Positions 1 to 60,350 are shown, counted from the stretch's first letter. The stretch is 60,350 nt of DNA from Oscillospiraceae bacterium (GCA_045631305.1 JAZQUM010000022.1:1-60350); one strand, 5' to 3'. Numbers and translations are program-made. The notes: generated from the letters alone by a model not told the origin.

Positions 1-939
1 GCCATCATCTCCATCTTCCTCGGAGATGAGATCACCGGCATCATCAACTCCATCATCAATGATACCGAGTATCACGACCCCACCCGCAAGAAGCTGCAGA
101 TTGGCGTAGATATTCTCCCCTCCATCCCCCAGGATACCACCGACCGCAACCGCACCTCTCCCCTTCCATTTACCGGTAATAAGTTCGAGTTCCGTATGCC
201 CGGCTCTTCCCAGTCTATCTCCAACCCCAACACTGTTCTCAACACCATCATGGCAGAAGAACTGTGCCAGTTTGCCGATATTCTGGAAAACGCAGATGAT
301 TTCCAGGCTGCTCTGGAAGACCTCCTGCGCAAGACCCTAACTGAGCATCAGCGCATCATCTTCGATGGCAACGGTTACGATAATTCCTGGGTAGAAGAAG
401 CTGAAAGACGCGGTCTTGCCAATCTGAACTGCGCACCCAAGGCTATCGCCCACTATACGCTGGATAAGAATATCGAACTTTTCTCCAAGCACGGTATTCT
501 CACCGCTGCAGAAATGTATGCCCGTCAGGAGATCCGTCAGGAAAACTATTGCAACGTCATCAGCATTGAAGGTACCACCCTCACCCATATGATCAAGCGC
601 GATATCATTCCTGCCGTCAGCTCCTACATCAGTCATCTCTGCACCACCATTCTCAACAAGAAAAACGCCGTTTCCGGTATTTCCTGCTATGTGGAAGAAT
701 CCCTTGCCACCAATCTTTCTTCTCTCAACAGCGCACTCCTTACTTCCTGCAAGAAGCTGGAAACCGCTTTGGCAGAAGCCCCCAAGGACTATACAGATCT
801 TTCCACCTCTGCTTATTATCACGACACCATCCTTCGTTTGATGGAAGAGTGCCGCGAATCTATCGATGCCATGGAATCCGTCACTTCCGACGAGTTCTGG
901 CCCTATCCTACCTACCGCGACATTCTCTTCGGCAACTAA
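1..939 (+). CDS. glnA: Glutamine synthetase type III, C-terminal portion (5' end outside window)
   Basis: Frame 1 is open from base 1. The translation ...DTTDRNRTSPLPFTGNKFEFRMPGSSQSISNPNTVLNT... is followed by the long C-terminal extension typical of GS-III. TAA at 937-939, then a hairpin terminator. Confidence 0.85.
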   Translation, partial: AIISIFLGDEITGIINSIINDTEYHDPTRKKLQIGVDILPSIPQDTTDRNRTSPLPFTGNKFEFRMPGSSQSISNPNTVLNTIMAEELCQFADILENADDFQAALEDLLRKTLTEHQRIIFDGNGYDNSWVEEAERRGLANLNCAPKAIAHYTLDKNIELFSKHGILTAAEMYARQEIRQENYCNVISIEGTTLTHMIKRDIIPAVSSYISHLCTTILNKKNAVSGISCYVEESLATNLSSLNSALLTSCKKLETALAEAPKDYTDLSTSAYYHDTILRLMEECRESIDAMESVTSDEFWPYPTYRDILFGN

Positions 940-943
940 TGAG

Positions 944-978
944 AAAAAACGCGCTGTGCAAAAGCACAGCGCGTTTTC
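944..978. terminator. Bidirectional rho-independent terminator between convergent glnA and NUDIX genes
   Basis: ACGCGCTGTGC-aaaa-GCACAGCGCGT stem (11 bp) flanked by an A-run and a T-run. Confidence 0.7.
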
Positions 979-980
979 AT

Positions 981-1535
981 TTAAAGAAGTCCTTTTTTCA
1001 GCATGTGGTATACACGCATGATAGATACCTGTGTCTTACTGTCGGGGATCTTACCTGCCATGATCTCTTCCACCAGGTCTTCGATCTTCACCAGTTCTAC
1101 ATCCAGAAATTCGTCCTCATCCAGATGGCGCTCACCGAAGGTAAGGTCGCGGGCAAGATAGATGTAGAGCACCTCATCGGTGTAAGCCGCAGCGGGATAA
1201 ATGGTGCCAAGATATTTCCAATCCTTGGCGGTGATACCCGTTTCCTCCCACAGTTCGCGGCGGGCAGCAGCTTCGTGGTCTTCGCTTTTGCTGTCCAGCT
1301 TGCCGGCGGGGATCTCGGTGATCACAGAGTCTACAGGATAGCGGAACTGGCGCTCCACCACCACGCGGTTATCTTCCGTCAGCGCCACCATGCATACAGC
1401 GCCCACATGACGCATCACTTCCCGCAGCGCGGTGTGGCCGTTGGGCAGCGTCACCTGATCTTTGTAAACGTGAAGCACCTTCCCATCATAGATCATTTCG
1501 GAAGTCAGCTTCTTTTCCACAAGATTATTTTCCAT
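981..1535 (-). CDS. NUDIX hydrolase, ADP-ribose pyrophosphatase-like
   Basis: NUDIX box ...GKLDSKSEDHEAAARRELWEETG...; N-terminus resembles NudF/YqkG. AAGGAG lies 8 nt before the ATG at 1535; an ATG at 1541 is also possible. Confidence 0.85.
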   Translation of the reverse strand: MENNLVEKKLTSEMIYDGKVLHVYKDQVTLPNGHTALREVMRHVGAVCMVALTEDNRVVVERQFRYPVDSVITEIPAGKLDSKSEDHEAAARRELWEETGITAKDWKYLGTIYPAAAYTDEVLYIYLARDLTFGERHLDEDEFLDVELVKIEDLVEEIMAGKIPDSKTQVSIMRVYHMLKKGLL

Positions 1536-2595
1536 TTTCATTACTCCTTTTTCTTTGCAGAGAGTGGATCAATACCAAAACAAGAAATACGCTTCCGGCA
1601 TAGCCGAACAGCGGATAGATCACGCCGATCAAATCACCAAAGCCCACAAGGCTCCCGGCAAATAAGGCTGCACCACCCACCGCCGCCATAGGGCTGCGGT
1701 AATTTTTTGTCTTGGGGAAATGCAGTTCAAAATAAGTAAAGACCGCCACTAAAGTGGATAGCGCCGTGCCAAACATGGCAAAAAGCAGCAGCGCGCCGTA
1801 ACAGTAGCCTCCCAGCGGAAAAAGTTCCAGCGCCGCGGAAAGCATAGGCAGCTCCTCTCCTACGGTTTGGGGCATCAGCAGCATGGCAAAAAGCACGCTC
1901 AAAGCGATCAGCAGCAGAAATACCGACCCGAGAGTCACGCCCTTTTCTGCTGTTCCCCGCTTTTCCACATAGCTGCCAACGGGCGAAAGAATGCCGATAG
2001 ACCCAAAAAGATTGTAGCCTACAAAAGAGAGCGCGCTGAGAATCCAGGATCCCAGCAGCGGATTATCGCTGAGATTGGAAGTGGGCAAAGCAAAGCTGCC
2101 GCCATTTTGAATGGCAGCCACCACGGCAAAAAGCACCGTAGCTCCCACTAAAATAGGAACTGTCAGAGAGAAAGAAGCCACCATACCGGAAAGACCTTTT
2201 GCCGAAACCAGCATTACCACCAAAGTGAATGCGGCACAGCCAAGCCACACAGGAATGGGAAAAAGCTTACAAAGCAGCGCGCCTGCACCTGCCACCATAA
2301 TCACAGCAACACCGAAAAGGCCCACAACCTCTAAAACAGCGCAGATGTTTCGAAGCCACGGCATCTCCCAAGGCACCACGATGCGGTCCATTTCCACGAT
2401 GCCCGTTTTCTGCACAAGGCGGATCAATATCACAGAAAACACCATCATAAAGCTAAGAGCAAGCCCTAAGCCGAAAAGCCCCCTTAAGCCAAAGGCGCCA
2501 AAAAATTGCCAGAGTTCCTGCCCGGAAACATACCCCGCACCGAGAAAACACCCGGCGTAAGTCAAAGCCAAGCGCGGCACAGAAATCTTTTTCAT
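1525..2595 (-). CDS. YkvI-family polytopic membrane protein (putative transporter)
   Basis: About 10 hydrophobic segments. N-terminus ...ALTYAGCFLGAGYVSGQELWQFFG... matches the YkvI-type motif. Confidence 0.65.
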   Translation of the reverse strand: MKKISVPRLALTYAGCFLGAGYVSGQELWQFFGAFGLRGLFGLGLALSFMMVFSVILIRLVQKTGIVEMDRIVVPWEMPWLRNICAVLEVVGLFGVAVIMVAGAGALLCKLFPIPVWLGCAAFTLVVMLVSAKGLSGMVASFSLTVPILVGATVLFAVVAAIQNGGSFALPTSNLSDNPLLGSWILSALSFVGYNLFGSIGILSPVGSYVEKRGTAEKGVTLGSVFLLLIALSVLFAMLLMPQTVGEELPMLSAALELFPLGGYCYGALLLFAMFGTALSTLVAVFTYFELHFPKTKNYRSPMAAVGGAALFAGSLVGFGDLIGVIYPLFGYAGSVFLVLVLIHSLQRKRSNENGK

Positions 2596-2700
2596 CTTCC
2601 AGCTCCTTTCTTTTTGCTACTGCTCCATTCTATCACATCCGTCAAGCCCATCCCACACAGGGTTTTCTCTGGAAATGCAGAAATTTTATCCTTTTCTCCA

Positions 2701-2729
2701 TTGCTTTTTTCACTTCCATTCCATATAAT
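2701..2729 (+). promoter_or_regulatory. Candidate sigma-A promoter of asnA
   Basis: TTGCTT (2701-2706), 17-nt spacer, TATAAT (2724-2729), 37 nt upstream of the asnA ATG. Confidence 0.45.
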
Positions 2730-2765
2730 GGTGGTGTATGCTGTAAAAAAAGAGGTGTTTAACAA

Positions 2766-3773
2766 ATGAGCAAAGTTTACATTCCCGAAGGTTACAAAAC
2801 TCCCCTCTCTTCCTATGAAATGCAGAGAGCTATTGAGTTCATCAAGTCCAATTTCCAGGTGAATCTTTCCAATGCACTGAATCTGCGCCGTGTTTCCGCT
2901 CCCCTGTTTGTTGCGGAAAATTCCGGTCTGAATGATAACCTGAATGGCTTTGAGCGTCCTGTAAGCTTTGACATTCCCGACGTTGGCAACAACGCTCAGG
3001 TTGTTCATTCTCTGGCCAAGTGGAAGCGTCTTGCCCTCAAGCGCTATGAATTCCATGTAGGCATGGGCCTCTACACCGATATGAACGCTATCCGTCGCGA
3101 TGAAGAAGTGGATAACATCCACTCCATCTACGTGGACCAGTGGGACTGGGAAAAGGTTATCTCCCGTGAAAACCGCACCGTGGAATACCTGAAGGAAACT
3201 GTTCGCAACATCGTTGGTGCCGTTTGCGAAACTTCCGAGGCGCTGAATGTTGCTTTCCCCAGCCTGCATGTGAAGCTGGACCGTGAAGTGTTCTTCATCA
3301 CCACTCAGGAACTGGAAGATATGTATCCCGACCTCACCGCTAAGGAACGTGAAAATGCCATCTGCCGTGAACATCACACCGTGTTCCTCATGCAGATCGG
3401 CAAGACCCTTACTTCCGGCAAGAAGCATGACGGCCGCGCTCCCGACTATGATGACTGGGATCTCAACGGCGACATCCTGGTTTGGAACGAAGTTCTGGGC
3501 CATGCTTTTGAAATCTCCTCCATGGGTATCCGTGTTGACCGCGAAGCTCTGGACCGTCAGCTGACCATTTCCGGCTGCAACGATCGCCGTGAACTTCCCT
3601 TCCACAAGATGCTCCTTAACGATGAACTGCCTCTAGCCATCGGCGGCGGCATCGGTCAGTCCCGTCTGTGCATGCTGATGATCGGCACCTGCCACATCGG
3701 CGAAGTACAGGCTAGCCTTTGGGACGAAGCCACCCTCGCCAAGTGCGAAGAAGCAGGCGTTCGCATCCTGTAA
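2766..3773 (+). CDS. asnA: Aspartate--ammonia ligase (asparagine synthetase A)
   Basis: 335 aa. N-terminus ...YEMQRAIEFIKSNFQ...LRRVSAPLFV... and C-terminus ...GGGIGQSRLCMLM... are typical of AsnA. SD AAAGAGG upstream. Confidence 0.9.
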   Translation: MSKVYIPEGYKTPLSSYEMQRAIEFIKSNFQVNLSNALNLRRVSAPLFVAENSGLNDNLNGFERPVSFDIPDVGNNAQVVHSLAKWKRLALKRYEFHVGMGLYTDMNAIRRDEEVDNIHSIYVDQWDWEKVISRENRTVEYLKETVRNIVGAVCETSEALNVAFPSLHVKLDREVFFITTQELEDMYPDLTAKERENAICREHHTVFLMQIGKTLTSGKKHDGRAPDYDDWDLNGDILVWNEVLGHAFEISSMGIRVDREALDRQLTISGCNDRRELPFHKMLLNDELPLAIGGGIGQSRLCMLMIGTCHIGEVQASLWDEATLAKCEEAGVRIL

Positions 3774-3782
3774 TTTTTAAAC

Positions 3783-3816
3783 AAAAAACCTCCGTACTCT
3801 CGGTACGGAGGTTTTC
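3783..3816. terminator. Bidirectional terminator between convergent asnA and the MATE gene
   Basis: CCTCCGTAC / GTACGGAGG stem with flanking A6 and T4. Confidence 0.7.
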
Positions 3817-3825
3817 TTATTTTTC

Positions 3826-5163
3826 TCAAAAGTAGTGATATTTGTTTCTCTTTGCTATGAGGAAAATCACCGTCAGCGAGCCTGCCATCACTTCTGCCAC
3901 AATGATGGAGAGCCACACACCGTTGATGTCCCAAAGCAGCGGCAGCAGCAGTACCGCCGCAGCCTGAAATACCAGCGTGCGCAAAAAGGAGATCAGCGCA
4001 GAGGTAAGGCCATCGTTCAGGGCGGTAAAAAAGCCCGAACCGTAAATAGCAATGCCCATAAAAATGAAGGAAAGGCTGAAGATACGGAACCCCGATACGG
4101 TAAGCTCCATCAAGGCTGCATCGTAACCCACAAAGATTTTCGCCAAAGGTACCGCCAGCGCTTCCGCTACAACGATCATTCCCGCACCGCAAATCACGAT
4201 CATCGTAAGGCTTTTCCGCAAAACGCCTTTAAGCTCAGCATGATTCTGCGCCCCGTCATGATAGCCGACAATGGGAGCCGTGCCAATGGAATAACCGATA
4301 AAGGTAGCAGAAAAGATAAAACTCACATACATCATCACGCCGTATGCCGCAACACCGTTCTGCCCCGCATAGGTCAAAAGCTGCAGATTATATAAAACGC
4401 CCACAATGCTCATGGAGACATTGCTCATAAATTCTGAAGACCCATTAACACAGGCTTTGACGATAGCCTTTCCATCGAAATAGGTCTTTCCCAGACGCAA
4501 AAGACTGTCGTTTTCCCGGAAGAAATAGAAAAGCGGGATCACACCGCCAACGATCTGGCTCATACCCGTGGCAACAGCTGCACCTGCAATTTTCCACTCC
4601 TGCGGCAGCGACAGTACCAATATCGCATCCAGCGCCATATTGGTGATACCCGAAATCAGCGACACCCAAAAACTTACATTGGGTTTTTCAGCCGTAATAT
4701 AAAAGCTTTGGAAAACAAGCTGCAGCACAAAAAACGGCAAGGCAAACAAAATGATCCGCCCGTAAAGCACGCAGTTTTCCAAAAGCTCTCCTTCCGCACC
4801 AAGCCGCACGGATAAGGGACGAATAAAAATCATACCCAGAATCGCCAGCGCAACACCCAGGCCAAAAGCAACATAGACGAAAAGTGCAAAGTATTTATTT
4901 GCCCTTTCCATGTCCCCTTCGCCCATGGTCTTTGCCACAATGGCGCTGCCGCCTGTACCGAACATAAAGCCCACTGTAGAGAGAATGATCAAAACGGGCA
5001 TGATGAGGTTAATGGCGGCAAAGGGTGTCTTCCCCGCAAAATTAGAAACGAAGAACCCATCCACCACACCGTAGATGGAGGTAAAGACCATCATGGCCAT
5101 GGAGGGCAGCGTAAAGCGCAGCAAGCGCCCATAAGTAAAGTGGTCGGAAAGCTGAATTCTCAT
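3826..5163 (-). CDS. MATE family efflux transporter
   Basis: 12-TM protein. N-terminus MRIQLSDHFTYGRLLRFTLPSMAMMVFTSIYGVVDGFFVSNF is typical of MATE. The ATG at 5163 overlaps the upstream TGA (ATGA). Confidence 0.85.
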   Translation of the reverse strand: MRIQLSDHFTYGRLLRFTLPSMAMMVFTSIYGVVDGFFVSNFAGKTPFAAINLIMPVLIILSTVGFMFGTGGSAIVAKTMGEGDMERANKYFALFVYVAFGLGVALAILGMIFIRPLSVRLGAEGELLENCVLYGRIILFALPFFVLQLVFQSFYITAEKPNVSFWVSLISGITNMALDAILVLSLPQEWKIAGAAVATGMSQIVGGVIPLFYFFRENDSLLRLGKTYFDGKAIVKACVNGSSEFMSNVSMSIVGVLYNLQLLTYAGQNGVAAYGVMMYVSFIFSATFIGYSIGTAPIVGYHDGAQNHAELKGVLRKSLTMIVICGAGMIVVAEALAVPLAKIFVGYDAALMELTVSGFRIFSLSFIFMGIAIYGSGFFTALNDGLTSALISFLRTLVFQAAAVLLLPLLWDINGVWLSIIVAEVMAGSLTVIFLIAKRNKYHYF

Positions 5164-5780
5164 ACTTCCCTCCCAAACCAGCGCATAGCAAAGTCCGCCA
5201 CCGCAGAAGCCATCTCTTTCACGCTCCAGTGGCTGGTATTCACCGTCAGGTGGTAATTCTCGGAATCGCCCCAATCGCTGCCAGAAAGGATGGCACGGGC
5301 CTGAGAGCGCATTTTATCCACCTGCTTCATTTTGCGGGCCAGTTCTTTTTCCGTCAGGTTTTCTTTTTCGGCAGCGCGCTCCATACAGCGATAAAGCTTA
5401 GCCTCCATTTCCGCACAAACGAAAATATTAAAGGGCTTGAAATCTTCCAGGATCACATCTGCGTTGCGGCCCACAATGATACAGTCTTTTCCCAAAGAGG
5501 CGATCTTTTCGATGACCTTCTTCTGCTCCAGCAACCGCTGCACCAGCCCGCTCTGGGCATAGGCTGAGGAGTTCAGCGTGGCACGGAAGGTAAAGGGATA
5601 TTGCTTCCACTCATGATTGCCAAAAGCCTTTTCCACATGGTCCGCGTCTTCTCTGCTGCGCTTTGCCATTTCGGCAATGATTTCGCCATCGTAATAGTCA
5701 AAGTGCAGAAGATCGGCAAGGCGCTTTCCCAACTCGCGGCCGCCGCTGCCAAACTCACGGCTTATGGTAATAATCTTCAT
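5160..5780 (-). CDS. Cytidylate kinase-like family protein
   Basis: MKIITISREFGSGGRELGKRLADLL... P-loop-like N-terminus of the cytidylate-kinase-like family. SD GGAAAGGA upstream of the ATG at 5780. Confidence 0.7.
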   Translation of the reverse strand: MKIITISREFGSGGRELGKRLADLLHFDYYDGEIIAEMAKRSREDADHVEKAFGNHEWKQYPFTFRATLNSSAYAQSGLVQRLLEQKKVIEKIASLGKDCIIVGRNADVILEDFKPFNIFVCAEMEAKLYRCMERAAEKENLTEKELARKMKQVDKMRSQARAILSGSDWGDSENYHLTVNTSHWSVKEMASAVADFAMRWFGREV

Positions 5781-5839
5781 AAAACCGCATCCTTTCCTAA
5801 CCAAAATGGGCCGCAGGAAATTTCCTGCGGCTCATATTT

Positions 5840-6478
5840 TTATTTTGCTTCTTCTCTGGGGCCGGGGCGAAAAGCCTGCTCCAGCACTTCAAGAGAAAGC
5901 TGACCTGCGGAAAGCTCCGTCAGCCGCGCAGAAAATGCTTCCACCTTTTCTGCAGGGAAAAGCACCGTCAGCACGATATCTGCCTGATAATCGGTTTCTT
6001 CCACCACACCGTCAAAGGCGGCGATCTCCAGCTTCATCCTCTCATAAAGCGAATAGGAGCAAGGGATCAGCACCTTCGCCCAAAGGCTCATGCGACTCAC
6101 ACCAGAGGCATTCAGCGCATCCTTGGCGCCCTTGGCATAAGCACGGGTCAAACCGCCTGCACCCAAAAGGATGCCGCCGAAATACCGCGTCACCACACAG
6201 CAGGCATTGAAAACCCCCTCACGCTGGAACACATTCAGCATAGGCTGACCAGCCGTTCCCTGAGGCTCGCCATCGTCACTGTAGCGCAGGATGTTACCGT
6301 CCTTCAAAAGGTAGCACCAGCAGTGATGGCGCGCATCATGAAACTCCGCCTTAGTGCGGCGGATATGCTCCTGTGCCTCCGCTTCCGTTTCCACCCGCCA
6401 GCAGCGGCTGATAAAACGGGAGCGCTTTTCGGTAAATTCACTTTCTGCATCCTCAAAGGGAATCAGATATTCTTCCAT
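5840..6478 (-). CDS. YigZ / IMPACT family protein
   Basis: ...EKRSRFISRCW...DARHHCWCYLL...DDGEPQGTAGQPML... are conserved YigZ motifs. The start at MEEYLIPF lies just after the hflX stop. Confidence 0.8.
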   Translation of the reverse strand: MEEYLIPFEDAESEFTEKRSRFISRCWRVETEAEAQEHIRRTKAEFHDARHHCWCYLLKDGNILRYSDDGEPQGTAGQPMLNVFQREGVFNACCVVTRYFGGILLGAGGLTRAYAKGAKDALNASGVSRMSLWAKVLIPCSYSLYERMKLEIAAFDGVVEETDYQADIVLTVLFPAEKVEAFSARLTELSAGQLSLEVLEQAFRPGPREEAK

Positions 6479-6480
6479 AC

Positions 6481-7788
6481 TCAATCTTCCCAATCCTCTT
6501 TCGGAGGCTTCCAGCCCTCGATGTAATCTTTCAGCATACCCAGCACACGGGGCACACAAACTGCCACAATATCAATGCATTCGCCGTATTCCACGCTTTC
6601 CACCTTCGCCTCGCGGTAAAGCATATCAAGATAGGAGCTCTTGTCATAAGGCAGATGGATGGTAACTCTGCGGTTGCCCTTATCCAGCTTTGCATCGATG
6701 GCAGCAAGGAGTCGGTCCACCCCTTCGCCGCTCTTGGCAGAAATGGAAACAATATCTTCCCCGTGGGGCAGGATATCGCCCACCACAAGGTCAGACTTGT
6801 TGAAAACATTGATGCGGGGCAAATGATCAGCCCCAAGCTCGTGAATCAGATTTTCCACGATCTCCATCTGCTGCATCCACTCAGGGTTGGATACGTCCAC
6901 CACGTGCAGCAGAAGATCTGCATATTCCAGCTCTTCCAGAGTTGCCTTAAAGGCTTCCACCAGCTGATGGGGAAGCTTGCGGATAAAACCAACGGTGTCG
7001 GAGATCACCACGTCCAGCGTGTCACTTACGGTGAGCAGACGGCTGGTGGTATCCAGAGTGTCAAAAAGGCGGTTATTGGCGGGAATATCCGCGCCTGTAA
7101 GGTAGTTCAAAAGCGTGGATTTGCCCGCATTGGTATAGCCCACGATAGCCACCACGGGGATCTCATTTTTCATGCGGCGCTCACGCTGGGTACCGCGCAC
7201 GCGGCGCACTTCTTCTAGTTCTTCTTTCAGCTTGGTGATCTTGCGATGGATATGGCGGCGGTCGGTTTCCAGCTGGGTTTCACCGGGGCCACGGCTGCCG
7301 ATGGGACCCTTACCGCTGGTACCTGCCTGACGCTCAAGATGCGTCCACATACCGATCAGGCGGGGCAACAGATATTCATACTGAGCCAGTTCCACCTGCA
7401 GGCGGCCTTCCTTGGTCTTGGCGCGCTGGGCAAAAATGTCCAGGATCAGACCGCTGCGGTCCAGCACCTGCACGCCCATAAGTTCGGAAAGCACGCGCAT
7501 CTGGGAGGGCGAAAGAGTATTGTCAAAAATAACCATGGTAGCCTTGTTGCTTTCCACAAAAAGGCGCACCTCTTCCACCTTACCCTCGCCGATAAAGGTG
7601 CGGGGATCGGGCTTATCCTTATTCTGCAGAACGCTGCAAATCGCTTCGCCGCCTGCGGTTTCCACCAGCGCGGCCAGTTCTTCCAGACTGCTTTCGTCTG
7701 CATTTTCGCTGCGGTCAAGGCAGGATGCGTTCAACCCCACCAATACGGCACGGTCCCGCTTCTCTGCTTCTTTTTCCAAAATATCCAT
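6481..7788 (-). CDS. hflX: GTPase HflX
   Basis: HflX N-terminal domain plus G-domain (GYTNAGKST, DTVGF, NKSD). Confidence 0.9.
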   Translation of the reverse strand: MDILEKEAEKRDRAVLVGLNASCLDRSENADESSLEELAALVETAGGEAICSVLQNKDKPDPRTFIGEGKVEEVRLFVESNKATMVIFDNTLSPSQMRVLSELMGVQVLDRSGLILDIFAQRAKTKEGRLQVELAQYEYLLPRLIGMWTHLERQAGTSGKGPIGSRGPGETQLETDRRHIHRKITKLKEELEEVRRVRGTQRERRMKNEIPVVAIVGYTNAGKSTLLNYLTGADIPANNRLFDTLDTTSRLLTVSDTLDVVISDTVGFIRKLPHQLVEAFKATLEELEYADLLLHVVDVSNPEWMQQMEIVENLIHELGADHLPRINVFNKSDLVVGDILPHGEDIVSISAKSGEGVDRLLAAIDAKLDKGNRRVTIHLPYDKSSYLDMLYREAKVESVEYGECIDIVAVCVPRVLGMLKDYIEGWKPPKEDWED

Positions 7789-7800
7789 AGAACCTCGCTT

Positions 7801-10800
7801 TTAGAAAAGTGTGATCTGACTGGTCTCTGCCATACCGGCAAAGGCGCCCAGTCCCTTCAGCTGCTCAATATGGGTTTTAGAGAGCTTGGAGCAGCACATG
7901 GAAAATTCTTCAATGGAGATAAAATGCTTGCCCTTGCGCTTTTCCACCGTGTCAAACGCAGCGGATTCACCAAGGCCATGCACCGAGGTAAAGGGCGGCA
8001 GAAGACCATTTTCCACGATCTTGAAATCCACCGCTTCAGACTCGTAAATGTTGATAGGTTCAAAGTGGAAACCACGGCGATAGAACTCATAGCACACTTC
8101 CAGCGTGACCAGCATGTTCTGTTCCACAGCGGTAGCGTCCTTATTGTTTTCGATCTCGTGGATCTTCTTTTTCACCGCATCGATGCCGGCGCAGCAGAAT
8201 TCCGCATCAAATGCCTTAGCGCGAATGCTGAAATAAGTGGCATAAAACGCCAAAGGATGATGTACCTTGAACCACGCAATGCGAAATGCCATCATAACAT
8301 AGGCAACGGCATGGGCCTTGGGGAACAAGTAACCGATCTTGGCAAGGGAATCAATGTACCACTCAGGCACATCGTGTTCCCGCATGGCCTCTACCCAACC
8401 TTCATCAAAGCCGCCCTTTTTCACCTTGCCCTTACGGACCTTTTCCATGATCTTGAAAGACATCTTGGGATCAAGGCCCTTGGCGATGAGATAAAGCATG
8501 ATGTCGTCTCGGCAGCCTACAGTCTGCAGTACGGAAGCCGTGCCGCTGATAATAAGGTCACGGGCATTGCCGATCCACACGTCGGTACCGTGGGAGAAGC
8601 CTGAAAGACGGACAAGGGTATTGAAGTCCTTGGGCTGGGTATCCACCAGCATGGCACGGGTAAAACGGGTGTTGAACTCAGGAATGGCCACAGCGCCCGT
8701 GGGGCCAAGCAGTTCATCATTTTCAAAACCAAGCACCTTGGAAGATGTGAAGATACTCATGGTATCAGGGTCATCCAGCGGGATCTCGCGGGCATTGACC
8801 CCCGTAAGGTCTTCCATCATGCGGATCATGGAGGGGTCATCGTGACCCAGCATATCCAGCTTCAGGAGGTTATCTTCCATGCAGTGGTATTCGAAATGGG
8901 TAGTAACGGTGTCTGCCTCAGCATCGTCTGCAGGGTGCTGCACCGCGGTAAAATCTTCAATATCCAGATCGTCAGGCACTACTACCAGACCACCGGGATG
9001 CTGCCCCGTGGTGCGGCGCACGCCTACGCAGCCAAGCGTCAGACGGTTGATCTCGGCAGAGCCTGCCGTCATCTCGTTTTCATCCACATACTTGCGCACG
9101 AAACCGTAAGCCGTTTTTTCCGCAAGGGTACCGATGGTACCTGCACGGAACACCTGCGTCTCACCGAACATTTCAATGGCGTGGCGATGGGCTCGGCCCT
9201 GATACATACCGGAGAAGTTCAGGTCGATATCGGGCACCTTACCGCCGCCGTAACCGAGGAAGGTTTCAAAGGGAATGTCGAAGCCTTCCTTTACAAATTT
9301 GGTACCACATTCGGGGCAGTTTTTATCGGGCATATCCGCACCGCAGCCGTAAGACTGGTCAAGGATAAACTCCGCATGCTTGCAGTTGGGACAGCGATAA
9401 TGGGGCGGCAGAGAGTTTACCTCCGTGATGCCCGACATAAAGGCCACCAGCGAGGAACCTACACTGCCTCGGGAGCCTACCAGATAGCCGCACTCAAGGC
9501 TGCGCTGCACCAGCTTCTGCGCCGTCATGTAAACTACGTCGTATTTGCCCAGAATACCGCCCAGTTCCACGTTCAGTCGGTCCACGATCAGCTGGTTGGG
9601 ATTATCGCCATAGAGTTCCCGCACTTTGCCCCAAACCAGGTCACTGAGTTCCTGCTCGGAATTTTCCAGACGAGGCGGGAATAGTTTGCCACCGGGCAGA
9701 AGTTCGATCACTTCCACCTGATCGGCAATATCTCTGGGGTTCTTGATGACCACTTCGTAAGCCTTTTCTTCCCCCAGATAGCTGAATTCTTCCAGCATTT
9801 CATCGGTGGTCTTGAAATAAATGGGCAGCGGCGCGTTGGCATCGGCAAATTTCTTGGAAGCCAGCAGAATGTGGCGGTAGACCTCATCCTCAGGCTCACG
9901 GAAATGCACGTCACCTGTTGCGCAGACGGGCTTACCCAGTTCTTCGCCCAGACGCACGATGGTGCGGTTGAAATCACGCAGCTCTTCTTCAGAGCTGACC
10001 ACACCGTCACGCAGCATAAACATATTGTTGCAGATGGGCTGGATCTCCAGATAATCATAGAAGGAGGCGATGCGCTTGAGCTCATCCCAACCTTTATGAT
10101 CCTTCACCGCGTGGAAGAGTTCACCCGCTTCACAAGCAGAACCGATGATAAGACCCTCGCGGTGCTTGATCAGCTCCGTTTTGGGAATAGTGGGTACGCG
10201 CTTAAAATACTTCAGGTTGGAAAGACTTACCAACTGATAGAGATTTTTAAGGCCCATCTTGTTTTTGGCAATCAGGATAATGTGCTTGGGGAAGCGGTTG
10301 GTCTTGCTGCCTGCAGGACGAAGCTTCAGCATTTCCTCGTTGATGCTCTGCACATCGTTGATACCGCGCTCACGAAGCATCTTCCAGAAAGGCACCAGCA
10401 TATAGGCAACGGTAGCCGCATCATCGCTGGCGCGATGATGGTTAAAGGCAGGAAGCTCCAGATGCTCTGCCACGATATCCAGCTTGTATTTGCCAAGATC
10501 CGGCAGGAGGTTCTGCGCAAGGATCAAAGAGTCGATGTAAGTGGGATCGAAATCCAGGCCTGTCTTTTCGCACCACTCGCGGATAAAGCTGATGTCAAAA
10601 TCCGCATTATGGGCAGCCAAAGGACGGCCATCCACGAAATCAAGGAAGGCCTGCAGCGCTTCTTTAGGCTGAGGGGCATCTTTGAGCATCTCATCGGTGA
10701 TGCCCGTAAGACCGATATTTTCAGGCGTCAAACGGCGGTTGGGGTTCACAAAGGTCTGGAATCGCTCCTTCACTTCCCCGTTTTTCAAAACCACCGCACC

Positions 10801-11793
10801 GATTTCGGTAATGGCTTCTTTCTTGACGCTAAGGCCGCTGGTTTCAATATCGAAACAGACGATCTCGTCATCAAGGTCTATGTTCTTCGCGCCATGAACC
10901 GCCACTCTGTCATCCAGATTGTTGACAAAATAGCCTTCCATGCCGTAAAGGATTTTTATTTTACCCCCATTGGCGCTCCATGCATCAGGGAATGCCTGGC
11001 ACACACCGTGGTCGGTAATTGCAATGGCGGGATGACCCCACTTGGTTGCCTGCGCGATAACTTCCTTGGTGTTGGTCAGCGCATCCATGCTGGCCATCTG
11101 AGTATGAAGATGCAGCTCCACGCGCTTTTCCGCCGCCGTATCCATACGCTCGGTATGGGTAATTTTATTGATGTGATCGGGATCCAGATAGGGCTCGTTG
11201 TCGCGGTTCAGCTTTACAAGGCCCTGCACTCTTACCCACATACCGGGCTTGAGCTTATCCTGAATTTTTTCCGCATCCTTGGTCTCCATGTACTTCTTCA
11301 CAGAAACAGAACTGGTATAGTCCGTCATATCAAAGGACAAACACCAGGAACCGGGACGGCGGGTCTCATAGCATTCGTAAGCAAAGATCTTGCCTTCCAC
11401 CGCGGCACGGCGTAGCTTGGGGCTGATCTCCGTCATGGGCACGCTCTTCATCTTGATCTCAGCGCCCATGATCACATCTGCAGAACCACTCTCCCCTTTT
11501 CCGCCCTTTTCGCTTTTCTCAGCTTTGGGCGCTTCAGGAATGACCTGCGCTTCCTGCAGATGGCTTGCCACGATCTTCACCATAGAAAACCCGTAAACAT
11601 TGGCAACGGATTCCTGCAGCACCTGTACCTCAACGTCAGAAAGGGGCAGCACGGTGGTCAGTTCCAAAATGATGCTGCGCTTTTGCTGATCCATAGATGC
11701 GCCCGTAAGGTAGGCATCCTGCAGCCGCACCCGCAGTTCACGGGGCGGATCAAAATCAGCGAACATATTAAAAAATGGTATCTTCTGTGCCAT
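7801..11793 (-). CDS. polC: DNA polymerase III alpha subunit, PolC type
   Basis: 1330 aa. Contains PHP (HLHTQMS), an inserted 3'-5' exonuclease (FDIETSG...HNADFD...HRASDDA) and a polymerase core with a Zn finger CPNC...CPEC. Confidence 0.95.
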   Translation of the reverse strand: MAQKIPFFNMFADFDPPRELRVRLQDAYLTGASMDQQKRSIILELTTVLPLSDVEVQVLQESVANVYGFSMVKIVASHLQEAQVIPEAPKAEKSEKGGKGESGSADVIMGAEIKMKSVPMTEISPKLRRAAVEGKIFAYECYETRRPGSWCLSFDMTDYTSSVSVKKYMETKDAEKIQDKLKPGMWVRVQGLVKLNRDNEPYLDPDHINKITHTERMDTAAEKRVELHLHTQMASMDALTNTKEVIAQATKWGHPAIAITDHGVCQAFPDAWSANGGKIKILYGMEGYFVNNLDDRVAVHGAKNIDLDDEIVCFDIETSGLSVKKEAITEIGAVVLKNGEVKERFQTFVNPNRRLTPENIGLTGITDEMLKDAPQPKEALQAFLDFVDGRPLAAHNADFDISFIREWCEKTGLDFDPTYIDSLILAQNLLPDLGKYKLDIVAEHLELPAFNHHRASDDAATVAYMLVPFWKMLRERGINDVQSINEEMLKLRPAGSKTNRFPKHIILIAKNKMGLKNLYQLVSLSNLKYFKRVPTIPKTELIKHREGLIIGSACEAGELFHAVKDHKGWDELKRIASFYDYLEIQPICNNMFMLRDGVVSSEEELRDFNRTIVRLGEELGKPVCATGDVHFREPEDEVYRHILLASKKFADANAPLPIYFKTTDEMLEEFSYLGEEKAYEVVIKNPRDIADQVEVIELLPGGKLFPPRLENSEQELSDLVWGKVRELYGDNPNQLIVDRLNVELGGILGKYDVVYMTAQKLVQRSLECGYLVGSRGSVGSSLVAFMSGITEVNSLPPHYRCPNCKHAEFILDQSYGCGADMPDKNCPECGTKFVKEGFDIPFETFLGYGGGKVPDIDLNFSGMYQGRAHRHAIEMFGETQVFRAGTIGTLAEKTAYGFVRKYVDENEMTAGSAEINRLTLGCVGVRRTTGQHPGGLVVVPDDLDIEDFTAVQHPADDAEADTVTTHFEYHCMEDNLLKLDMLGHDDPSMIRMMEDLTGVNAREIPLDDPDTMSIFTSSKVLGFENDELLGPTGAVAIPEFNTRFTRAMLVDTQPKDFNTLVRLSGFSHGTDVWIGNARDLIISGTASVLQTVGCRDDIMLYLIAKGLDPKMSFKIMEKVRKGKVKKGGFDEGWVEAMREHDVPEWYIDSLAKIGYLFPKAHAVAYVMMAFRIAWFKVHHPLAFYATYFSIRAKAFDAEFCCAGIDAVKKKIHEIENNKDATAVEQNMLVTLEVCYEFYRRGFHFEPINIYESEAVDFKIVENGLLPPFTSVHGLGESAAFDTVEKRKGKHFISIEEFSMCCSKLSKTHIEQLKGLGAFAGMAETSQITLF

Positions 11794-11811
11794 TTTCTCT
11801 ATCCAATCTCT

Positions 11812-12849
11812 TTAGAGTTTTTCAATTTCCTTCATGAGTGCCTCTACAAGCTGCTCCTGAGGAACCTTGTAAAGGATCTTTCCCTTACGGAAGATCAAAC
11901 CTTCCTTCTCGCCGCCCGCAATACCGATGTCGGCAGCGGCAGCCTCACCGGGCCCGTTGACTACGCAGCCCATCACCGCAACGGTGATCTTCTTGTCACA
12001 ATTCGCGAGACGGCGTTCCACTTCTTCTGCAATGGGGATCATATCATACTTGGTACGTCCGCAAGTGGGACAAGATACCAGATTCACACCGCTGGAACGA
12101 ATGCCTGCAGCCTGCAGGATCTTCTTTGCAGCATAGATCTCTTCCACAGGATCTGCCGTGAGAGAAACGCGCATGGTGTCACCCACGCCTTCGCAAAGAA
12201 GGCCGCCGATGCCAATGGCGGATTTCACAAGACCCATGCCGGGCGTTCCCGCTTCCGTCACACCCAGGTGCAGGGGGAACTGGGTTTCCTTTGCAAGAAT
12301 ACGGTACGCTGCCATGTTGATAGGCACATTGGTGCTTTTTACGGAAATGCAGATATCATCATAATCAAAGCGGTGCAGCAGCTTCACATGGCCAAGGGCA
12401 CTCTCTACCAGCGCCTCGGGCGTAACGCGGCCGTATTTTGCCAACAGCTCTTTTTCAAGGGAACCGCCGTTAACGCCAATACGGATGGGAATATTGCACT
12501 TGCGGCAGGCATCCACCACTGCTTTCACTTTCTCTTCCCCGCCGATATTTCCCGGGTTAATGCGGATCTTATCCACACCGCGCTCTGCAGCTTCCACAGC
12601 AAGGCAATAGTCAAAATGGATATCCGCCACCAGCGGGATGGAGATCTGCTCCTTGATAGACGAAACAGCCTTGGCAGCTTCCATATTGGGCACCGTCACG
12701 CGGATAATTTCGCAGCCTGCTTCTTCCAAACGATGGATCTGAGCAACCGTGGCCGCCACATCTTCTGTGGCCGTGTTGCACATAGACTGGATAGAAACAG
12801 GAGCGCCGCCGCCAATGGCAACCTTCCCTACCATGATTTGCTTCGTCAT
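11812..12849 (-). CDS. ispG: 4-hydroxy-3-methylbut-2-en-1-yl diphosphate synthase
   Basis: ...IRINPGNIG...VSCPTCGRT...MGCVVNGPGE... GGGAG lies 8 nt before the ATG at 12849. Confidence 0.9.
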   Translation of the reverse strand: MTKQIMVGKVAIGGGAPVSIQSMCNTATEDVAATVAQIHRLEEAGCEIIRVTVPNMEAAKAVSSIKEQISIPLVADIHFDYCLAVEAAERGVDKIRINPGNIGGEEKVKAVVDACRKCNIPIRIGVNGGSLEKELLAKYGRVTPEALVESALGHVKLLHRFDYDDICISVKSTNVPINMAAYRILAKETQFPLHLGVTEAGTPGMGLVKSAIGIGGLLCEGVGDTMRVSLTADPVEEIYAAKKILQAAGIRSSGVNLVSCPTCGRTKYDMIPIAEEVERRLANCDKKITVAVMGCVVNGPGEAAAADIGIAGGEKEGLIFRKGKILYKVPQEQLVEALMKEIEKL

Positions 12850-12863
12850 CTTTCTCACTCCCG

Positions 12864-13922
12864 TCAAAACAGTTTCATAATGTCATTAAAGCATACCACG
12901 CCCATTAGTCCCAAAAGCAGGACAAGACCCGCGGTATGGATATAATTTTCGTACTTGGGCGGCACTTTCTTTTTAAAGAGCAGCATGGAAATACTGTTTA
13001 CCGCCAAAAACAGGATCTTACCGCCATCCAGCGCAGGCAACGGCAGCAGATTCATCACCGAAAGATTCACGGCGATCAGCGCTGCAAGGTAGGCAATGTC
13101 GCCAATGGCATCTTTCACAGTTTCTGCATTTTCTCCCACCTCTGTCATGGTGGAAACAATACCCACAGGACCGCTAAGATCATTGATGGTAGCGCCGCCT
13201 GTGAAAAGATCCACCAGACTCAGGCGAACGAGGCGCACAAAGTCCACGGCCTGATACCAGCTATAGCCGATACGGTTGAGGAAATTGGCCTCCTCATAGC
13301 CAAAATAGAAGCCGAAGCCCTGGTATTTTTCACCGCTGTAAGAAGTGACCTCTCCATATTTCAGGTCCAGATCTTCCAAAATCACCTTTTCACCGCCGCG
13401 CAGCACGGTAATATCATAAGGCTCACCGTAGCTGCGCTCCAAAAAAAGGCCAACATCACTGTAGAGGTAGATCCGCTCGCCGTTAATGGCATAGAAACGG
13501 TCGCCTTCCATAAGACTCTCTTCTCCACGGCTCTCAAACTCAGGCGCAAGACCCGAGATCACAGGACTGTAAAAAGCTGCTGCATCGGCAAAAAGCAACA
13601 GGATGATCAAAAGTCCCGTCACAAAGTTCATGCCGGCACCGGCTGCAAAAATAAAAAATTTCTGGAAAAAGTTTTTATTTTCAAGGGCCGCAGGGTCATC
13701 GCTCTCCTCTTCTTCCCCTTCCATCATGCAGTAACCGCCGATGGGAAGAAGCCGCAGGGAATACTCCGTTTCTCCCTTTGTTCTTTGGAAAAGAAGCGGT
13801 CCCATACCGATGGAAAACTCATTCACCCGCACACGGCAAGCCTTGGCCGCCAGAAAATGGCCCAATTCATGGACGGCGATCAACACGCCGAAAACCAAAA
13901 TGGCAGCCAGAATATAAACCAT
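12864..13922 (-). CDS. rseP: RIP metalloprotease RseP/YluC (M50 site-2 protease)
   Basis: HELGHF motif in TM1, a central PDZ-like segment and C-terminal NLLPLPALDGG. Confidence 0.85.
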   Translation of the reverse strand: MVYILAAILVFGVLIAVHELGHFLAAKACRVRVNEFSIGMGPLLFQRTKGETEYSLRLLPIGGYCMMEGEEEESDDPAALENKNFFQKFFIFAAGAGMNFVTGLLIILLLFADAAAFYSPVISGLAPEFESRGEESLMEGDRFYAINGERIYLYSDVGLFLERSYGEPYDITVLRGGEKVILEDLDLKYGEVTSYSGEKYQGFGFYFGYEEANFLNRIGYSWYQAVDFVRLVRLSLVDLFTGGATINDLSGPVGIVSTMTEVGENAETVKDAIGDIAYLAALIAVNLSVMNLLPLPALDGGKILFLAVNSISMLLFKKKVPPKYENYIHTAGLVLLLGLMGVVCFNDIMKLF

Positions 13923-13934
13923 AGCGAATCTCCT

Positions 13935-15083
13935 TTATTTTGCAAACCGGGCTACAGCAGCGCGTGCCAGGCGATCTGCTTCCAGTATATCCTCCAAAGT
14001 GGGATTTGATTTCATTTCCACCGCATTGAGTGTTTTTTCGATAAATTTATGGATATCGCAAAAACCAATACGGTCCTGCAGGAAGAGGGCTACCGCCGCT
14101 TCATTGGCACCGTTCATCACGGTGCAGGCAGTGCCGCCTGCTTTGGCGCATTCTTCTGCAATTCGAAGACACGGAAACGCTTCGCGATCGGGTGCGGCAA
14201 AGGTCAGCGCGCCGCAAGCCAAAAGATCCAGCGGCTCATCACAGGACTCTGCACGGGCAGGATAAGTCATGGCATAACGGATAGGCAGCTTCATGTTAGG
14301 CGTGCCCAGCTGTGCCAGCATAGCACCGTCGCGGTATTCTACCAAAGAGTGGATCACACTCTGGCGGTGGATCACCACATCCACCTGATCAAGGCCCAGT
14401 CGGTAAAGCCGCATGGCTTCAATCACTTCAAGGCCCTTATTCATAAGAGTTGCAGAGTCAATGGTGATCTTTGCGCCCATTGCCCAGTTGGGATGACGCA
14501 GCGCATCCTCACGGCGGACGGACAAAAGTTCTTCGTACTCTCTGCCAAAGAACGGTCCACCGGAACAGGTCAAAATCAAGCGCTTAAGTTCTTTCTTATC
14601 TGCCATACCCTGCAGGCACTGGTAAATAGCAGAATGCTCGCTGTCTACAGGAATGATCTCCGCGCCGTATTGATCTGCCGCGTCCATCACCATTTCGCCT
14701 GCGCATACCAGGGTTTCCTTATTGGCAAAAGCAATGCGCTTGCCCTTCTTGATAGCTGCCATAGTAGGCTGCAAACCGATCATACCCACCACTGCCGTTA
14801 CCACAGTATCGGCAGTATCCAGGGAAGCGATCTCCAAAAGGCCCTCCATACCGCTGAGCACCTGAATATCCAGGTCCGCAATGCGGCTTCGCATTTCCTT
14901 AGCCGCAGCTTCATCGTAAAGCACTACGAAGCGGGGCAGAAATTCGCGGGTCTGCTTTTCCAGAAGATCCAGGCTGGTATTGGCGCTCAGCGCCTCCACA
15001 CGAAGGCCCAGCTCCCGCGCCACTTCCAGCGTCTGCCGGCCGATAGAACCGGTAGAACCCAAAAGAACGATGGATTTTGTCAT
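13935..15083 (-). CDS. dxr: 1-deoxy-D-xylulose 5-phosphate reductoisomerase
   Basis: LGSTGSIG NADPH motif, ...ANKE...PVDSEHSAI... Confidence 0.95.
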   Translation of the reverse strand: MTKSIVLLGSTGSIGRQTLEVARELGLRVEALSANTSLDLLEKQTREFLPRFVVLYDEAAAKEMRSRIADLDIQVLSGMEGLLEIASLDTADTVVTAVVGMIGLQPTMAAIKKGKRIAFANKETLVCAGEMVMDAADQYGAEIIPVDSEHSAIYQCLQGMADKKELKRLILTCSGGPFFGREYEELLSVRREDALRHPNWAMGAKITIDSATLMNKGLEVIEAMRLYRLGLDQVDVVIHRQSVIHSLVEYRDGAMLAQLGTPNMKLPIRYAMTYPARAESCDEPLDLLACGALTFAAPDREAFPCLRIAEECAKAGGTACTVMNGANEAAVALFLQDRIGFCDIHKFIEKTLNAVEMKSNPTLEDILEADRLARAAVARFAK

Positions 15084-15092
15084 CTTAACTCC

Positions 15093-15890
15093 TTAATGCA
15101 AAAAGTTCAAAACGATCTCGATGACGGGCGCTACAAAAAGGACGCTGTCAAAGCGGTCCAGAACGCCGCCGTGTTCCAAAAAGAGTTTGCCGTAATCCTT
15201 GATACCGAATTCACGCTTGATAAGAGAGAAGCTCAGATCGCCGATCTGGGCCACCACGCTGCAAAGCACAGCCAAAATCACCATAGCGCCGATACCGATG
15301 CCGCCGCCAAACCACTTGTCCATCACCAGCACGAAGATCACACCGCCAATGATGTTGCCCACAATGCCACCCACAGAGCCTTCCACAGTTTTCTTGGGGC
15401 TTACCTTGGGCGCCAGCTTATGCTTCCCGAAAGCGCGGCCTGCGAAATAGCCGCCGGTATCGCTCATGAAGCTGAGGATAAAGGGCAGCAGCAAGTAGCC
15501 GCGGCTGATGCCGGACTGCGCCAGACGCACAAACGCTGCAAAGGAAAACGCAATGCAGATTCCTGCAAAGAGTGCTGCCATAATGCGGTTGAACTTCACT
15601 TCCCCACCCTTAAAGATGGCAAAGCAGAACCAGAAAAACACTTCAAAAGCCAGAAGCCAGGTGATATATTCCGGCAGCGCGAAATAGAAAAGCACAGCTG
15701 CCGCAGGGAAAATGCCGCTGAGAAGGACAATGCTCCCCCTCTTTTCGCCGCTCACACACCGCTGCAGTTCCACGCCTGCAATGGCTACCGCTGCAGCTAC
15801 TACCACTGTCAGCACTGCCGTAGGCGCCCACAAAATCAGCAAAAGGAGCAGCGGAACACCGACTGCAGCCACTAAAATACGACTCTTCAT
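15093..15890 (-). CDS. cdsA: Phosphatidate cytidylyltransferase
   Basis: Polytopic protein with the CDS signature SLIKREFGIKDYGKLFLEHGGVLDRFDS. ATGA overlap with uppS. Confidence 0.9.
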   Translation of the reverse strand: MKSRILVAAVGVPLLLLLILWAPTAVLTVVVAAAVAIAGVELQRCVSGEKRGSIVLLSGIFPAAAVLFYFALPEYITWLLAFEVFFWFCFAIFKGGEVKFNRIMAALFAGICIAFSFAAFVRLAQSGISRGYLLLPFILSFMSDTGGYFAGRAFGKHKLAPKVSPKKTVEGSVGGIVGNIIGGVIFVLVMDKWFGGGIGIGAMVILAVLCSVVAQIGDLSFSLIKREFGIKDYGKLFLEHGGVLDRFDSVLFVAPVIEIVLNFLH

Positions 15891-16645
15891 GCCTTGACGC
15901 CTCCAAAACGTCTGTCTCGCTTCTGATAGTCAATGATGGCCTTTTCCAGATCTTCTTCGCTGAAATCAGGCCAAAGGGTATCGCAATAATAAAACTCTGC
16001 GTAAGCACACTGCCAAAGCAGGAAATTGCTCAGCCGCAGTTCCCCGCTGGGGCGAATGATCAGCTCAGGATCAGGCACACCTGCAGAATAGAGATAAGAA
16101 CCAAACTGCTCTGCCGTAAGGCTATCGGGGTCAGCCTTCCCCTCTGCGCATTCCTTGGCAAAGGCGCGGGCAGCCTGCAAGATCTCATCGCGACCGCCAT
16201 AGTTCAGGCAGATATTGGCCTGCACGCCCTCAATATGAGCGGACATTTCATTGGTCTTGCGCACCAATTCCTGCAGCTCAGGAGAAAGGGCCGACATGTC
16301 GCCAAAGAACTTCAGTCTGATCTTGTCTTTTTCCATGGTCTCGATGGCTTCCATCATATAGGTCTTGAGAAGGCCCATGATGGTATCCACCTCTTCGCGA
16401 GGCCGCTTCCAGTTTTCGGTGGAAAAGGCGTAAACTGTGATATATTCAATTCCCAGTTTCTTGCAATGCTGCGCAATTTTGCGGAAGGTCTCCGCGCCGA
16501 CCTTATGTCCCGCAGTGCGCGGCAAGCCACGCTTTTTCGCCCAGCGGCCATTGCCGTCCATGATAATAGCGACATGGCGAGGCAGGCGATCGAAATCTAC
16601 CTGCCCCGCCTTATCGTTTTCTTTACGGAATTTAAAAAGGTCCAT
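15887..16645 (-). CDS. uppS: Isoprenyl transferase (undecaprenyl diphosphate synthase)
   Basis: HVAIIMDGNGRWA...TVYAFSTENWKRP...RTSGE-like motif. Confidence 0.95.
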   Translation of the reverse strand: MDLFKFRKENDKAGQVDFDRLPRHVAIIMDGNGRWAKKRGLPRTAGHKVGAETFRKIAQHCKKLGIEYITVYAFSTENWKRPREEVDTIMGLLKTYMMEAIETMEKDKIRLKFFGDMSALSPELQELVRKTNEMSAHIEGVQANICLNYGGRDEILQAARAFAKECAEGKADPDSLTAEQFGSYLYSAGVPDPELIIRPSGELRLSNFLLWQCAYAEFYYCDTLWPDFSEEDLEKAIIDYQKRDRRFGGVKA

Positions 16646-17190
16646 TAAACTGCCATCAGTTCGCGTTCCTTCGCGGCCAGAACGCTGTCAACTTCCTTGC
16701 ACTTATCGTCGGTGAGCTTCTGCAGCTTCTTTTCCAGATCCTTCAGATCGTCTTCAGTGATTTCGGAAGCCTTCTGCATCTTCTTGAATGCATCCATAGC
16801 ATCGCGACGGATGTTGCGGATAGCAACCTTGCCGTTTTCAGCATACTTGTGGATCTGCTTAACCAGTTCCTTACGGCGTTCTTCAGTCAGCTGGGGGAAA
16901 GAAAGACGGATGGAAGCGCCATCGTTCTGGGGATTGATGCCCAGGTCGGATTCCAGAATAGCTCTTTCGATGAGCTTCAGGCAGGACTTATCCCAAGGCT
17001 GGATCATCAGAGTGCGGGGGTCGGGAGAACCAACGGATGCCACCTGCTGAATGGGGGTGGGCACACCATAATAGTCCACACTGATACGGTCAAGAACAGC
17101 GGCGTTTGCGCGGCCTGCGCGAACTGCTGCGAAATCTGCTGCAACGGAATTGATGGACTTGTCCATCTTCTCTTCATACATCTTCAACAT
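16645..17190 (-). CDS. frr: Ribosome recycling factor
   Basis: 181 aa, ...FAAVRAGRANAAVLD...LTEERRKELVK... Confidence 0.95.
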   Translation of the reverse strand: MLKMYEEKMDKSINSVAADFAAVRAGRANAAVLDRISVDYYGVPTPIQQVASVGSPDPRTLMIQPWDKSCLKLIERAILESDLGINPQNDGASIRLSFPQLTEERRKELVKQIHKYAENGKVAIRNIRRDAMDAFKKMQKASEITEDDLKDLEKKLQKLTDDKCKEVDSVLAAKERELMAV

Positions 17191-17196
17191 AGCTGG

Positions 17197-17916
17197 TTAA
17201 GCCTCCTTCACAATAGTACCAATCTTTTCGCCCTTGATCACGCGGACGATATTATGGGGATCTTTCAGTGCAAATACGAGAACGGGGATATGATTATCCA
17301 TGGAGAGGGATGTTGCGGTGGTATCCATCACAGCCAGGTGACGGGCCAGAACATCGTCATAAGTAATGGCATCGAACTTCACGGCATCGGGATTCTTTGC
17401 GGGGTCGGAATCGTACACACCGTCGATATTCTTGGCAAGCAAGATCACATCTGCGTTGATCTCAGCTGCGCGGAGAACGGCTGCCGTATCCGTGCTGAAG
17501 AAGGGACTGCCCAGACCGCAACCGAAAATGACCACGCGGCCCTTTTCCAGATGGCGGATCGCACGGGCGCGAACGTAAGGTTCAGCCACTTCGCGGATGG
17601 TCAGTGCCGTCATAATGCGCACATCCACACCCTTCTGCTCCAGAACATCTGCCATAGCCATGCAGTTCATAGCCGTTGCCAGCATGCCCATGTGGTCGGC
17701 GCGGGTACGTTCAATGTAACCTTCGCCGTTTTTCACACCGCGCCAGAAGTTGCCGCCGCCAATGACGATGCCCACTTCCACGCCCATGGCGTTGCATTCT
17801 TTGATCACATCGGCAACCTTGCCCATAACCTCAAAATCAAGGCCAAAGTGCTTGTCGCCGGCAAGCGCTTCACCGCTGATCTTCAGCAGCACGCGCTTAA
17901 ACTGAATATCCTGCAT
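17197..17916 (-). CDS. pyrH: UMP kinase
   Basis: KRVLLKISGEAL...GGGNFWRG... GGAGG lies 9 nt before the ATG at 17916. Confidence 0.95.
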   Translation of the reverse strand: MQDIQFKRVLLKISGEALAGDKHFGLDFEVMGKVADVIKECNAMGVEVGIVIGGGNFWRGVKNGEGYIERTRADHMGMLATAMNCMAMADVLEQKGVDVRIMTALTIREVAEPYVRARAIRHLEKGRVVIFGCGLGSPFFSTDTAAVLRAAEINADVILLAKNIDGVYDSDPAKNPDAVKFDAITYDDVLARHLAVMDTTATSLSMDNHIPVLVFALKDPHNIVRVIKGEKIGTIVKEA

Positions 17917-18046
17917 CACACAATACCTCCGTATTGATTTATACAAAGTAACGCATATATTTTACCGCATTTTTCCCTTTTTGCATAGGGGGGAAAACAA
18001 ACTTTTACATCTTTTACAAATAAAAATAGAAATTGCTTTTCAGCGC

Positions 18047-18080
18047 AAAAAAAGACGGATGCGCAGCATCCGTCTTTTTC
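18047..18080 (-). terminator. Rho-independent terminator after engB
   Basis: GACGGATGC-gca-GCATCCGTC stem with a U-run on the minus-strand transcript. Confidence 0.75.
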
Positions 18081-18082
18081 CT

Positions 18083-18679
18083 TTATTCTCTTTCGCAGGC
18101 AGCCATGATGAGGGAAATAACCTGGTCCTTTCCGTCCCCTTTTTCGGCGGAGAAAGGCACCAGCGCATCTGCCTCTGTAAGCGCCAGAGTCTCATGAATG
18201 AGATCCATAGCGGGCTGGATCTGACTCTTTTTCAGCTTATCCACCTTGTTGGCCACCACAATCATGGGGCAGCCCATAGCACGGAAAAACTCGCGCATGG
18301 TGCAGTCATCTGCGGTGGGCTTGTGGCGGGCATCCACAATGAGAACACCAAGAGTGATGAGGCCGGGAGAATGGAAATAAGATTCCATCAGCTTGCCCCA
18401 GCGGTCTCTCTCCGCCTTGCTCACCTTTGCATAACCGTAACCGGGCAGGTCAACGAGATAGAGCTTGGAGTCGATCTTGAAATAATTGATCTGGGTGGTC
18501 TTACCGGGAGAGGCGCCCACACGGGCAAAATTCTTGCGGTTCAACAAGCGGTTGATGCAGGAGGATTTACCCACATTGGAGCGGCCCGCAAAGGCCATCT
18601 GCGGCAGTCCATCGCGGACAAACTGCCTCGGCTCGGTGGCCGAGAGGATAAACTCCGCTTTATTAAAATTTACTGCCAT
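18083..18679 (-). CDS. engB: Ribosome biogenesis GTP-binding protein YsxC/EngB
   Basis: AFAGRSNVGKSSCIN...DLPGYGYA...NKVDK. Confidence 0.9.
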   Translation of the reverse strand: MAVNFNKAEFILSATEPRQFVRDGLPQMAFAGRSNVGKSSCINRLLNRKNFARVGASPGKTTQINYFKIDSKLYLVDLPGYGYAKVSKAERDRWGKLMESYFHSPGLITLGVLIVDARHKPTADDCTMREFFRAMGCPMIVVANKVDKLKKSQIQPAMDLIHETLALTEADALVPFSAEKGDGKDQVISLIMAACERE

Positions 18680-18693
18680 AGTTCTCCCTCACT

Positions 18694-21090
18694 TTACTGA
18701 CGAAGTACGTTTTCCTTTTTTTCTGCGTTTTCCACAAGGTTAAACTGAGGAGCATTATTTACCTCCGCAGCCTGTGCGCCAACGATGGCTTCTGCCAGCA
18801 CGGTATCGATGGTTTCTGCGCTGACAAACTTCAGCGCTTCACGCACAGTAGGATCGATCTCTTCCAGATCCTTCACATTGTCCTTGGGGATGATCACAGT
18901 GGTGATCTTGTTGCGCTTGGCTGCCATGGTCTTTTCCTTCAAGCCGCCGATGGCAAGCACGTTACCGCGGAGGGTAACTTCACCCGTCATGGCAACATCA
19001 CCGCGAACGGCGCGGCCGGTAAGGGCGGAAAGCATTGCAGTGGTAATGGCGATACCGGCGGAAGGACCGTCCTTGGGAACAGCACCTTCAGGGAAATGCA
19101 CATGGATATCCTTGGTCTTGTAGAAATCCTTTTCAATGCCCAGCTGATCGGCACGGCTGCGCAGGCAACTGAGGGCTGCCTTGCAGGATTCCTGCATCAC
19201 ATCACCCAGGTTACCGGTAAGCTCCAGCTTGCCGGTGCCGTCCATAACATTGACTTCCACCTTGAGAAGTTCACCGCCTACCTGCGTCCAGGCAAGACCG
19301 TTTACGATACCGATTTCATCTTTCAAAGTGGCATTATCATCCTGATAGCGGATGATACCAAGGTAATCTTTCAGGTTAGAAGGTGTAATGCTGATACGCT
19401 TTACATCTTCTTCTACCAAACGCATTGCAGACTTTCGGCACACCTTGGCAAGCTGACGTTCCAACTTACGCACACCAGATTCTCTGGTATAGCCGGAAAT
19501 CATCAGGCGCAGCGCTTCGTCGCTGATGCGAAGCTGGCTCTTGGCAAGACCGTGCTCCTTGAGCTGCTTGGGGAAGAGATGACGCTTTGCGATCTGCAGC
19601 TTTTCTTCATCGGTATAGCTGGAAAGCTCGATAACTTCCATACGGTCCAGCAGAGGCTTGGGAATGGTGTCAGTGGTATTGGCGGTGGTAATAAAGAGCA
19701 CACGGCTCAGGTCCACAGGAATTTCAAGGAAGTGGTCACGGAAAGCATAGTTCTGTTCGCTATCCAGCACTTCCAGAAGTGCAGAACCGGGGTCGCCACG
19801 CTGATCGCTGCACATCTTGTCGATCTCGTCCAGCACCAACAAAGGGTTCATGGACTTGCTGCGGATCATAGCCTCAATGATACGGCCGGGCATTGCACCT
19901 ATGTAAGTCTTGCGGTGGCCGCGGATATCAGCTTCATCACGTACGCCACCCAAAGAGAGGCGCGCCATCTTGCGATTCACAGCCTTGGCAACAGAAATAG
20001 CAATAGAGGTCTTACCAACACCGGGAGGTCCAACAAGGCAGATGATCTGACCCTTGGCATCGGGGTTGATCTGCTTAACGGCAATAAACTCAAGGATGCG
20101 TTCTTTCACCTTTTGCAGACCATAGTGCTCTGCGTCCAAAATCTTGCGCGCAAGGCCCACATCAGCGCGTTCCTTGGTCTGGGTGTTCCAAGGCATTTCC
20201 AGGCAGGTATCCAGATAATTACGGATCACAGCAGCTTCTGCGCTACCGAAGGGCTGCTTGGAAAGACGGTCAATCTCATGGGTCAGCTGCTTGGTGATGG
20301 CTTCATCCAGTTTGAATTCCTTTACCTTGCGGCGGTATTCACTGATTTCATCTTCGTCGTCTTCCCCCAGTTCCTGCTGCATGAGGTTGATCTGGTTGCG
20401 CAGGATCTGCTCTTTCTGAGTGGTAGCAAACTGCTCGCGCAGCTTGTCTTCCATGGCGCGCTCAAAAGTCAGCACCTGGATTTCACGGGAAAGCATGGAG
20501 TTAAGCTTTTTCAAGCGAGTAACAGGGCGCATTTCTTCCAAAATCGCCTGTTTATCAGTATGACGAAGATTGATATTCTGGCAAACAAAGTCTGCCAGAG
20601 CGCCAAGATCCTTGCAGTCCAGTGCCTTAGCCAGCATTTCATTCTGCACGTTGCCGGCAAGATTGGCATACTCACTGAAAAGTCCGTAAGACTGGCGCAG
20701 CAGAGCCTCTTCCTTGGCGGTAAGGGGCTTGTCATTTTCCACTTCTTCAATCAGTTCGATATTAGCCTGCAGGAAGGGATCGGTCTGCCAAAGGCGCTTG
20801 ATACGGGCGCGGTTAGTGCCTGTCACCATCACGCGGACAGCGCTTTCGGAAATGCGCAGGATCTGGCAGATATGTGCCACCGTACCGATCTCATAAATAT
20901 CATTGGGACCGGGCATTGCGGTGCCGATCTCCTTCTGGGTTACAAGAAAAATGTTCTGGTCTGTCTCCATAGCCAGTTCCAGCGCCTTGACGGAAATTGC
21001 ACGCTCCACGTCAAAGCTCATAGTAGCACGGGGAAAGACAGTTAAACCGCGCAATGCAAGCACGGGAATATTCAAAGTCAAATTGTCCAT
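18694..21090 (-). CDS. lon: ATP-dependent Lon protease (LonA)
   Basis: LON N-domain, AAA+ GPPGVGKTS and protease domain PKDGPSAG. Confidence 0.95.
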   Translation of the reverse strand: MDNLTLNIPVLALRGLTVFPRATMSFDVERAISVKALELAMETDQNIFLVTQKEIGTAMPGPNDIYEIGTVAHICQILRISESAVRVMVTGTNRARIKRLWQTDPFLQANIELIEEVENDKPLTAKEEALLRQSYGLFSEYANLAGNVQNEMLAKALDCKDLGALADFVCQNINLRHTDKQAILEEMRPVTRLKKLNSMLSREIQVLTFERAMEDKLREQFATTQKEQILRNQINLMQQELGEDDEDEISEYRRKVKEFKLDEAITKQLTHEIDRLSKQPFGSAEAAVIRNYLDTCLEMPWNTQTKERADVGLARKILDAEHYGLQKVKERILEFIAVKQINPDAKGQIICLVGPPGVGKTSIAISVAKAVNRKMARLSLGGVRDEADIRGHRKTYIGAMPGRIIEAMIRSKSMNPLLVLDEIDKMCSDQRGDPGSALLEVLDSEQNYAFRDHFLEIPVDLSRVLFITTANTTDTIPKPLLDRMEVIELSSYTDEEKLQIAKRHLFPKQLKEHGLAKSQLRISDEALRLMISGYTRESGVRKLERQLAKVCRKSAMRLVEEDVKRISITPSNLKDYLGIIRYQDDNATLKDEIGIVNGLAWTQVGGELLKVEVNVMDGTGKLELTGNLGDVMQESCKAALSCLRSRADQLGIEKDFYKTKDIHVHFPEGAVPKDGPSAGIAITTAMLSALTGRAVRGDVAMTGEVTLRGNVLAIGGLKEKTMAAKRNKITTVIIPKDNVKDLEEIDPTVREALKFVSAETIDTVLAEAIVGAQAAEVNNAPQFNLVENAEKKENVLRQ

Positions 21091-21118
21091 AGGTTTAACT
21101 TCCTTGTTTCTTTCTAAG

Positions 21119-21152
21119 GGAAAAAGAAGGGACGGCCAGCGCCCCTTCTTTT
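21119..21152 (-). terminator. Probable terminator after clpX
   Basis: AAGAAGGG ... CCCTTCTT stem with an 11-nt loop and a trailing U-run on the minus transcript. Confidence 0.5.
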
Positions 21153-21159
21153 ATTTGTG

Positions 21160-22449
21160 TCAAGGTGCGGAGTCGGTGTCCTCAGTTTCAGCACCGCTTT
21201 CCGCTTTGCATTCTTCCTTTTCTCCTCTCACCAGCTGAGGTTCCGCTTCTCCGCGGGCACACTCTGCCGTGATGATCACCTTGGTAATGGTGGGATCGGA
21301 AGGAATATCAAACATGATCTGCGTCAGGATGCCTTCCATCACAGCACGCAGACCGCGGGCGCCGATATTGCGCTCAATGGCGCTGTCAGCCACCACTTCC
21401 AATGCTTCGGGCGTAAATTCCAGTTCCACATCGTCATAAGAGAAGAGTGCAGAATACTGCTTCACCAAAGCATTCTTAGGCTCGGTGAGGATACGGATAA
21501 GATCCTCGCGCTTGAGATCCTGCAGAGGTGCGATCACAGGAAGACGGCCCACCAGTTCGGGGATAATACCGAACTTCAAAATGTCATGGGGCTGCACCTG
21601 CTTGAGGATCTTGCCGATATCGCGGTCCTTCTTGGAAGCAATAGCAGCACCGAAGCCGATGCTCTTCTGATCCAGACGGCGCTCAATGATCTTTTCAAGA
21701 CCGTCAAACGCACCGCCGCAGATGAAGAGAATGTTCTTGGTATTGATCTGGATGAATTCCTGATGGGGATGCTTGCGGCCACCCTGGGGAGGCACGTTGG
21801 CCACGGTACCTTCCAGGATCTTCAAAAGGGCCTGCTGCACGCCTTCACCGGAAACGTCGCGGGTGATGGAGGTATTTTCGCTCTTGCGGGCGATCTTGTC
21901 GATCTCATCGACATAGATAATGCCACGCTCAGCCAGTTCCACATCGAAATCTGCTGCCTGCAGAAGGCGGAGCAGAATGTTCTCCACGTCGTCACCTACG
22001 TAACCTGCTTCGGTCAGCGTGGTAGCATCCGCAATGGCGAAGGGGACTTCCAGCACACGGGCCAAAGTCTGGGCAAAAAGCGTTTTACCGCTGCCGGTGG
22101 GGCCGATCATCAGAATGTTGCTCTTCTGCAGCTCCACATCACTTTCGCCACCAAAGAAGATTCTCTTATAATGATTGTAAACAGAAACGCTCAGGGCGAT
22201 CTTCGCGTCCTCCTGACCCACCACATACTGATCCAGAATCTCCTTGATCTCACGGGGGGTAGGCAGCGTTTCGGGCGCCTCGCAATAGGAGGCAGCCTCT
22301 TCTTCAAAGCCGTCACTCAAAATGTTGGAACAAAGATGCACACACTCATCGCAGATCCGCACGCCGGGGCCCTGGATCATACGATAGACCTGCTCTTCGC
22401 TCTTACCGCAGAATGAACAGCGGATGGCTTTCTTGCCTTCTTCGCTCAT
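21160..22449 (-). CDS. clpX: ATP-dependent Clp protease ATP-binding subunit ClpX
   Basis: N-terminal Zn finger CSFCGK...CDEC, Walker A GPTGSGKT and an IGF-type loop. Confidence 0.95.
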
Positions 22450-22462
22450 GCTTGTACCTCAG

Positions 22463-23044
22463 TTATCTTTTATAAATCACCTTGTCGATGAGGCCGAATT
22501 CCTTGGCCTCTTCGGCAGTCATAAAGTTGTCGCGTTCGCAGGCTGCCACAACTTCTTCATAGGGCTTGCCGCAATTTTCTGCCATGATCTCACTCAGGCG
22601 CTTCTTGGTGCGCAGAATGAGGTTTGCATGGATCTCAATGTCGGTAGCCTGACCTCTGAAGCCACCCAAAGGCTGATGAATCATCACCTCGGAGTTGGGC
22701 AGCGCAATACGCTTGCCCTTGGCGCCGGAGGAAAGCAGGAATGCGCCCATGCTGGCTGCCATACCGATGCAGATGGTGGAAACATCGGGCTTGATGTACT
22801 GCATGGTATCATAGATAGCCATACCGGCAGTCACACTGCCGCCGGGGCTGTTGATATACATCTGGATATCTTTATCGGGATCCTGCGCTTCAAGATACAG
22901 CAGCTGTGCCACTACAAGACTTGCAGTGGTATCGTTGATCTCTTCGCCCAGGAAAATAATGCGGTCATTGAGAAGTCTGGAAAAAATATCGTAAGATCTC
23001 TCGCCGCGATTGGTCTGTTCCACAACGTACGGCACTAAACTCAT
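22463..23044 (-). CDS. clpP: ATP-dependent Clp protease proteolytic subunit
   Basis: ...[11 protein letters not shown]...[11 protein letters not shown]...IHQPLGG. AAAGGAGG lies 8 nt before the ATG at 23044. Confidence 0.95.
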
Positions 23045-23070
23045 GAGAAAACCTCCTTTTGTCTCACGCA

Positions 23071-23159
23071 ATATTGCTACATGTAGCAATATATCATGGT
23101 AGCGTAACTACCATGATATATTGTGTCATTTTTTTGAACTTTTTTGAAATATTTTTGAA
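23071..23159 (-). promoter_or_regulatory. clpP upstream control region: two overlapping palindromes plus three phased T/A-tracts
   Basis: A perfect 22-bp palindrome ATATTGCTACA|TGTAGCAATAT lies at 23071-23092. A 14-bp-arm inverted repeat ATATATCATGGTAG-cgtaa-CTACCATGATATAT lies at 23089-23121. TTTTTGAA occurs at 23131, 23141 and 23152, spaced 10-11 bp apart. Confidence 0.4.
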
Positions 23160-23186
23160 ATTTTCTCAGGCTTGCCGTGAAAGGAA

Positions 23187-24533
23187 TTATTCTTCGGTCT
23201 TTTCTTCGGATTCTTCCTTAGCAGCCTTCTTGGTGGTCTTCTTGGCAGCCTTCTTTTCGGGCAGAACTGCAACAGCGCTGTCAACTACAACTGCGATAGC
23301 CTTGTCCTTGGTGATGCCTTCCTTAACCTGATCGGCGGAGAGGTACTTCTTCACGGTGTCAAGTTCCATGTTGTAACGTTCAGCAACCTTAGCGTATTCA
23401 GCTTCGATATCTTCTTCGGATACTTCGATGTTTTCAGCCTTGATAATAGCTTCCAGAGCCAGATCCAGACGAACCTGTGCCAGAGCGGGAGCTGCAGCTT
23501 CTTCCTTCAGCTTTTCTTCGCTGCTGCCGGTGAACTTCAGGTAATCTTCATAGCGCATGCCGGAAGCCATGAGCTGGTTCTTGAAGTTGTTCATGAAGAC
23601 TTCGATCTGAGCGTCAACCATAGCCTGGGGAACTTCGCATTCGATGCCATCAGCAACCTTGCGCATCAGGGTATCTTCGAAAGCGCGCTTGCCAGCTTCT
23701 TCATATTCAGCGGTCAGCTTCTTCTTGATGTCAGCCTTGAGTTCCTTCAAGGTTTCGAATTCGGAAACGTCCTTAGCGAATTCGTCATCGATTTCGGGAA
23801 CTTCCTTGGTCTTAACTTCGTTGACCTTTACATGGAATACAACTGCCTTGCCTGCCAGATCTGCAACGTAATCTTCGGGGAAGGTGATGTCCAGGTCCTT
23901 TTCTTCGCCGGCGTTCATGCCGATGAGCTGGGTTTCGAAACCGGGAACAAAGCTGCCGGAACCGATTTCCAGTTCGAAGTTTTCGCCCTTGCCGCCTTCG
24001 AAAGCAACGCCATTGTCGAAGCCTTCAAAGTCGATCACTGCAACGTCGCCCTTCTTAACAGCGCGTTCTACGGGAGCAAGACGGGTGTTACGTTCAGCCA
24101 TTTCGCTCAGGCGAGCATTAACGTCAGCTGCCATGATCTTAACTTCATCCTTGGGAGCTTCCAGACCCTTGTACTGGCCCAGCTTCACTTCGGGATAAAC
24201 AGCAACAACTGCGGTGAAGGAGAAACCTTCAGCGGAAACATCGCCCAGCTGGATTTCGGGATAACCAACTACCTGCAGACCTTCGGACTCAACAGCAGCG
24301 ACATATGCATCGGGCATAGCGATGTTGATAGCTTCTTCATAGAAAGCGCCCTTGCCGTACATGTTTTCGATTACCTTGCGGGGAGCCTTACCGGGACGGA
24401 AACCAGATACCTTAACGGTGCCACGCAGCTTCTTGTATGCCTTTTCAACAGCAGCTTCGAATTCTGCAGCGCCAACTTCAACGGTCATGGTGACCATGTT
24501 CTTCTCGTTTCTCTCGATGTTTTTTACACTCAT
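23187..24533 (-). CDS. tig: Trigger factor
   Basis: 448 aa with a ribosome-binding N-domain (GFRPGKAP), an FKBP-type PPIase middle domain and an acidic/Lys-rich tail. Confidence 0.95.
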   Translation of the reverse strand: MSVKNIERNEKNMVTMTVEVGAAEFEAAVEKAYKKLRGTVKVSGFRPGKAPRKVIENMYGKGAFYEEAINIAMPDAYVAAVESEGLQVVGYPEIQLGDVSAEGFSFTAVVAVYPEVKLGQYKGLEAPKDEVKIMAADVNARLSEMAERNTRLAPVERAVKKGDVAVIDFEGFDNGVAFEGGKGENFELEIGSGSFVPGFETQLIGMNAGEEKDLDITFPEDYVADLAGKAVVFHVKVNEVKTKEVPEIDDEFAKDVSEFETLKELKADIKKKLTAEYEEAGKRAFEDTLMRKVADGIECEVPQAMVDAQIEVFMNNFKNQLMASGMRYEDYLKFTGSSEEKLKEEAAAPALAQVRLDLALEAIIKAENIEVSEEDIEAEYAKVAERYNMELDTVKKYLSADQVKEGITKDKAIAVVVDSAVAVLPEKKAAKKTTKKAAKEESEEKTEE

Positions 24534-24625
24534 TTATTTTTCCTCCGTTCAGCGCGGTAAATATACATACCAGCGCAATAATGTATTTTAACAGATATTA
24601 GTAGAAATTTCCATAGTTTTTTGCA

Positions 24626-25312
24626 CTAATCGCAAATTTTTTTGGGAATAAATTTCAGATAATCCGCTGCAATCAGCGAAAAATCGATTCCTTCGTGGAT
24701 CCCTTCCATTGCCCGCTTGTGGGTGGGGCCGTGGAGATGACCGTAACAGCAGCGTTTTACGCCGGCTTTCTGCAGCGCTGCCATCACTTCAGGGCATCGA
24801 TAGCCCTGATAAAGAGGCGGGTAATGCAAAAAGCACAGGATCTCCTTCTCCCCTGCTGCTGCCAACGAAGTTTCCAGACGCATCACTTCGCGGTGAAGCA
24901 CTTTTTCATCGTGTGCCTGCTGGTCTTCTTCATAGAACCATCCGCGGGTGCCGCAAATGGCATAGTCCCCGTAAAAGAAGCAGTTGTTGAAAAGGATATC
25001 GATAGAGGTAATTCCGTTATCGGCAAAAAATCGGCGCATTTTCGTAGCCGTGTTCCACCAATAATCGTGATTGCCTTTGAGTACGATCTTTTTGCCGGGC
25101 AGAGCGTCGATAAAGCGAAAGTCCTGCAGAGATTCCTCCAGAGAACTTCCCCAGGAGAGATCGCCGCAAAGCACCGTTACGTCATCGTCTTTCAGCTCTG
25201 CAAAAGCATCTTTCAGCCGCTCAACATGATTAGCCCACGCAGGGCCGAACACATCCATAGGCTTATTGGACGAAAGCGACAGATGCAGATCGCCGATGGC
25301 ATAGAGTGCCAT
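24626..25312 (-). CDS. Metallophosphoesterase family protein
   Basis: MALYAIGDLHLS...GDLSWG...GNHDYW...GHLHG motifs. Confidence 0.8.
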   Translation of the reverse strand: MALYAIGDLHLSLSSNKPMDVFGPAWANHVERLKDAFAELKDDDVTVLCGDLSWGSSLEESLQDFRFIDALPGKKIVLKGNHDYWWNTATKMRRFFADNGITSIDILFNNCFFYGDYAICGTRGWFYEEDQQAHDEKVLHREVMRLETSLAAAGEKEILCFLHYPPLYQGYRCPEVMAALQKAGVKRCCYGHLHGPTHKRAMEGIHEGIDFSLIAADYLKFIPKKICD

Positions 25313-25351
25313 AACCTCTCTCCTTTCTCACAGATCGCCCGAAAGCATTTC

Positions 25352-26836
25352 TCAGCGCAGGAATTCCAGAACCTTACCTTCCATAGCCTGCTTTTCGGTG
25401 CAGTCATCAAAGCGACGAGCCTTGCCCTTGAGTGCAGCAAGACGGCTGGGAGCCGCAACACCGGTAATACGCAGCAACTGGTCGATCTGTTCCACGCCCT
25501 CGCCTTCCACTTCTTCGCCGATGGCACGCAGCACATGGTCGCAGAACTTATAGGGGCTTGCGGTGGAAACGAATACGGTCACAGCGTCATCGCCGGTTTC
25601 AGCGCGGTACTGTGCCAGAACATTGGCAGCAACAGCGGTGTGGGTATCGATGAGGTAGCCGGTCTTGTAGTATTCGCCGATAGTCTTTTCGGTTTCTTCT
25701 TCGTTGCAGAAGCCACCCCAGAAAAGATCCTGCATCTGGGTGCGGATGGAATCGGAAACGGTATAGCCGCCTTCTTCCACCAGCTTCTTCATGTAGCCGC
25801 GAACTTCTTCATCGTTGCAGCCGCTGAGTTCGAAGAGCATACGTTCCAAGTTGCTGGAGATGAGGATGTCCATAGAGGGGCTCATGGTGGTGTGGAAGGG
25901 ACGGTTGCGGTTGTACACACCGGTGCGGATGAACTCGGTGAGAACGTCGTTGCAGTTGGAAGCGCAGATCAGCTTGCCAACAGGAATGCCCATCTTCTTG
26001 GCATAGTAAGCGGCAAGGATATTGCCGAAGTTACCGGTGGGAACGCAGTAGTTCACCTTGTCACCCATGGCGATCTTGCCGTCACGCAGCAAATCGCAGT
26101 AAGCGGAAACATAATATACCACCTGAGGCAGGATACGGCCCCAGTTGATGGAGTTTGCGGAAGAGAGGAAATAGCCGCGGCGGTTCAGTTCTTCGCGGAT
26201 CTCCACATCGGAGAAAATGCGCTTTACGCCATTCTGTGCATCGTCGAAGTTACCGATGACGGAGCAAACGCCCACGTTCTTGCCTTCCTGAGTGACCATC
26301 TGCTGTTCCTGAACGCTGGAAACACCATCCTTAGGATAGAACACAAGGATCTTGGTCTGGTCAACATCAGCAAAGCCTTCCATAGCAGCCTTACCGGTGT
26401 CACCGGAGGTAGCTACCAGGATGCAAACAGTCTTGTCTTCGCCAGTCTTCTTCAAGCTGGCGGAAAGAAGCTGAGGCAGCATCTGCAGAGCCATATCCTT
26501 GAAGGCGCTGGTAGGACCGTGCCACAGTTCCAGGCAGTGGGTCTTGGCATCTACTTCACGGAGAGGAGCAACGGCTGCGGTATCATACTTTTCGCCGTTG
26601 TATGCATTTTCAGCAAACTGCAGCAGTTCTTCTTCAGAGAAATCATCCAGGAAGAGCTTCATGATCTTTGCTGCGCGTTCCTGATAACGCATGCCGCAAA
26701 GGCTCTTGATGGTAGCTTCATCAATGGCGGGAAAAGAAGCGGGGGTGAAAAGACCGCCGTCGCGGGAAAGACCCATCTTGATGGCATCTGCTGCGGGGAA
26801 AGCAAGAGTCTTATCTCTGGTGCTCAAATACTTCAT
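25352..26836 (-). CDS. thrC: Threonine synthase
   Basis: MKYLSTRD..., PLP-lysine context GPTSAFKDMALQ. AGGAG lies 9 nt before the ATG at 26836. Confidence 0.9.
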   Translation of the reverse strand: MKYLSTRDKTLAFPAADAIKMGLSRDGGLFTPASFPAIDEATIKSLCGMRYQERAAKIMKLFLDDFSEEELLQFAENAYNGEKYDTAAVAPLREVDAKTHCLELWHGPTSAFKDMALQMLPQLLSASLKKTGEDKTVCILVATSGDTGKAAMEGFADVDQTKILVFYPKDGVSSVQEQQMVTQEGKNVGVCSVIGNFDDAQNGVKRIFSDVEIREELNRRGYFLSSANSINWGRILPQVVYYVSAYCDLLRDGKIAMGDKVNYCVPTGNFGNILAAYYAKKMGIPVGKLICASNCNDVLTEFIRTGVYNRNRPFHTTMSPSMDILISSNLERMLFELSGCNDEEVRGYMKKLVEEGGYTVSDSIRTQMQDLFWGGFCNEEETEKTIGEYYKTGYLIDTHTAVAANVLAQYRAETGDDAVTVFVSTASPYKFCDHVLRAIGEEVEGEGVEQIDQLLRITGVAAPSRLAALKGKARRFDDCTEKQAMEGKVLEFLR

Positions 26837-26866
26837 TTTTCTTGACTCCTTTGTCAAATTCTTCTA

Positions 26867-27226
26867 TCAAAACGCATCTTCGATATATTCGATGCGTATG
26901 CTTTTGGGATTATAATCGGCATCGGTATATACCTCTGCCACATCAAAACGAGCCGGGCAATCCAACTCGTTCAGACTCATATACATCTCTGCCGTGGCGC
27001 GGATCTTACGCTGCTTGGCAGGGGTCACAAATTCACGGGGCAAACCGAAATCAAGATTGCTGCGCAGCTTTACTTCCACAAAACACAGCGTTTTCTTCTT
27101 ACGCGCGATGAGGTCGATCTCACCGTAAACACAGTGGTAACTGCTAGCCAAGATCTCATACCCATGCTTGCGGAGATATTCCGCCACCTGTGCTTCACCC
27201 CATGTGCCGATGGCCCGGCGGTTCAT
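26867..27226 (-). CDS. yraN: YraN family endonuclease (UPF0102)
   Basis: MNRRAIGTWGEAQVAEYL...GEIDLIA...FVEVK. ATGA overlap with the rnhB stop. Confidence 0.85.
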   Translation of the reverse strand: MNRRAIGTWGEAQVAEYLRKHGYEILASSYHCVYGEIDLIARKKKTLCFVEVKLRSNLDFGLPREFVTPAKQRKIRATAEMYMSLNELDCPARFDVAEVYTDADYNPKSIRIEYIEDAF

Positions 27227-27846
27227 CGCTTGGCCTCCCACTTTTTCAGGAAGGACTTGCGGTGTACAGGACTGGGGCCGTACTGGTCCAGCATCTCATA
27301 GTGGAGCTTGGTACCGTAACCCTTGTGCTTGGCAAAACAATACTCGGGATACTCTTTATCCAGCACTTCCGTTACAAAACGATCGCGGCTGACCTTTGCC
27401 AGAACGGATGCTGCAGCAATGCTCATGCTCTTTCCGTCACCGCCGATCACGGTGATGTTTTCGCACTCGATGCCAACGCTTCGGTTTCCGTCCACCAACG
27501 CAAGATCCGGCACAGGAAAAAGCATTTTGATGGCCCGATCCATAGCCAGCATGCGAGCGGCAAGAATGTTGATCTCATCGATCTCCTCTTCCGACGCGGT
27601 AGCAATGGCATAAGCCACAGCATTTTCACAGATCACATCAAAAAGCGCTTCCCGCTTTTTTTCCGTGAGCTTTTTGGAATCGTTCAGTCCCTCGATCACA
27701 AGACCGCGGGGAAGGATCACCGCTGCGGCATACACAGGGCCTGCTAGAGGGCCTGCGCCCGCTTCATCCACACCGCAGACCACATCGTAGCCGCGGTCAA
27801 AGGCGTCCTGCTCAATGCTCCAGGGATCTACCATGTGCTGCGCCAT
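27223..27846 (-). CDS. rnhB: Ribonuclease HII
   Basis: GVDEAGAGPLAGPV...DSKKL... catalytic motifs. Confidence 0.9.
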   Translation of the reverse strand: MAQHMVDPWSIEQDAFDRGYDVVCGVDEAGAGPLAGPVYAAAVILPRGLVIEGLNDSKKLTEKKREALFDVICENAVAYAIATASEEEIDEINILAARMLAMDRAIKMLFPVPDLALVDGNRSVGIECENITVIGGDGKSMSIAAASVLAKVSRDRFVTEVLDKEYPEYCFAKHKGYGTKLHYEMLDQYGPSPVHRKSFLKKWEAKR

Positions 27847-27861
27847 GCAAATACCTCTCCG

Positions 27862-28740
27862 TTAAGAAATCTCTTCGGGCAGTTCCAGCGTAAAGCGGCC
27901 CAGCTTGCTGCCACGGTACTCATCCATCAGTACCTTGGCCATGCGCTCGGTATCGATCTCACCGCCGCGCACCACAAAGCCGCGGCTCTTGCCGCACTTT
28001 TCCAAAAGTTCGTAGCCGCTGTCCTCTTCCTGCACTTCCACTTTGTAGCGAGCCTTCAAAGCTTCGGGATAGTGCTTACCCATGTAGGTGAGAAGATGGC
28101 AGGCCAATTCTTCAATATCCATGACCTCGTCACGGACGGCGCCTGTAAAGGCAAGATTCAAACCAACGCTCTGGTCTTCAAATTTGGGCCAAAGGATACC
28201 GGGGGTATCCATCAGTTCCAGAGAAGTATCCACAGGCACCCACTGCTTGGAGCGGGTCACACCGGGACGGTCCTCCGCCTTGGCGGTCTTTCTCTTGGCC
28301 ACCTTATTGATAAATGTGGATTTACCCACATTGGGGATACCTAAAATCATTACGCGGATCACACGACCCACCTGACCCTTTTCCGCATAGGCACGGATCT
28401 TCTCGCTGAGAAGCTCACGCACGCTTGCAGCAAAACGGTTGGTGCCCACGCCGTTTTTCGCATCCGCTTCCAGAACGGCATAGCCCTTGGCACGGAAATA
28501 CTGCGCCCAGCGCTTGGTTGCCGCAGGGTCAGCCTGATCCACACGGTTGAGAACGATGAGGCGGGGCTTGCCTGCCGTCAGCTCGTCCACATCGGGGTTT
28601 CGGCTGGAAACGGGAATACGGGCATCCAGAATCTCACAGACAGCATCCACATGCCGCAGCTGATCGACAATCATGCGGCGGGTCTTGGTCATATGACCGG
28701 GATACCACTGGATATTCATTTTGTTATCCATTTCTTTCAT
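27862..28740 (-). CDS. rbgA: Ribosome biogenesis GTPase A (YlqF/RbgA)
   Basis: MNIQWYPGHMTK, circularly permuted G-domain (NRVD...GIPNVGKST). The start may be an internal ATG at 28719. Confidence 0.9.
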   Translation of the reverse strand: MKEMDNKMNIQWYPGHMTKTRRMIVDQLRHVDAVCEILDARIPVSSRNPDVDELTAGKPRLIVLNRVDQADPAATKRWAQYFRAKGYAVLEADAKNGVGTNRFAASVRELLSEKIRAYAEKGQVGRVIRVMILGIPNVGKSTFINKVAKRKTAKAEDRPGVTRSKQWVPVDTSLELMDTPGILWPKFEDQSVGLNLAFTGAVRDEVMDIEELACHLLTYMGKHYPEALKARYKVEVQEEDSGYELLEKCGKSRGFVVRGGEIDTERMAKVLMDEYRGSKLGRFTLELPEEIS

Positions 28741-28744
28741 ACTG

Positions 28745-29335
28745 TTAACCTATCCATCCGATGCGGCTGAACTCACGCTCGCCGATATCGGGATTTACAC
28801 CGGGCATCAGCAGCATAATGGCCTTGCCCATAATATATCGTTCATCCACCTGACCGCACTGGGTAAAACGGCTGTCGGTGCTGGCATTGCGGTTATCCCC
28901 AAGAAGGAACACACAGCCTTCTTCCACCGTCAGCGGAAACTGCATGTCGCCAACGGTATAGTTCGTTTCGCGGATATAGTCCTCTTCCAACAGCACGCCG
29001 TCTACATAAACGCCGCCTGTAAAAAGATCGATATCCACCGTCTGCCCTTCCACGGCGATCACGCGCTTAACGATGGGAGAAACCATGAAACTCTCCTTCC
29101 GCGCCACCACAATGTCACCGGGTTTATAATCGTCATAAAGCAAGGGGCTCACCACCAAAAGGCGGTCACCGGATTCCAGCGTGCAGCGCATGGAACCGCC
29201 ATCCACCCCGATGAGACGGATTGCAAAGGTAAAGAGCAGCACCACAGCAACCACGGCCCAGACCAAAGCCTGCACCCACTCATACATATCTTTGCCTTTT
29301 TTTTCAACGATTTCCACGTTCTTCTCTTCGCTCAT
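28745..29335 (-). CDS. lepB: Signal peptidase I (housekeeping copy)
   Basis: One TM, catalytic Ser context DGGSM, Lys box VKRVIAVEG and GDNRNASTDSR. GGAGA lies 5 nt before the ATG at 29335. Confidence 0.9.
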   Translation of the reverse strand: MSEEKNVEIVEKKGKDMYEWVQALVWAVVAVVLLFTFAIRLIGVDGGSMRCTLESGDRLLVVSPLLYDDYKPGDIVVARKESFMVSPIVKRVIAVEGQTVDIDLFTGGVYVDGVLLEEDYIRETNYTVGDMQFPLTVEEGCVFLLGDNRNASTDSRFTQCGQVDERYIMGKAIMLLMPGVNPDIGEREFSRIGWIG

Positions 29336-29464
29336 ATTTATCTCCACAAAGGGCTCAAACTCTCATTTTTCAGCTTTTATGGGCAAAAGATACCCATATA
29401 ACGCCAGATTAATTCATTATAACAAAAGAACTCGGAAACAACAAGTGCTTTTCCCCGTGAAAAC

Positions 29465-29495
29465 AAAAAAAGAGAGGCATTCGCCTCTCTTTTTT
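29465..29495 (-). terminator. Rho-independent terminator after rplS
   Basis: AGAGAGGC-attc-GCCTCTCT stem flanked by A/T runs. Confidence 0.75.
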
Positions 29496-29501
29496 GCGGT
29501 C

Positions 29502-29843
29502 TTAAAGCTTTTCCTTAACCTTAGCGCTCTTACCAACGCGATTGCGCAGGTAGTACAGCTTAGCGCGGCGAACGAAGCCGTGACGAACGGTTTCGATCTT
29601 CACGATGGAGGGAGAATGAATGGGGAATACCTTCTCCACGCCGACGCCATAGGAAAGACGACGAACGGTAATGGTTTCTTCGATGCCGCCGTGCTTCTTA
29701 GCAATAACGGTACCTTCGAAGATCTGGACTCTTTCACGAGCGCCTTCCTTTACCTTGACGTGCACCTTAACGGTATCACCAACGGAAACCTGGGGTGCAT
29801 CAGCCTTCATCTGCTTAGCAGACAGTTCCTTGATAAGATCCAT
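29502..29843 (-). CDS. rplS: 50S ribosomal protein L19
   Basis: 113 aa, [34 protein letters not shown]... Confidence 0.95.
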
Positions 29844-29973
29844 GGATAAATCCTCCTAAAATTATAGGTGTTCGTGCCGTTTTTGAAGGTGCAGCGCATC
29901 TTTTCGCCTGCACACGACAGAGGACCACCCTTTTCAACCATGTTAGAATACCATAGGTATTCACAGATTGCAA
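29844..29973 (-). promoter_or_regulatory. rplS promoter plus a ~95-nt structured leader (possible L19 autoregulatory leader)
   Basis: On the minus strand: TTGCAA (29973-29968), 17-nt spacer, TATTCT (29950-29945). The leader contains a GTGCAG(G)CG...CGCTGCAC hairpin. Assignment to the L19-leader class is not verified. Confidence 0.3.
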
Positions 29974-29990
29974 GCACTTTTTTCAAAAAA

Positions 29991-30653
29991 TCAACGGAAT
30001 TTCTTCATTTCCGCATCCATCACTTCATTGCGGTGCACACGGGCAAAATCGGGTGCAAAATCTGCAAGATGCGTTTCGATGGCCTTCACCAAAAGAGAGG
30101 GATTCAGCCCGGGATTCTGCGCCTGTACCACAACGTGCATCACCACCAGGCCTTCCCTTTCCTCCATTTCCATAGAATGGATCATAGGGCGGATATCCAC
30201 ATCAGCCATAGTCTTGTGCTTGGTCTTTTTCTGGATCACCAGTTCCTCACGGGCAAAAAGTTCCTTCAGCGCATCCACCGCGCCTGCGGGAACACCGTTA
30301 TCATATTCCAGTTCCAGCGTAGCATCCAGATAAGCCATTTCACGGACAGGACGCGTCACTTCATAGCAATCCAGCACTTCAAGGCCCATAGGCATGCCTT
30401 CGTTCAGCTTTTCGGCAACACCGCTGCCATCGCAAAACTGAGTCACTTCAAATTCCATCAGTTCACAGCAGCTGCTCTGGCCCACAGAAAGGGGCAGCAC
30501 GATAGACATGATGGGATGGGGATGGAAACCCTGGGTATGCTTGATCTCAAGACCAACGCGGGGAAAAGCGCGCTGGAAGGTACGGATAAGGTCCAGATGG
30601 GAAATGTAAGAAGCCTGCGCCTCTTTTTTAAAGAGCAGTCTCAGTTTAGACAT
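29991..30653 (-). CDS. TIGR03936-type (DUF2344) radical SAM-associated protein
   Basis: MSKLRLLFKKEAQASYISHLDLIRTFQRAF... is typical of the DUF2344 family. 8-nt overlap with the upstream radical SAM gene. Confidence 0.8.
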   Translation of the reverse strand: MSKLRLLFKKEAQASYISHLDLIRTFQRAFPRVGLEIKHTQGFHPHPIMSIVLPLSVGQSSCCELMEFEVTQFCDGSGVAEKLNEGMPMGLEVLDCYEVTRPVREMAYLDATLELEYDNGVPAGAVDALKELFAREELVIQKKTKHKTMADVDIRPMIHSMEMEEREGLVVMHVVVQAQNPGLNPSLLVKAIETHLADFAPDFARVHRNEVMDAEMKKFR

Positions 30654-32478
30654 CGCACTTGCCTCCTACCAGATGATTTGCGCCGCAGGCATTGCACTTA
30701 GTGCGGCAATCGGCCGTGGTCTCCCCGCGATAGGCCTTTTCACGTTCACGCCACAGATATTCTTCGGTAACGCCGCTGGAAATCATGTGCCAGGGCATCA
30801 CTTCTCCCTTTTCGCGGACGCGGTTTGCATAGAAATGGGGATCCAGACCGCATTCTTCAAAAGCTTCCAGCCAACGGTCCAGACGGAAATATTCTTCCCA
30901 CGCATCCAGCTTGGCGCCCTTGCGCCACACCTTTTCCATCACGGCACACATGCGTCTGTCACCGCGGGCAAGGACTGCTTCCATAAAACTGGTATCAGAA
31001 TCGTGCCAGTTATAGTTCACAGTCTTGGTGTGGATCTCACTGCGCAGCAGATTCACGCGGCGCTCATATTCTTCCTTGGAGATCTGGGGTTCCCACTGGA
31101 AAGCCGTGTGGGGCTTGGGAACGAACCAGGAAGTGGAAACCGTGATGCGGACACCGCGGTTCTTGTTCTTGGCGTATTCACGCCAAGTGTGCATCACATG
31201 GGCTGCGATCTCGGCAATGCCCTTGATGTCTTCGTCCGTTTCGGTGGGAAGGCCCAGCATAAAGTAAAGCTTCACAGAGTTCCAGCCGCTGGCAAAAGCG
31301 CGCTGCAGCGTTGCCATCAGGTCTTCTTCCGTCAGGTTCTTGTTGATCACATCGCGAAGGCGCTGGGTGCCTGCTTCAGGCGCGAAGGTAAGGCCGATCT
31401 TGCGGCCCTTGGCCAGGCGCTCGGTAAGGCCCATAGAGAAGTTATCGGCACGCAGGCTGGGAAGAGACAGAGTAATGTGGCCCTTTTCGCAGAATTCATC
31501 CATATCGTCCACCAGCTGCTCCAGAGGAGGATAGTCGCTGGTGCTGAGAGAGGAAAGGGTCATTTCCTGATAGCCGGAATTGCTGCATGCTTCCATGCCG
31601 TACTGCGCGCAGAGGTCTTTGCTTCTGTTGCGGACAGGGCGATACACATAACCTGCCTGACAGAAGCGGCAGCCGCGGATACAGCCGCGGAAGAGTTCCA
31701 GCATCACGCGGTCCTGCACGATCTCTGTGGAGGGGACGATGGTCTTGGTGGGGAAATAGGACTTGTCCATATCCTGCACGATACGCTTGGTCACCTTGGC
31801 AGGTGCGCCATGGGTAGGCGTAATGGACTTCACGGTACCATCTTCGTTGTAATCAATCTCATAGAGGCTGGGTACATACAGACCGGGGATCTGGGCAGCC
31901 GCGATCAGCAGCTGCTCCTTGCTCCAGCCCTCGCGCTTGGCGCGGCGGTAGAGTTCGATGAGTTCCACCGTTACATCTTCACCTTCGCCAAGGCTCACGA
32001 TGTCGATAAATTCCGCTACAGGCTCAGCATTGTACATACCGGTACCGCCGGCAATCACCAAAGGCGCAAGACCCTTGCGGTCCTTGGCATAAATGGGCAC
32101 ACCTGCAAGATCCAGCATATTAAGGATGCCGGGGAATGCCATTTCGTAACCCACAGAGAAACCGATCATATCAAAGTCACCGATGGGGTCACCGGATTCC
32201 AGCGCAAAGAGAGGAATGCACTCTTTGCGCATTTCCTCTTCCATGTCGCCCCAGGGGGCAAACACACGCTCGCACCATACACCGGGCATGTTATTCATCA
32301 CGCCGTAAAGAATACGCATGCCAAGGTTGGACATGCCGATCTCATATGTATCAGGGAAGCAGAAAGCAAAACGCACTTCCACATCCTTTTTATCCTTCAT
32401 AATGGCATTGTATTCGCCGCCTACATAACGGGCAGGCTTCTGTACCTTGGGAAGGATTCGTTCCAATCTCTTATCCAC
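30646..32478 (-). CDS. TIGR03960-type B12-binding-domain radical SAM protein
   Basis: 610 aa, CxxxCxxC cluster motif CIRGCRFCQAG, GTG start. Confidence 0.85.
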   Translation of the reverse strand: MDKRLERILPKVQKPARYVGGEYNAIMKDKKDVEVRFAFCFPDTYEIGMSNLGMRILYGVMNNMPGVWCERVFAPWGDMEEEMRKECIPLFALESGDPIGDFDMIGFSVGYEMAFPGILNMLDLAGVPIYAKDRKGLAPLVIAGGTGMYNAEPVAEFIDIVSLGEGEDVTVELIELYRRAKREGWSKEQLLIAAAQIPGLYVPSLYEIDYNEDGTVKSITPTHGAPAKVTKRIVQDMDKSYFPTKTIVPSTEIVQDRVMLELFRGCIRGCRFCQAGYVYRPVRNRSKDLCAQYGMEACSNSGYQEMTLSSLSTSDYPPLEQLVDDMDEFCEKGHITLSLPSLRADNFSMGLTERLAKGRKIGLTFAPEAGTQRLRDVINKNLTEEDLMATLQRAFASGWNSVKLYFMLGLPTETDEDIKGIAEIAAHVMHTWREYAKNKNRGVRITVSTSWFVPKPHTAFQWEPQISKEEYERRVNLLRSEIHTKTVNYNWHDSDTSFMEAVLARGDRRMCAVMEKVWRKGAKLDAWEEYFRLDRWLEAFEECGLDPHFYANRVREKGEVMPWHMISSGVTEEYLWREREKAYRGETTADCRTKCNACGANHLVGGKCDV

Positions 32479-32540
32479 AGCAATCTCTCACTTCCATGGT
32501 TATTTTCTTATCGTATCTATTATACGGATTTTAGCCTTTT

Positions 32541-33122
32541 TTACAAGTACCTTTTCCGCATCGGCAGCATCAGACCAACCGCTCCCAGCAGCAAAAATCC
32601 GTTCCCGCCCGTTTTCAGCATGACCCATACGCTGAAAAGAAAGACCGCCGCGGCGCAAAATATCCCTGCCATTCCCGCTACCCTCTCCCCTTTTTCTACC
32701 CCCCCAAACGCGCAAAATGCGGCCCGCAGCATCCTTCCGCCGTCAGATGTTTCAAAGGGTAAAAGATTAAAAACCGCTTGCACCCCATTGATCCCCGCAA
32801 ACAAAGGAAATATATCGCTCTTTTTTGCCAAAAGGGCTGAAAACAGAGCAAGCGCTATGTTGCAAAGGGGGCCTGCCGCCGCGCAGAAAATTTCACGCCC
32901 ATAAGAGAGCGCCATCTCATTTTCGATCTGCATCTCTGCGCCAAAAGCCGTCAGCCGAACACGACGTATCTCCGCCCCACAAATCCGCAAAGCTACATAG
33001 TGAGCCAGTTCATGTAGCGCAACGGAAGGAACAGTAAGCAGAATAACCACGGCATCCATGAAATAATAAGCTGCGGCCAGCAAAAGCCAGAACCCAGCTG
33101 CGATCTCAATCCGCCTGCACAT
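32541..33122 (-). CDS. Short M50 site-2 protease family protein (SpoIVFB-like core, no CBS domain)
   Basis: HELAHY in a TM helix and NLLPFETSDGG. The ATG at 33122 overlaps the M23 gene by 17 nt. A TTG at 33137 with an AAGGGGA SD is an alternative start. Confidence 0.7.
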   Translation of the reverse strand: MCRRIEIAAGFWLLLAAAYYFMDAVVILLTVPSVALHELAHYVALRICGAEIRRVRLTAFGAEMQIENEMALSYGREIFCAAAGPLCNIALALFSALLAKKSDIFPLFAGINGVQAVFNLLPFETSDGGRMLRAAFCAFGGVEKGERVAGMAGIFCAAAVFLFSVWVMLKTGGNGFLLLGAVGLMLPMRKRYL

Positions 33123-33942
33123 AATAAATGGGATCAAGATAAGTTTCCCCTTGGCGAAGCTCAAAATGCAGATGATCCCCCGTGGCAACCCCCGTCTGTC
33201 CCACCTCGGCAATCTTTTCTCCCAAATAAACCTTCTGCCCTGAAGATACATTCAATTTGCTGCAATGGGCATAAAGGGTGGTAACGTCCCCTTCGTGTTC
33301 CACAATAAGATATTTTCCAAGGCTGCTGCTCTCCCCGCAGGCGCTGACAGTTCCTGCCGCAAAAGCACAGATCTCTGTCCCTTCTACTGCAGCAATATCC
33401 ACCCCATAGTGAAATTTCTCCACCCCATCCACAGGGTGCTCACGGTAACCGTAAGGCGAAGTCAGGGTGCCTGCAACAGGCGTGCAGTAATCAAAGCCCA
33501 GCACCGCCTGCTCCAGCGCCGCGTCCTCAGGGGTGTTTTCTTTTGTATAGAGATGCGCAGTAGGCACAACTTCCGTTTGTAACACATCCTCCGTTTCCGG
33601 TACCGCCGCATCTTCCCCTAATACCGCTACCGCTTCCTCTTCTGCACCGAATACCGCCACATACACTTCCTGCACTGCATCCTTCACGCTCTGCTCGCCA
33701 CTGATAGCTTCCCCAATATTTGAAAATACCGCCTGCACATCAATGCTGCTTTCCATCTTTTGGCGCAAAAATACCTGCACCGTTTCCATCTCACGGGGAA
33801 TCACCAATTTCAAAACCACCAACAGCACAAAAATACCGCTGCACACCACAAAACGAATAAACTGCCGAGACACACCATCCGTCTGCTGTTTCTTTCTGCG
33901 CGGTTTTCGCCCCGCCGACACCCTTGCCACTTGATAAGCCAT
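33106..33942 (-). CDS. Membrane-anchored M23 family metallopeptidase
   Basis: N-terminal TM helix. LytM domain with HYGVD (HxxxD) and HLHFE (HxH). Strong SD GGAGGGAGG. Confidence 0.8.
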   Translation of the reverse strand: MAYQVARVSAGRKPRRKKQQTDGVSRQFIRFVVCSGIFVLLVVLKLVIPREMETVQVFLRQKMESSIDVQAVFSNIGEAISGEQSVKDAVQEVYVAVFGAEEEAVAVLGEDAAVPETEDVLQTEVVPTAHLYTKENTPEDAALEQAVLGFDYCTPVAGTLTSPYGYREHPVDGVEKFHYGVDIAAVEGTEICAFAAGTVSACGESSSLGKYLIVEHEGDVTTLYAHCSKLNVSSGQKVYLGEKIAEVGQTGVATGDHLHFELRQGETYLDPIYYVQAD

Positions 33943-33984
33943 ACGCCTCCCTCCTTTTCCATTTATGCTATGAAGAAGGTCAGC

Positions 33985-34015
33985 AAAAAAGCACAGAGCT
34001 TTTGCTCTGTGCTTT
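33985..34015 (-). terminator. Rho-independent terminator after azlD
   Basis: GCACAGAGC-tttt-GCTCTGTGC stem with a U-run on the minus transcript. Confidence 0.75.
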
Positions 34016-34019
34016 CAGA

Positions 34020-34319
34020 TCAAATGAAAATTCCCGTTACAAAGGCAGTTGCTGCAGCAGCCAGCGCCACCACGATCAACGGCAGGCGGCAATAAGCCAG
34101 CACCACCGCCACCACCGCGCCCGCAATAGCCGTGGGCATACTGTTGGTGGAATAGAAAATGGCAGGAATGGTCATAGCACTCAAAACCGCATAGGGAATG
34201 TAATAGAGGAAACCTCTGAAGAAGCGGGAACGGATCTTACGGCGGAACAAGGTAAAGGGAATCATGCGCACAAGGTAAGTAACCCCCGCCATGACAACAA
34301 GATAAATTACAATACTCAT
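34020..34319 (-). CDS. azlD: Branched-chain amino acid transporter permease AzlD
   Basis: About 100 aa, 3-4 TM, MSIVIYLVVMAGVTYLVRMIPF...; starts 2 nt after the azlC stop. Confidence 0.8.
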   Translation of the reverse strand: MSIVIYLVVMAGVTYLVRMIPFTLFRRKIRSRFFRGFLYYIPYAVLSAMTIPAIFYSTNSMPTAIAGAVVAVVLAYCRLPLIVVALAAAATAFVTGIFI

Positions 34320-34320
34320 C

Positions 34321-35022
34321 TTATTCCTCCGTTTCTTCCACAGGGAACAGCACCGCGCCAAGAGCTGCTGCCAAAACAGCGCTGATAATCACAGCAAAGC
34401 CTGCAGAAACCGCGGTAAACACATAGTAAAGGAGAATGCTGACCGCTGCCGCCGCACCGATCACCACCAGTACGCCAAGACTCTTGCGCGCTGCAGGCAG
34501 AATCACCGCAAGAAACATACCGTAAAGCATGATGCCCATGGCATCCGTCACAGAAGTGGGCAGAACATGCCCCGCCATAGCACCAAGCAGTGTACCCCCG
34601 GTCCAGCCGCAAAAGGCAATCATGATCAGCCCATACATATACTGCGGTGTCAGTTTCTCTTCCTGGCTTGCAGACACAGCAAAAATCTCATCGGTGATGC
34701 CGTAAGACACCATCAGACGGTGAGGCGTATTAAAAGCGGGAGAAAGCTTCTGCGAAAGAGAAAGACCCATCAGCGAATAGCGAACATTGATCACCAACTG
34801 CGTCAGCGCCATTTCAACATAAGTGCCTGCCGCCGCGATAACACCTACGCCTGCCACCTGCCCTGCAGAAGTAAGGTTAGTAGCCGAAATCAAAAAGGCG
34901 ATCAGCGGAGAAAGACCTGCGGAAGCCGCAAGAATGCCAAAGCCAAAGCCCACAGAAAGATACCCCAGCGCTACGGGGATGCCGTCTTTCAGGCCTTTGG
35001 CAAAGCACATGTTCCCTTTCAT
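34321..35022 (-). CDS. azlC: Branched-chain amino acid transporter AzlC
   Basis: ...FAKGLKDGIPVALGYLSVGFGFG... Several in-frame ATGs are present. AGGAG lies 9 nt before the ATG at 35022; the ORF is open to 35049. Confidence 0.85.
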   Translation of the reverse strand: MKGNMCFAKGLKDGIPVALGYLSVGFGFGILAASAGLSPLIAFLISATNLTSAGQVAGVGVIAAAGTYVEMALTQLVINVRYSLMGLSLSQKLSPAFNTPHRLMVSYGITDEIFAVSASQEEKLTPQYMYGLIMIAFCGWTGGTLLGAMAGHVLPTSVTDAMGIMLYGMFLAVILPAARKSLGVLVVIGAAAAVSILLYYVFTAVSAGFAVIISAVLAAALGAVLFPVEETEE

Positions 35023-35147
35023 TTCCATCATCTCCTTGTATTGCATCAAAACATGTCAATTATAGCAGAGCCAACAAAAAAGGCAAGTATTCTCCGCCTC
35101 TTTTTCTGCCGCGGTGTCTCCATCTTCTCTACAAACGCATATGCTGT

Positions 35148-35167
35148 ATCGATGGGTAACCATCGAT
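35148..35167 (+). promoter_or_regulatory. Palindrome just upstream of the DUF11-like gene SD
   Basis: ATCGATGG-gtaa-CCATCGAT (8-bp arms), 11 nt before GGAGG. Confidence 0.3.
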
Positions 35168-35189
35168 CAAATTATATTGGAGGAAACTC

Positions 35190-36041
35190 ATGGCAACTTT
35201 TACCAACTTTGCCACATTATCCTATAGCGGCGGCATCACCAATTCCAACACCGTCACAGGTGAACTTCTGGAAACTCTCTCTGTCACCAAGACCGCTGTA
35301 ACAGATAATTATACCGCGCAGGATAATATCACCTATATCATTACCCTTATCAATAGCGGCACCACGCCTTTGACCAACCTCACCCTCACCGATGATCTGG
35401 GTGCGTACACGTTTGTGGAAGGTCCCGTCTACCCTCTCGCATACACCGAAAACTCCTTGCGCTACTATGTAAATGGCACCCTGCAGCCCACACCCGCCGT
35501 TACCGCAGGGCCGCCTCTTGTAATGAGCGGCATCAGCGTGCCTGCCGGCGGGAATGCCACGCTGGTCTATGAAACTTCCGTCACCGCATTTGCGCCTCTC
35601 GCCTCTGCCAGCACCATCACCAATACCGTTACCGTCACCGGCGGTGGTCTGGCTTCTCCCCTTACCGCACAGGAAACCGTCACCGCTGAAAATACCGCCC
35701 AGCTCACCATCAGCAAGGCCGTCTGCCCCGCCGTGGTCGCTGAAAACGGGCAGCTGACCTACACTTTCGTCATTGAAAATCTGGGCAACACCGAAGCCGA
35801 TGCAGCCGATGCAGCCGTCCTTTCTGACATCTTCGATCCCATTCTCGATCCCATCACCGTTTCCTATAACGGTGTCACCTGGACCGAAGGCACCCAGTAC
35901 ACCTATGACGCCACCACAGGAACCTTCGCCACCCTCCCCGGGCAGATCACTGTTCCTGCAGCCACCTACACGCAAAACACCGACGGCACCTGGACCACTA
36001 CTCCCGGCACCGCCGTTCTCACCATCACCGGCACAGTATAA
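35190..36041 (+). CDS. Two-domain DUF11-like (conserved repeat domain) protein without a signal peptide
   Basis: 283 aa, Thr/Val/Asn-rich beta-type sequence. Two units: ...LSVTKTAVTDNYTAQDNITYIITLINSGTTPLTNLTLTD... and ...LTISKAVCPAVVAENGQLTYTFVIENLGNTEA... No N-terminal hydrophobic segment. GGAGG SD. Confidence 0.7.
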   Translation: MATFTNFATLSYSGGITNSNTVTGELLETLSVTKTAVTDNYTAQDNITYIITLINSGTTPLTNLTLTDDLGAYTFVEGPVYPLAYTENSLRYYVNGTLQPTPAVTAGPPLVMSGISVPAGGNATLVYETSVTAFAPLASASTITNTVTVTGGGLASPLTAQETVTAENTAQLTISKAVCPAVVAENGQLTYTFVIENLGNTEADAADAAVLSDIFDPILDPITVSYNGVTWTEGTQYTYDATTGTFATLPGQITVPAATYTQNTDGTWTTTPGTAVLTITGTV

Positions 36042-36046
36042 CGAAG

Positions 36047-36084
36047 AAGAAGGAAACCGTCCATCAGGCGGTTTCCTTCTTTTG
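36047..36084 (+). terminator. Rho-independent terminator after the DUF11-like gene
   Basis: AAGAAGGAAACCG-tccatcagg-CGGTTTCCTTCTT stem, then TTT. Confidence 0.7.
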
Positions 36085-36126
36085 CCTCTCTCTGTAAAAA
36101 GCCTCAGGTTCGCTGAAATCTGCAGC

Positions 36127-36164
36127 AAAAAAAGAAGGAATGGCAAAAGCCATTCCTTCTTTTT
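36127..36164 (-). terminator. Terminator immediately after the tRNA-Pro 3' end (bidirectional shape)
   Basis: GAAGGAATGGC-aaaa-GCCATTCCTTC stem flanked by A7 and T6. Confidence 0.75.
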
Positions 36165-36241
36165 TGGTCGGAGTGTCGGGATTCGAACCCGAGGCCTCTT
36201 GGACCCGAACCAAGCGCGATACCAAACTTCGCCACACCCCG
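36165..36241 (-). tRNA. tRNA-Pro (anticodon CGG), CCA encoded
   Basis: Hand-folded 77-nt cloverleaf: CGGGGTG TG GCGA AGTTTGGTA TCGC G CTTGG TTCGGGT CCAAG AGGCC TCGGG TTCGAAT CCCGA CACTCCG A CCA. Confidence 0.9.
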
Positions 36242-36253
36242 AAAGCCTTATTT

Positions 36254-36282
36254 ATTATATGGATTTTTTCAAAAGGTGTCAA
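36254..36282 (-). promoter_or_regulatory. Consensus sigma-A promoter of tRNA-Pro
   Basis: On the minus strand: TTGACA (36282-36277), 17-nt spacer, TATAAT (36259-36254), 12 nt before the tRNA 5' end. Confidence 0.65.
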
Positions 36283-36506
36283 GGAAAAGAATGACGAAGA
36301 GCCCCAAGGCCTTGATACACCTACCATAACATAATTTAAACAAAACCGCCTCAGTATTCCCCAAATCGCAACCACTAAAGCGGTTTTTAATTTGATTAAA
36401 TTTAATCGATTTCAACTTCTCATTTCACCACTTTTTCTGCAAAATCTGCACGGACCATGGTGCAACAAAAATCGCCTGTTGGAATATTACACTGAAGTCT
36501 AATTGC

Positions 36507-36548
36507 CAAAAGATCTCCGTCAGCTTTATTCGCCGACGGAGATCTTTC
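36507..36548 (-). terminator. Terminator closing the pilus operon
   Basis: AGATCTCCGTC / GACGGAGATCT 11-bp stem, 13-nt loop, then TTTTGG on the minus transcript, 8 nt after the sortase stop. Confidence 0.6.
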
Positions 36549-36556
36549 TATCATTC

Positions 36557-37180
36557 TTATGCTTCCGGGGCTGCAACACGCTCACAGCGTACTGTGACGC
36601 GAGCCTTGCCGCCATAATTGCAAGTAAAAAGGGACAAATCGTAGCCACTATTCACCATGCCTTCAATATCCGTTGCTGCCACGGTGTAGATTTCTTTCAC
36701 TTCAAAGAAGGTCTGTTTCCCTTCCAGATCCGTAAACACGATACTCTCACCGATGGACAGCGTGCTCAAGCCACTGAAATGTCTCTTATAGTTGTGACCC
36801 GCGATGACGAATTCGCCATCCTGCAGCGTGCCGGAATAGCGGCAGGGAGAAGTTTTCAGCTTTTCCGTGCTCCAATCGCTCTGTATCGGCAAGATCTTCT
36901 CCAGCGCAGGAATGGTCAGCACGCCCATGTAATAAGCGCCATCCAGTTCTGCAACCTGCAAACGCTCAGCATTGTAGCCATCTTCCACATCCAGGATGTC
37001 CATTCCGTCTCCCTGGATGCTTTCCACGATAGCTATCGCTGCAGCATCGCTCTGCACACCCGCCTGATAATCAACCCACAGATTGTAACCAAAAAGGCCA
37101 CCGGCACCCAGAATCAAAACAAGACCCAGCAGGATGCAAATCTTACCTGCGGACAGCCGCTTTTTCTGATTCTGCTCCAT
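36557..37180 (-). CDS. Sortase (non-class-C; candidate cell-wall anchoring sortase of the pilus locus)
   Basis: N-terminal TM anchor and catalytic triad contexts VIAGHNY, LFTCNYGG and RVTVRCE. Starts 2 nt after the base pilin stop. Confidence 0.8.
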   Translation of the reverse strand: MEQNQKKRLSAGKICILLGLVLILGAGGLFGYNLWVDYQAGVQSDAAAIAIVESIQGDGMDILDVEDGYNAERLQVAELDGAYYMGVLTIPALEKILPIQSDWSTEKLKTSPCRYSGTLQDGEFVIAGHNYKRHFSGLSTLSIGESIVFTDLEGKQTFFEVKEIYTVAATDIEGMVNSGYDLSLFTCNYGGKARVTVRCERVAAPEA

Positions 37181-37182
37181 AA

Positions 37183-38010
37183 TTACTGCTCCGCTTTCTG
37201 TTTGCGTTCACTGGCAGCACCAATGGCTACCAATGCAAGACCTACAGCAACCATCACGGGGATAGGCCACTGCAGAAGGCCAGTCTGAGGCAGTTCTGCC
37301 AGAGGAACTTCTTCTTCAAAGATTTCTTCCTCGAAACCACCTGCTCCACCCTGAGGAACATCACCGTCCGGGATTTCTTCTTCGGGAGGATCACCAGGGC
37401 TCAGGGGAGGCTCTTCATCGGGGACCTCTTCTTCAGGAGGATAATAAGGTCTGGCTTCTACTTTAGGCTGAGAAACCACATCCATCACCCAACCGTCACC
37501 GGTTGCATTGGTGTAAGGCAGCTGCAGCAGGAAAGGCACAATACCCTTATAGTTGATAGTTTCACCAGTTACCACCAGATAAACACCAACGGGCAGATTT
37601 TCAAACGTAGCTACGCCGCCATCATTGGTCATTGCAGTCCAAGTGGGAACAGTAACGCCTTCTTCCAGCTTGTCGATAGCTTCTTTCAGCACCTTGGCAT
37701 TATTAGTGTTAGCTTCAGCCGTCAAACCGTCGAGCTTAATACGGGTGCTTGCCAGTGCATCTACCAGCTCGAAAACCAGATTGCTGTTTTCAGTCTTGCC
37801 ACTGCCAACCTGATAGAGCGTTACATCCAAATTGGAAACCTTGATGGCGCTGTCTTTTTTCACCAGCGTCACGCTCACGCTTCCCTTGTCTGCCTCGGGA
37901 TCTACAGTCAGTTTGCCTGCAGCCATAGCAGTGCTGCTCATAGCCAGAATCAGCGTCAGTGCCAATACCAGCACTACTCCTACACGAAATTTGTTTTTCA
38001 TAAGCCTCAT
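37183..38010 (-). CDS. Base (minor) pilin with LPQTG sorting signal and acidic Pro/Glu-rich stalk
   Basis: Signal peptide ...AMSSTAMA/AG and one Ig-like SpaA/Cna-B-type domain (GGVATFENLPVGVYLVVTGET). Pilin-motif-like GWVMDVVSQPK. 52-aa stalk PYYPPEEEVPDEEPPLSPGDPPEEEIPDGD... LPQTG plus TM plus a basic tail. Confidence 0.75.
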   Translation of the reverse strand: MRLMKNKFRVGVVLVLALTLILAMSSTAMAAGKLTVDPEADKGSVSVTLVKKDSAIKVSNLDVTLYQVGSGKTENSNLVFELVDALASTRIKLDGLTAEANTNNAKVLKEAIDKLEEGVTVPTWTAMTNDGGVATFENLPVGVYLVVTGETINYKGIVPFLLQLPYTNATGDGWVMDVVSQPKVEARPYYPPEEEVPDEEPPLSPGDPPEEEIPDGDVPQGGAGGFEEEIFEEEVPLAELPQTGLLQWPIPVMVAVGLALVAIGAASERKQKAEQ

Positions 38011-38035
38011 TTCCTTTCTCTCGAAAATGGCTTTT

Positions 38036-38860
38036 TTACTTAGTTCTTTTCTTTCTGCCCTTCAGCGACAAAATCGTTACAAAGGCAATCAGCATGGGAA
38101 TCGCCACAATGGGTGTCACGATCAACGCATCTATCTGAATGGCATCTGCCGTTACACGGGCGGCAACTGCATCGATTGCGCTGTTATCCACTCTGTGACC
38201 GCGCACCAGCATGCGGTGGGTGTTGATGCCATATGGTGTGCAGGTGACGAGCGTACAGTAGTCTTCCCCTTCTACAATGGCCAAATCATCCATCTCCTGG
38301 GGCAACACAATCGTAATCTGGTCCACCTGATAGGTCAGCACATCGTTCAGCACCACAATGGTAAAGATATCGCCAACCTCCACCTGATCCAGGTCAGTAA
38401 ACAGTTTTGAGGAAGGCAAACCGCGATGCCCGGTAAGGACGGCGTGAGTACTCTCCCCACCTACAGGAAGAGACGAGCCCGGCATACAGCCGACACCCAC
38501 CTGCAAAACAGCTTCATCCGTGCCCAAGTACATAGGAAGCGTTACGCCAATGGAGCGAATTTCAATATAACCAATCGCTTTGTTATCGGCGCCCAGGTGG
38601 CGTTTATAAGCCTCCACTTCCTCCTCTGTAGGAGAAAAACGGGTATCGTTGGTCAATAGAGACACATTGTAAGCATTGGCTGCGTCCATTTCTTCTTTGT
38701 AAACATCCGGGTCAACCTGTGTCATGCTATCAATGTAATTTGCAATAGCACGGGACTGACTGCGGGAATTTACATAGTTTGCAATCGTAGGATAAAGCAG
38801 CACGGAGAGGCCCACGAGAAAAATGATTCCCAATATAATGGTGGATAAATGTTTTCTCAT
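38036..38860 (-). CDS. Class C (pilus-polymerising) sortase
   Basis: N- and C-terminal TM segments, ...AVLTGHRG...TLVTCTPYGINTHRMLVRGHR... GGGAGA lies 6 nt before the ATG at 38860. Confidence 0.85.
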   Translation of the reverse strand: MRKHLSTIILGIIFLVGLSVLLYPTIANYVNSRSQSRAIANYIDSMTQVDPDVYKEEMDAANAYNVSLLTNDTRFSPTEEEVEAYKRHLGADNKAIGYIEIRSIGVTLPMYLGTDEAVLQVGVGCMPGSSLPVGGESTHAVLTGHRGLPSSKLFTDLDQVEVGDIFTIVVLNDVLTYQVDQITIVLPQEMDDLAIVEGEDYCTLVTCTPYGINTHRMLVRGHRVDNSAIDAVAARVTADAIQIDALIVTPIVAIPMLIAFVTILSLKGRKKRTK

Positions 38861-38884
38861 AGATTTCTCCCTGATGCTCCATCG

Positions 38885-38912
38885 GGAGCCGGGGGCAAAA
38901 GCCCCCAGCTCC
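38885..38912 (-). promoter_or_regulatory. GC-rich intercistronic hairpin between backbone pilin and sortase C (no U-tract)
   Basis: GGAGCCGGGGGC-aaaa-GCCCCCAGCTCC, 12-bp stem with one mismatch. Confidence 0.4.
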
Positions 38913-38957
38913 ACGGAGTGAAATGTCTTAAAGCTGTGTTTTGCTATGTAGCGTTAA

Positions 38958-40349
38958 TTACTGTTCGTTAGCCATCTTCTTCTTGGTAACGAAGAGAACG
39001 AATGCAGCAACCATCATCACGCCACCAACGATGTAGAAGATGGTGGTGCCTACGCCACCGGTGCTGGGCAGCTGGAAACCGGTCAGGTTAACGATCTGAA
39101 CGCCACCAGCATAGGTGCCATCACCATTATCGGTAGCCACATTGTTACCAGTAAGAACAACTTCTTCACGGGCAGCCAGCAGATTGTAGCCTTCAGGAGC
39201 TGCGGTTTCTTCCAGATAGTAGGTGCCAGCGCCAAGACCTTCAATTACAACCTTGCCTGCAGCGATGGTAGCACCTTCGCCAGTCTGGGTAGCATCAGCT
39301 ACGCGATAAGTGTTGTTTCCCATATCAACCAGCTTGATTTCGTTGCCAGCAGTTGCAGCATCATACAGCTTGAAGCTTGCGCCATCAAGAACCACGCCGT
39401 CCTTGGTGATCTTGATCAGATCGAACTTGTAGGTTTCAACCTTAACGGTAGAAGGAGCGGAAGTCTGTGCGGAATAGGTCAGCCATGCGGTGTTGTCGTT
39501 GGTTGCGCCATAGATTTCAGCATCCTTGTCGAGTTCAGCAGAGTAAGTAATAACGATCTGTGCGCCATCATCATACTGAGAAGCATCAAGTACTACTTCG
39601 AAAGTGCATTCATCAGAGGGAGCAACGTATGCATAGGGAGCGCCATCAACCTTGATGCTATCGGTATTCAGGGTCAGGCCAGCTTCCATTACATCGTGAA
39701 CGGTGATGTTCTTGTCGGTACCAATGCCGTCAGTAACAACGATCTTGTATTCAACGGTATCGCCAATGGTGTAGTTCTTGTTAGCAACAGTGTCATCGCC
39801 AAAGGTCTTTACAAGGGAGGGAACAGCGTTCTTTTCGATTACACCTACTTCAGCGTCGCTGGTCTGCAGAGCGCACAGAGCACCAAGGCCGGAGTCGATG
39901 AAGTAGTAACCTGCATCAGTAACACTAAGAGTAACGGAAGTGGAGTCAGCAGTTGCAGTTGCCTGAGCGGTCTTGCCAGAAACCTTGTCTGCAAGATACA
40001 GAGCGAAAGCTGCAGCGTCCAGGGAGTTACCTTCTACAACGTAGAGATTAGCATTGGTAGCAGAGGGGGTCAGCTTCAGGCCGTTGCCTTCATAAACGCC
40101 GTTGGTAAGTTCGCTGTCGTTGATATATGCAACAACATCAGTCCACCATGCGGAACCCTTGGTAATGGTATAAGCATAGCCAGTGCCTTCTGCACCAAAG
40201 GTGCCGGTAGCCTTTACATCGAATACCTTATAGGCGTTATATTCTTCGCCTGCTACTGCGTTGGTAATATCAATAGTTGCAGCGGATGCATTAACGGCGA
40301 GGGCCAGCATCATAACGAGGGCCAGAGCCAGAGAGAACAGTTTCTTCAT
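38958..40349 (-). CDS. Backbone (major) pilin, LPSTG-anchored
   Basis: Signal peptide ...AVNASA/AT, N-terminal YNAYKVFDV, multiple Ig-like domains and E-box-like GTYYLEETAAPEGYNL. QLPSTGG plus TM plus KKK tail. Strong SD AGGAG and codon usage typical of highly expressed genes. Confidence 0.8.
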   Translation of the reverse strand: MKKLFSLALALVMMLALAVNASAATIDITNAVAGEEYNAYKVFDVKATGTFGAEGTGYAYTITKGSAWWTDVVAYINDSELTNGVYEGNGLKLTPSATNANLYVVEGNSLDAAAFALYLADKVSGKTAQATATADSTSVTLSVTDAGYYFIDSGLGALCALQTSDAEVGVIEKNAVPSLVKTFGDDTVANKNYTIGDTVEYKIVVTDGIGTDKNITVHDVMEAGLTLNTDSIKVDGAPYAYVAPSDECTFEVVLDASQYDDGAQIVITYSAELDKDAEIYGATNDNTAWLTYSAQTSAPSTVKVETYKFDLIKITKDGVVLDGASFKLYDAATAGNEIKLVDMGNNTYRVADATQTGEGATIAAGKVVIEGLGAGTYYLEETAAPEGYNLLAAREEVVLTGNNVATDNGDGTYAGGVQIVNLTGFQLPSTGGVGTTIFYIVGGVMMVAAFVLFVTKKKMANEQ

Positions 40350-40420
40350 AGTTGTATCTCCTTTAAATCATTTTAAGATTAATGTAATTAAAAGTTCATT
40401 TTTCGGAGGCAATCATGCTA

Positions 40421-43201
40421 TCAATCAGCAACAACACGTCTCCGTCTTCTCTCCTGTTCCATAAGAACAAGACTTGCGCCGATCATCAGCGCCGTACCGG
40501 TGGCCACATACACTCCAGTACCGATACCACCCGTATTGGGAAGCATCGCGCCGGTGGTGTTAGTGAAGTAAATAGTTACCGGAGCTGTTCCCACAGTTGC
40601 CTGTGCAGTTGCACCATGAATAGCTGCCGATCCATCAGACTCCAGCGTCCAACTGGGGGCATATCCATCATAGTCAGTTTCTGTCACAGTAACGGTTGTG
40701 CCAACGGGCAAACCGTTGATGGTCACGGTGGTTCCTGCAGGAATCTGCAGATCGGTTGCCACACCATTATCATCAAAAGTAATCGTCGTGGGCAGCTCTT
40801 CGTTGGTAGGTTCGTAAGTTAAATCGTAGGTGCCAGCCACTGCAGCATCGCTTGCAGTCTTTGCAGATACTTCAAAAGTAAAGGTGCCACTGTTTTTAAT
40901 CACACCGTCTACCTTGACGTTCTTGCTGATTGCCAGGCTCCCGTTATTTAGGAGTTCTACGTTTACTACCGCCTCAGTTCTGCTATCCTTCATCATGGCA
41001 CTGTAGAGATCGTTGTCCTGAACAAGTGCACCGGGCGCAGTAGTATAGCAAAGGGTGACAGTTGCGCCTTCGAGGGTAGGATCTGCCAAATAACCATTGG
41101 GCACAGTCTCTGTCAAAGTGTAAGTGCCACAAGGAAGACCAATGAAAGAAACTAAGCCGTTAGCATCACTTTCTTCGGTATATTCCTTGCCGGACACACC
41201 AGTCATCGTAAAGGATACACCCTCCATAGGATTACCGCTGCCGTCTACTTTGTTCAGGTAGTAGTTGTACAGCAGACCCTGAACCTGGGGAGAAACGGCT
41301 TCCAGCTGTCCCTCGCTGTTTTCGGTGGCGCTGCTTGAGCCTTTGCCTGCGCGCCCTTCCTTAACAACGATCTTCTTATAATTCAGGACCGTTTCACTAT
41401 TGGTCTCATAAATGCTATCGCTGGTATCTACGGTCTGCGGAGTGTTGTTATACGGATCTGTCTGATTAGGAGCACAACTTACAAATCCATCTGCCTCCAC
41501 ATCCAAAGAAACCTTATAAAGAACACGGTAGTTCGTCCAGAAGATATTGCCGTCCTTGGAATTCACTACTTCATCTTCGGTCGAACCGGCGGCAGCACTT
41601 AAATCCCAGGTGCCTACATTGTTTCTATCAACAGTAAAGGTACCGTCGCTAGTAACAACGCCTTCGAAATTGATATAGGGAACTCCCTGCGCCGTTACAT
41701 TGCTGCCAATGACATCTGTCACAGTCTCAAAAGAAATCTGCGTATCAACGAACAAGTCACCCAAATTCGAATTATTCTTTTCATAGATCTCGATGGTGAT
41801 TGTCCGGTTACCGGATTCAATCTGATTTTTCAGACTGATTCTGTTAACTGCAACAGTCTTTCCCAAAGAGGGAACATACATCAGGAAGGAACCGTTCTGA
41901 CAGTTCGGCGTCTCGCCATAGCAAGATCTGGGTTCCGTCTTATAGGCCGGGGAACCATCCGAAGGGTGAATGTTCAGAATCAAAGTATATTCATGAACAT
42001 TCTCCAGTTCAGGAGGAACATCATCCTCGTCGAAATACAATATGGTGGTCTTACCGGCAACACCTGCAGCGGTTATATCACCCTCATAGAAGTCATTCGA
42101 ATACTTATTGGAACTGGTCAGCACTGAAAAACCGGAACTGTACAGCAGATTTTCCCAACCTGTTTTAGCGCCTACTTCCAAATAAATATAGAACTCATTC
42201 TCCACATCCGTGGACATAACTTCCTTGCGAATTCGTACATTCCCGTCGTCGCTGTATCTATAAGCGAAGTTGGAATCATACTCACCGCTGACAATCTGCC
42301 AGGTGTTACCCTTGGGATCATCACTTAAATAATAGCTTGCCAGTTCTTCATCGTATCTGTTTATACCATAGAATGCCCCGAAAAGTCCAATGCCTTCAGG
42401 CAGCTCGTAGCAGCTATCCTCATGGATATGTTCTTCCAGGCCGCAGCTGAGAATTTCTTCGTAGCACTCTTCGGTGTGGGTGTGAGCAGGAACAGCTTCC
42501 TTTTCTTCCAGACCGCAGGTGTAAACATCCTGTTCTTCGTAGCAAGCGTCTTCGTGGGCATGGCCCGCAGTTACCGTCTTGCCACAAGTCAGGCCGATGC
42601 AGCTTTCCCCGTGGGAGTGAACGTCTGCTTCGTCCTTGCCACAGCTGAGCTTCTGTTCTTCGGTGTAGCAGCTGTCATCATGCTGATGAACAGGAGCTTC
42701 TTCCAAAGTGCAGGTCTGCTCACCAGACTCAGCATCGAAACAACTATCACCGTGGGCGTGACCTGCGGGAGTTTCGCAAGCCAGCTTCTTTTCCGTGGTG
42801 TAGCAAGCTTCGCTATGGGCGTGACCCTCAGTTTCTGCTTTACCACAGGTGTAACTGTAGCATTCTTCTTCGTGTGTGTGTGCTTCGCACTCTTCTTTCC
42901 CGCAGATGCAAACATTCTGCTTTTCAGAAACACATCCGACTTCTGCGTGGGAATGACCTTCCTCACCTTCGCTCGCTTCGGAGCCACAAGTGAACTGCAC
43001 TTCATAGCACATTTCGCTATGTTCGTGCGCATCCATCCCGCAGATTGTTTCATCCGCCATAGCAGAAGCGGGCTGCACCAGCAAATATGTAGTAGTCAAA
43101 GACACTATCAAAGCCAGTGCGGCGAATAAGGCGTATGCCTTACGGCGCTTGGACCGCGCTTTCATAAAAGCATTAGCCATCAGCCTTATGCTTTCATGCA
43201 T
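40421..43201 (-). CDS. Large LPNTG-anchored pilus tip/adhesin candidate
   Basis: Signal peptide MKARSKRRKAYALFAALALIVSL...PASAMA/DE and an N-terminal Cys/His repeat array. A ~340-aa central region has no recognisable motifs. Two C-terminal Cna-B/SpaA-like domains are present (GLVSFIGLPCGTYTLTETVPNGY; TVTINGLPVGTTVTVTETDYDGY). MLPNTGG plus TM plus RRRRR. The start is uncertain: ATG at 43201 is preferred, the ORF is open to 43285, and ATGs at 43180 and 43165 are also possible. Confidence 0.75.
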   Translation of the reverse strand: MHESIRLMANAFMKARSKRRKAYALFAALALIVSLTTTYLLVQPASAMADETICGMDAHEHSEMCYEVQFTCGSEASEGEEGHSHAEVGCVSEKQNVCICGKEECEAHTHEEECYSYTCGKAETEGHAHSEACYTTEKKLACETPAGHAHGDSCFDAESGEQTCTLEEAPVHQHDDSCYTEEQKLSCGKDEADVHSHGESCIGLTCGKTVTAGHAHEDACYEEQDVYTCGLEEKEAVPAHTHTEECYEEILSCGLEEHIHEDSCYELPEGIGLFGAFYGINRYDEELASYYLSDDPKGNTWQIVSGEYDSNFAYRYSDDGNVRIRKEVMSTDVENEFYIYLEVGAKTGWENLLYSSGFSVLTSSNKYSNDFYEGDITAAGVAGKTTILYFDEDDVPPELENVHEYTLILNIHPSDGSPAYKTEPRSCYGETPNCQNGSFLMYVPSLGKTVAVNRISLKNQIESGNRTITIEIYEKNNSNLGDLFVDTQISFETVTDVIGSNVTAQGVPYINFEGVVTSDGTFTVDRNNVGTWDLSAAAGSTEDEVVNSKDGNIFWTNYRVLYKVSLDVEADGFVSCAPNQTDPYNNTPQTVDTSDSIYETNSETVLNYKKIVVKEGRAGKGSSSATENSEGQLEAVSPQVQGLLYNYYLNKVDGSGNPMEGVSFTMTGVSGKEYTEESDANGLVSFIGLPCGTYTLTETVPNGYLADPTLEGATVTLCYTTAPGALVQDNDLYSAMMKDSRTEAVVNVELLNNGSLAISKNVKVDGVIKNSGTFTFEVSAKTASDAAVAGTYDLTYEPTNEELPTTITFDDNGVATDLQIPAGTTVTINGLPVGTTVTVTETDYDGYAPSWTLESDGSAAIHGATAQATVGTAPVTIYFTNTTGAMLPNTGGIGTGVYVATGTALMIGASLVLMEQERRRRRVVAD
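42407..43042 (-). repeat. Ten tandem protein-level Cys2-His2 repeats inside the tip gene
   Basis: Units share C-G-x(3-9)-H-x-H-x3-C-[YFIV], for example TCGKAETEGHAHSEACY, TCGKTVTAGHAHEDACY and SCGLEEHIHEDSCY. The nucleotide units are diverged. Confidence 0.8.
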
Positions 43202-43226
43202 ACGCCACACCTTCTCTCTTTGCCAT
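43194..43226 (-). other. Candidate 10-codon upstream ORF (MAKREGVAYA) overlapping the tip gene start
   Basis: AAAGGAGAG SD lies 7-9 nt before the ATG at 43226. Its TGA (43196-43194) lies 5 nt downstream of the tip ATG (43201) in the string ATGCATGA. Confidence 0.3.
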
Positions 43227-43380
43227 AATTTCACTCTCCTTTTAGAGATTGAAACCTTTGGCGGCCGGGCTGCCATAGCTTTCACCGTAGGCCCCGTAGC
43301 TTTGCGTCCTCCCCTTTCGAAGAGTTTGCCGTTATCAGTATTCCTTTCTTAAAAGATTTTTAACTAAATTTACGTTTACA

Positions 43381-43983
43381 TTACTTAAAATTGCCCATCT
43401 GATTCAGAGGCCAGATGCGGAACACTACCTGCCCCAACACCTGCTCTTTGCTGATGCAGCCCACCGCGGTGGTGCGGCTGTCCAGCGAGATGTCTCTATC
43501 GTCACCCATCATAAATACCTTGCCGTCCGGCACCTGATAAGGTAACTCGATATTGCATTCGCCCAAAGCTTTTTCAGCGAGATAAGGTTCATCTAACTCG
43601 ACACCGTTCACATAAACGTTACCGTATCGGTCGATATCCACCCAGTCACCGCTTTGTGCGATAACACGCTTGATCAGGATCTTATTGTTATAGTAGAAAG
43701 CAGCAATGTCGCCGGCTTCAAAATCATCGTTTTTTACAGCTATTACGAACTGTCCGTCTATCAAGGTCGGTTCCATGCTGGCACCGGTGATCTGCAGCAC
43801 GGGCATCCACAGCGTTGCAATGAGGATTGCCACAGCAGCCACCACAGCCAGGGAATACAGCGTGCCTCTCAGGGCCTTGCCGTAATTGCTTTGGAATTTC
43901 AGTCGGTTGATCTCGGCTTCCATTTCATCGAGAGTGGGATATTCCAGCGGTTCTTTCCGCTTGTCTTTCTGACTGTTAAGCAT
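43381..43983 (-). CDS. Signal peptidase I, second copy, encoded inside the pilus locus
   Basis: One TM and catalytic Ser box ITGASMEPTL. Lys box IKRVIAQSGD and GDDRDISLDSR are present. GGAGGGG SD; 8-nt overlap with the upstream ORF. Confidence 0.85.
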   Translation of the reverse strand: MLNSQKDKRKEPLEYPTLDEMEAEINRLKFQSNYGKALRGTLYSLAVVAAVAILIATLWMPVLQITGASMEPTLIDGQFVIAVKNDDFEAGDIAAFYYNNKILIKRVIAQSGDWVDIDRYGNVYVNGVELDEPYLAEKALGECNIELPYQVPDGKVFMMGDDRDISLDSRTTAVGCISKEQVLGQVVFRIWPLNQMGNFK

Positions 43984-44251
43984 CCGGCATCCCCTCCTCT
44001 TTGGAGACAGCCTTCACACTCAGGAGATATTCGTCAGCAGCTTTCTGCGCCGCTTCGAAAATACCGTTGAGTTTCAGTGCCGCTTCGGCGATTGAACCGG
44101 ATTCTGCAATCTGAATTTCTCGTTTAGCAAGAGCTTCTTCTTTTTTAGCAAGGTCTGCGCGGAGCTTTTGCAGTTCGCGTTCTTGCTGAGCCAGGAGTTC
44201 CAGCAGCTGAAGCTTACTTAAATTCCGCAAAGGATTTTTTTCTTTCCTCAT
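43976..44251 (-). CDS. Small coiled-coil protein, function unknown
   Basis: 91 aa, basic N-terminus, heptad-rich LLELLAQQERELQKLRADLAKKEEALAKREIQI, then ESGSIAEAALKLNGIFEAAQKAADEYL. GAGGAGGG lies 5 nt before the ATG at 44251. Confidence 0.55.
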   Translation of the reverse strand: MRKEKNPLRNLSKLQLLELLAQQERELQKLRADLAKKEEALAKREIQIAESGSIAEAALKLNGIFEAAQKAADEYLLSVKAVSKEEGMPDA

Positions 44252-44252
44252 C

Positions 44253-44447
44253 TCAGCCCTCCTCTTCCTTCGCATCGTCCTGCTGCGAAGAGGACTCTGT
44301 CAAAGCGCTGTCCATCAGGCGAATCATTTCCAGTGCGCTGCGGAAGCTTTCTTTCTTGTTCCGATTGAGCCAGTTGATACTTCCCTGCCAGGAGGCGTTC
44401 TGCTGATCCACGATTTCAGCTAAAAATGTCTGTTTTTCGTGTTTCAC
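44253..44447 (-). CDS. Small acidic-tailed protein, function unknown (first ORF of the pilus operon)
   Basis: 64 aa, no TM, GTG start with AAAGGAG 8 nt upstream. Its stop lies 1 nt before the next ATG. Confidence 0.45.
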   Translation of the reverse strand: MKHEKQTFLAEIVDQQNASWQGSINWLNRNKKESFRSALEMIRLMDSALTESSSQQDDAKEEEG

Positions 44448-44485
44448 TTCTACGTCTCCTTTCTCTAGCTTAACTTTACAATGTT

Positions 44486-44548
44486 ATTATAGAATGCAAA
44501 CGGTAACATCCAGGTAACATTTCGAAAGTTTTTTCGAAATTGTGTTAC
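44486..44548 (-). promoter_or_regulatory. Candidate promoter/operator region of the pilus operon
   Basis: Minus-strand TATAAT at 44491-44486 with no good -35. Directly upstream: GGTAACAT x2 (44502, 44513), TTTCGAAA x2 (44520, 44532) and inverted GTAACA...TGTTAC (44515-44520 / 44543-44548). Confidence 0.3.
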
Positions 44549-44654
44549 TTGTATGAAATCCCCTCTATATTTTGGGTATTTCTTCTATAAGTCCTCGGCA
44601 AATTAAGCGTCTCTCCCCTTATTATAATTGCGCATTACTGAGAAAGGACGCAAA

Positions 44655-44697
44655 CAATGCAAAAAACGCTCTCCGCAATAGCGAAGAGCGCTTCTTT
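44655..44697 (-). terminator. Terminator after the GNAT gene, insulating the pilus operon
   Basis: CGCTCTCCGC-aata-GCGAAGAGCG stem (one mismatch) followed by TTTTTTG on the minus transcript; starts right after the TAA at 44698-44700. Confidence 0.7.
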
Positions 44698-45222
44698 TTA
44701 TCCTATATATTTTTCCAACAATACCAGGCCAACTCCTTCAATGCCATTGAATACACACGGCACGATTCCCGCCTCTCTGTAGCCCAATTTCCGGTACATA
44801 ACGCGGGCAGCAGCATTGATGGCATTGGTATCCATGCGAAGATACGGACAGTTGTTTTCGCGGGCATATGACTCATAAAAAGCAACAAATTCTTTACCGC
44901 AGCCTTTTCCCATGGTCTTGGGATGAACGCAGAGTGTATGGAGCACCATCACTTCATCATCCTGCGCAGTATACAGCCACTGACCTTTTGCATAGTCAGC
45001 AACCTGCAGGCGATTGATGACAGCCGAGGCCACAATAGCCCCGTTCTCTTCCATGACGAAAAGATCGTCGCGGACAAGCGCAGCCCGGGCCGTTTCCTCT
45101 GTGGGATAGATCTCCCTCACCCAGCCGATGGTGAGTTCCCCCTTCTCCTCCGCCGTATGGATGGCAGAAAAGATAGCCGCAACTGCCGGAATATCTTTCT
45201 TTTCCGCTTTGCGGATCTGCAT
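44698..45222 (-). CDS. GNAT family N-acetyltransferase
   Basis: MQIRKAEKKDIPAVAAIF...HPKTMGKGCGKEF... acetyl-CoA binding motif. TGATG overlap with the degV stop. Confidence 0.8.
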   Translation of the reverse strand: MQIRKAEKKDIPAVAAIFSAIHTAEEKGELTIGWVREIYPTEETARAALVRDDLFVMEENGAIVASAVINRLQVADYAKGQWLYTAQDDEVMVLHTLCVHPKTMGKGCGKEFVAFYESYARENNCPYLRMDTNAINAAARVMYRKLGYREAGIVPCVFNGIEGVGLVLLEKYIG

Positions 45223-46070
45223 CACTTTCTGACAAAAAGAACGCCCATGGTCTTGGGACCACAGTGGGAAGAAACGGTACAACCGGCCTTGGCAATATAA
45301 ACGTTCTTAAAAGGAGCAGCTTCTGCCACAACCTTCTTCAACGCTTCAACAGAGTCTTCACTCATACCCTCGGAATAGGTAACGAAGCAGTGCTCCAGTT
45401 CTTTATCTACAGCAGCCAGACGCTCTGCAGCATATTTAAGATACACCTTTTCAATGCTGCCGCGATACTTCTTGCACACACGCAGACCACCATCCACCAT
45501 TTCCAGGGCAGGCTTAATACCCAGGAGATTTGCACCCAGTGCAGCAACACCAGAGCAACGGCCACCCTTCCAGATGAATTCCAGCGTATCCAACACGAAA
45601 CTGGTGTCTACACGGGTGGTGAATTCTACCAAAGCCTCTGCGATTTCCTTGGCACTGCGGCCTTCATCGCGCAGGCGGCATGCTTCCATTACCACCAGAG
45701 CCTGACCGGTGCTGAGCTGGCAGCTATCCACAGGGTAAACACCATCCAAATCGGAAGCAGCAATGCAGCAGTTCTGATAGGTGCCAGAGAGCTTGGAACC
45801 AATAGTAATATGCACCACTTCGCAACCCTCATCTACAAAAGGCTGGAAGAAATCCATGAATTCTGCAGGACTGATGGCAGAAGTCTTAGGCAAAAGACCA
45901 CTTTCCTTATAGGCAGCAAAAATTTTGGCTGCATCAATTTCAAGGCCATCACGATAGGCATTTTCACCAAGGGTAACGGTAAGGGGCAGAACAGAAACAC
46001 TCAGCTTTTCGCGAAGGTCCTCAGGCAGGTCGCAGACACTGTCAGTGGAAATAATAACTTTCTTACTCAC
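45222..46070 (-). CDS. DegV family fatty-acid-binding protein
   Basis: KVIISTDSVCDLP...TSAISPAEF...; GTG start. Confidence 0.9.
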   Translation of the reverse strand: MSKKVIISTDSVCDLPEDLREKLSVSVLPLTVTLGENAYRDGLEIDAAKIFAAYKESGLLPKTSAISPAEFMDFFQPFVDEGCEVVHITIGSKLSGTYQNCCIAASDLDGVYPVDSCQLSTGQALVVMEACRLRDEGRSAKEIAEALVEFTTRVDTSFVLDTLEFIWKGGRCSGVAALGANLLGIKPALEMVDGGLRVCKKYRGSIEKVYLKYAAERLAAVDKELEHCFVTYSEGMSEDSVEALKKVVAEAAPFKNVYIAKAGCTVSSHCGPKTMGVLFVRK

Positions 46071-46095
46071 GCTTTTTCCCTTTTCTTTCTATAGT

Positions 46096-46380
46096 TTACA
46101 CTTCAAAACGCTGCACATCGATGCCGCTGATATACTGCTTTTCAATTTCCTGAATGGCTTTGAAATGGTCCTGTGCCATGTGGAATTCCAGAGCTTCAGC
46201 ATTATCATAGCGCTCTACAAGCAGAAGTTCGTTTTCATTTTTCCAGGAGGGATAAAAATCATACTTGCGGCAGCCGCCTTCGGCATAGACTTTATCAAGA
46301 ATGCCCGCATCGTGCACAGCAGCCATAAACTCTTCGCGCTTGCCGTTGGGAATGTCATAAAACACATTGAGTACGATCAT
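46096..46380 (-). CDS. Antibiotic biosynthesis monooxygenase (ABM) domain protein
   Basis: 94 aa ferredoxin-like fold pattern ...LLLVERYDNAEALEFHMAQDHFKA... Confidence 0.65.
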   Translation of the reverse strand: MIVLNVFYDIPNGKREEFMAAVHDAGILDKVYAEGGCRKYDFYPSWKNENELLLVERYDNAEALEFHMAQDHFKAIQEIEKQYISGIDVQRFEV

Positions 46381-46495
46381 ATCATATGCTCCTTTTCTTA
46401 CGTTTCCGCGCCCGAAGGCATTTTATCCTACATATCAATATACCCTTTTTAGTAAAATATGTCAATGAAGGGATCATTTTCCCACAAAAGCAGAC

Positions 46496-46528
46496 AAAAA
46501 AAGAAGGACGGATAACCGTCCTTCTTTT
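46496..46528 (-). terminator. Rho-independent terminator ending the butyrate operon
   Basis: GAAGGACGG-ataa-CCGTCCTTC stem followed by U7 on the minus transcript. Confidence 0.8.
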
Positions 46529-46536
46529 CAGTTGAA

Positions 46537-47643
46537 TTACTGTGCTTCCTTAGCAGCCTTGATAGCTTCGATCAGCATGGGAGTAACCTTGAACAGGTCG
46601 CCGCAGATGCCGTAGTCAGCAGCTTCAAAGATGGGAGCATATTCGTTCTTGTTAACAGCGATGATGCATTCAGAATCCTGCATACCGGCCTTGTGCTGGA
46701 TAGCACCGGAGATACCGAGAGCAACATAGATTCTGGGATGTACGGTCTTACCGGTCTGGCCAACCTGGTGGTCAACACTGATCCAACCGGAGTCAACAAC
46801 AGCACGGGAAGCGCCTACAACGCCGCCGAGAACATCTGCCAGTTCCTGAGCCAGAGCCAGGCCCTTTTCAACGTCCTTGGAAATACCACGGCCAACGGAA
46901 ACAACAACGTCAGCACCGATGAGGTCAACTGCCTTCTTAGCAGCCTTAACGATCTCAACAACTTCGGTCTTGAGGTCAGCAGCGGTCAGTTCGAATTCGG
47001 GATGAATGATTTCAACCTTAGCAGCCTTTTCAGCATCGTAAGGAGCCTTCTTCATAACGCCGGGACGAACGGTAGCCATTGCGGGACGGAAACGGGGGCA
47101 GATAATGGTAGCCATCAGATGGCCGCCGAATGCAGGGCGGGTCATCTTCAGGTCACGGTTCTTTTCATCGAAGGTCATGCTGTCAACATCCAGAGTGGAG
47201 GAAGAACGCAGGAAGTCCTTGTAAACGCCTACGTCGATGTCCAGGTGGGTGCAGTCAGCGCACAGGCCGGTGTGCAGACGAGCTGCGCAACGGGGTGCCA
47301 GGTCGCGGCCGATATTGGAAGCACCGAACAGCAGAACTTCGGGCTTGATGTCAGCTACGCAATCAGAAATAACCTTGGTATAAGCATCGGTGGTGTAATC
47401 CTTCAGCAGAGGAGAATTGCACACGTATACCTTATCGGCACCGTGGCCACCGATTTCAGCTGCCAGATTGTCAACGTTGTCGCCCAGCAGAATGCCGCAC
47501 ATTTCAACGCCGAGTTCGTCAGCCAGCTTGCGGCCTTCGGAAACCAGTTCGAGGCTGGTGGGCATCAGTTCGCCACCGCGCTGCTCACAAAACACCCAAA
47601 CGTTCTTGAAAGCAGCAATATCAGAACTATTAAAATTCTTCAT
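46537..47643 (-). CDS. etfA: Electron transfer flavoprotein alpha subunit
   Basis: ...NVWVFCEQRGGEL...TRPAFGG...VGQTGKTVHPRIYVALGISGAIQH... Confidence 0.9.
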   Translation of the reverse strand: MKNFNSSDIAAFKNVWVFCEQRGGELMPTSLELVSEGRKLADELGVEMCGILLGDNVDNLAAEIGGHGADKVYVCNSPLLKDYTTDAYTKVISDCVADIKPEVLLFGASNIGRDLAPRCAARLHTGLCADCTHLDIDVGVYKDFLRSSSTLDVDSMTFDEKNRDLKMTRPAFGGHLMATIICPRFRPAMATVRPGVMKKAPYDAEKAAKVEIIHPEFELTAADLKTEVVEIVKAAKKAVDLIGADVVVSVGRGISKDVEKGLALAQELADVLGGVVGASRAVVDSGWISVDHQVGQTGKTVHPRIYVALGISGAIQHKAGMQDSECIIAVNKNEYAPIFEAADYGICGDLFKVTPMLIEAIKAAKEAQ

Positions 47644-47660
47644 ATTCTATCTCCTTTCAA

Positions 47661-48461
47661 TTAAATGATGTGCTTTGCAGCAAGAATGGAAGCCAACTTT
47701 TCGCAGTCAGCCTTATCAGCGCCGGGCAGCATCATGCCTGCGCCCTTCTGGGGAGGCGTAAAGGACTTGAAGATGTTGGTGGGAGAACCCTTCAGACCGA
47801 TGGTAGTAGCATCGATGAGAGCGTGGTCCTTCAGATCTTCGTAACCCATGACGCGCAGAGGCTTGGAATAAGCTTCGAATGCGCCGCCAACGGAGAGGTA
47901 ACGAGGAGTATTGAGTTCCTTGATGCAGGTAATCAGGCAAGGAGTCTTAACATTGATAACCATGTAGCCGTCTTCCAGAACGCGCTTGATGGTCAGGCAA
48001 TCGCCATCCTTCTTGATGTCTGCAGCATAAGTAACCTGGGGAAGATCCAGCTTTTCAGCGATCTGGGGACCAACCTGAGCGGTGTCACCGTCGATAGCCT
48101 GACGGCCGGAGAATACTACGTCGTCTGCATCGAGACCGATGGTGTCGATAGCAGCGGCCAGGATCTGAGAGGTAGCGAAGGTATCGCTGCCGCCGAATTC
48201 ACGAGCGGATACCAGAACGCCTTCGTCAACGCCCATAGCCATCAGTTCACGGAGCATGCCCTCTGCGGGAGGGGGACCCATGGTAACTGCGATAACCTTG
48301 CAGCCGGTTTCTTCCTTGAGCTGGAGAGCGGCTTCAACGGCGTTCATGTCGTCGGGGTTGATGATGGTCTGCATGGAAGCGCGGTTCAGAGTACCGTCGG
48401 GATTGACGGCTACCTTACCGGAGGTATCGGGAACCTGCTTTACGGTAACAATAATTTTCAT
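47661..48461 (-). CDS. etfB: Electron transfer flavoprotein beta subunit
   Basis: MKIIVTVKQVPDT...NPDDMNAVEAAL... Confidence 0.9.
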   Translation of the reverse strand: MKIIVTVKQVPDTSGKVAVNPDGTLNRASMQTIINPDDMNAVEAALQLKEETGCKVIAVTMGPPPAEGMLRELMAMGVDEGVLVSAREFGGSDTFATSQILAAAIDTIGLDADDVVFSGRQAIDGDTAQVGPQIAEKLDLPQVTYAADIKKDGDCLTIKRVLEDGYMVINVKTPCLITCIKELNTPRYLSVGGAFEAYSKPLRVMGYEDLKDHALIDATTIGLKGSPTNIFKSFTPPQKGAGMMLPGADKADCEKLASILAAKHII

Positions 48462-48476
48462 CCTGATCCTCCTCCC

Positions 48477-49619
48477 TTACTTAACGCCCAGGTTAGCAGA
48501 GATTACCATTCTCTGAACTTCGCTGGTACCTTCATAGATCTCAGTGATCTTAGCGTCACGCATCATGCGTTCAACCTGATATTCGCGGATGTAGCCGTAA
48601 CCACCGAAGAGCTGAACTGCACGGCGGGTAACATCACTTGCTGCTTCAGCTGCAAAGAGCTTAGCCATAGCTGCGTCCATGGTGTAGGGTTCGCCGCACT
48701 GCTTCTTCATAGCTGCTGCATATACCATGTACTGAGCAGCCTGCATGCGGGTGTGCATGTCGGCCAGCTGGAACTGAGTGTTCTGGAACTGGCTGATGCG
48801 CTTCTTGAACTGCATACGTTCAGCAGTATACTTGATAGCTTCGTTAACAGCGCCTTCACCAAGACCCAGAGCCTGTGCAGCGATACCAATACGGCCGCCG
48901 TCCAGAGTCTTCATAGCGATCTTGAAGCCTTCGCCTTCCTTGCCCAGGAGGTTTTCCTTGGGAACGATGCAATCTTCGAAGATCAGGTCGCAGGTGGAAG
49001 AACCACGGATACCCATCTTCTTTTCGTGCTTACCGCAGGAGAAGCCGGGGAAGCTCTTTTCAACGATGAATGCGGAGATACCACGGGTGCCCTTGCTCTT
49101 ATCGGTCATAGCAAATACTACGAATACGTCAGCAACGTTACCGTTGGTGATGAAGCACTTGGAACCGTTGAGAACATAGTGGTCGCCTTCGAGAACAGCA
49201 GTGGTCTGCTGGCCGGAAGCGTCGGTACCTGCTTCGGGTTCGGTCAGGCCGAATGCACCGATCTTCTTACCGGAGCACAGGTCAGGCAGATACTTTGCCT
49301 TCTGTTCGGCATTACCGTTTTCAAAAATGGGAGCGCAGCACAGAGAGGTGTGTGCGGAAACAACTACTGCAGTAGTACCGCAAACCTTGGCCAGTTCTTC
49401 TACGCACATTGCATAGGAAAGAACGTCGCCACCGGCGCCACCGTATTCCTTGGGGAAATAAATACCCATCATACCCAGCTTGGCCATCTTTTCGACGGTC
49501 TCCATGGGGAAGCGTTCCTGTTCATCGATTTCTTCAGCAAGAGGCTTTACTTCGTTTTCCGCAAATTCACGGAACATCTTACGAACCAGCATCTGCTCTT
49601 TAGAGAGATGAAAATCCAT
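48477..49619 (-). CDS. bcd: Butyryl-CoA dehydrogenase (short-chain acyl-CoA dehydrogenase)
   Basis: 380 aa acyl-CoA dehydrogenase, ...GLTEPEAGTDA...IYEGTSEVQRMVI...; operon context with etfBA. Confidence 0.9.
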   Translation of the reverse strand: MDFHLSKEQMLVRKMFREFAENEVKPLAEEIDEQERFPMETVEKMAKLGMMGIYFPKEYGGAGGDVLSYAMCVEELAKVCGTTAVVVSAHTSLCCAPIFENGNAEQKAKYLPDLCSGKKIGAFGLTEPEAGTDASGQQTTAVLEGDHYVLNGSKCFITNGNVADVFVVFAMTDKSKGTRGISAFIVEKSFPGFSCGKHEKKMGIRGSSTCDLIFEDCIVPKENLLGKEGEGFKIAMKTLDGGRIGIAAQALGLGEGAVNEAIKYTAERMQFKKRISQFQNTQFQLADMHTRMQAAQYMVYAAAMKKQCGEPYTMDAAMAKLFAAEAASDVTRRAVQLFGGYGYIREYQVERMMRDAKITEIYEGTSEVQRMVISANLGVK

Positions 49620-49667
49620 AACTAAACTCCTTTACTCAGATTAAACTCTTGTTCAGTATTGTACGGA

Positions 49668-50504
49668 TTACTTGGAGTAATCGTAGAAGCCCTTACCGGT
49701 CTTCTTGCCCAGCAGGCCGCCGCGAACCAGCTTCTTCAGAAGCAGAGCGGGACGATACTTGGAGTCGCCGGTTTCATTGTACAGAGTTTCCATGATAGCC
49801 AGGCAAACGTCCAGGCCGATGAAGTCGCCCAGAGCCAGGGGACCCATGGGATGGTTTGCACCCAGCTGCATAGCCTTGTCGATGTCAGCAACGGAAGCAA
49901 CGCCGGTTTCAACCAGGCCAGCAGCTTCGTTGATCATGGGGATGAGGATCTTGTTAACTACGAAGCCGGGAGCTTCAGCAACTTCAACGGGATCCTTGCC
50001 GATTTCCTGAGACAGAGCATAGATGGTCTTGAAGGTTTCTTCCTTGGTGTTAGCACCGCGGATGATTTCAACCAGCTTCATGCTGGGAACGGGATTGAAG
50101 AAGTGCATACCGATGAGGTCATGGCTCAGGCCGTTGCCCATTTCGGTGATGGAGAGAGAAGAGGTGTTGGAAGCGAAGATAGCTTCGGGCTTGCACAGAG
50201 CGTCCAGTTCCTTCAGCAGAGCCTTCTTGGTGCCCATTTCTTCCTTAACACATTCGATAACCAGGTCAGCGTCAGCGCATGCGCACTTTTCAGCAACCAG
50301 AACGTTTGCCAGAAGAGCGTCAACTGCTTCCTGAGTCATCTTACCCTTTTCAACGCGCTTAGCCAGAGACTTAGCCAGCTTGTCCTTATGACGCTGAGCA
50401 GATTCAACGGAGCTTGCATACAGCAGAGCGGTGTGACCCTTAGCTGCGAATACCTGAGCGATGCCGCTACCCATAGTGCCGGCGCCAAAAATAGCAACTT
50501 TCAT
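49668..50504 (-). CDS. hbd: 3-hydroxybutyryl-CoA dehydrogenase
   Basis: [20 protein letters not shown] Rossmann motif, ...HFFNPVP... Confidence 0.9.
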
Positions 50505-50577
50505 GATATATCCTCCAAATAAATAAGGTAATGTTAATTTTATAACTTTCGATTTATTTCGTCAAGGGAAAAAGCGA

Positions 50578-51834
50578 TTAGCACTTTTCAACTACGACTG
50601 CAGTACCCATACCGCCGCCGATGCACAGAGTAGCAAGACCCTTCTTAGCATCTTCGCGCTTAGCCAGTTCGTGTACCAGAGTAACGATGATACGAGCACC
50701 GGAAGCACCTACGGGGTGACCCAGAGCGATAGCGCCGCCGTTAACGTTCAGCTTAGCGGTGTCGAAGCCCAGTTCACGGCCAACAGCGATGGACTGTGCA
50801 GCGAATGCTTCGTTAGCTTCGATCAGGTCGATATCGTCGATGGTAACGCCAGCCTTTTCCATTGCCTTGCGGGAAGCGGGAACGGGACCAACACCCATGA
50901 TCTTGGGGTCTACGCCGCCCTGGCCCCAGCCGATGAGCTTAGCCATGGGCTTCAGGCCCAGCTTAGCAACTGCTTCGCCGGAAGCGAGAACGATAGCTGC
51001 AGCACCGTCATTGATACCGGAAGCGTTAGCTGCGGTTACACGCTGCTGACCCTTGTCTTCGCTTTCCTGAACGCCGGTGGGAACGAAGGTGTGAACAACC
51101 TGGGGAGCGGGAGATTCGGGACCTACGGGGAATGCACCGCGCAGCTTAGCAACGCTTTCAGCGGTAACGCCAGCCTTGGGATATTCGTCCTTCTTGAATT
51201 CAACGATTTCCTTCTTAACCTTTACGGGAACGGGAACGATTTCATCATCGAAACGGCCAGCAGCCTGAGCGGCTTCTGCCTTCTGCTGGGAAGCAGCTGC
51301 GAAAGCGTCCTGTTCGGCACGGGAGATGCCCCAGATGTCGTTGATGTTTTCAGCGGTGGTGCCCATGTGATAGTTGTTGTAAACATCCCACAGACCATCG
51401 TTTACCATGGTATCAACCAGCTTGGTGTTACCCATGCGAGCGCCGTAACGAGCAGCGGGCATAGCATAGGGAGCTGCGCTCATGTTTTCGGTACCGCCGC
51501 AAACAACGACTTCAGCGTCACCAGCGAGGATGGAGCGAGCGCCTTCGATAACGGACTTCATACCGGAACCGCAAACCATACCAACGGTGTAAGCGGGAAC
51601 GGAGAAGGGAATGCCAGCCTTAACGGAAACCTGGCGAGCAACGTTCTGGCCCAGGCCTGCGGTCAGGATGCAGCCGAACATGAGTTCGTCAACGTTTTCG
51701 GGAGCAACGTTTGCGCGCTTGAGAGCTTCCTTAACAGCGATAGCGCCCAGTTCAGCAGCGGGTACGTCCTTCAGAGAACCACCAAAAGAGCCGATAGCGG
51801 TACGGCAGCAGTTTACGATATACAGTTCCTTCAT
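50578..51834 (-). CDS. thl: Acetyl-CoA acetyltransferase (thiolase) with an internal ~25-30 aa insertion
   Basis: ...VCGSGMKS...[11 protein letters not shown]...[17 protein letters not shown]...CIGGGMG... GGAGGAA lies 6 nt before the ATG at 51834. Confidence 0.9.
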
Positions 51835-51909
51835 TGTTATTTCCTCCAAAATTTTATTTCGTTTGTTGTATTTTAAATTTTAATAATTCTTAATGGTAAG
51901 TCGCGGGAA

Positions 51910-52686
51910 TCAGGAGTTGGTGAATTCAGCAGCTCTCTTTTCCACGAAAGCGCCCATGCCTTCCTTCTGGTCAGCAGTAGCAAAGCACATAGCGAACATT
52001 TCGTTTTCCAGAGCGATACCGTCGTCGATATCCATCTGCAGGCCGCGGTCGATGCAAGCCTTAGCATACTTAACAGCGATGGGAGCATTCTTTGCGATGC
52101 TTGCTGCCAGTTCCATAGCAGCGTTCATCAGTTCTTCAACGGGATATACGCCGTTAACAAGACCCATAGCAGCAGCTTCAGCAGCGCGGATTTTCTTGCC
52201 GGTGTAGATCAGTTCCTTAGCGCGAGCAGCACCGATGCGGCGAGCCAAACGCTGGGTGCCGGAGAAACCGGGGATGATACCCAGGCCAACTTCGGGCTGA
52301 CCGAACTGAGCCTTTTCGGAAGCAAGGATCATATCGCAGCTCATTGCCAGTTCGCAGCCACCGCCCAGAGCGAAGCCGTTTACTGCAGCAATGGTGGGAA
52401 GTTCCAGCTTTTCAAGACGGCGGAACACTGCGGAACCGAACTGACCGAACTTGCGGCCTTCGGGAAGGTTCATCACGGACATTGCTGCAACGTCTGCACC
52501 AGCCACGAATGCGCGGCCTGCACCGGTGATGATGAGAGCAGCCAGATCATTGTCCTGTTCAACAACTGCCAGAGCATCGTTGAGTTCGGAAAGAACCTGC
52601 TGGTTCAGGGAGTTCAGTGCTTCCTGACGGTCAATGGTAATAATACCGACCTTTTCGTTTTTTTCATAGCGTACGAAATCGCCCAT
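51910..52686 (-). CDS. crt: Short-chain enoyl-CoA hydratase (crotonase)
   Basis: 258 aa, ...ITGAGRAFVAGADV...NGFALGGGCELAMSCD... Confidence 0.9.
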   Translation of the reverse strand: MGDFVRYEKNEKVGIITIDRQEALNSLNQQVLSELNDALAVVEQDNDLAALIITGAGRAFVAGADVAAMSVMNLPEGRKFGQFGSAVFRRLEKLELPTIAAVNGFALGGGCELAMSCDMILASEKAQFGQPEVGLGIIPGFSGTQRLARRIGAARAKELIYTGKKIRAAEAAAMGLVNGVYPVEELMNAAMELAASIAKNAPIAVKYAKACIDRGLQMDIDDGIALENEMFAMCFATADQKEGMGAFVEKRAAEFTNS

Positions 52687-52744
52687 CTTTTCCTCCTCAT
52701 ACCGCTTGACTTACGGTATATTTGGTAATTTTTATGCGAGCAAC

Positions 52745-52762
52745 TTGTCAAAAATATAACAA
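52745..52762. promoter_or_regulatory. Candidate Rex operator upstream of crt
   Basis: TTGTCAA-AAAT-ATAACAA versus the clostridial Rex consensus TTGTTAA-N4-TTAACAA (12 of 14 half-site positions). Lies 59-76 nt upstream of the crt ATG. Its minus-strand reading contains TTGACA. Confidence 0.4.
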
Positions 52763-53136
52763 ACTTTGGTTAAAAAAATTTGCGTCGACCGTTGCTCACG
52801 GGTTTATACTTCTGTCAACAATAGATATCCTAATACATTTAACCGAATAAAGCAAGCCACTTTGTCAAAGAATTGTCAAAATTCTTATAGATGCATTTTT
52901 GTGCATCTACCCTCTCCTGCTACTATACAAAGTGCCCAAAGTTCCTTAATTCCCAACATTTTCCTTGTTGAAAAAGACCGCAGACAACGCCACCGAAATT
53001 TATCGTTTACACTGATTTGTCACTATGTTATGATAAATGCAGTCATTGCTGCTTCCCTACTCTATATCTTGATGCGGCGAGACTGCAAAACACACAATAT
53101 ATTATTTTAACTTTCGATATTTGGGAGGTATTTTTT

Positions 53137-53808
53137 ATGCGCATGCGTAAAAAGAAAAATCTGATTCCCCGCATGGAGCGCTGCGCTGCCTGCCAGATCA
53201 AAGATCCCTTTGCCCTGCGCGGCAACTGGCGCTCTTTGATGCCTGAGGCCAAGGAAGTGCGCCTGGAACTGGGCTGCGGTAAAGGCCGCTTCACCGTAGA
53301 TACCGCTGCCGGCGAACCCGATGTTCTTTTTGTCGCCGTAGAGCGTGTGCCGGATGCTATGGTCATCGCTATGGAGCGCGCTATGGCTGCAGAACTGAAA
53401 AATGTGTTCTTTATCGATGCCGACGCCGTTCTCCTGCCTGATATGTTTGAAGAAGGCGAAGTAGACCGCATCTATATCAATTTCTGTGATCCCTGGCCCC
53501 ACAAAGGTCACGCCAAGCGCCGCCTGACCCATGGCAATTTCCTTAAGCTTTACCGCAAGGTTCTTAAAGATGGAGGACAGATCCATTTCAAGACCGATAA
53601 TCGCCCCCTCTTCGATTTCTCTGTGGAAGAAATCCCCAACTTTGGTTTCACCCTCTCCGAAGTCACCAACGATCTGCACGCCGAGTGCGCAAACGTGATT
53701 ATGACCGACTATGAAGCCAAGTTCCGTGAACAAGGCATCCCCATCAATCGCTGCGTTGCCACCATGGTGAATTGGGAAGAACCCAAGACAGAAGAAGCGG
53801 AAGAATAA
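53137..53808 (+). CDS. trmB: tRNA (guanine-N7)-methyltransferase
   Basis: ...LELGCGKGRF...INFCDPWPHKGHAKRRL...FKTDN... GGGAGG lies 8 nt before the ATG at 53137. Confidence 0.9.
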   Translation: MRMRKKKNLIPRMERCAACQIKDPFALRGNWRSLMPEAKEVRLELGCGKGRFTVDTAAGEPDVLFVAVERVPDAMVIAMERAMAAELKNVFFIDADAVLLPDMFEEGEVDRIYINFCDPWPHKGHAKRRLTHGNFLKLYRKVLKDGGQIHFKTDNRPLFDFSVEEIPNFGFTLSEVTNDLHAECANVIMTDYEAKFREQGIPINRCVATMVNWEEPKTEEAEE

Positions 53809-53823
53809 TTTTCATAGACAAAT

Positions 53824-53860
53824 AACGGCTCTCTATGATAAACATAGAGAGCCGTTTAAT
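53824..53860. terminator. Bidirectional terminator between convergent trmB and the PAP2 gene
   Basis: AACGGCTCTCTATG-ataaa-CATAGAGAGCCGTT, 14-bp stem. Confidence 0.75.
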
Positions 53861-54505
53861 TTATTTTTGGCTAAGGGTGTAATACAGCATAACCAGACCC
53901 CCGCTCAGCAGCGCACCGCCCACAATATCACTGAACCAATGCACACCCGAAATCAATCTTCCGATGACCATAAATACCGTGAAAGCAACCAGCAGAATCT
54001 CAACCCACCGTTTGACGGAAATATTTTTGATCCGCGTGTGGAGCTGCATCAAAGCCGTCGGCATCACGCACATAGCCAGCATCGTTGTAGAAGAAGGATA
54101 CGATGCTTCCAAAATGCCATCAATCAATACAGGTCTGTAATTTACAACAAAGCGCTCAAAGAAAAGATACGCCGTCATAACTGCAAGATAAAAACCGCCG
54201 AGGAAAAGAATACTTCTGTCAACAGCCAGAAGCTTTTTTCTTTGAACCCATTGTACCAGCCCCAGCACTGCAAATCCCACTATAAAACCAAGGGGCACCA
54301 AACCCAGCCAATCCGTAACCGTATACAAGCTCATATGCACGCCGGTAAGGTTATGAAAAAAGCTATTGATGGCAGCAAGCCCAACTGTCGAACCCTGCGG
54401 GCCGATCTGCTCTGTATCAATAAAGCTCACCCCTACTGTCCACAGCACAAATGCCGCAAGCATACAAAGCGAAGCATAAAAGTATTTGAGATTTCCTCGT
54501 TTCAT
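53861..54505 (-). CDS. PAP2-superfamily membrane protein with a degenerate catalytic motif
   Basis: 6 TM. The C3 motif GRLISGVHWFSDIVGG is intact, but the C2 position reads SYPSSTT instead of S-x-P-S-G-H. Confidence 0.7.
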   Translation of the reverse strand: MKRGNLKYFYASLCMLAAFVLWTVGVSFIDTEQIGPQGSTVGLAAINSFFHNLTGVHMSLYTVTDWLGLVPLGFIVGFAVLGLVQWVQRKKLLAVDRSILFLGGFYLAVMTAYLFFERFVVNYRPVLIDGILEASYPSSTTMLAMCVMPTALMQLHTRIKNISVKRWVEILLVAFTVFMVIGRLISGVHWFSDIVGGALLSGGLVMLYYTLSQK

Positions 54506-54612
54506 GTTTTTTACCTCTCTTTTGTGTTTTCAGCTTTCGCCTGAACTACACTCTATAAGAAAGGCTTCAAAAACATAAGAAGCGCAGTGTCACACCCACG
54601 ACACGCTTCGTG

Positions 54613-55218
54613 TCATTCCCATTTGATGAGCATCAAAACCTTTATTGCAAGAAACATAAACAAAAAGGCTGCTGCATAGGGCTGCAAACTCACAATAAAA
54701 AGAACTGTCCCCACCACATTAAGCATCAAGGATAGTTTCTTCTTGCCTCGTCTCCAGAAAGCCTGCTGGCAATTCTGCAGAGCAAGCGTCAAAATCCCGC
54801 AAGCAATAAGCCCAATAACTACAACAAAATAGGCACATCTCAGCCACGGAGAAATTTCACTTAAGGTCAAAAGCGCTACACCTCTGATACCACTATCCAT
54901 TTCCTGCCTAAAAAACGGTAGGAACAAAAACAGCGCCGCACTAAAATCAAGCAGCCCAAACAGCAGATCCAGAAAATGAGACTCCTTCTCTTTCGAGTCC
55001 GCTTCCGCTATGGTAAGCAATTCATCACCGGATAACAGCTCATCTACCGTTATACCAAAAAACTTCGCCAGTGCTTTCAGCGACTCTATATTAGGATATC
55101 CTCTGCCCGATTCCCATTTCGAAACAGCAGTGCGGGACACATAAAGAGCCTCCGCAAGTTCTTCCTGCGTTAAACCCTTTTGTTTTCTTAATTCCTGAAT
55201 TTTCTCGTGAAATTCCAT
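54613..55218 (-). CDS. Membrane-tethered XRE-family HTH transcriptional regulator
   Basis: N-terminal HTH LRKQKGLTQEELAEALYVSRTAVSKWESGRGYPN followed by about 4 TM helices. Confidence 0.8.
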   Translation of the reverse strand: MEFHEKIQELRKQKGLTQEELAEALYVSRTAVSKWESGRGYPNIESLKALAKFFGITVDELLSGDELLTIAEADSKEKESHFLDLLFGLLDFSAALFLFLPFFRQEMDSGIRGVALLTLSEISPWLRCAYFVVVIGLIACGILTLALQNCQQAFWRRGKKKLSLMLNVVGTVLFIVSLQPYAAAFLFMFLAIKVLMLIKWE

Positions 55219-55295
55219 AATCGCTCTTTCCGAAAAAGCGCGTAATGCGACAATTTCTATTCATCGTTTCTTTAAATATAATAAGCGACAAATAC

Positions 55296-55335
55296 AAAAA
55301 GAACAAGCACAGCAGAGCAATCTGCTGTGCTTGTT
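55296..55335 (-). terminator. Rho-independent terminator after rplT
   Basis: AACAAGCACAGCAG-agcaat-CTGCTGTGCTTGTT 14-bp stem, then a U-run on the minus transcript. Confidence 0.8.
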
Positions 55336-55357
55336 GATTGTTTAATTCAGCAATTGA

Positions 55358-55708
55358 TTAGGCCTTCTTTGCGATTTCGCACAGAGCGGAGAAAGCAACT
55401 GCATCGTTGATTGCCATTTCGGAAAGCATCTTGCGGTTGATTTCGATGCCAGCAACCTTCAGACCGTGCATGAAGGTGGAGTAGTTCATGCCGTTGAGCT
55501 TGCAAGCAGCGGAGATGCGGGTGATCCACAGCTGACGGAAATCTCTCTTCTTCAGACGACGGCCGATGTAAGCGTAGGTCAGGGACTTCATGACCTGCTC
55601 GTTAGCCATCTTAAAGTGCTTGGACTTGGAACCCCAGTAGCCCTTAGCCATCTTCAGGGTCTTATTTCTTCTCTTGCGCGTCATCATTGCGCCTTTTACA
55701 CGTGCCAT
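55358..55708 (-). CDS. rplT: 50S ribosomal protein L20
   Basis: [26 protein letters not shown]... Confidence 0.95.
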
Positions 55709-55742
55709 ATTGTAAAGCCTCCTATTTCAGCGTATCGTTTTC

Positions 55743-55940
55743 TTATTTGTAGGGGATCATCTTGCGGATCGTTGCTTCAGTGGTAGTATCAGCATAACCA
55801 CCGGCACGAAGACGGCGCAGACGCTTGCTGTCCTTCTTGTTGAGGATATGGCTCTTGAATGCCTTTGCGCGCTTAACCTTACCGGTCTTGGTCAGGTTGA
55901 ATCTTTTCTTAGCGCCAGAATGAGTCTTGAGTTTGGGCAT
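55743..55940 (-). CDS. rpmI: 50S ribosomal protein L35
   Basis: [14 protein letters not shown]... Confidence 0.95.
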
Positions 55941-55984
55941 GGTGAATCTCCTTCCGTATGTTTAAAACAAAAAATAAAACTAAT

Positions 55985-56503
55985 TTATTTGCCGCTCTTG
56001 GGAGAGAGGAACATAGACATGTTTCTGCCTTCCAGCTTAGCAGCCTTATCCAGGGATGCCACTTCGGCGCACTGCTCAGCAAAGCGTTCCAGCAGGTCAC
56101 GGCCAATTTCCGTATGAGCCATTTCACGGCCGCGGAAACGAACGGACACCTTCACGCGATTGCCATCGGCAATGAACTTCTGTGCATTTTTGAGCTTGGT
56201 GTTAAAGTCACCGATGTCGATACCGGGAGACATGCGGATCTCCTTGATCTCCACAACGTGCTGATTCTTCTTTGCTTCTTTCTCGCGCTTACCCTGCTCG
56301 AACTTGTACTTACCATAGTCCATGAGCTTGCAAACGGGAGGAACAGCCTGAGGAGAAATCTTCACCAGGTCAACGCCCTGTTCATCGGCAATATTCAGCG
56401 CTTCTGCAGCGGACATGATACCCAGCTGCTCGCCGTCGGAACCGATGAGGCGTACTTCCTTATCAGTGATTTCCTCGTTCAATTGATGCACTACGTTACT
56501 AAT
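55985..56503 (-). CDS. infC: Translation initiation factor IF-3 (ATT start codon)
   Basis: I-SNVVHQLNEEITDKEVRLIGSDGEQLGIMS... GGAGG lies 8 nt before the ATT at 56503. The ORF-track ATG extension (to 56554) has no SD and adds a non-IF3 N-terminus. Confidence 0.9.
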   Translation of the reverse strand: MSNVVHQLNEEITDKEVRLIGSDGEQLGIMSAAEALNIADEQGVDLVKISPQAVPPVCKLMDYGKYKFEQGKREKEAKKNQHVVEIKEIRMSPGIDIGDFNTKLKNAQKFIADGNRVKVSVRFRGREMAHTEIGRDLLERFAEQCAEVASLDKAAKLEGRNMSMFLSPKSGK

Positions 56504-56660
56504 AGCCGAAGCACCTCCATTCCAAAAATAACAAAACGCGAATGCACAAAGCATCCGCGCAACGACAAACTCCCGCCCTGAGTGGGGGAAGAAATGAACC
56601 GTGTTAACCTCTTTGCTGAGCTGGAGGTGAGGCAGATGCTATCAACCTTCTTTGTTTTGC
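56504..56660 (-). ncRNA. infC operon leader with an intrinsic attenuator (L20-leader-like)
   Basis: About 155-nt 5' UTR. It has CTGAGC...GCTCAG long-range pairing. A hairpin CGCGGATGC-tttgt-GCATTCGCG (56537-56560) is followed by TTTTGTTATTTTT just before the SD. The architecture matches L20-mediated attenuation in Firmicutes; the family assignment is untested. Confidence 0.45.
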
Positions 56661-56666
56661 TCAGTT

Positions 56667-56695
56667 ATTATAGCAATACTACCGCCCTATGTCAA
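56667..56695 (-). promoter_or_regulatory. Consensus sigma-A promoter of infC-rpmI-rplT
   Basis: On the minus strand: TTGACA (56695-56690), 17-nt spacer, TATAAT (56672-56667). Confidence 0.65.
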
Positions 56696-56866
56696 CACCT
56701 TTTTTGCAACTTTTTCAAATTTTTCCGCAGTATTTTTTAACTCTCACATTATAATATATGTATCGTAAATTTTCCAGCTTTTTTGCTTTCCGCCACAGTT
56801 TCTTCGCATAAATTTCCCTCCATCGCAGATACTATCCTCACAATCCCAGGAAAGGAGGATCCCGTT

Positions 56867-56977
56867 ATGCGCGAGGATTACGATAATTCCAACAAGAAGA
56901 ATTCCGGCAGCACCAATAATACCAACACCACCGGTAACACTTCCAAGACCAATAAGAGCAGCAAAAACTGCAAGTAA
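56867..56977 (+). CDS. Candidate 36-aa polar small protein
   Basis: MREDYDNSNKKNSGSTNNTNTTGNTSKTNKSSKNCK. AAGGAGG lies 7 nt before the ATG, TAA is at 56975-56977, and a + oriented terminator follows. It competes with an antisense hydrophobic ORF. Confidence 0.35.
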   Translation: MREDYDNSNKKNSGSTNNTNTTGNTSKTNKSSKNCK

Positions 56978-56983
56978 GGCCAA

Positions 56984-57017
56984 AGACGGACGAAGGCTCG
57001 TCCGTCTTTCTTGTTTT
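56984..57017 (+). terminator. Rho-independent terminator after the small ORF
   Basis: AGACGGACGA-aggc-TCGTCCGTCT 10-bp stem, then TTCTTGTTTT. Confidence 0.6.
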
Positions 57018-57062
57018 CCCTCCCCTTTTCTGCTATGATAGACAGGAAAGGCAGGTGGCAGC

Positions 57063-57524
57063 ATGAAACTTCTTATCTTCTCCGATTCCCATGGTTACCT
57101 CGACCACATGGTGCAAGCCGTGGAACAGGAACAGCCCCACCGCATCATTCATTTGGGCGACCACCTGAAAGACGCAGAAGCCCTTGCCGCTCTCTTCCCC
57201 CACATCCCCATGGATATGGTTCCCGGCAATTGTGATTTCTGCCCCACAGAAAGCCTTGAGAAAATGCTTTCTTTTGAAAATGTATCACTTCTCATCTGCC
57301 ACGGTCACACCCTGCGGGTAAAAGAAAGCTATCAGATCGCCCGCTATACAGGCATGGAGCGGGGCGTGAATGCCGTTCTTTTCGGCCACACCCATGTTCC
57401 CTATCTCTATGAATCCCCCGAGCTGACCCTTCTCAATCCGGGCAGCATCGGCCGCTACCGCCCCTCTTACGCGGTGATGGAACTCAAAAACGGCAGCTGC
57501 ACCTGCAGCCTGCACAAAATGTAA
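57063..57524 (+). CDS. YfcE/MJ0936-family metallophosphoesterase
   Basis: MKLLIFSDSHG...HLGD...GNCD...CHGH...GHTH motifs. Confidence 0.85.
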   Translation: MKLLIFSDSHGYLDHMVQAVEQEQPHRIIHLGDHLKDAEALAALFPHIPMDMVPGNCDFCPTESLEKMLSFENVSLLICHGHTLRVKESYQIARYTGMERGVNAVLFGHTHVPYLYESPELTLLNPGSIGRYRPSYAVMELKNGSCTCSLHKM

Positions 57525-57527
57525 AGC

Positions 57528-57564
57528 AAAAGGAGCAAGGTATCTTTCAACCCTGCTCCTTTTT
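57528..57564. terminator. Bidirectional terminator between convergent genes
   Basis: GGAGCAAGG / CCCTGCTCC stem (one mismatch), 10-nt loop, flanking A4 and T5. Confidence 0.5.
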
Positions 57565-57618
57565 AACATCAGTTCAGCAAATCGGAACTTGCCGTTTCAT
57601 ATAAAATAAAGGATATAT

Positions 57619-57885
57619 CTAATGCTTCCTCTTTTTCATCAACAGAGCTATTCCTTCAACAATCAATGAGCCCACTGCAAGTTCTGTTGCCATCACCGCC
57701 CAAAGCAGAAGCGTGCCGTCAGTTCCGTGATTAACAAGGTGACCGGTCCAAAGCCATGCTATCACGGAAACGAAAACCAAAATACCGGATAGCAGATACC
57801 CTTTTTTCCATTTGAATAACATCGCTCTGATAACTATTCCAATTAAAACTGGCAAAACAAAATACATAAATACAGCACCATTCAT
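57619..57885 (-). CDS. Small membrane protein (3 TM), function unknown
   Basis: 88 aa from the ATG at 57885 (GAGGTGG 6 nt upstream). The ORF is open to a TTG at 57921. Confidence 0.4.
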   Translation of the reverse strand: MNGAVFMYFVLPVLIGIVIRAMLFKWKKGYLLSGILVFVSVIAWLWTGHLVNHGTDGTLLLWAVMATELAVGSLIVEGIALLMKKRKH

Positions 57886-57910
57886 GCAATCCCACCTCTT
57901 TTTCAAATCC

Positions 57911-58093
57911 TTATTTTCCAAATCTCTTCTTTATTGTATCGGTGATAATGCCTGCTGCAATCACTATCGCTAAAATAGCATATAAAAAGGCAACTTCTTT
58001 CCAGGAGGAAATCCAGGCAACGCGCCAAAAAACAAAACAGATAATCGCAAAAGCAATCACAGCAATCGCAATATCCCTTATTTGTTTTTTCAT
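57911..58093 (-). CDS. Small membrane protein (2 TM), function unknown
   Basis: 60 aa, MKKQIRDIAIAVIAFAIICFVFW... GGAGG lies 7 nt before the ATG at 58093. Confidence 0.4.
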   Translation of the reverse strand: MKKQIRDIAIAVIAFAIICFVFWRVAWISSWKEVAFLYAILAIVIAAGIITDTIKKRFGK

Positions 58094-58221
58094 AAGAACA
58101 CCTCCCCTTGTCAAATTATTGTATCACACTTCCGCCCCATTGTCCTGTTTCAGCCTAAAATTTCTTTCTGCGGATAAGGTCTCCCCTTTTGGCAAATACT
58201 TTTTCCAAAGGAGGGCCGCAC

Positions 58222-58866
58222 ATGATAACCGCTTTCATCCGCACTGTCATTTTATATTTTGTCATCACCATTGGCCTGCGACTCATGGGCAAACGGCAAA
58301 TCGGCGAATTGGAGCCCACAGAACTGGTCATCACCCTGCTGATCTCAGATCTCGCTTCCGTCCCCATGCAGGATTTCGGTGTCCCGCTGCTGGACGGGCT
58401 CGTTCCCATTGCGGTGCTGCTGTCCCTTTCCATGCTGGTCTCCTATTTTAATCTCAAATCCATCCCCTTCCGCAATCTTGTCTGCGGCGAACCCGCCATT
58501 TTGATCCAAAACGGAAAAGTCTCCCAAAAAGCCATGGCCAAAAATCGCTTTACCCTGGATGAGCTTTTAGAGCAGCTGCGCTCTCAAGGCATTTTTGACC
58601 TCTCTTGCGTGAAGTATGCCATTCTGGAAACCGATGGTCAGCTTTCCGTCCTCCCCTATACCCGCGAGCAAAGCGAAACGCTCCCCACCCTCATCATTAA
58701 CGACGGGCGATTGATGGAGAAAAACCTCAAACACTGCGGGCTGGATGAAACCTGGCTGCACCGCGCGTTGACGCGCCACAAGGTGGACTCTGTGAAAGAT
58801 ATCTTCTTCCTCTCTGTCGACGAGCTTGGCAACGTGATTCTGATCCCCCGGGAGGAGCGCATATGA
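58222..58866 (+). CDS. DUF421 (YetF-like) membrane protein
   Basis: ...LRLMGKRQIGELEPTELVITLLISDLA...GEPAILIQNGKV...LDELLEQLRSQG... AAGGAGG lies 7 nt before the ATG. Confidence 0.8.
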   Translation: MITAFIRTVILYFVITIGLRLMGKRQIGELEPTELVITLLISDLASVPMQDFGVPLLDGLVPIAVLLSLSMLVSYFNLKSIPFRNLVCGEPAILIQNGKVSQKAMAKNRFTLDELLEQLRSQGIFDLSCVKYAILETDGQLSVLPYTREQSETLPTLIINDGRLMEKNLKHCGLDETWLHRALTRHKVDSVKDIFFLSVDELGNVILIPREERI

Positions 58867-59243
58867 AATACTGCATCGTTCCCCTTTTGCTGCTTTTGAG
58901 CCTTTTCGCCCTGTCCCTTGAAAACGGGCGCATCTTGCAGCAGGATATGGACACTTGCCTTGTGCAGATGGAATCTGCACAGCGATCCACCACTTCCCAA
59001 AGCTGGAGCGACGCGCTCCAGGCCACCCAGGCAGCTTATGACCACTGGCAAAGTCGCCAGACTTACCTCCATATCGTCTGCCACCGCGACACGCTCAATA
59101 CGGCCGAATCCCTCTTTCGCCGCTGTTTGATCCTTGCCTGCGATGAAGATGCCCCCGAGTTTCACGCCAATGCCGCCGAACTCATCTCCCAGCTTGAAGC
59201 CCTTGGAGATATGGAGTCTTTCAGCATCAAACATGTATTTTAA
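58863..59243 (+). CDS. DUF4363-like small secreted/membrane protein
   Basis: 126 aa, N-terminal hydrophobic segment, 4-nt ATGA overlap with the DUF421 gene. This pairing is common in Clostridia. Confidence 0.65.
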   Translation: MKYCIVPLLLLLSLFALSLENGRILQQDMDTCLVQMESAQRSTTSQSWSDALQATQAAYDHWQSRQTYLHIVCHRDTLNTAESLFRRCLILACDEDAPEFHANAAELISQLEALGDMESFSIKHVF

Positions 59244-59246
59244 CAC

Positions 59247-59280
59247 AAAAAGTCCCGAATCTTTCGATTCGGGACTTACT
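59247..59280. terminator. Bidirectional terminator between the DUF4363 gene and nrdR
   Basis: AAGTCCCGAATC-tttc-GATTCGGGACTT 12-bp stem. Confidence 0.8.
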
Positions 59281-59284
59281 TAAT

Positions 59285-59740
59285 TTACTTTTCGGCCAGA
59301 AGCTTATTGAGTTCTGCCATGAAGGTATCGATATCCTTAAACTGGCGGTAAACGGAAGCAAAACGAACGTACGCTACCTGGTCCACGCCTCTCAGACGAT
59401 CCATTACCTTTTCGCCAATGGAATCGGTGCTGATCTCACGCTCCATAGAGTTCTGGAGTTCCAGTTCAATTTCATCGGCAATTTTTTCCAGCGAAGCGAG
59501 CGATACAGGGCGCTTTTCACAAGCACGGATCATACCGCGCAGCACCTTGCTGCGGTCAAAGCTCTGACGGCTGCCATCTTTCTTAATTACCACGATAGGG
59601 AGACTTTCTACAGTTTCATAAGTGGTAAATCGTCTTTCACAGCTCAGGCACTCTCTGCGGCGGCGAATGCTGCTGCCTTCCTCTGCCGGACGGGAGTCCA
59701 CTACCTTGCTTTCACGGAAACCGCAATAAGGACATTTCAT
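59285..59740 (-). CDS. nrdR: Transcriptional repressor NrdR
   Basis: [17 protein letters not shown]...[12 protein letters not shown] Zn ribbon plus an ATP-cone. Confidence 0.95.
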
Positions 59741-59836
59741 ATCTTTTCCTCCTGCACTTCTTTCACACACATTTTGCGAAGGCAATTATCTTTTTTTATT
59801 ATACCAAACCAAATAAAAAAACACAAGATATTGTGG

Positions 59837-60350
59837 TCACTTTTTCATTAAAATCGGTTCTCCCTTTTGATCAAAAGAAAACACGGCATATTCCCTTCCC
59901 CAAATCCTTTCGATTCTCGCAAGGCAGAAAAGCCCGCTCATAGGAAAAGGCATCCGCTCTCCGCAGGGAAAACCTATCTCCCGCACGCCGCCGCGCAAAC
60001 GAAAAAGCCCATTTTGCAGCGGTGGCAGCACAGAGCAGTACCTGCGGCAAAGCTGCGCCTCTTCTCCGTCCAAGCCTCGCCACGCATTCTCTTTTTCCCA
60101 CTGCACCGATACCTGAGCGCATTGCAGTTTTCCCAGCGGCTCCACCGTCCCCACGGAAAGCCTGCGCTGCAGCATATACCCGTCTTCTGTGGGTTCTGCC
60201 ACCCCCAAAAGCAGCTCCCCCCGCTCTCCTTTGAGATAGAGTCGCGGAATCACTTTATCTTTAATAGCAACACGGGCAAAAAACTGCAGATACAATCCCT
60301 CCTGCGCTACCGTGATTTCCCCACAGGAGGCGCCATGATAAAATATCGGA
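59837..60350 (-). CDS. Hypothetical protein, 5' end probably outside the window
   Basis: The reading frame stays open to the window edge (...PIFYHGASCGEITVAQEGLYLQFFARV...). The TTG at 60295 has no usable SD spacing. No recognisable motifs. Confidence 0.4.
   Translation of the reverse strand, partial: PIFYHGASCGEITVAQEGLYLQFFARVAIKDKVIPRLYLKGERGELLLGVAEPTEDGYMLQRRLSVGTVEPLGKLQCAQVSVQWEKENAWRGLDGEEAQLCRRYCSVLPPLQNGLFRLRGGVREIGFPCGERMPFPMSGLFCLARIERIWGREYAVFSFDQKGEPILMKK

Follow-up and report, generated by a model that had tools for sequence, protein, structure and literature searches.

A ten-unit Cys2His2 repeat head on the putative tip protein of a sortase-pilus cassette from an Oscillospiraceae bacterium

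Gene content of the pilus cassette

The window analysed here is a 60,350-nucleotide stretch of DNA from an Oscillospiraceae bacterium (GCA_045631305.1, JAZQUM010000022.1:1-60350), which carries a pilus cassette on its minus strand. Translation of the ORF at 40421-43201 (-) gives a 926-aa protein, the putative tip pilin; its parts and the other genes of the cassette are, from the first gene to the last:

43976..44275 (-): small coiled-coil protein, 99 aa, first cassette gene, without signal peptide or Pfam match
43381..43983 (-): signal peptidase I (SPase), 200 aa; Peptidase_S26 1.4e-33, TIGR02227 sigpep_I_bact 121 bits against a cut-off of 47
43061..43201 (-): tip protein, long leader specific to the family, aa 1-47 (1-50 with cleavage after AMA); n-region, basic cluster SKRRK, h-region ALALIVSLTTTYLLV, QPASAMA
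42407..43042 (-): tip protein, Cys2His2 array of ten units, aa 54-265; layout short cap, long inner units, short cap
41282..42406 (-): tip protein, all-beta payload region, about aa 266-640; fold family unassigned, variable part of the protein
41075..41260 (-): tip protein, SpaA/CnaB-type prealbumin-like stalk domain, aa 648-709; PF17802 3.8e-11
40559..40942 (-): tip protein, DUF7601/DUF5979 Ig-like domain, aa 754-881; PF24547 1.7e-13, PF19407 1.7e-6
40424..40543 (-): tip protein, cell-wall sorting signal, aa 887-926; LPNTG, hydrophobic stretch, RRRRR tail, read from the sequence
38958..40349 (-): major (shaft) pilin, 463 aa, LPSTG; SpaA, GramPos_pilinBB, Gram_pos_anchor, TIGR04226 and SpaH/EbpB-family match
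38036..38914 (-): class C (pilus-polymerising) sortase; NF033745 class_C_sortase 260.7 bits against a cut-off of 160
37183..38010 (-): minor pilin, 275 aa, Pro-rich tail, LPQTG; GramPos_pilinD1 1.9e-6
36557..37180 (-): second sortase, 207 aa, last cassette gene; Sortase PF04203 5.5e-16

A terminator-like hairpin (44696-44661) closes the GNAT gene that precedes the cassette. Homologues of the 99-aa protein, which may be DivIVA-like, carry the motif AGSIAEAALxLNGxFEAAQxAA and are encoded just upstream of the SPase gene in four related loci (L002-L005). Where their contigs reach, the related loci have the order SPase, large LPXTG protein, major pilin, class C sortase, minor pilin, sortase; the succession of tip gene, major pilin and class C sortase found in the window recurs in L002-L005 and L007, and a homologue of the second sortase occupies the equivalent position in L002-L004. 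The major pilin contains an E-box-like YYLEETAAPEGY, and the minor pilin is probably the basal pilin, judging from its gene position and Pro-rich tail. A preliminary description of this DNA had named the 926-aa protein a tip pilin, an assignment that fits the gene order and its recurrence in related loci; synteny, gene order and size point to a tip location for the repeat-headed protein.

The payload region of the tip protein, which is common to P0122, P0123, P0128, P0166, P0228 and P0204, was predicted by AF2 to be nearly all beta-strand (pLDDT 72, pTM 0.71). It has no Pfam or PDB sequence match and Foldseek returned nothing for it at E<=0.001, the sole high-probability match being to 3txa, the tip pilin GBS104 (prob 0.93, E 0.03, 198 columns). 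In the PDB, the stalk has sequence matches to CnaB-type regions of the surface proteins 9uvr, 8wxd and 3rkp. The sorting signal consists of LPNTG, 23 hydrophobic residues and EQERRRRRVVAD, and matches Gram_pos_anchor weakly (E 0.027). The window protein has no match at E<=1 to the VWA families PF00092 or PF13519, and thioester-domain families are absent from its Pfam and NCBIfam matches at E<=1, in agreement with the earlier view that it possesses neither kind of domain.

Layout of the Cys2His2 array

A regular-expression scan found exactly ten units of the form C-x(4-10)-H-x-H-x(3-4)-C between aa 54 and 264 of the 926-aa protein:

43007..43042 (-): unit 1, aa 54-65, CGMDAHEHSEMC then Y; C-x4-HxH, short cap form
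42932..42988 (-): unit 2, aa 72-90, CGSEASEGEEGHSHAEVGC then V; irregular, gap of four residues from HxH to Cys
42860..42904 (-): unit 3, aa 100-114, CGKEECEAHTHEEEC then Y; extra Cys at aa 98 and 105
42803..42847 (-): unit 4, aa 119-133, CGKAETEGHAHSEAC then Y
42740..42778 (-): unit 5, aa 142-154, CETPAGHAHGDSC then F; pLDDT about 78-91
42668..42712 (-): unit 6, aa 164-178, CTLEEAPVHQHDDSC then Y; pLDDT about 90
42599..42643 (-): unit 7, aa 187-201, CGKDEADVHSHGESC then I
42542..42586 (-): unit 8, aa 206-220, CGKTVTAGHAHEDAC then Y
42464..42517 (-): unit 9, aa 229-246, CGLEEKEAVPAHTHTEEC then Y
42410..42445 (-): unit 10, aa 253-264, CGLEEHIHEDSC then Y; short C-terminal cap form

The Cys-to-His gaps of units 1 to 10 are 4, 10, 9, 7, 5, 7, 7, 7, 10 and 4 residues. 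For unit 3 the scan allows a start at aa 98 or 100, of which C100-G101 matches the family register C-G-x-E-E. All 20 His of the array region lie in HxH pairs and 20 of its 22 Cys belong to units, the other two being C98 and C105; the rest of the tip protein (652 aa) has only five Cys and three His. An aromatic residue follows the second Cys in eight of the ten units (seven Y, one F), with V and I in the remaining two. The HxH-x3-C form first ascribed to the units holds in general, but unit 2 departs from it. Over its 212 aa the array has 55 Asp and Glu against 9 Lys and no Arg.

When these 212 aa were shuffled 20,000 times with composition preserved, the number of units averaged 0.22 with a maximum of 3, against the ten observed, and HxH pairs averaged 1.6 with a maximum of 6, again against ten. 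The ten-unit repeat that had been proposed from the sequence is therefore real. A chance, low-complexity or wrong-frame origin has a negligible probability, being refuted by the shuffles and by thousands of homologues in the same register and opposed also by the single long ORF that includes pilin domains and LPXTG. The composition of the array is biased (21% Glu), the sole point in favour of such an artefact. The units are also old and diverged, as had been suspected, because TRF found no tandem array at the DNA level and the best unit-to-unit DNA matches reach just 65-78% identity across 18-30 nt.

Searches against known families and predicted structure

The array has no match at E<=1 in Pfam and NCBIfam except a sub-threshold chance match to TIGR03267 of NCBIfam (E 0.15, 11 bits against a cut-off of 365), nothing at E<=10 in sequence and profile searches of the PDB, and nothing at E<=0.001 when its model was compared by Foldseek. 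Its standing as a module without a named family is borne out by all of these searches, none of which gave a confident match to a characterised domain family. No zinc-finger family matches it, and it has the ligand order and spacing of neither a C2H2 finger nor a CCHC knuckle; the HxxHxH motif is likewise absent, every His being in an HxH pair, and there is no Pfam match to Strep_his_triad.

The AF2 model of the array has a mean pLDDT of 64 and a pTM of 0.30, with about one third of residues below 50 and some stretches near 90. In most units a short helical turn is predicted to end at the second Cys and to be followed by a beta-strand. This recurring local pattern, together with the nearly constant short first unit and the mostly x7 inner units, suggests that the array is folded rather than a string of loose beads.

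A large family of repeat heads

A profile search retrieved 6,989 protein clusters at a threshold of E<=1e-3, of which 3,430 also pass E<=1e-30. The array is one member of a large family, as yet without a name, that forms the N-terminal heads of sortase-anchored surface proteins in anaerobic gut Firmicutes and a few Coriobacteriia. It represents a new domain family inside an already known type of pilus. The family is defined by at least five units starting with a short C-x4-HxH cap, and the window protein has ten. The survey found the expected LPXTG proteins with the unit (111 of the 141 top members have an LPXTG-like C-terminus) and variation in unit number, from 5 to 45. The named source taxa are Lachnospiraceae, Oscillospiraceae, Pseudoflavonifractor, Erysipelotrichaceae and Atopobiaceae, all anaerobe-rich groups.

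Units are usually about 23 residues long, and the consensus of 61 sequences closes with LxCGxEEHxHxxxCY. Among 261 relatives with 3,950 units, the four canonical positions account for 88% of the His and 90% of the Cys in the arrays; outside the arrays the frequencies of these residues are 1.3% and 0.6%. In 1,356 of 1,518 cases, consecutive HxHxxxC motifs are separated by a stretch with exactly one Cys. The preliminary description had confined conservation to the Cys, the HxH pair and the aromatic residue, which proved too narrow: Leu at -2 of the first Cys, the Gly that follows this Cys, a Glu-Glu pair and Asp/Glu two residues past the second His (75% of units) are conserved as well. Of 197 family members, 194 begin with a unit of the short form, and the inner units mostly have the x7 gap; the last unit is short in 93 of 197 arrays, the ends of which were delimited by the analyst.

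The head is a constant region that precedes variable payloads, among them VWA, CHAP, DUF7601, PA14 and FctA, and many members combine VWA with the GBS104-like Ig domain PF21426. In one subgroup heads are 92-99% identical where payloads are 39-50% identical. Arrays flank a CHAP domain on both sides in P0241. The closest relatives, P0123 and P0205, keep the caps and have about 250 aa of Pro/Glu/Ala linker in place of the inner units, and P0128 mixes inner units with such a linker. The repeat is also found after ordinary signal peptides and away from sortase loci, as in P0054, which is encoded in a SipW/TasA-like operon.

The leader and its signal peptidase

A conserved leader of about 50 aa is present in most of the members sampled; its length is fixed across the family alignment, and the first HxH follows at about residue 59. 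The consensus of 114 members aligned on the first HxH is MKHTLxxKAxELxRKxRRRRWRR..AAVVVFCTTYALILPAITME...CG.EEHxH, a basic cluster being followed by an h-region that ends ..TTYxL(I/V)(L/Q)PAxTM. The window protein fits this pattern (SKRRK..ALALIVSLTTTYLLVQPASAMA), and the ATG at 43201 is supported as its start because its first HxH is at residue 59, as in the family. Cleavage would fall near PASA/MA: the site PASAMA/DET proposed earlier, after AMA (aa 50), is allowed by the family alignment, but PASA (aa 47) is allowed equally.

The SPase gene lies directly upstream of the repeat-headed gene in the window and in all seven related loci (L001-L007). The window enzyme contains the motifs GASMEPT (Ser), IKRVIA (Lys) and GDDRDISLDSR, all of them conserved in the five aligned homologues. 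SPase I homologues are encoded within pilus operons of Streptococcus pyogenes (FCT-2/3/4 SipA/LepA), S. pneumoniae (PI-2), GBS (PI-2b) and Clostridium perfringens (VR-10B) (PMC7900414; PMC8088525), and SipA/LepA, which lack catalytic residues, are thought to act as chaperones (PMC7900414). The window cassette resembles these SPase-dependent pili in encoding such a homologue, but unlike SipA/LepA the window-type enzyme keeps the Ser and Lys motifs in all five aligned sequences, and unlike in those pili its gene directly precedes that of a protein with a family-specific leader. Intact catalytic motifs and this position suggest real, dedicated cleavage.

Comparison with known surface proteins

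In gene context the window protein resembles the tip adhesins RrgA, GBS104, SpaC, EbpA and Cpa: its gene is the largest pilin gene of the operon and comes first, ahead of those for a major pilin, a class C sortase and a minor pilin. Its plan is also that of sortase-pilus tip adhesins, with a signal at the N-terminus, stalk domains of CnaB/SpaA type and LPXTG at the C-terminus, and its payload model weakly resembles GBS104 itself. It differs in having neither the VWA/MIDAS of RrgA, GBS104, SpaC and EbpA nor the thioester domain of Cpa, and in its long conserved leader, a feature peculiar to the repeat-head family. We know of no described tip pilin that starts with a Cys/His repeat head.

The Pht proteins (PhtA/B/D/E) repeat an HxxHxH motif, each expected to bind one Zn, on the pneumococcal or streptococcal surface, and are thus alike in carrying a short His-based putative metal motif several times in a surface-exposed Gram-positive protein. 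Their motif has no Cys, whereas that of the array is C..HxH..C and has no Pfam match; Pht units are also far larger and fewer, and are neither sortase-anchored nor on a pilus. Zinc knuckles, ribbons and C2H2 fingers are intracellular, with the patterns C-x2-4-C-x12-H-x3-5-H or C-x2-C-x4-H-x4-C and a metal-dependent fold. The array shares with zinc fingers its tandem units of 20-30 residues with four putative Cys/His ligands and a fold that would be metal-dependent, but its order is C-x(4-10)-H-x-H-x(3-4)-C, with no sequence or fold match found, and it is extracellular and strongly acidic whereas fingers are basic and bind nucleic acids. The Pro/Glu-rich or other extended spacers of Gram-positive surface proteins are similarly acidic and repetitive, and the array varies in length among relatives and is naturally interchangeable with a PE-rich linker; in contrast to such spacers, which lie next to the wall anchor, it occupies the free N-terminus and is built of ordered mini-domains that bear ligands, with cap units.

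Possible functions of the array

The explanation that we favour, giving it somewhat better than an even chance from the sequence evidence, is that the array is an acidic extension, stapled by metal (probably Zn), that forms the distal end of the tip pilin and has a mainly architectural role. The co-encoded SPase would cut the leader near PASA/MA after export, and each unit would fold round one divalent metal ion, most likely Zn2+, with the first Cys, both His of HxH on one face of a strand, and the second Cys at the end of the short helical turn as ligands. Ten stapled knuckles and their beta-strands would make an elongated, very acidic extension tolerant of protease and force. Since sortase pili grow from the base, this extension would lie at the outermost end of the pilus, where it would serve as a constant spacer or extension before the variable adhesive payload rather than as a specific receptor-binding site. 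A metal site is favoured because a tetrahedral site predicts the bookkeeping of two Cys and two His, whereas a disulfide needs no His; a spacer is favoured over a specific ligand-binding surface because Pro/Glu linkers can replace inner units, and also because the head is nearly constant in the subgroup where payloads are not. Exposed thiolate ligands would be suited to the source taxa because these are anaerobe-rich groups. Counting against this explanation are the array model, which as a whole is weak (pTM 0.30), and the C..HxH..C ligand order, for which no solved zinc motif was matched in the PDB sequence and profile searches or by Foldseek. A free N-terminal spacer, moreover, has nothing obvious to space, which weakens a purely architectural reading; a binding surface formed by the first unit, or by the entire array, would then be conceivable. 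Nor is very high conservation expected of an exposed tip if the head is immunologically visible, and the head might be removed or be active during assembly only.

Ligand conservation would serve equally well if metal occupancy were the function and not a staple, the array then capturing or buffering Zn (or Ni, Co, Cu or Fe) at the cell periphery, much as the histidine-triad proteins of pneumococci do, or sticking to partners through metal bridges like the Zn-dependent SasG/Aap repeats. The 55 Asp and Glu and the acidic position past the second His could raise metal capacity or exchange, and the sites per protein are many and variable (5-45). We nevertheless consider this unlikely: the conserved cassette has no gene for a metal transporter or metallochaperone, the replacement of inner units by a Pro/Glu linker in proteins of the same type would be odd if metal sites mattered most, and Cys2His2 sites are typically tight and structural rather than exchangeable. 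Metal-free thiol chemistry, in which the His tune Cys that form intra-unit disulfides, sense redox state or oxygen, or act as reduced thiols that link to host mucin or to other surfaces by mixed disulfides, would account for two Cys per unit with loops of 12-18 residues, and free thiols could survive in the anoxic habitat of the source taxa. It is improbable, as a disulfide loop leaves the HxH arrangement unexplained and the His are as invariant as the Cys (88% of array His are in HxH, the anchor itself being 100% by construction); the cassette, too, has no thiol-disulfide oxidoreductase, and on general grounds "disulfides are unlikely to form outside strict anaerobes".

The strict co-occurrence of leader, first unit and SPase (seven of seven loci) and the fixed leader length would also be expected of a pro-region for export or assembly, working with the dedicated SPase and perhaps the sortase, and maybe trimmed later, that keeps a huge tip protein export-competent, threads it through the wall or marks the first subunit. 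Conservation is far stronger in the head than in the payload, as it would be in a part touching conserved machinery, and some streptococcal pili need SPase homologues for assembly (PMC7900414). A pro-region is quite unlikely all the same, given that P0054 has the repeat in a non-sortase operon and that the module therefore works without the family leader and SPase; furthermore, no processing site is evident after the array, and arrays of up to 45 units, or on both sides of CHAP, resemble a mature structure.

A bolder form of the favoured metal-stapled explanation, which we hold only tentatively and judge rather less than even, is that this is the first extracellular bacterial array of zinc-finger-like units: an unnamed metal-stapled family with its own leader and SPase pair, forming the constant distal head of polymorphic tip proteins of gut Clostridia (with VWA, CHAP, PA14 or unknown payloads) and acting as a metal-gated device. 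Such a head could possibly be a reversible, self-healing mechanical element, or possibly a metal-dependent contact surface that reports gut Zn availability or oxygen.

Implications for gut Clostridia

Gram-positive bacteria adhere over long distances mainly by sortase pili and, to our knowledge, almost all that has been learnt about these organelles derives from lactobacilli and from pathogens that are aerobic or facultative. The pilus type described here is apparently abundant in gut Clostridia, and its tip proteins all open with one unannotated module, present in at least 6,989 protein clusters without a Pfam, NCBIfam or PDB entry. Defining the family would clear a large block of 'hypothetical' sequence in gut metagenome annotation. 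The constant head, variable payload and dedicated SPase offer handles for annotating tip adhesins in metagenomes, for broadly reactive reagents and for engineered display. If the units bind metal, extracellular Cys2His2 arrays would be a new structural principle for the surface fibres of anoxic habitats, and the family would tie bacterial attachment to gut metal availability and oxygen exposure in a simple, testable way.

An array of Cys/His units at the head of the predicted tip pilin

A pattern scan of the 926-aa product of ORF 40421-43201 (minus strand) detects the pattern C-x(4-10)-H-x-H-x(3-4)-C ten times at residues 54-264, exactly the ten-unit array of the preliminary description. All 20 histidines of the array lie within HxH pairs and 20 of its 22 cysteines are unit cysteines; the remaining 652 residues of the protein contain only five Cys and three His. 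The Cys-to-His gaps along the array are 4, 10, 9, 7, 5, 7, 7, 7, 10 and 4. In 20,000 shuffles of the same 212 residues, the mean number of units was 0.22 and the maximum three, versus ten observed, and HxH pairs averaged 1.6 with a maximum of six, again versus ten; the chance that the array is an artefact is therefore practically nil. Tandem Repeats Finder reported no DNA-level array of units, and the best matches between the DNA of one unit and another are 65-78% identical over 18-30 nt. The earlier statement that the nucleotide units are diverged is thus borne out, and the units are old and maintained at the protein level.

A large family without annotation

With the repeat region alone as query, 142 proteins were retrieved, every one of them "hypothetical" or unnamed. 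The whole protein retrieved 382, the majority aligning only with its first ~29%, which consists of leader and repeats; behind this common head, the variable regions (payloads) differ: VWA with SpaA and PF21426, CHAP with SpaA and Cna_B, DUF7601/DUF5979, PA14, or FctA. A profile of 61 sequences, searched against 1.84 billion representative proteins, matched 6,989 clusters at E<=1e-3; of these, 5,584 reached E<=1e-10 and 3,430 reached E<=1e-30. The preliminary description had proposed a survey for LPXTG relatives and for variation in repeat number, and both were found: the best 141 new profile matches have 8-45 units each, and 111 of them have an LPXTG-like C-terminal end. Named sources are Lachnospiraceae, Oscillospiraceae (including Pseudoflavonifractor phocaeensis), other Clostridia, Erysipelotrichaceae and Atopobiaceae. 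A single-protein scan of genome contigs matched only three loci, all in Lachnospiraceae metagenome-assembled genomes and all through the repeat region, so the source species is either absent from the GTDB representatives or represented there without the gene.

Neither Pfam nor NCBIfam assigns the leader or the repeat to a family, whether the query is the repeat region, the whole protein or five canonical relatives; on the repeat region NCBIfam gives a single hit, TIGR03267, which falls below threshold and is a chance match (E 0.15, 11 bits where the cut-off is 365). Sequence searches of the PDB with the region and the 61-sequence profile gave no match at E<=10, and a Foldseek search of the PDB with the predicted array structure gave only spliceosome noise (E>3), which upholds the earlier view that the head is no named module. 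A tblastn search of PLSDB plasmids with the head had no match, and full-text literature searches, literal motif strings included, yielded no description of the repeat. Judged by sequence, the head belongs to a large unannotated family.

In this family, 1,638 units yield the consensus L-x-C-[GT]-x-E-E-x-E-G-H-T-H-T-[DE]-x-C-Y; 880 of them have a Cys-to-His gap of 7 and 439 a gap of 4, and they most often repeat every 23 residues. Of 1,518 intervals between successive HxHxxxC motifs, 1,356 contain exactly one Cys. Across 261 proteins with 3,950 units, the four canonical positions hold 88% of the His and 90% of the Cys in the arrays, and outside the arrays His makes up 1.3% and Cys 0.6% of residues. 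In 194 of 197 proteins the array opens with a short C-x4-HxH unit; inner units mostly have the x7 spacing, and the array end is often short again.

Leader, signal peptidase and pilus cassette

The repeat-headed gene lies in the following setting.

44275 to 36557, minus strand: pilus cassette, from the coiled-coil gene through the second sortase gene
43976-44275, minus strand: 99-aa coiled-coil protein without a signal peptide, first cassette gene
43381-43983, minus strand: signal peptidase I (TIGR02227, 121 bits), upstream of the tip gene
downstream of the tip gene, same strand: major pilin with SpaA and pilinBB domains and LPSTG
downstream, same strand: class C sortase (260.7 bits against a cut-off of 160)
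downstream, same strand: small pilin with a Pro-rich tail and LPQTG
downstream, same strand: second sortase, last cassette gene
36165-36241, minus strand: tRNA-Pro(CGG), directly downstream of the last sortase gene
46537-52686, minus strand: complete butyryl-CoA pathway (thiolase, crotonase, 3-hydroxybutyryl-CoA dehydrogenase, acyl-CoA dehydrogenase, EtfB, EtfA)

A signal peptidase I gene lies directly upstream of the repeat-headed gene in all seven readable related loci (L001-L007), followed, where contigs extend, by genes for a major pilin, a class C sortase, a minor pilin and a second sortase. This conserved gene order adds synteny to the earlier assignment of the protein to the pilus tip, and supports its prediction as the tip pilin. 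Proteins preceded by the peptidase gene share a fixed-length leader of about 50 aa (..TTYALILPAITME), with the family consensus MKHTLxxKAxELxRKxRRRRWRR-AAVVVFCTTYALILPAITME, and 114 of 120 proteins have their first HxH at residue ~59. The leader of the protein studied here (TTTYLLVQPASAMA) fits the family and its first HxH is at residue 59, which bears out the choice of the ATG at 43201 as start codon. The presence of the peptidase gene in seven of seven loci points to a dedicated leader-peptidase pair, with cleavage predicted. An arginine cluster in the long n-region, followed by a moderately hydrophobic h-region, makes some family leaders look faintly Tat-like. A few read RRxFLK (for example RRRSFLKG in the family protein P0243), and the consensus RRRRW[RK][RK] is a poor Tat fit; export may be by Sec or by Tat.

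Signal peptidase homologues are known within pilus operons of streptococci and C. perfringens (PMC7900414; PMC8088525), so that a peptidase gene in the cassette is a feature shared with SipA-type pili. Whereas the streptococcal SipA/LepA proteins have lost their catalytic residues (PMC7900414), the peptidase encoded here retains intact catalytic motifs: the Ser motif GASMEPT, the Lys motif KRVIA and the GDxRxxSxDSR box. The coiled-coil gene also precedes the peptidase gene in four of the loci L001-L007 (for example L002 7027-7341, L003 6925-7362 and L004 6968-7387); its product, with the conserved motif AGSIAEAALxLNGxFEAAQxAA, has no Pfam match in the copy at 43976-44275 and may be DivIVA-like. 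In several loci this gene opens the pilus cassette.

The cassette is bordered on one side by a terminator-like hairpin and a GNAT gene, and on the other by tRNA-Pro with a promoter-like site (36282-36254, a perfect TTGACA-17-TATAAT match). A candidate DUF11-repeat ORF (35190-36041, plus strand, 283 aa), with no obvious signal peptide, converges on the cassette and is overlapped by a longer antisense ORF. The wider window is chromosomal core, encoding PolC, Lon, ClpX, trigger factor and thl-crt-hbd-bcd-etfBA; the complete butyryl-CoA cluster indicates that the source is a butyrate-producing anaerobe among the Firmicutes. An exact-match search with the Bcd protein of this cluster found no identical copy in the collection. 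With these core genes and the butyrate pathway as flanks, a mobile-element origin was dropped.

Payload and predicted structure

Behind the array, the protein consists of the following parts.

about aa 266-640 (41282-42406, minus strand): all-beta region without a family match
aa 648-709: SpaA/CnaB-type domain
aa 754-881: DUF7601/DUF5979 domain
C-terminal end: LPNTG sorting signal

The payload is confidently modelled as all-beta (pLDDT 72, pTM 0.71); it has no Pfam match, no PDB sequence match and no Foldseek match at E<=0.001, its best-probability Foldseek match, to the GBS104 tip pilin, being non-significant. A few relatives share this payload, and some of them carry a CHAP domain as well. 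A domain scan of the whole protein found neither VWA nor a thioester domain, as had been stated from the sequence, and in this it differs from VWA or thioester tip adhesins.

CHAP domains of the peptidoglycan hydrolase type lie right behind the array in many predicted tip proteins, such as P0171 (L003 8001-12377), P0128 and P0204, and inside the array in P0241. A pilus tip is an unusual place for a cell-wall hydrolase; the target of such an enzyme could be the cell's own wall during extrusion, or other bacteria.

For the array itself, AF2 modelled aa 48-300 from the family alignment with only moderate confidence overall (pLDDT 64, pTM 0.30). Several units reach pLDDT ~90 and share a pattern of a short helical turn ending at the second Cys, then a beta-strand starting from the aromatic residue. 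This modelled pattern, together with the short caps and fixed register, suggests that the units fold into one continuous array and are not strung out as separate beads.

A constant head before variable payloads

In the subgroup P0129-P0152 (for example at locus L004), the 315-aa head is 92-99% identical, versus 39-50% for the middle and tail in all comparisons but one, and the payload domains differ (PA14, FctA, DUF7601). By these comparisons the head is a constant region ahead of a diversifying payload, a design suggesting that the putative adhesive part recombines or is under diversifying selection. The nearest relatives of the protein studied here, P0123 and P0205, have the same leader subtype and payload and retain their first unit and final 2-5 units, with a Pro/Glu/Ala-rich linker of ~250 aa in place of the inner units; the close relative P0128 has a mix of units and linker. 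Inner units and acidic extended linker are thus interchangeable in nature.

Some family members have an ordinary signal peptide in place of the family leader, and the module can work without that leader. One of these, P0054 (L008 7001-8071, 356 aa), adjoins a 991-aa VWA protein in a SipW/TasA(BsaA)-type biofilm-fibre operon (L008 3752-12619).

Possible function of the array

The strict pairing of two Cys and two His per unit, with HxH, argues for metal sites: each unit would hold one metal ion tetrahedrally by its two Cys and two His, the HxH lying on one strand face. Zn2+ is the default expectation for Cys2His2 sites. That the units bind metal is probable. Metal-free thiol chemistry would draw on the same cysteines, and the constant accompaniment of each Cys pair by HxH leaves it very improbable. 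The ligand spacing differs from that of C2H2 fingers and CCHC knuckles, and the array lacks the HxxHxH triad of histidine-triad (Pht) proteins; by analogy it may work like a zinc-knuckle array or the Zn-binding Pht repeats without being related to either. Attachment of c-type haem was dropped for want of CxxCH, a Rieske/Fe-S site for its wrong spacing and for lack of any sign of cytoplasmic cofactor loading, and modification by the radical-SAM gene at 30646-32478 because that gene lies outside the conserved cassette.

The interchangeability of inner units with the Pro/Glu/Ala linker and the constancy of the head argue for an architectural role rather than a specific receptor site: the array would lengthen the pilus at its most distal point as an acidic element, either rigid or elastic. 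We lean slightly towards this reading in its combined form, a metal site in each unit and an architectural extension on the tip pilin. The chief difficulty for this reading is the free N-terminus, where a spacer would have no obvious partner to hold away from the cell, so the first unit or the array surface may still bind something. Metal capture or metal-dependent adhesion is unlikely. The head may alternatively be active during export and assembly, as a pro-region, which the pairing of leader and peptidase favours and the occurrence of the units behind ordinary signal peptides speaks against; we consider this quite improbable.

Use of the module extends beyond sortase pili: the SipW/TasA-type operon shows it in a second, unrelated kind of extracellular fibre system. 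In shaft, sortases and anchoring, the pilus itself resembles ordinary sortase pili. It is of a known type, and what is new is a widespread unannotated head domain and its leader.
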